Below, piece after piece: positions 1 through 20,000 of a stretch of 20,000 bases of DNA. Source of the stretch: an uncultured virus (IMG/VR IMGVR_UViG_3300001419_000001) (Duplodnaviria; Heunggongvirae; Uroviricota; Caudoviricetes); the IMG/VR virus record IMGVR_UViG_3300001419_000001, positions 47,123 through 67,122 of that record; one strand, 5' to 3'. Position 1 is the stretch's first letter. Every line of letters begins with the position of its first letter. The notes beneath the pieces are model-generated. The model was given only the letters and a program-made list of their open reading frames with translations. It ran no database searches and was not told where the DNA came from. Made by a program: the position numbers and the translations under genes.

Positions 1-3000
1 ATTGATCCCTTGCCTTTCATAAACTCATCGTAGTTCTTATCTGGAAGGGCTTTTTTAAAGGCAGCCCTACTTCTACTACTACCATCTAATCTGTGTCCAT
101 GACCAACTGTTAAGTATTGCTCAGTTTTAGTTGCCTTTCTTGGCTTTGATATAAAACCTTCCTCACCAATAATTAATTTTGCTACATCTCTTTGTGGTGG
201 CAAAGCCATTGTTGTTTGAGAGAGCATAGCAGCAGCCGATCCCAAAGTACCAAGCGAACCTCCTGATGCAGTATTAGAACTTAATGGTATTGTTTTTTCC
301 CCATCAAAAAAGCCACCACCACTGGATTCTTCGCTTGGTAAGTAATCCTCTCCTAGTTTTTCTTCTATTACTTTTATTACATTTTTAGGAAGATCTGCGG
401 TTCGTCTTTTGGGATCTATTGGTTTAACTTCTTTTCTACCGTTAAATATTGGGGCTGTTTGATAAGTAAGCGCACCATAAAGTCCTCCCATACCAATAGC
501 CACTCTTTCTAAATCTCTCATTTCTTTTGGCGTACGAGGATTTACAATTGAATTAGCAACTGATCTTAAATCAATAAATGCCATAAGATCTCCAGAAAGC
601 GGTAGTTCTTGATTACTTCCATTATTCCTTATGATAAACGCACCCTCATTATTTCTTTGAAATCCATACGGATCTCTAGGTATTTCTACTAATCCCCATC
701 CTCCCTGATCAAATGCTCTTCTTAGATCATTATCTTCCAAGTTGCCAGAATTGTATGTAAAATCTGGATATCTAGGATTGGCAAATGATGGTACTTCTTT
801 GTTTGCCAAGTATGATGCTCCTCTCATGAAATCTATTAATGTAATATCTGAAAACGCAAGCGTCTGTATTGTGTCTTTGGTTTTGTCAGATAGTTGATTC
901 CATGTTGCTCCAAAACCGGGAATTCCAGTTTTAATAAACTCTAATCTATTTTTTGAATATTGTTCAGGATTGAAGGAAAGTTTTGGTCTAGAGTTGAAAA
1001 ACAATCCTGCTATTTGGTGTTTATCATTTGCAAAAACATGTTTTCCATTTGAGTCTTGTAAAAGATTATTGGGGAAGTTCCATGATGGTCTTCCATTTTT
1101 ATTTAAATATGGCGGCGGCACATTTAAAGATTTTGTTTGATCGAATCCACCTCTCATGTTTGTTGAGCGATAGGACCAATATGGACCCACTGGTCTTGTG
1201 ACATTTGACAAAAGGAATTCATCTGCAATTTTTTCAAATCTATCGCTATAAGATAGACCTTGTTCTGGGGGTATATATCCTTGTTCGTTAGCATATGCTA
1301 AGAACCCTAATGTAAATGCAAAATTATCTGAACGTCCCGGTGTAGTTTCTGACGCAAAGGCATCAAAGTTATCCAATAAAATTTTCATCATCTCTAGTTG
1401 ATCTTGATCAGACCCATTACTACCGAATTCCGCAAGTCTGCTTTGGTTTTCTGGATTACGATATGATTGCAATATTTTATTTAATGATATAACATTTGGA
1501 TCATTTGCCCATAATGGTATTACTGTACCCGGAAGAATTGTATCTGATTCATTTAAAGACGATGCATTCCAAGCATCAGCAACTCCTTCTGGAACTCGAA
1601 TAGTAATGTTGTGGTTTGCTCTTTTAAGTAAGTTCAGCATTCCTATTGTAGTATCTAAAGACAATTGTCCTCTGTTGTCATCATTGATAACTATTTGCTC
1701 AGATCGCGGTGCCCTTGTATTTGTTATTGAAACAAGAAGACCTAGTGGTGTTTCTATGTTTAAGTCATCACGATCTTGTAGCGAAGACCTATATAATCTC
1801 GCTGCTTCCATTGCATTTAAATCATTTCCATTGGGCCTAATTTCAGGCATAGCACTGGTAAAATTTGAATTTCTTATGTTATTTAGACTTGCTTTATCAT
1901 CGCCTGCTATAGCAAAGCGAGTTGTAAAACCAAACGATGTTTCTCTAAGAATTCTTTTTTTATCCTCTGGAGAAACATTTTTTAATGCTCTTAGTTGTTT
2001 AGCGACATTCAAAGAAAATGCTAGTGATATGTTGTCAGTTTTTTCATTTGGGTTATTGAATATCCTTGTAAATCTATCTTGATATCTTACAGATGGGTCA
2101 TATGTTAGGTCAACAATATTAGATGAAGCAGGACGACCAATCATGGTATCTGATAGATTGAGTTGAAATGCTGCATTATCTCTTAGAGATATTCCCTCAT
2201 TGGCAACCATTTCTCCAACTCCAATAAATGCAGTTAGAAATGTAAGTGGAGTACCTATCATATCTGGTTCGTCTCCGAAACTCCTTTCAGCATCTGCTAC
2301 AGAAATTAGGAAACTTTCCATTCTATTAATTTTATTCTCATCTACTGTGGGACCATAAATCAAATCATTGCTAAGGTATGCCCATGCTACGGCTCCCTTT
2401 TGAGTTAGTTGTCCTGCTTCCTTATTGAATAAATTAGGATCTTCCCACAAATTTCTCACATCTGCAATAGATGATTTATCAAAATTAAATAACTCTTCTG
2501 ATGATATGGTTATATTGGGACTGACAAGCCCCCAACCAACCAATTGTTTTGTAAACATGTTTCCTGTTTGTGTTCTATACTCAATGTCTAAGGCTGTTTG
2601 ATATAGTTTTGTGGCTGATGCTTCATTGTGACCTGATCGTAATAAGTCCCCTAGAAAATCATCAAGGCTATCTGGATTTTCTTTATATCTTTTTAGAAAA
2701 TCTAATGCTTCGTATCTCATCATGGGGTTTTTAAGCGGATCTTCTGTGTTTATCCATCTATTTATTACATCTCTTGATGCTCCAGAATTTGCCTGCCTGT
2801 TGTCAAACGCACTAAGCACTGCTCTGACTTTGGTTTGGATTGTAGAAGAAGAATCTCCCATAATTCCCAACACTTTTTGAGAAGGCAGTTTTATTTGATC
2901 ACCAAGTCCAAGTGTATCAACAATATCAGCATCGGATACACTCTGATCAAATGGGAATAATTCTCTTGTTATTCTAATAAGCGATGCATTGATTCTATCT

Positions 3001-4634
3001 GCTGCTTGGTCCACATTAGCAGAGGCTAATATATGAGTATCTCCAATTAGATTACTCAAAGTATTTTGATAAATGGTTTGATACTCTCTTGATTGGACTA
3101 CTGTAGAAAGCATCTCATTTTTCTTTGATTGCTGATAAGACATGCCTTTTTCTGTAAGGAAATATATTCCGTTTTCTTCAGTATATAATCCCCTCTCTAC
3201 CAAGTTTTCTTTGCTTGTCTGGAAGTGCAACTCTGCTACTCTAACTTGACTGGAAGATAAAGGCATTCCTCTGTATCCTAGATTGTCATCCCAATATGCT
3301 GATGTTAGGGATATTACAAAAGGAAGAGGTTTGTATTCGTTTTCTGGTGGTCTTGTCAATAAACCTCTCATTCCATCAACAGCATCTTTTTCTGTTGTTC
3401 CTATATACAACTCCGTTGGTGGAATATATTTTGCTCCTTCTGGATTGCTAGCATACTCATTTAATTCCATACTTCTACCCAATACTGTTGCATATCTTTC
3501 TTGTTGTAGTCTTCTTTCTGTCTCTTTACTAGCAATTTTTACAATAGGCCCTTCAACTGAACTTACGAAGGCACGAATTTGGCTTTCTCTTTCTTCAGGA
3601 GTTAAGTTTGGCACAAATTGTAATGAATGATCTGCTATGGCTTGCACCAATCTGTTCAAATTGTTAGCCGTAGGGTTATCTACTATGCTGTCAATAATAG
3701 AGCCATTTACAATATCTCCATCTGCAAAACCAATTGCTTGAAAAAACTGATCGGCATTTGGCATATCTCCAACCAATTGTTGAAAACTTGGGAAGATTGT
3801 GTTTATGTCTCCATTTGTTGATAAGGCTACAAACTCAGGAAGAACATCAACCACAGTTGACATTGAATCTTTCCATCCTTTGGTAGCCTGTTCTAATAGA
3901 TAACTATTAGCACCCCTAGAGTAAGAAGAGTTGTTTTTAAATATACCTAGTTGAATCTGTTCCATTGCTGTAGATTTTGTGTCACGATATGAATTTATTT
4001 GTGTGACCAAATCGTTTATTTTTGGATCGGATCTAAACGCTATATCCATTGCAGCAGGATTCAATAAAGGATTATCTCTATTAAATCTATCTACTTCTTT
4101 TTGATACTCAAGGAAAAGTTCATTTAATCTGCCATCAACATTTTGATTTCTTTGTGCTAAGATTGACGTTTTCAATCTAGATGCTTCTGCTTTCCCACCA
4201 GATGTGATAAGATTACCAAGCATTCTTTCTTGAATATCCAGTTCCAACTGAGACTTTCCTTCTGGTCTGTTGATAGGATATTCATTGTTGTTGTAGTTGT
4301 AAAGTGATTCTCCATTGAGGGAGGCTTGCTCAACTTTATTCAACTCGACTTGGTATGCATTGATTGCATCTTGATCGTGTCTTTGGTCTCTTTGTCTTTG
4401 TGCCTGCTCTAGTTGACCCGGTATTTGTGCCAGTCCCATTGCAGCATTTGCAATATTAGCCAGATTACCATACATGTATTCTTCTTGTGATTGACTGGGA
4501 AGACGACCATAGACATCTCCAAGTTGGATTTGCCCTCCAACAACCTGCCCCTGTCCATAGTATTGTGGAGACGGTGTGACAATATCGGTATTAGGTGGTA
4601 CTGCCTCTGGTCGAATCATTCTTGGATCAATCAT
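1..4634 (-). CDS. Large internal virion (DNA ejection) protein, gp15/gp16-class, with a lysozyme-like (GH24) domain at the window edge; 3'-truncated, >1540 aa
   Basis: Missing from the ORF track, consistent with no stop inside the window. ATG at 4634-4632 follows an AAGGAG SD and reads MIDPRMIRPEAVPPNTDIVTPSPQYYGQGQ.... I translated about 4634-2520 and 209-1 by hand: no stops, same frame. Mostly helical-looking sequence. Near the edge it reads LIIGEEGFISKPRKATKTEQYLTVGHGHRL, resembling T4 lysozyme [27 protein letters not shown]. It directly follows a gp14-like gene. Confidence 0.8.
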   Translation of the reverse strand, partial: MIDPRMIRPEAVPPNTDIVTPSPQYYGQGQVVGGQIQLGDVYGRLPSQSQEEYMYGNLANIANAAMGLAQIPGQLEQAQRQRDQRHDQDAINAYQVELNKVEQASLNGESLYNYNNNEYPINRPEGKSQLELDIQERMLGNLITSGGKAEASRLKTSILAQRNQNVDGRLNELFLEYQKEVDRFNRDNPLLNPAAMDIAFRSDPKINDLVTQINSYRDTKSTAMEQIQLGIFKNNSSYSRGANSYLLEQATKGWKDSMSTVVDVLPEFVALSTNGDINTIFPSFQQLVGDMPNADQFFQAIGFADGDIVNGSIIDSIVDNPTANNLNRLVQAIADHSLQFVPNLTPEERESQIRAFVSSVEGPIVKIASKETERRLQQERYATVLGRSMELNEYASNPEGAKYIPPTELYIGTTEKDAVDGMRGLLTRPPENEYKPLPFVISLTSAYWDDNLGYRGMPLSSSQVRVAELHFQTSKENLVERGLYTEENGIYFLTEKGMSYQQSKKNEMLSTVVQSREYQTIYQNTLSNLIGDTHILASANVDQAADRINASLIRITRELFPFDQSVSDADIVDTLGLGDQIKLPSQKVLGIMGDSSSTIQTKVRAVLSAFDNRQANSGASRDVINRWINTEDPLKNPMMRYEALDFLKRYKENPDSLDDFLGDLLRSGHNEASATKLYQTALDIEYRTQTGNMFTKQLVGWGLVSPNITISSEELFNFDKSSIADVRNLWEDPNLFNKEAGQLTQKGAVAWAYLSNDLIYGPTVDENKINRMESFLISVADAERSFGDEPDMIGTPLTFLTAFIGVGEMVANEGISLRDNAAFQLNLSDTMIGRPASSNIVDLTYDPSVRYQDRFTRIFNNPNEKTDNISLAFSLNVAKQLRALKNVSPEDKKRILRETSFGFTTRFAIAGDDKASLNNIRNSNFTSAMPEIRPNGNDLNAMEAARLYRSSLQDRDDLNIETPLGLLVSITNTRAPRSEQIVINDDNRGQLSLDTTIGMLNLLKRANHNITIRVPEGVADAWNASSLNESDTILPGTVIPLWANDPNVISLNKILQSYRNPENQSRLAEFGSNGSDQDQLEMMKILLDNFDAFASETTPGRSDNFAFTLGFLAYANEQGYIPPEQGLSYSDRFEKIADEFLLSNVTRPVGPYWSYRSTNMRGGFDQTKSLNVPPPYLNKNGRPSWNFPNNLLQDSNGKHVFANDKHQIAGLFFNSRPKLSFNPEQYSKNRLEFIKTGIPGFGATWNQLSDKTKDTIQTLAFSDITLIDFMRGASYLANKEVPSFANPRYPDFTYNSGNLEDNDLRRAFDQGGWGLVEIPRDPYGFQRNNEGAFIIRNNGSNQELPLSGDLMAFIDLRSVANSIVNPRTPKEMRDLERVAIGMGGLYGALTYQTAPIFNGRKEVKPIDPKRRTADLPKNVIKVIEEKLGEDYLPSEESSGGGFFDGEKTIPLSSNTASGGSLGTLGSAAAMLSQTTMALPPQRDVAKLIIGEEGFISKPRKATKTEQYLTVGHGHRLDGSSRSRAAFKKALPDKNYDEFMKGKGS

Positions 4635-4645
4635 TTAAAGTCTCC

Positions 4646-5326
4646 TTAAGGTCTTGCTAGGTAATATGGTGCAGGTGTTTGACCAACTTGTGGTGCTGAT
4701 GTGCCCATGCCGGAAATAGAGGCATACGCGCCTAGACCTGACGCAAGACCACCTGCTGTTCCTGCAATAATATTCATTGCCCCATAGGATTCTCCTATTG
4801 GCTTTTGACTGGATAACTGTAGGTTGGGCATGATTAAATCAAAGCGTTGTTGATTCATCATATTCTCCATTTGTCTCTTGATATTGTTTTCTGTTTGTTT
4901 ATAGTTTCTATCTGACTGCATTGTTTGATTTAGGAAGTTTGCACTTTGTGCTAGGCTCAATGCCTTGGCTGTGCCTCCAGATATTTTGGATGCTGCTAGT
5001 TGATTACCTAATGCACCTTTCATTTGTCTGTAGGTTTTGCTCATCTCCCCATCTGCAAATGATTTTTGGAGGCTAAGTGCTTTAAGTGAATCGCTCTCAA
5101 AAAGATATGCTGCTCGTTGAATGGCAGCATTTCGTTCCATTTGTTGTTGCTGGGCATAAGAGGCATTGAATAATTGCTTACCATTGTTGATGGCCTTTTG
5201 CATTTCTCCCTGAATCCAAGCCTGTCGTGCTTGTTGCTCTCTTCTTCTAGCAGCAGAATTGCCTGTAATACCTTGAAAAATACCGCTTACTATGCCAGCA
5301 CCTAGTGCAATTGCTCCTAAATCCAT
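4646..5326 (-). CDS. Internal virion protein, T7 gp14-like (ejection protein)
   Basis: 226 aa. Gly/Ala-rich hydrophobic N-terminus (MDLGAIALGAGIVSGIFQG), Gln/Ala-rich helical middle, second Gly/Ala-rich segment near the C-terminus (IIAGTAGGLASGLGAY). This is the usual gp14-class layout. GGAGG SD; sits before the large ejection gene. Confidence 0.7.
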   Translation of the reverse strand: MDLGAIALGAGIVSGIFQGITGNSAARRREQQARQAWIQGEMQKAINNGKQLFNASYAQQQQMERNAAIQRAAYLFESDSLKALSLQKSFADGEMSKTYRQMKGALGNQLAASKISGGTAKALSLAQSANFLNQTMQSDRNYKQTENNIKRQMENMMNQQRFDLIMPNLQLSSQKPIGESYGAMNIIAGTAGGLASGLGAYASISGMGTSAPQVGQTPAPYYLARP

Positions 5327-5329
5327 ATG

Positions 5330-6994
5330 TTACCTCCATCCCCATTGGTTACTTTTCTTTTGTTGCTTCTTGGCTGTCAGTTCGCGAATAGCCCCACTGT
5401 GGGGAATCCAGTCAGAAGCCCTGAAATCGCTAGCCCAACTAGCAACCATGTTTTCCCATTCTTTTTGTTTATTATCTTGAATAAGTCTATCTGTATTGTA
5501 TTGCATCATGTCCTTGTAGAAGTCCACGGCACTGGCAAGGGCATCAATGCGGTCATCATGTTTGAGGCATCCACGCTCGTCTGTGAGCCTTGTGAGTTGG
5601 ATCTGGTTCTTCTCATCCTTGGCTACCCTACGATCCCATACAAGGCGATGCTGGGCTATCACAGGCTCTAGGGTATCCAGCATCCTTGCTTCCTTCCGTC
5701 CCGATACACGGAACTCCTCGATGCCTATACGCCCACAGTTCTCAATGAGGAATGGGGTAATGACTTTGGAAAAGAGACCATCACCAAAGTTGGACTCTAC
5801 CCGTACCATTTTGATCCCATATTCTAAACATAATTTAGCAATTTTGTTTAGGACAGCATCGTTGTATCCCCCCTCCCATCCAATCAGTTCGTGGATGTAG
5901 ATCATCCCACCAGCCGTGGAGGCAATGCATACAGCAGTCTCATCTGCCCCACGACCAGAGGGATCTATGACCATGTGTCTATGTTGATAGTCCACATAGT
6001 TTGAGGATATGTGCATAGGTTCCATGATCATATCCCCACCCAGTCCCCAACTTGGCATCTTCTTATTGGCGTTTTGACCCTGCCAGATGACTTTCTCTGG
6101 AGCCTTGTCAAACGGCACATCGAATACGATGAGATCGGACAGCTTCAACGGATACTTGTCTATATCTGACAGGGTAGTATCAAGCATGTATTGCAAGGCA
6201 AAAGCCTTGGGTCCAATCTTAGCCTTGCGTTCCATGAGCATTTCCGTGTCAAAACGCTCAGGCTGGGTGGACTCGCCAGCAGCAAGATTAAGATCCCATA
6301 TCCAATCAGCAATATCCTCGGATTCACCGGGGAGGCTTTGGTCAGGCATGAGAGCAGGATACTTGACCAATGGATATGATTGCTTGAGTACTGTATATAT
6401 TGATTCCGCAGAGTGCGGTGTCCCTAGGAACAAGACTCTTGATCCCTTGTTCCTGACGGACTCTAGTTCGGTTAGTTTGTGAAGAAGACGCTCTCTTGCT
6501 TCTACAGTTTGGGTATTGGTTGAGATCTCTACGTCATCACAGATGATGAGATCTGCGTGGAGTCCTGTAATCTGAGAGGTTGATCCTCTGGCAGTGCAGG
6601 ATAGATCCTGTGTGAATGATGTTCTGATATTGTGATTGAAGCCAAGTGCCGAGTCTTTGGTATGCTCATCTGGAATCATGTGATTGCAGTATGGCACCAT
6701 GTTCAGGATCTTTCTTGTTTGAGATACAAACTCAATGGCTTTCTGTTGGGTGGCAGACAACACCAATACAGTCTTGTTTGGATTTGCCATCATGAACCAT
6801 GAGGCAAACATGGCGGTGAGCGTGGACTTCCCTGTTCCACGCCCAGCCGCCAGAATGAAATCGTTTGGTCCATACTGAAGTTGTCTTGAGATTTCATATT
6901 GCATGGGGGTAGGCTCTCCAAGTCCTAGGTGCTTCATGCAAAAGAACACATGGTTCCTGAAATCATTAACGACTTCTTCAGTAGGTTTAATCAA
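5330..6994 (-). CDS. terL: Terminase large subunit (T7 gp19-like DNA maturase B)
   Basis: Walker A AGRGTGKST; QITGLHADLIICDDVE (Walker B); FLGTP coupling motif; nuclease motifs VIDPSGRGADET, VESNFGDG and KHDDRIDAL, as in the T7 gp19 family. Predicted TTG start overlaps the terS stop. Confidence 0.97.
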   Translation of the reverse strand: MIKPTEEVVNDFRNHVFFCMKHLGLGEPTPMQYEISRQLQYGPNDFILAAGRGTGKSTLTAMFASWFMMANPNKTVLVLSATQQKAIEFVSQTRKILNMVPYCNHMIPDEHTKDSALGFNHNIRTSFTQDLSCTARGSTSQITGLHADLIICDDVEISTNTQTVEARERLLHKLTELESVRNKGSRVLFLGTPHSAESIYTVLKQSYPLVKYPALMPDQSLPGESEDIADWIWDLNLAAGESTQPERFDTEMLMERKAKIGPKAFALQYMLDTTLSDIDKYPLKLSDLIVFDVPFDKAPEKVIWQGQNANKKMPSWGLGGDMIMEPMHISSNYVDYQHRHMVIDPSGRGADETAVCIASTAGGMIYIHELIGWEGGYNDAVLNKIAKLCLEYGIKMVRVESNFGDGLFSKVITPFLIENCGRIGIEEFRVSGRKEARMLDTLEPVIAQHRLVWDRRVAKDEKNQIQLTRLTDERGCLKHDDRIDALASAVDFYKDMMQYNTDRLIQDNKQKEWENMVASWASDFRASDWIPHSGAIRELTAKKQQKKSNQWGWR

Positions 6995-7212
6995 TATGTT
7001 GATTCCTTGATCTTGAAGGGTGCAGCCTCGGACATTGCCTTGGTTACTTCTTCAAGTGCTTGACTTGGGATGCCATCTGCTGCTTCTCTATTGTCATTGA
7101 TGATGCCACGGATGACGGTATATAGCCCCGGAGTACACTTGTCAGGATCCTTGAGATCCCGAACAAGTGAATCCAGTAGCATCTCATTTAAGATCTGTAC
7201 TTTACTCTTCAT
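6991..7212 (-). CDS. terS: Terminase small subunit (T7 gp18-like DNA maturase A)
   Basis: 73 aa, directly upstream of terL. LNEMLLDSLVRDLKDPDKCTPGLYTVIRGIINDN resembles the gp18 pattern (MLADL...SPQLYNAI.KLL). Confidence 0.85.
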   Translation of the reverse strand: MKSKVQILNEMLLDSLVRDLKDPDKCTPGLYTVIRGIINDNREAADGIPSQALEEVTKAMSEAAPFKIKESTY

Positions 7213-7316
7213 CGAATAAGGCTTCTAATCTTAGAGATGGGAAATATACATCCTGCGATGTATCCGGCTAGGCACATCAGCCCAGCAAACCACAAACTTC
7301 CTAGGAATGCTTCCAT
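7209..7316 (-). CDS. Small single-TM membrane protein (35 aa), possible holin or lysis regulator
   Basis: Below the ORF-track cutoff. AAGGAG SD, then MEAFLGSLWFAGLMCLAGYIAGCIFPISKIRSLIR*. Hydrophobic helix with a basic C-tail. Its TGA overlaps the terS ATG (ATGA), and it fills the gap between the flanking genes. Confidence 0.7.
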   Translation of the reverse strand: MEAFLGSLWFAGLMCLAGYIAGCIFPISKIRSLIR

Positions 7317-7858
7317 TGTTTTTTCTCCTTTTTGTATGCAGCATCAAAGTCCTTGTCTGTTGCTCTGAGAACAGCCACGGCTTCTCTGATGCTTGTTTTG
7401 GAAGTATCGTCTTCTGCCTCAATCATCAACTTTGCGGTTTCTTTCTTCCCTTTGGGAATCATTGAGGCAAACAATCTCATAAACGCTCTAATTGGTTTTC
7501 CCAATCCAAGGTACCATAGGATGACGAAGGCTCCTATGATTCCTAGTGACAACAATCCGTATTCCAGTATTGGTGCCCACCATGGAACTGTGTCATCAAT
7601 CTCTGGTAACAGTTCCACGGTATTGTACATAATATCAATAATATCTTGTTGCTCTCTTGCTCCATGTTTTGCTTCATCACTGATGAGCAGAACATCCATA
7701 TGCTCGGTTTTACGGACCTCTTCCTCAATAGTTTGGAATCGCTCTTTGCTTGACTGTGCTACTCTAGAAACCTCTACAACATTCTTTCCTATTTGTTTGG
7801 AAGGGGAACACCCATTAATTAGAACGATCAAGACGATCCATGCGTACTCTAAGCGCAT
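7301..7858 (-). CDS. Putative lipoprotein with an internal TM helix; spanin-like lysis protein
   Basis: 185 aa, AAGGAG SD. Signal MRLEYAWIVLIVLING-C17 (lipobox-like; Asn at -2 is non-canonical), ~80-aa helical segment, TM helix ~100-120 (YGLLSLGIIGAFVILWYLGLG), charged C-terminal tail. Confidence 0.55.
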   Translation of the reverse strand: MRLEYAWIVLIVLINGCSPSKQIGKNVVEVSRVAQSSKERFQTIEEEVRKTEHMDVLLISDEAKHGAREQQDIIDIMYNTVELLPEIDDTVPWWAPILEYGLLSLGIIGAFVILWYLGLGKPIRAFMRLFASMIPKGKKETAKLMIEAEDDTSKTSIREAVAVLRATDKDFDAAYKKEKKQWKHS

Positions 7859-8078
7859 CTATTCTCTCCTTTAAAGCAGCATCTGTTGCAACAAATTCAA
7901 TCTGCGATTTGGTCAACTCTTCTACAATTTCTTTTAAATCTTCTAGTTGACCTGTGTTGTAGACTTGATTTGCCTGATATTCACCTACTCTTACAAATAC
8001 TCCAGCCAAACCTATAGCAATAATTACTATCTGAAGCAATTGTAAAACAGTTGATAAGTCTGGGTGCTTTCCTTCCAT
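7815..8078 (-). CDS. Membrane protein with N-terminal TM and coiled coil (holin-like or i-spanin-like)
   Basis: 87 aa, AGGAG SD. TM ~11-31 (VLQLLQIVIIAIGLAGVFVRV) followed by a heptad-like tail (LEDLKEIVEELTK...LKERIDALRVRMDRL). Lies between the fibre genes and the terminase. Confidence 0.55.
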   Translation of the reverse strand: MEGKHPDLSTVLQLLQIVIIAIGLAGVFVRVGEYQANQVYNTGQLEDLKEIVEELTKSQIEFVATDAALKERIDALRVRMDRLDRSN

Positions 8079-8090
8079 TGTATCTCTCCT

Positions 8091-9326
8091 TTAGATTTCG
8101 TATACAAGTTGTGTTATTGGATTGGTTTGTAATTTTTCAATAGCATCTGCTTTCATGTCATCCATGTATTGAATCATTCTTTGGCACACAGCGTGTCTTA
8201 GTGTTTCTTCGTCTGTTGGACTGTTCCAATCTGGGGCAACACCATTAAAAAATTCTTCAGTATATGCTGCTCTATATCTGCTTATTCGTTGACCCATGGC
8301 TTGTTCGTCTTCTGGAAGATCTGTCCAATCTAGAGGATATGTCGATAGATCAAACGCACTCGGTACCCAAAAAGTTTGACCAGACCATAAAGTAAAGTTA
8401 TTATACGACCCATTTTCCAATGCTGGATAAATCATTTCATCTCTTACTTCTTCACTACCTACAAATATTGGCAAATAATTATCACCAATATTTATATATT
8501 GATACATTGGACATAGCATTGGAATTATTAGTTTGTCTTGGTTTCTGTCTTCATTGTGTCTTTTACTTGCTTCTATATTATAATGCACCCATCTTTTAGT
8601 TTGTTCAGATCTTTCTGGGGCTACATATTTATCAAAAAATGAAGGTGATATGTAATCCTGCTCATCAAGAAGTGGACCATATGCTGTTACATATTGATTT
8701 AATCTTTCGTTTATTAAATCATACTGATTACTTTGCTCTAATCCTAACCAAGTATTGCTAAAGATAAAGAATCTAACATTTGGTTCACCATAAAAAGCCC
8801 ATTTAATTTGTGGAAATGAATTTTTAACTTTTTGGATAAGATCAATCATTTCATTCAATGCATGGAAATAATTATCATTTGGTGGATTGCTTACGCCTTG
8901 AGCCAACCAACTCATGTATGGGGTTTCAAAATCAAGAATCCCATATTCTGCGTCGTTTAACCAAGGTCGTCCTGCAATGTAATTAAGAACTGCTGAATCA
9001 TTTATAGTACCAGTACTATTTGAATCGCCTGCTGCTTGAGGAACATATAGTTCTCTTTTGTGTCCTTTAGCAAGTGCCTGTTCATTGTATGTTGGTGTTG
9101 GTGGTGCTATCAAAGGCTCTGGTAAGTTATCATAATGGACAGCAGATGAATATGCATATGAGTTATCTCTAATCCAAACCTTATCAATTTTTTTCAGTTG
9201 TCCTTCTTCTCTAATCCATACATCACTTATTTCTAAGGCTGTTCCTGTGTTGTCTCTAATCCACAGTTTTCCATTCTCTTCTGGTGGTCCTCCGGGTTGG
9301 CTCGGTCCTCCAATATGATTACTCAT
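8091..9326 (-). CDS. Putative receptor-binding glycoside hydrolase (GH56/GH18-like TIM barrel with DxE) with an N-terminal WIR-repeat module
   Basis: 411 aa. Three WIR[DE] repeats (residues 21-54), Pro-rich linker, then YGILDFE, IQKVKNSFPQIKWAFYGEP, DYISPSFF and FTLWSG, in the same order as hyaluronidase GH56 motifs. ATGA-coupled to the upstream fibre gene. Confidence 0.55.
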   Translation of the reverse strand: MSNHIGGPSQPGGPPEENGKLWIRDNTGTALEISDVWIREEGQLKKIDKVWIRDNSYAYSSAVHYDNLPEPLIAPPTPTYNEQALAKGHKRELYVPQAAGDSNSTGTINDSAVLNYIAGRPWLNDAEYGILDFETPYMSWLAQGVSNPPNDNYFHALNEMIDLIQKVKNSFPQIKWAFYGEPNVRFFIFSNTWLGLEQSNQYDLINERLNQYVTAYGPLLDEQDYISPSFFDKYVAPERSEQTKRWVHYNIEASKRHNEDRNQDKLIIPMLCPMYQYINIGDNYLPIFVGSEEVRDEMIYPALENGSYNNFTLWSGQTFWVPSAFDLSTYPLDWTDLPEDEQAMGQRISRYRAAYTEEFFNGVAPDWNSPTDEETLRHAVCQRMIQYMDDMKADAIEKLQTNPITQLVYEI

Positions 9327-10399
9327 TGTTGGGCTTTCCTAAATATGATCTGGCCTTCTGGTCCAGAGGTTTCTGGTTGATCTCCTGTCTCGATTACTAC
9401 AAAGTAAGGAACGGCTGTTCCATAGGTGTGATTGGGTGATGTTGTCATTCTTAACGGCTTACTCACTACTGGGTTGGCTCTTTCTACTGCCCCAATCTCA
9501 TAAGAGTTTAATCCGTCTCCACCTAAACCACTGCCCGGTGCAGCAGTCTGTCTTGTTGTTGTGTGATGTCTTGTAACATGGGTTGGTAAATCATCAGCAG
9601 TGGCTGCTGTGATGCTGTCAATAAACCCATCAGCATTTGTTGAGAGTTTGTAAATATTCAGTGATTGATTTGGAGTTAGCTCAACATCTGATTTACGAAC
9701 AACACTTGTAGATATAGTTGGTGGGTTACTAACAGTTGCAGTAGTAAATGAACCTAAAGCAGATGAAATTGATGATGTAAAACTTCCAGTTTGTGCCACT
9801 ATAGTGGTTGAAAGTATGGTCCCAAGTGTGGATATCCCCGGTACTTCAATATTCCCATTAAAGGTAGCGAGACCAGTAAAAACTGATGTGGATCCTACAG
9901 CTAAAGTAGTTGGGCTTAGGTTTGCTATTGACAATGTGCCTGATAAATCTGCATCAATGGACCAAATTTTCTTTACTCTATTTGAAGTAGATCCAATGTC
10001 ATATAGATTATTTGTTCCGGGTAGTATATCACCATTGAAGGTTAAGTCATTGATAATGGATCCAGTCTCTTTGATATCTGTTGATCCTGCTTGAAACCTA
10101 TCACTCAATATCTTGTCTGGGTATATTTCTGTATTATCAGATGTTGACTGAATTGTTATCTTTGAGTTTGTATTTGAGTTACTAGAAATTACAATTGATT
10201 GGAGGCTTGATGCATTAGCACTTCCAATTGTTAAACTAGATGGTGTCCATATTGAATTGTTATCACTTGATCTTAGGCTTGTTGTATAGGTGCCATTTGT
10301 TTTGGCAATAAAATCATTTGAAAAATCAGACGAGGTACAGTTACATCCACCAGTTTGATCGCTGGAGATAATCTCAATAATATCATAATTCTGTGGCAT
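9323..10399 (-). CDS. Tail fibre shaft-like protein (Ser/Thr-rich)
   Basis: 358 aa, very Ser/Thr/Gly-rich. Contains GDILPGTNNLYDIGSTSNRVKKIW (a recurrent phage-fibre motif), a His motif THVTRHH...GGDGL...EIGA, and a C-terminal TGDQPETSGPEGQIIFR. AAGGAG SD. Confidence 0.65.
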   Translation of the reverse strand: MPQNYDIIEIISSDQTGGCNCTSSDFSNDFIAKTNGTYTTSLRSSDNNSIWTPSSLTIGSANASSLQSIVISSNSNTNSKITIQSTSDNTEIYPDKILSDRFQAGSTDIKETGSIINDLTFNGDILPGTNNLYDIGSTSNRVKKIWSIDADLSGTLSIANLSPTTLAVGSTSVFTGLATFNGNIEVPGISTLGTILSTTIVAQTGSFTSSISSALGSFTTATVSNPPTISTSVVRKSDVELTPNQSLNIYKLSTNADGFIDSITAATADDLPTHVTRHHTTTRQTAAPGSGLGGDGLNSYEIGAVERANPVVSKPLRMTTSPNHTYGTAVPYFVVIETGDQPETSGPEGQIIFRKAQQ

Positions 10400-10408
10400 G
10401 GTATCTCC

Positions 10409-12256
10409 TTATACTATTGGTAGTTTACTTGCTCTGGCTGGGGTTACAAATAGTGTTGTTGCACTTACAGCAACACCAATTGGATCTACCAATGCACCAG
10501 AACCTGATGGGGATGTAGATGTAATTCCTCCTGCAACTGTAGCAGATAGCCAATACCAGTTTCCAATTTCCAAATTGGTAAATCCAGACACGGCTCCAAT
10601 AAATACAACAGAAAAACTTTGGTTGTCTGATGAACCAGACAGTCCATCAATCATTCCTATTCCAAGTGTTGCTGGATTGTTTGCTTGTGATTTTGTCCAC
10701 AGACCTGTTCCATTGTCTAAATAAACAACATCCCTATTTGCTAATGAAGTGTTTGATCCTGCTACTTGCCAAGCAACATGGTTTGTTACTGGTGAGCCAA
10801 TGCCAGCAATAATCTTACCAGTTGCATCTGTTTTAAGATAATCCGCACTTTGAACATTGTCAACTACCACATCCCAACCAGTTATTGTATTTGATGTTGT
10901 TATGGTTCCTATTGTACCAATATTTCCTGTTGTTGCAGAAAGACTAAGGGTTGGAACAAATGGCGATGAGCATGAGGCTAAAGTACCAAACTGGGCGTCT
11001 CTACCAAACCTAACTCCTGTAAACGGTGGCTCGTTGTTAACATCGAGAGTATCATTACCATAGCAATCCTGTGTTTCTCCATTAGAAAACCATATTAGTT
11101 TGTTTATAAACTCTACTGTTCCACCATCAATATAATGGCTTGTGGCACCAGCAAACAAACTGTCATCGTTTATTGTAAACAATACATCTCCAGATGATGT
11201 ATTAGTTGAGGCTGTTGATTTGACAACCTCAAATGCATTGTGATTTCCTCTACCTTTAACAGATACCACTGGAGTATTTACTACTGTGTCGGTTGGAGTA
11301 TAATTAAACCAATTGTTTCCAGAAGAGTACACACTTCCTTTAGCCCAGATAGACATGTTGTTGTTGAGTATAAGGGAATTACTGGAAGTAAGGTTGAATA
11401 TGATATCGTTACTAGAATTGTTTACTGATAATACATCTGTAGATTGACTTGCATGTGTTATGATTTTTAATGCTGAGGCATTTGCATTTGAAACTTTTAT
11501 AGTGTTCCACTCAAGTTCTTCTCCAGTTACACCCGGAAGTTTTCTAATGTATCCTAGACTATTCAATACTGTTGATTTTTGCGATGACCAATATGCTACA
11601 CCACCTCCGCTTTCCGATGGTTGGTTTTGTAGCGTTCCTGTGTGGCTAGTTGTACAATACCAAACAGTATCATTAGTTGCTTCTGTATTAGGATCGTCAT
11701 GTTTAACAACATCACCTTGGATATAACTAGTACCCTCTTGCCAAGACTCAACCAATCCTAAATTATTAAGGACTGCATCAATTTCTGTTTTGTTATAGTA
11801 GTTGGCAAGAGAAGCACTGATAAATGAATAGATGTCTGCATCCTCTCCATCCAATCGTGCTGCCTCTTCTTCCAACAAGTGAAGTGCCTGAGTATTTACA
11901 ACATTCAAATCTCTGCCACTTAACTTTGCACCATCAACAAAAGTAGTATATAGGCTAGTGGAAGTAACCCTAACTAACTTAAGTTTGTGTATTGCAGGAT
12001 CTAGATATGCTGGAATCTGCTCATTGCTTTGTCCTGTATAGGTAGCATTTTTTAAACTGACCGTTGATGCGTTGCTTAAAGTATGGATCCATGATGGTCT
12101 ATATAGTTCAGTCCATGGGTTGGTGTTGTTGTCAACCGCAAAGTAAATCTTTAATTGAGCAACCCCAAGTTCTTGAATGAGTTGTATAGGAGACCATGAT
12201 ATAAATTCAATATCATAACCACTTCCTGCTGATTTGATTACTTCTACTGTAGCCAT
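10409..12256 (-). CDS. Tail fibre protein with N-terminal T7 gp17-like anchor, CBM5/12-like module and C-terminal beta-rich domain
   Basis: 615 aa. KLVRVTSTSLYTTFVDGAKLSGRDLNVVNTQALHLLEE matches the gp17 N-domain end (ELRRVTS...FTDGSILRAYDLN.AQIQTMHVAEE). WQEGTSYIQGDVVKH...VWYCTTSHT...W is CBM5/12-like. Confidence 0.8.
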   Translation of the reverse strand: MATVEVIKSAGSGYDIEFISWSPIQLIQELGVAQLKIYFAVDNNTNPWTELYRPSWIHTLSNASTVSLKNATYTGQSNEQIPAYLDPAIHKLKLVRVTSTSLYTTFVDGAKLSGRDLNVVNTQALHLLEEEAARLDGEDADIYSFISASLANYYNKTEIDAVLNNLGLVESWQEGTSYIQGDVVKHDDPNTEATNDTVWYCTTSHTGTLQNQPSESGGGVAYWSSQKSTVLNSLGYIRKLPGVTGEELEWNTIKVSNANASALKIITHASQSTDVLSVNNSSNDIIFNLTSSNSLILNNNMSIWAKGSVYSSGNNWFNYTPTDTVVNTPVVSVKGRGNHNAFEVVKSTASTNTSSGDVLFTINDDSLFAGATSHYIDGGTVEFINKLIWFSNGETQDCYGNDTLDVNNEPPFTGVRFGRDAQFGTLASCSSPFVPTLSLSATTGNIGTIGTITTSNTITGWDVVVDNVQSADYLKTDATGKIIAGIGSPVTNHVAWQVAGSNTSLANRDVVYLDNGTGLWTKSQANNPATLGIGMIDGLSGSSDNQSFSVVFIGAVSGFTNLEIGNWYWLSATVAGGITSTSPSGSGALVDPIGVAVSATTLFVTPARASKLPIV

Positions 12257-12258
12257 TG

Positions 12259-15200
12259 TTATCCCTCAAACAAATTGGTTTGTGGAGTTGTCACCGTGTA
12301 GAAACTCACCCTAATATTTGCAGGGATTCCAAGACGGATAAACTGTACTGCTGTTTCAAGACTAAATGCTGCGGCAGATCCACCATCTGTTGGGCTATTG
12401 TTGTGCTTATTGATATACATATCTTCATAATAAGGTGGATGATTATTTATATTTGATGTGCTATTTGCTTCTGGTTGTGCAACAGAAGTACTATCCCAAT
12501 CATGAGCGTGATAATCTGCCAGCCAATCCAATGCAAGTTGTCTAAAGTTACCATCACTATCAGCATATACATCAATTAAACCAATTCGTTTAAGTCTTGG
12601 TACCTTAAGAACAAGATCAAATCCATTACCTGTCTTGTTCCTAATGTCAATACCAAGTTTTTCATAAGGATAAGTATCCCATGCTCTTACTACATTGGCA
12701 TCAAAGTCATCTGGGTAAATATGATAACCATCTGAGTTGGTTCCGCCAGATCCAATTTGAGTGCATCCGGTGCCCCCGTCATCACAACCATCAATGTACT
12801 TCTCTACCTTTGCTACAATCTCATAACAATTTGCATCAGGGCAGTTTGTAGTTGTTACAGACCCAGCCGTAGAGAATTGAACTTCAAACACATACTCATC
12901 ATACATGTCAGGAAGAACTCTTTCAAGGTTTGTGAATACTTTATTTGCGTCAACTTTGATTGAATAACTACCGCCCTTAGCCATGGTTAAATCAGTAGGA
13001 TCTGCTAAATAATCTGTATACCAGTTTGTAGATGCTGGTAGAATAGTATAACTATTGTCATTTTCAAGAGATACTTTAGCAGGATCAAATGGATTATAAT
13101 AACTGGTACTGTCTATATTGGCTGGATCGCTTGAGTCATTCCCACTATCATAACCTGTTATCCACCATCGCCAATAGAACCAGTTGCTCCCAGTCCCTGC
13201 TCCAAGATATGTTGAAACATCAGTGGGAATCCCCGACTCATCAACTTTACCAAGCGTATCCATATTACCATCCCATACGATATACGAAGGTGGGCTTCCT
13301 GTTCCATCCCACAGATGCGATAGGTAGTATGTAACAACACTTGGTACATGTTTTGTATTGGAGTAGTTATTAAGATTCAATGCATCGGTAAATTGATAAT
13401 TGACAGTAATCATACTGTTTGTTTGATCTGTATATTGAACACTTGCATTTGGATAATCGGTCAATGGATGTTCTTCTGTATAACCAAGTGCTGTGCCCCA
13501 GTCAGATTTATTAATGACACTGCGAACTCTAGAAAGATATCTGTCTGTAGTTGGGTTAAGTGTCCCACTTGTAAACTCTAATCCAAAGGTATGGGTCTTG
13601 CTTGGGTTGTATAAGAACTTTTCAATATTGGTCATATATAACTTGTTCTTGCATACTGAGCAAGTAAGTGCAGGCCATGGCCTATAGTATGCCAAATCTG
13701 ATTGTGTTGGATCTGATCCTGTTAGAGTACCCCCTGTGCCGGGGTGGTCTAAGGTATCAAACTTGTTGATATCAAAATAAGCAAGGGGATAGTCTGATAT
13801 ACTTGAAATATTTCTACCCTCTCCTCTACCAATTTCCCATCTAAATGATGTTAGGATTATGCCGCCAGATGCCGTGCTGGTACTGATTTGATTTGCAATA
13901 TATACTGGTAGTTGTTCCGTTGGATCTCCTAGTTGATCTGAGATCTGTTGCTGTGCGGCGTAGTATCCCAACCCAAAGGATGTAATGGCATTGGGTATTA
14001 GATCCTTGGGTACAGCCATGCAGCCTGTAGTCAATGCTCCCCATGCAGCATCTATATCAGTATCACACTGCCCTAGAACATAATAGTCATCAAGATCATT
14101 ATTGGCTGTTGTGTTGTAGGTTTCAAAGGTTTCAAAGTAAGTTGCAGCGGCTGGCAGGGATGCATTAACCCAATTGGTTCCGTTGAAAGAAAGGAACTCC
14201 CCACTTGTTACACTGGTAATGCTTACATTATTTAGATTATCTAAAGTAATATTACCAGCAATCTGTGAGGGTGGTGCCCCCACAAATGATCCATTACCAT
14301 CCCAAATCAATACATCATTAGCAGTTACGCTTGACAGGTCAAAGTTAAATGGAGAACTGGTTGATGGTGTTACTGTAAACAATGCTCCACCTGACCCATC
14401 ATCATTAGCAACTTGATAATAGTTGTTACTTGCAAATTCCTTTTCTTGAATTAAGAAGAGCAACTGGTGCAAAGATGTATTAAGATCTTCAGCACTTAAC
14501 TTGGCTCCATCCTTGAATGTCAAGAACATTCTCTTGTCATCACTACATCTTTCAAATCTTAATTTTGCAAACCCAGCAACAGTAACCGATTGTTGTAAAG
14601 TAACTGTTGCATCTTGCTCATTGATTTGGAAATCAGTCTCATAAGTTAGTTGAGTTTTGTTTCCGCTTCCATCTACAAGATAGACACATAATTGAAGTGA
14701 GTCAGGTACAGAACACAGTGTTGCTACATTACCGTATCCATAGGGGGTTCCAGTAGTAGGATTATCATATTCAATAATAACCGAGGCACCCAAGTTGGAT
14801 GGGTTGTAATAGATTGGATCATTTGTATTAAAATCGTAACACACTGTTTCTTCTCCTGTTGTACAGTCTGGATTGTATGGGTTTGGACATGGATCATCTT
14901 CATAACAACCAAACCAAATAGGAATGTAACTTCCTCCGCACTCATAACAATTGGCACTAAAGTCTGCACATTGTGGTGGTTCACATGCCCCTTGTTCGAC
15001 TTCTTCGCAAGTAATCCATATAGAACTGTTTGGGCATTGACAACAATTTACACTGCATTGTTCAGCAGTTGGGTCAATGTTACAGTACTCACATGATTGG
15101 CAAAAACTTTCAGGCATTGGGTATCCATATGGTTGACACCCTTCACCACACGTTGGACAACATAAATCTTCTGGTGCCCAGATACCACAGTTTTCAAAAC

Positions 15201-15858
15201 CCGGATAACAACACTCAACACAGCCGGGTTCTCCGGGTACACAGCATGTTGATGGACATGTTTCAGTAGATGGGATTAACTTACATCCGCCGCCCTCACC
15301 ACACGGGCATGGAACATAATCATCACATCCACCATTACATGGATTGCACAATGAATCTTCACTGTCGCAATCAACAAACTGACCATATTCATTTATACAT
15401 TTATTGTTATCCAGCGCATCACATTGAAAAACCCCACAAAGAGTTAGATCATAATTGCAATCTTCTGGAATAACACCACAAGGAATTGTTGATCCATTGT
15501 CGCAAAATTCACCAAGTGCATCACAAAATGCTCCCCCTAAATTGTCTGCACATTGTTCACATATACCGCAATTGCAGTTTTCTTGGCCTACATATTTAGA
15601 CATTATACAAATTAACGACCAAAGAGTATTACCGCAGTTGTTGTATAAATCACAAATATTACAAATAGATGATCCTAATGCAGCAAGTTGGTGTGTAGGA
15701 TTATCAGGATTAAGGCCGGGAGAAATAGTAATCTTTGGATTGGATCCATAATAACTATTCCACTGAGCGTTTTCATTCTCCGTCTTCTCAAAGGCGTATT
15801 GCACCCATTGAGCATTTGTAAACCATCTATATGACGGTGAACGAATCCAGTCAGCCAT
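12259..15858 (-). CDS. Large tail fibre/spike protein: Cys-rich N-terminal extension, internal gp17-like anchor domain, unknown C-terminal region
   Basis: 1199 aa, AAGGAG SD. 49 Cys in residues 66-340. Residues ~360-472 resemble the gp17 N-domain (LRFERCSDDKRMFLTFKDGAKLSAEDLNTSLHQLLFLIQE). Then two fibre-type repeats (VTANDVLIWDGNGSFV; VTSGEFLSFNGTNWVN). Confidence 0.75.
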   Translation of the reverse strand: MADWIRSPSYRWFTNAQWVQYAFEKTENENAQWNSYYGSNPKITISPGLNPDNPTHQLAALGSSICNICDLYNNCGNTLWSLICIMSKYVGQENCNCGICEQCADNLGGAFCDALGEFCDNGSTIPCGVIPEDCNYDLTLCGVFQCDALDNNKCINEYGQFVDCDSEDSLCNPCNGGCDDYVPCPCGEGGGCKLIPSTETCPSTCCVPGEPGCVECCYPGFENCGIWAPEDLCCPTCGEGCQPYGYPMPESFCQSCEYCNIDPTAEQCSVNCCQCPNSSIWITCEEVEQGACEPPQCADFSANCYECGGSYIPIWFGCYEDDPCPNPYNPDCTTGEETVCYDFNTNDPIYYNPSNLGASVIIEYDNPTTGTPYGYGNVATLCSVPDSLQLCVYLVDGSGNKTQLTYETDFQINEQDATVTLQQSVTVAGFAKLRFERCSDDKRMFLTFKDGAKLSAEDLNTSLHQLLFLIQEKEFASNNYYQVANDDGSGGALFTVTPSTSSPFNFDLSSVTANDVLIWDGNGSFVGAPPSQIAGNITLDNLNNVSITSVTSGEFLSFNGTNWVNASLPAAATYFETFETYNTTANNDLDDYYVLGQCDTDIDAAWGALTTGCMAVPKDLIPNAITSFGLGYYAAQQQISDQLGDPTEQLPVYIANQISTSTASGGIILTSFRWEIGRGEGRNISSISDYPLAYFDINKFDTLDHPGTGGTLTGSDPTQSDLAYYRPWPALTCSVCKNKLYMTNIEKFLYNPSKTHTFGLEFTSGTLNPTTDRYLSRVRSVINKSDWGTALGYTEEHPLTDYPNASVQYTDQTNSMITVNYQFTDALNLNNYSNTKHVPSVVTYYLSHLWDGTGSPPSYIVWDGNMDTLGKVDESGIPTDVSTYLGAGTGSNWFYWRWWITGYDSGNDSSDPANIDSTSYYNPFDPAKVSLENDNSYTILPASTNWYTDYLADPTDLTMAKGGSYSIKVDANKVFTNLERVLPDMYDEYVFEVQFSTAGSVTTTNCPDANCYEIVAKVEKYIDGCDDGGTGCTQIGSGGTNSDGYHIYPDDFDANVVRAWDTYPYEKLGIDIRNKTGNGFDLVLKVPRLKRIGLIDVYADSDGNFRQLALDWLADYHAHDWDSTSVAQPEANSTSNINNHPPYYEDMYINKHNNSPTDGGSAAAFSLETAVQFIRLGIPANIRVSFYTVTTPQTNLFEG

Positions 15859-15870
15859 GTTGATTCTCCT

Positions 15871-18624
15871 TTACTTCTGGATTGAAGTGTCGCCCGGTCT
15901 GAAGTTTCCAATCACTTCTATCGAGGTTATGTTGCAAGGTGTTGGGAAATCACTCTTGATGTAGATGGTGGTTGAGTCGGCATATCCTAGGATCTTTGAC
16001 AACAACTCTCCTTCCCTCTCAATCCGAAGCATTCCAAGAAGATCTGTAGTATCGTTATAGGTAAACGTCTCGCTCCTTACTGAAGATCTTGCCCTATTGT
16101 ATCTTTCAATTTCAATATTATATTGAGCAGAGTTTCGGTGTCTTGTGGTCATCCTCTTAAGATTCAAGACTCCGGGTCTTGCTATGTTCTCTGCGTCTCT
16201 CACATGAAGAGGTGATAGTTGAATGTTCATCTCATACGGTCGCCCTGCCCACACACGCCTTGGCTGATATGATCCATTAGGTTGTCTCTCAGAAGCAAGG
16301 TTTCCGGGCACCAATAAGTTAGTGGTAAAGTGCCCATCATATTCCTGTGAGACAACGCCTGTTGCAATGTGTCTTGTATATCTTCTGCTCTCTGACCATC
16401 CATCGTCCAAAACAACTTCAATAGCCGCAGGATCAAAGTATGGTAGCCTGATGGTTGTGATATTTGAGTCCGCATCATATGTAATCTTGTTTGACTCCAC
16501 TCTAATCAACCTATCAAGCAAAGGTGTGGCAAGGGTGACAGGCTCAAAGGTACCATAGTATGCATAAAGCCTTGGAGTTACACCATTGGTTCTCTTAACA
16601 ACAAGATAGAAACCTGTCTCATATCCTTGTACTGCCATGATCTGATCGTTTTCATCCAATACCCATCGGTAGAATGCATTTTGCACAAGTTGCTGACCAT
16701 TGACCTTTTGGGTATAGATATACATATGATTCTTGTTATCTTTATCAACCATGATGATTGAGTTGTATGATGGAACTGCTGTTACCTCTTGGTAATTGAC
16801 AGGTAGATATCCACGACAATGAGTACTTAACTCATAGGCGGTTGAATACTCATTGCCAAATGCATCTGACCCACTGTACAAGAACAACTTCTCCTCATCA
16901 AAAAAGTATATGTTGGTGCCCATTTTAACTGGGTTTGCTGTGGATGCTGTAGAGTAGAACGACGTGCTTCTCAATTCAATAGACGTGGGTGAAACATTGC
17001 CAGCATTGGTTGATGATCCTCTGATCTCAAACTGATTGCCACTTCTTGTTGTGATGAATAAGAAGTTTTGAAACGATGTTAGACTTTGCACTCTATTAAA
17101 TTGGCCTGTATTTACCGATATGTCAATTGGATCTGAGTCGGTTATGTTCAATGAGTCGTTTAAAAAGAAATTAAAAAACTCATTTACTCTAGAAGCAAAG
17201 ATGGTTGTATCTGTGGCTATCCATAGTCTACCCTTCCAAAACTCCATAGCCTTGATGGTTTCATTGCTATTGATTGCTTCTGGACCGGGGTTGTTAATAG
17301 CAGTACCACTTGTCTTTGGAACCAAAGGAGAATAGCTGATACGCCACTTGCCATCAGATTCCTTTCGGATCATGACAGGAAAAGTTCTATGGTCGATTAC
17401 AGAATTCTTATCCTCTGATCTTACTGGTTGAAAGTAAGGTTGACCATTTTCGGAGTTGCTTACTGTTCTGTAAAACCCAGATGGGAATGAGAAGTATGGA
17501 TCACGGGCATACCAAATCTCTCCCTTTCCGTATGTGTTGGCGGTTTCATAATTATAAATTGAATCGCTACCAGTAATGTCTTTAAATGGTGATGTCAAAT
17601 AACCCGCATCATTTGTAGATCCTGAAATGCCATTCTCGCTTCTATGATACAAATGCTGCATCATTGCTTGTGCTTTCCATCCACAATGAGAATTAACATC
17701 ATCGTCTGGGGGTGGAATAGCAACCTCAGAAAAGTTTTCTACACTATGTCCTACTGCATAGGACTCAAGGCTTACAGAGTTAACTCTTGTTTCGATATCA
17801 TCAATGACATTCTTATAACCACCACCATTAGCAGGATCTGCAACAACACTGATCCATTGATTATATAGATTATCACTATCCTTTGATGGCTCGTAGGGAA
17901 CAGCAGACTTGTCTTCTTCGTTTGCTCCGGGCAGTCTTACTTGTCCTGATCCACCATTAGCAGTATTTCCACTTGAGTCAACAAAAAACATATCTGCTGT
18001 TTTATAATGGATCTTGTCACCAGAATGAATGTATGATGGATCTGGTTCATAAAACCCATCTACACAAGGAGAGCCAAGGTCACAAGAAGGAACAACCTTG
18101 TCTGAGTTGTCTGGTAAAAACCCAAGCCTCATTTGTTTGTTCCAAAAGATTGCACCAGATCCATAGGTAACACTACCCATGATGTCATCAATGGGAAGAG
18201 AAGAGTCTGTTGATAGGTTGTAATGCATAAGATATTCCTTCATGCCTCTATCAAAACTATTTTTATCAAACTCTTCTTCAATCCATTCCGTAGGCTCTAT
18301 TCTGAACACACGAACCATTAGGTTTGTCTGTGTTTGTGCCCGGTTGATGACAATACAAAATCTATTAAGACCATCAACATCAATGAAATGGAAATATAAA
18401 TGATCTGGATTGAAGCCACCACCAGCCACAATGTTGGGTACGTTTAGGTAATCACCTTCCATACTTGTCTTGATGTGCGTAAGAGGTGGTCTCTTTTCGG
18501 CTGATCTTTCAACAGTCAAGAGTACGTTGTCTGCATTCTCCACTTCTTGTGGTAGTCTTTTGGATGACTCTCTTCTGGAGACACCACCATTTAGTGATTG
18601 AATAGGTACTCTTGTTGTTGGCAT
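15871..18624 (-). CDS. Tail tubular protein B (nozzle, T7 gp12-like)
   Basis: 917 aa. N-terminus IQSLNGGVSRR...AEKRPPL matches gp12 (IKNLKGGISQQ...LQKRPPL). Also FWKGRLW, FFNFF...DSDPIDIS, QLVQNAFYRW, and C-terminal IKSDFPTPCNITSIEVIGNF. TAATG overlap with the gp11-like gene. Confidence 0.93.
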   Translation of the reverse strand: MPTTRVPIQSLNGGVSRRESSKRLPQEVENADNVLLTVERSAEKRPPLTHIKTSMEGDYLNVPNIVAGGGFNPDHLYFHFIDVDGLNRFCIVINRAQTQTNLMVRVFRIEPTEWIEEEFDKNSFDRGMKEYLMHYNLSTDSSLPIDDIMGSVTYGSGAIFWNKQMRLGFLPDNSDKVVPSCDLGSPCVDGFYEPDPSYIHSGDKIHYKTADMFFVDSSGNTANGGSGQVRLPGANEEDKSAVPYEPSKDSDNLYNQWISVVADPANGGGYKNVIDDIETRVNSVSLESYAVGHSVENFSEVAIPPPDDDVNSHCGWKAQAMMQHLYHRSENGISGSTNDAGYLTSPFKDITGSDSIYNYETANTYGKGEIWYARDPYFSFPSGFYRTVSNSENGQPYFQPVRSEDKNSVIDHRTFPVMIRKESDGKWRISYSPLVPKTSGTAINNPGPEAINSNETIKAMEFWKGRLWIATDTTIFASRVNEFFNFFLNDSLNITDSDPIDISVNTGQFNRVQSLTSFQNFLFITTRSGNQFEIRGSSTNAGNVSPTSIELRSTSFYSTASTANPVKMGTNIYFFDEEKLFLYSGSDAFGNEYSTAYELSTHCRGYLPVNYQEVTAVPSYNSIIMVDKDNKNHMYIYTQKVNGQQLVQNAFYRWVLDENDQIMAVQGYETGFYLVVKRTNGVTPRLYAYYGTFEPVTLATPLLDRLIRVESNKITYDADSNITTIRLPYFDPAAIEVVLDDGWSESRRYTRHIATGVVSQEYDGHFTTNLLVPGNLASERQPNGSYQPRRVWAGRPYEMNIQLSPLHVRDAENIARPGVLNLKRMTTRHRNSAQYNIEIERYNRARSSVRSETFTYNDTTDLLGMLRIEREGELLSKILGYADSTTIYIKSDFPTPCNITSIEVIGNFRPGDTSIQK

Positions 18625-19268
18625 TATCTGTATCTCCTCCTAGGATCTCTGAAGGAATAGTCTCTTGTCGATGCAAGGAATGTACCGGGATCTTGACCAA
18701 GGAAACTTCGTTTCTTATTGGTGATGTCCGATGCTCTACCTTTGGACATATAAGTTACTTCTCTTTGAGCAAGATACTTGTCTACATTGTGATCGCCTTG
18801 GGTAATCATTTGATAATCCCTAGCAGCCGAAGACATGATACCACGTTGCATAGGAGTCTCAATATCAGACCACTCAAGATCTGTAATCAACATGATCAAT
18901 ATACCATCACTACCTCCCTTGTCTGTCCAATCAGCAGTATGATCTGTTACATTGAATAAATAAGGTGGGCTTCCCTTATAGGAAGCGAGGACATATTGAT
19001 CTCTGTCTTTACTCCAAATAGGCTCACACAGTTCTGCATGAAGCGTATCCGAAGGAAGATAAACATACCCTTGAGAGTTGGGTTGGTATTTTTTATAATA
19101 AGAATTATTGACAAGACCCCTCATGACATAGGAGGTGATTGTCTCATCTAGGATATGCTCTGCAACACTTGTATCAACACCGGAATCGTCTTCCAGATGG
19201 TTGACAATGTGTTCACCCGACATGAGCAACATGTGGTTGACTGCATCCAATCTGGAGAATGTTCCCAT
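18624..19268 (-). CDS. Tail tubular protein A (adaptor/gatekeeper, T7 gp11-like)
   Basis: 214 aa. LDAVNHMLLMSGE...DTSVAEHILDE and WSDIETPMQRGIMSSAARDYQ match the gp11-family pattern. Positioned between capsid and gp12. Confidence 0.9.
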   Translation of the reverse strand: MGTFSRLDAVNHMLLMSGEHIVNHLEDDSGVDTSVAEHILDETITSYVMRGLVNNSYYKKYQPNSQGYVYLPSDTLHAELCEPIWSKDRDQYVLASYKGSPPYLFNVTDHTADWTDKGGSDGILIMLITDLEWSDIETPMQRGIMSSAARDYQMITQGDHNVDKYLAQREVTYMSKGRASDITNKKRSFLGQDPGTFLASTRDYSFRDPRRRYR

Positions 19269-19439
19269 TTACTTTTCCTTTTTTGTGTAAGATACCTTCT
19301 TGTTTAGTGCTTCCTTGCGTTCGCTGCATCTACAATCCTTTTTCTTTGGAGCAACAAGACCACCAAGGGTAGCAATATAAGCAACCTTTTCTACTGTGTC
19401 TCCTAGTCCTTGTGATTTCTTTTTAAATGGATTATCCAT
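19269..19439 (-). CDS. Small basic hypothetical protein (56 aa) with a GLGDTV...CxC..RK..LN motif
   Basis: Below the ORF-track cutoff. Strong AAGGAGGT SD at about 19443-19450. Reads MDNPFKKKSQGLGDTVEKVAYIATLGGLVAPKKKDCRCSERKEALNKKVSYTKKEK*. Its TAA abuts the ATG of the gp11-like gene. Confidence 0.8.
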   Translation of the reverse strand: MDNPFKKKSQGLGDTVEKVAYIATLGGLVAPKKKDCRCSERKEALNKKVSYTKKEK

Positions 19440-19460
19440 AATACCTCCTTATAAAACGAG

Positions 19461-19496
19461 AAAAAAGAAACCTAGGGGATTTCTCCCCTAGGTTCC
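19461..19496 (-). terminator. Rho-independent terminator after the capsid gene (Tphi-equivalent position)
   Basis: Minus strand reads AACCTAGGGGA-GAAA-TCCCCTAGGTT: an 11-bp perfect stem with a GNRA loop, followed by TCTTTTTT, about 30 nt after the capsid stop. Confidence 0.9.
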
Positions 19497-19525
19497 CAGA
19501 TATTTAGTTGTTATTTAATTGTCTA

Positions 19526-20000
19526 TCAGACGATAGCAGAACCACAAACAGCAGCACAAAGCTCTGGTCGTAGAACGCCACCACCACGCATCACAGATGC
19601 AACGGTGAACTGAGTATTGCGACGAACGTCGCGGATAGTGTCAACCTTCATGCCCTGTAGGCTGAGGGATGCAACTGCATCTCGCTGCCAGATAAGAGCC
19701 TTGACTGGGAACATGGCACTAAAACCAACACCACCAGAAAGAGTACCAGCAGTTGAGAAACGAAGCCAGTCAAAGTTGTACTTGGTATCACCAAGATCAA
19801 CGATCTTATCTGCTTCTAGGTCACTCTGAGTAAACACGGTACCACCACCGGGAGCAACAATAATGTTGTCTAGTTCGGTGTCAATCTGACCAGCAGTTGA
19901 GGCAGCAGCAACGGTATAATCAGTACCGCCCAACTCTACAGTTTGCTGTAGAAGGTGATTGGTCTTGACAATGGTTGCACCCATGTAGGTAAGAGTGTCG
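19526..20000 (-). CDS. Major capsid protein (T7 gp10-like), C-terminal part; 5'-truncated
   Basis: The frame stays open past the track's Met at 19984 to the window edge (DTLTYMGATIVKTNHL). The C-terminal MRGGGVLRPELCAAV matches gp10 MGHGGLRPEAAGAV. Ends in tandem stops TGA TAG and is followed by the terminator and tail genes. Confidence 0.92.
   Translation of the reverse strand, partial: DTLTYMGATIVKTNHLLQQTVELGGTDYTVAAASTAGQIDTELDNIIVAPGGGTVFTQSDLEADKIVDLGDTKYNFDWLRFSTAGTLSGGVGFSAMFPVKALIWQRDAVASLSLQGMKVDTIRDVRRNTQFTVASVMRGGGVLRPELCAAVCGSAIV

Follow-up and report, generated by a model that had tools for sequence, protein, structure and literature searches.

Gene organisation of the locus

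The window, i.e., the whole 20,000-nt stretch of DNA of an uncultured, T7-related phage from water that is analysed here, carries a tail module with the genes of an adaptor, a nozzle protein, a long tail fibre and a second fibre-like protein, as listed in Table 1. The tail-fibre gene adjoins the nozzle gene, directly after it, and the Shine-Dalgarno sequence AAGGAG of its main start overlaps the nozzle stop codon. Its long product matches the tail-fiber family PHROG 2710 (E 2.2e-5), and the 11 loci examined all share this start and keep the frame open.

Table 1. Coordinates in the window of the parts of the fibre gene and of its neighbours
Feature	Position	Strand	Basis
Tail tubular protein A / adaptor (gp11-type), 214 aa	18624..19268	-	Pfam PF17212 E 4.2e-13; PHROG 446
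Nozzle (gp12-type), 917 aa	15871..18624	-	Pfam PF25675 E 3.9e-69; PHROG 457
Shine-Dalgarno AAGGAG, 7 nt before ATG 15856-15858 (main start)	15866..15871	-	upstream sequence
Tail-fibre gene, long form P0001, 1199 aa	12259..15858	-	ORF list and translation
Head, residues 1-65, aromatic, Cys-free, conserved	15664..15858	-	alignment
275-aa Cys-dense segment, residues 66-340	14839..15663	-	49 Cys = 17.8% (translation)
Cys module, residues 66-338, 48 Cys, 43 D+E, 3 K, 0 R, 0 H	14845..15663	-	translation count
Internal Shine-Dalgarno-like AGGAG, 8 nt before GTG	14853..14857	-	motif scan, locus comparison
GTG codon of V339, where an 861-aa short isoform is predicted to start	14842..14844	-	locus comparison
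T7-gp17-type tail-docking domain, residues ~340-490	14389..14841	-	Pfam, Foldseek
Fibre shaft and distal part, residues 491-1199	12262..14388	-	translation, alignment
Second fibre-like protein P0056, 615 aa, 3 Cys only	10409..12256	-	BLASTP, Pfam

The docking domain is matched by PF03906 at residues 403-486 with an E value of 6.6e-4 and 19.8 bits, which is under the cut-off of 25.2, and the same family matches 21 of 23 family members, with the best E value being 6.1e-7. The Foldseek comparison of this domain gave 12 PDB chains at E<=0.001, all of which are N-termini of podovirus fibres, with the E values ranging from 3e-5 to 6e-4 (7y1c_f 3.0e-5, 7ey7_a 9.2e-5, 7boz_a 2.7e-4). Four conserved cysteines (340, 382, 391 and 438) lie in the docking domain and eight, in close pairs, in the shaft and distal part; residues 491-1199 have no match in cultured phages.

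Composition of the cysteine-dense segment

The original prediction had pointed to 49 Cys in residues 66-340 of the 1199-aa ORF, and the recount of the translation gives exactly this number. In the 37 other ORFs of the same genome there are 135 Cys in 18,588 residues (0.73%), and with this background the binomial tail for at least 49 Cys in 275 aa is 1.8e-51, showing that the density is far beyond chance. Of the 60 Cys in the whole of P0001, 52 precede residue 450, while the giant virion proteins of the genome have only 0-1 each (3946 aa with 1, 1672 aa with 0 and 899 aa with 1). Such avoidance of Cys in the other virion proteins is typical of proteins whose surroundings are oxidising. Inside residues 66-340 the spacings CxxC, CC, CxC and CxxxC occur 9, 4, 3 and 4 times, respectively, with the gaps 340>382 and 382>391 lying outside. 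Because C340 belongs to the ordinary fibre domain behind, the module proper has 48 Cys (residues 66-332).

The composition count (G 28, E 24, P 24, N 21, D 19, K 3, R 0, H 0) agrees with the description of the segment as acidic and rich in D/E/G/P/N, with 3 Lys and no Arg. The module also has 25 aromatic residues (Y 13, F 8, W 4). One self-match in the single sequence, residues 167-206 versus 230-273, has a score of 73 versus the shuffle maximum of 64. The profile-profile comparison of sub-alignments of the module gave only overlaps, and no convincing internal repeat was found in the module; the original prediction had noted the lack of an exact repeat.

An N-terminal add-on before an ordinary fibre

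Residues 1-338 are an N-terminal add-on, composed of the 65-aa head and the 273-aa module, before a complete ordinary T7-type fibre. The homologue search, over 1.84 billion representatives, gave 24 matches, where 14 cover part of the add-on and the other 10 (P0046-P0055) are ordinary fibres that open with M-[PST]-C-Y at the junction point and align from their own residue 2-3 to query residue 339-340. The fibre onset in the related phages coincides with query residue 338-340. In the related phage L019, whose identity to this phage is 37% for the nozzle, 45% for gp11 and 60% for terL, the fibre begins with MSCY directly after the nozzle, without the add-on. It had been stated before that ordinary T7-type fibres have no such segment, which is in agreement with its absence from the fibres of these related phages. 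The placing of the segment at the N-terminus of a tail protein is right for the long form, but the working N-terminus is the gp17-type docking domain behind the add-on.

The module is kept in about 30 relatives with identity down to 34%. Across 16 full-length homologues the mean column identity is 42%, with 24 Cys being invariant and another 14 nearly so; the Cys positions are conserved among homologues, as the original prediction called for, and we infer that the cysteines of the module are structural. In the head, the N-terminal peptide MADW(I/V)RSP..RWF is kept in homologues and residues W4, R6, N15, W18, A22, F23, E24, W33, Y37 and G38 are invariant, with two other head types being carried by distant branches; the AF2 pLDDT in residues 1-65 is only 36-57. 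Judged from the AAGGAG before the ATG, the conserved head and the open frame in the 11 loci, the add-on is coding and probably translated.

For residues 60-340 the AF2 model has a pLDDT of 77.3 and a pTM of 0.60, and the modelled fold probably has little secondary structure and no solved relative. The Cys module has no significant match in Pfam, the PDB sequences or Foldseek (PDB, BFVD), and in the 23 family members it shows no metal-binding, metallothionein or LDL-receptor-A/EGF family of Pfam even at E<=1. The structural scan of 48,161 chains gave 1 chain at Z>=2 (Z 2.1). The top Foldseek rows in the PDB, namely megalin/LRP2 (E 1.5-9), CD320 and plexin PSI, are non-significant, and so are the weak BFVD neighbours (E >= 1), which include zinc-finger proteins. 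The module therefore lacks known relatives in the family and fold databases searched, and the view that it is undescribed holds, with no confident match to a characterised domain in these searches.

Disulfide bridges versus metal sites

The original prediction had left the choice between a multi-metal-binding appendage and a disulfide network. Across 32 sequences the add-on has 30-67 Cys, and the count is even in 27 of them, taking the values 30, 42, 44, 46, 48, 50, 52, 54, 56 and 64, among which 30, 42, 46, 50 and 54 are not multiples of 4. The five odd counts are those of P0019 (67), P0032 (49) and the 810-aa clade (P0060, P0061 and P0062, with 53, 51 and 53). Since many of the 32 sequences are close relatives, there are only about 14 even versus 3 odd independent parity events, for which the binomial p is ~0.006 by our own tally of such events.

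Moreover, the Cys co-variation read from a 24-sequence alignment gives seven co-varying pairs. Sixteen sequences have both C217 and C224 and the other 8 have neither, C214 and C230 are jointly gained in 3 sequences, and C154 and C164 are jointly lost in 2. Joint losses are also seen for C273 and C284 in L011, for C84 and C174 in P0011, and for C234 and C237 in P0013, which is also without C100 and C146. C186 and C205 are among six core Cys lost in P0015, and neither is lost elsewhere. In addition, C237 alone is missing in 4 further sequences, and C146 has moved to C148 in 2 sequences. From the even counts and the pairwise loss and gain, about 24 disulfides are favoured over metal clusters, and the module is probably held by about 24, mostly short-range, disulfides.

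The alternative is that the module is a multi-metal domain, with Zn-Cys4 knuckles or with metallothionein-like or Fe-S clusters, which would fold around the metal in the reducing cytoplasm and form an appendage of the virion that is stabilised by metal or senses metal or redox state. Phage fibres assemble in the reducing cytoplasm, which is in favour of this alternative, as are the nine CxxC spacings and the zinc-finger proteins among the non-significant BFVD neighbours, but the module has no His and, as noted above, no metal-binding family of Pfam. The motifs C234-P-T-C237-G (CPTCG, 234-238), C171-N-P-C174 (CNPC, 171-174) and C304-Y-E-C307-G-G (CYECGG, 304-309) look like knuckles, yet in P0013, which is without the CxxC knuckle 234/237, its putative partner C213xxC216 stays invariant. 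Similarly, C253xxC256xxC259 is invariant in the 16 full-length sequences (C253 and C259 are each missing in 1 of the 24), but single pairs such as 217/224, 154/164 and 273/284 are gained or lost with no change in the remaining Cys, and the counts step by two, often to numbers that are not multiples of four. A precedent for an Fe-S cluster in a tail protein is the lambda gpL-type tail-tip protein (PMC10721106). If all Cys were in Cys4 sites, a virion would have to bind up to about 216 metal ions (48 Cys in each of 18 chains, divided by 4, with the copy number being a presumed one). The gpL-type cluster of siphophages is reportedly a single one with four Cys, located at the distal tip of the tail, as compared with the proximal 48 Cys of the podovirus fibre here, which turn over in pairs. 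Metallothioneins are small, nearly without aromatic residues and with no fixed fold without metal, and membership of the module in this class is argued against by its 25 aromatics and its fairly confident AF2 fold, although a look-alike could escape the Pfam profiles. Taking these points together, we consider the metal domain unlikely, and of the two original alternatives it is the disulfide network that is favoured by parity and pairwise turnover.

For structural zinc-ribbon or other Cys4 sites as a class, loss in sets of four (two knuckles per site) is expected, and loss and gain in twos is what is seen.

It should be noted that the disulfide reading has its own difficulty. The even Cys counts and paired turnover of the add-on are those of disulfide-rich extracellular domains, but the signal peptide or dedicated oxidase that would go with them is not found in this phage: the N-terminus MADWIRSPSYRWF... 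has no hydrophobic signal core by eye, and no Erv, Dsb or thioredoxin-type Pfam match is present in the 57 genome ORFs at the thresholds used, many small ORFs being unannotated. Formation of about 24 correct bridges per chain without a catalyst is demanding, which counts against the disulfide reading.

A predicted internal start at the junction

The AGGAG/GTG at the junction is the sole in-frame GGAG-N5-10-start codon in the 3600-nt CDS. Its GGAG is kept in 11 of 11 loci despite the varying residues there (TGEE, TGGE, QGDE, TGGP, TGDP and FGGP), and AAGGA stands in its place in 3 further loci (L020-L022); the purine-rich Shine-Dalgarno-like motif lies 8-10 nt upstream of the GTG, and in the 810-aa clade it is no more than AAGGA, at a spacing of 10 nt. 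All 14 loci (the 11 and L020-L022) have GTG as codon 339, where GTG makes up 15% of 781 Val codons in 11 of these genes, although codon conservation alone is not unique to V339 because V360 is GTT in 10 of 11 loci. Of 47 family proteins, 43 have V at residue 339, 3 have M and 1 has L, these three residues being chemically similar, which is a caveat for its conservation.

From the conserved Shine-Dalgarno-like motif and GTG, a second, 861-aa isoform is predicted, which would be equal to the ordinary fibre. What characterises a nested dual start, namely a conserved in-frame internal start with its own ribosome-binding site, is thus present in this gene, and two fibre products, with and without the add-on, appear to be made from it, with the ancestral fibre start site apparently kept as the internal start. 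The original prediction had held that a translation start downstream of the segment would tell against it. Such a start is probable at GTG 339, but the upstream start would also be in use.

Based on the conserved Shine-Dalgarno and GTG, and on the short product being a complete ordinary fibre, it could be argued that the short product alone is functional, with the 338 codons upstream being either the relic of a fusion or an extension that is seldom made and has no virion role. An open frame in 11 of 11 loci is unexpected of a relic, however, and 24 invariant Cys together with the conserved head at 34-50% overall identity, the retained strong AAGGAG-N7-ATG and the confident fold predicted by AF2 also argue against it, so that we regard this possibility as very improbable.

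Proposed mechanism and function

In the whole reading that we propose, the add-on before the ordinary fibre is disulfide-knotted, is made in dependence on a dual start and forms a knob at the tail shoulder, and we hold this reading with slightly better than even confidence. The docking domain behind the add-on would attach to the tail in the usual way, inside the cytoplasm. Being joined directly to this domain, which plugs the adaptor/nozzle junction, the add-on would then be placed at the tail shoulder under the capsid; a fibre would bear up to 3 copies of it and a virion up to 18. With the two starts, virions would have a controlled mix of knob-bearing and knobless fibre chains. The cysteines would pair into roughly 24 bridges, knotting the module, and since there is no signal peptide and no thiol oxidase by Pfam, the bridges would close only after lysis, in oxic water. 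As for the role, we suggest with low certainty that the add-on may be a rigid, acidic, cation-binding knob or collar, resistant to proteases and denaturation, which braces or decorates the fibre-tail junction extracellularly. Armouring or cross-linking of the tail, mineral binding and a redox trigger are candidate roles from the original prediction.

A different role is suggested by the second fibre-like protein, whose residues 91-131 are a gp17-like docking motif (BLASTP E 2e-6 to fibre residues 432-473; PF03906 weak, E 0.0086). The add-on could be a docking platform for this 615-aa fibre, giving a branched two-fibre tail where the Cys only rigidify the platform. The 615-aa fibre gene follows the Cys-fibre in 9 of 9 loci that extend past it, down to 29% identity, and in L019 no second fibre is present after the add-on-less fibre, with only 86- and 94-aa ORFs being there; this association is, however, a single phylogenetic contrast, of one clade versus one locus. 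Kp9 (7y1c), a Klebsiella phage with branched fibres, is among the best structural matches of the docking domain, but the gp17-type docking domain normally binds the adaptor/nozzle junction and not another fibre. A platform role seems quite unlikely to us. It is a proposal about function alone and can stand together with the disulfide reading.

Comparison with known systems

Residues ~340-490 have the same docking fold as the T7 gp17-type fibres (7EY7, 7BOZ) and the Kp9 anchors (7Y1C), and the fibre gene lies, as in T7, in the tail module beside the gp11- and gp12-type genes. Unlike in T7, the fibre gene is directly after the nozzle and the terminase genes part it from the gp14-16-type genes. 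Unlike in T7 gp17, the docking domain in this lineage has four conserved Cys and 338 extra residues before it, being N-terminal only in the predicted 861-aa isoform. Fibres of the gp17 type are homotrimers that attach at the adaptor/nozzle junction, six to a virion. A nested in-frame start is known from T7 gene 4A/4B, where an in-frame internal ribosome-binding site and start give full-length and N-terminally shortened products; here the start is predicted from conservation only, and to our knowledge none has been described for a T7-type fibre.

The LDL-receptor class A, EGF-like and PSI modules, which are acidic extracellular domains of eukaryotes, also have dense paired Cys, many D/E and little regular secondary structure. 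The likeness to these is in kind only, with no significant sequence or fold match and no 40-aa six-Cys repeat found in the module.

Disulfides in virion tails have precedents. The fibres of cyanophage Pam3 are disulfide-linked to the wedge at the proximal attachment and are freed by DTT (PMC9942802), and Agrobacterium phage Milano is reportedly a second case of tail disulfides in the virion (PMC10811340). Tail proteins made in the cytoplasm are disulfide-bonded in the virion there, as the bonds deduced from the sequence would be here, but it is a few Cys in ordinary domains that cross-link subunits in Pam3 and Milano, whereas here a dedicated 273-aa domain has 48 Cys with bonds that would be mostly intrachain.

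Implications

Few host-recognition organs are as well studied as the T7-type fibres, whose N-terminus has been regarded simply as a plug into the tail. This lineage has placed before the tail plug a large domain of unknown fold, apparently disulfide-knotted. If the proposed reading is true, it would provide a new protein fold stabilised by about 24 bridges, a clear example of maturation that is possible for a virion part only outside the cell, and a natural example of the stoichiometry of fibre decoration being set via nested translation.

A further possibility, which we think doubtful and put forward as speculation, is that maturation is timed by oxidation, with the add-on being reduced and loose for docking and then, after lysis, about 24 disulfides per chain turning it into a rigid acidic collar that possibly cross-links neighbouring fibres, at a copy number set by the dual-start gene. 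If this is true, phages of this 67-kb T7-like lineage would become infective only through a maturation step that takes place outside the cell, needs oxygen and is reversible by reductant.

Composition and conservation of the cysteine-rich module

Residues 66-340 of the 1199-aa Cys-fibre (P0001) contain 49 Cys, 3 Lys, no Arg, no His and 43 Asp plus Glu, with the Cys, Lys and Arg counts of the original prediction proving exact on recount of the translated ORF. In 37 other ORFs of the genome, Cys accounts for 135 of 18,588 residues (0.73%), which gives a binomial tail of 1.8e-51 for 49 Cys in 275 residues. By word-indexed and profile searches, about 30 distinct metagenome relatives were found, with whole-protein identity down to 34%, all of them unnamed or 'hypothetical protein'. 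The relatives have three alternative heads, MADW(I/V)RSP..., MPDY..FIPFSYIT... and MPILNSYDLPYF..., each of which precedes the Cys module and then the docking domain. Among 16 full-length sequences (mean column identity 42%), 24 module Cys are invariant and a further 14 are kept in at least 90%, so that the conservation of Cys among homologues, which had been put forward as a check, is borne out. Internal repeats in the module, sought by comparison within the sequence and within the alignment, were rejected as unsupported.

Coordinates of the features discussed (window positions unless a locus, L0xx, is named)
Feature	Position	Strand	Remark
Cys-fibre (P0001), 1199 aa	12259-15858	minus	
Cys-rich segment, residues 66-340	14839-15663	minus	
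Docking domain	14389-14841	minus	four invariant Cys, residues 340, 382, 391, 438
Second fibre-like protein, 615 aa	10409-12256	minus	gp17-like docking motif, residues 91-131; only 3 Cys
Giant ORF, 1672 aa (window part)	3-4634	minus	0 Cys
Giant ORF, 3946 aa	L018:90-11927		1 Cys
Giant ORF, 899 aa	L018:11943-14639		1 Cys
RNA polymerase family match, 809 aa	L017:2194-4623		E 1.4e-83
RNA polymerase family match, 595 aa	L017:10527-12314	minus	E 2.9e-14
BACON-domain protein, 1036 aa	L016:2805-5915	minus	C-terminal glycine-rich domain (PF21722, E 1.3e-17)

An add-on before an ordinary T7-type fibre

Residues 1-419, searched against 1.84 billion representative proteins, gave 24 matches, of which 14 overlap the Cys region in part. 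The other 10 (P0046-P0055) are fibres of 129-1135 aa, their own residue 2-3 aligning to query residues 339-340 and their N-terminus reading M-[PST]-C-Y-x-Y-S-S-N-D-P. One ordinary fibre is carried by the related phage locus L019, where the genes ahead of it encode a gp11-type protein (45% identical) and a nozzle (37%, full length), the terminase being 60% identical. Since the ordinary fibres start at the junction, and in such a context in L019, residues 1-338 are an add-on before a complete ordinary fibre, and by this alignment C340 belongs to the ordinary fibre and not to the module.

Behind the junction, Pfam PF03906 falls on residues 403-486 of P0001 below the threshold (19.8 versus 25.2 bits), and 21 of 23 relatives match it too (best E 6.1e-7). 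With the AF2 model of residues 1-495, Foldseek gave 12 matches at E<=0.001, all podovirus fibre N-terminal domains, with Kp9 7y1c (3.0e-5), T7 7ey7 (9.2e-5) and 7boz (2.7e-4) as the best; the Foldseek table has no model ranges, and the Pfam hit and the ordinary-fibre alignment were used to place the match beyond residue 340. The region behind the junction is a T7-gp17-type tail-docking domain. From residue 340 on, P0001 is thus like the T7 fibre, a family member by fold, whereas the large domain ahead of the docking domain sets it apart. The ordinary fibres P0046-P0055 share the docking-domain Cys (most have 4 Cys within the first 450 residues), and the four suggest two disulfides inside the domain set against the tail.

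As far as the sequence can tell, the add-on is translated, because the ATG has AAGGAG 7 nt upstream, the amino-acid sequence of the head is conserved and the frame is open from the same start in 11 of 11 loci. In the relative L011 the long form starts with GTG at L011:414 (VADWVRSP...), and the public call P0017 (1069 aa) begins far downstream, inside the Cys module, so that public gene calls for this family are sometimes truncated. Of the 30 bins over 14300-15900, short contigs from three RNA libraries, belonging to three studies, cover 13, 9 and 5, one of these contigs (14708-14919) spanning the junction, and a fourth run has the whole stretch; these contigs may derive from DNA, are silent on transcription and start site, and are not used as evidence.

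The module among known domains

Across 23 members, Pfam gave no match on the module at E<=1, and no match at E<=1 was obtained in a PDB sequence search with residues 1-340; the ESM Atlas contained no usable feature match and no model. Modelled by AF2 from a 23-row alignment, residues 60-340 give a fairly confident structure (pLDDT 77.3, pTM 0.60), with four helices in the first third followed by short hairpins only. With this model the best Foldseek values were E 1.5 (PDB) and 1.0 (BFVD), neither significant, and a VIA-align structural scan over 48,161 chains returned one at Z>=2 (Z 2.1 over 47 residues), typical unmatched models in that scan reaching Z 7-8. A confident match to a characterised domain, which according to the original prediction would speak against it, was therefore not seen with Foldseek in PDB or BFVD, with Pfam or among PDB sequences. 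The lack of a fold match for the model is consistent with an irregular, bridge-stabilised fold and does not by itself prove the fold to be novel. LDLR-A and EGF-type domains resemble the module in kind only, as Cys-dense extracellular domains. In the literature covered, with most subscription journals outside it, we found no paper on a cysteine-rich podovirus tail fibre and no description of such a module.

Disulfides or metal

The original prediction had left it open whether the module Cys bind several metals or form disulfides. The add-on contains 30, 42, 44, 46, 48, 50, 52, 54, 56 or 64 Cys where the count is even, as it is in 27 of 32 sequences, and several of these numbers are not multiples of four. 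Odd counts are found in P0019 (67), in P0032 (49, against 48 in the other listed members of its 90% cluster) and in the 810-aa clade (53, 51, 53), whose members are still two Cys apart. As many of the sequences are related, a rough tally of independent changes gives about 14 even versus 3 odd. The count leaves out P0018 (5 Cys before the junction), P0017, P0014, P0039 and P0058, whose N-termini seem to have been cut off by gene calling or at contig ends, L011 showing the full P0017 frame.

Moreover, Cys residues tend to come and go in twos. In the 24-sequence alignment, C217 and C224 share one pattern (16 sequences have both, 8 have neither), C214 and C230 are jointly gained in three sequences without 217/224, and C154 and C164 are lost jointly in two sequences; C186 and C205 are among six core Cys absent from P0015, neither being lost elsewhere, and C146 is shifted to 148 in two sequences. 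Joint losses also occur for C273 and C284 in L011, for C84 and C174 in P0011, and for C234 and C237 in P0013, which is also without C100 and C146; four other sequences lack C237 alone. The remaining 12 Cys of the fibre lie in close, conserved pairs. Proteins exposed to oxidising media tend to avoid Cys, and the giant virion proteins of 3946, 1672 and 899 aa contain 1, 0 and 1, respectively.

Because of the Cys parity, the pairwise turnover and the near-total avoidance of Cys in other virion proteins, we consider it likely that the module Cys form disulfides. Against this it can be argued that the cytoplasm is reducing, that P0001 has no signal peptide by eye, and that some of the motifs resemble zinc knuckles or the CxxCxxC cluster motif. 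Metal binding is nevertheless improbable, the parity and the pairwise turnover tipping the alternative towards disulfides; P0013 is without the CxxC knuckle 234/237, yet the would-be partner knuckle 213/216 is invariant, which is a misfit with Cys4 sites. A further point against disulfides is that Pfam detected no thiol oxidase or thioredoxin-type gene in 13 + 44 ORFs, a search that did not extend to small unannotated ORFs. Disulfide-bonded tails are described for cyanophage Pam3 (PMC9942802) and phage Milano (PMC10811340).

A probable internal start at the junction

When codons 2-420 were scanned for ATG, GTG or TTG with an upstream Shine-Dalgarno core, one site emerged, the GTG of codon 339 with AGGAG 8 nt upstream, which is also the sole in-frame GGAG-N5-10-start in the 3600-nt CDS. 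Codon 339 is GTG in 11 of 11 loci, GTG making up 15% of the 781 Val codons in these genes; of the other invariant Val columns, V360 is GTT in 10 of 11 and V392 is mixed. GGAG lies 8-10 nt upstream in every one of the 11 loci, where the encoded residues vary (TGEE, TGGE, QGDE, TGGP, TGDP, FGGP), and GTG recurs in three loci of the distant 810-aa clade, with AAGGA 10 nt upstream. In 47 family proteins, the junction Cys is preceded by V (43), M (3) or L (1), the residues that GTG, ATG and TTG encode; for P0043 and P0041, of the branch with M or L at this position, no viral-contig locus was found. The predicted 861-aa product would start M-C-Y-D-F-N-T-N-D-P and correspond to the ordinary fibre.

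The conservation of the GTG and its Shine-Dalgarno sequence could be a coincidence of protein and codon constraints. A nested-start arrangement in the fibre gene is, on these start signals, probable, and we regard it as rather more likely than otherwise that the ancestral start still functions, so that one gene would yield both long and short chains. The original prediction had named translation starting downstream of the segment as a result that would count against it; such a start is indicated by the conserved signals at the junction, and the upstream start is supported as well, by its AAGGAG-ATG and the open frame.

Genome and gene neighbourhood

The window forms the final 20 kb of a 67,122-bp contig. 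An overlap of about 320 bp between the two contig ends makes it probable that the genome is complete, with a length of about 66.8 kb, considerably more than the roughly 40 kb of T7; relatives are found on contigs of 62-71 kb. The 67,122-bp contig contains six N letters (1180, 6482, 6487, 6488, 6491, 13396), and its sequence is also on record as an uncultured viral contig (L001). The genes of the window are all on the minus strand, with Pfam or PHROG matches to major capsid, tubular protein A (gp11-type), nozzle (gp12-type), small and large terminase and a gp14-like protein; in the rest of the genome, Pfam matches include portal, scaffold, family-A DNA polymerase, primase-helicase, single-subunit RNA polymerase, class II ribonucleotide reductase, ThyX and dUTPase. 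These matches identify the virus as a T7-type phage. The terminase is less than 40% identical to its best cultured-phage matches, and the cultured-phage database gave no match by tblastn (residues 1-419; 337-1199), where a low-complexity filter may mask the Cys part, or by megablast (whole window); by these comparisons none of the cultured phages is close.

The nozzle gene is before the Cys-fibre in 11 of 11 related loci. The gene order differs from that of T7 (5330-7212 minus, relative to 4646-5326 and 12259-19268), the fibre genes standing directly after the nozzle and the terminase genes separating them from the gp14-like and giant genes; L019 has a comparable order of nozzle, fibre and terminase as far as it extends. 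Past the gp14-like gene lie the three giant ORFs, at the position where T7 has gp15 and gp16 and several times larger than these. No Pfam match was found for the two tested, the 1672-aa ORF, which crosses locus boundaries, being scanned as its 1544-aa window part only. Two genes match the single-subunit RNA polymerase family, the second being unusual in a T7-type phage. Between the portal and scaffold genes are a 599-aa unknown and the 1036-aa BACON-domain protein, which may be a head or neck fibre.

Proposed working and role of the add-on

The gene for the 615-aa second fibre-like protein (P0056) follows the Cys-fibre in 9 of 9 loci that extend past the fibre gene, with a 358-aa gene next in 4 of these, and it is absent after the add-on-less fibre of L019. 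Two proteins with docking domains would share six tail sites.

We propose that the docking domain would mount the fibre on the adaptor/nozzle junction inside the cell, with the add-on, joined to its N-terminus, sitting at the tail shoulder. After lysis the add-on Cys would pair, turning the add-on into a rigid knob whose net charge per chain would be about -40 and which in natural waters would hold divalent cations, and the dual start would limit the share of up to 18 positions bearing the add-on. The add-on may alternatively act as an accessory adhesin, or serve the co-inherited second fibre as a platform, which agrees with the 615-aa protein having its own gp17-like docking motif and being missing from the add-on-less relative. 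The module is a real, conserved and undescribed domain in a known kind of protein, and our first choice for the role of the add-on, judged from sequence, is that it would serve as a brace or collar for the fibre-tail junction.
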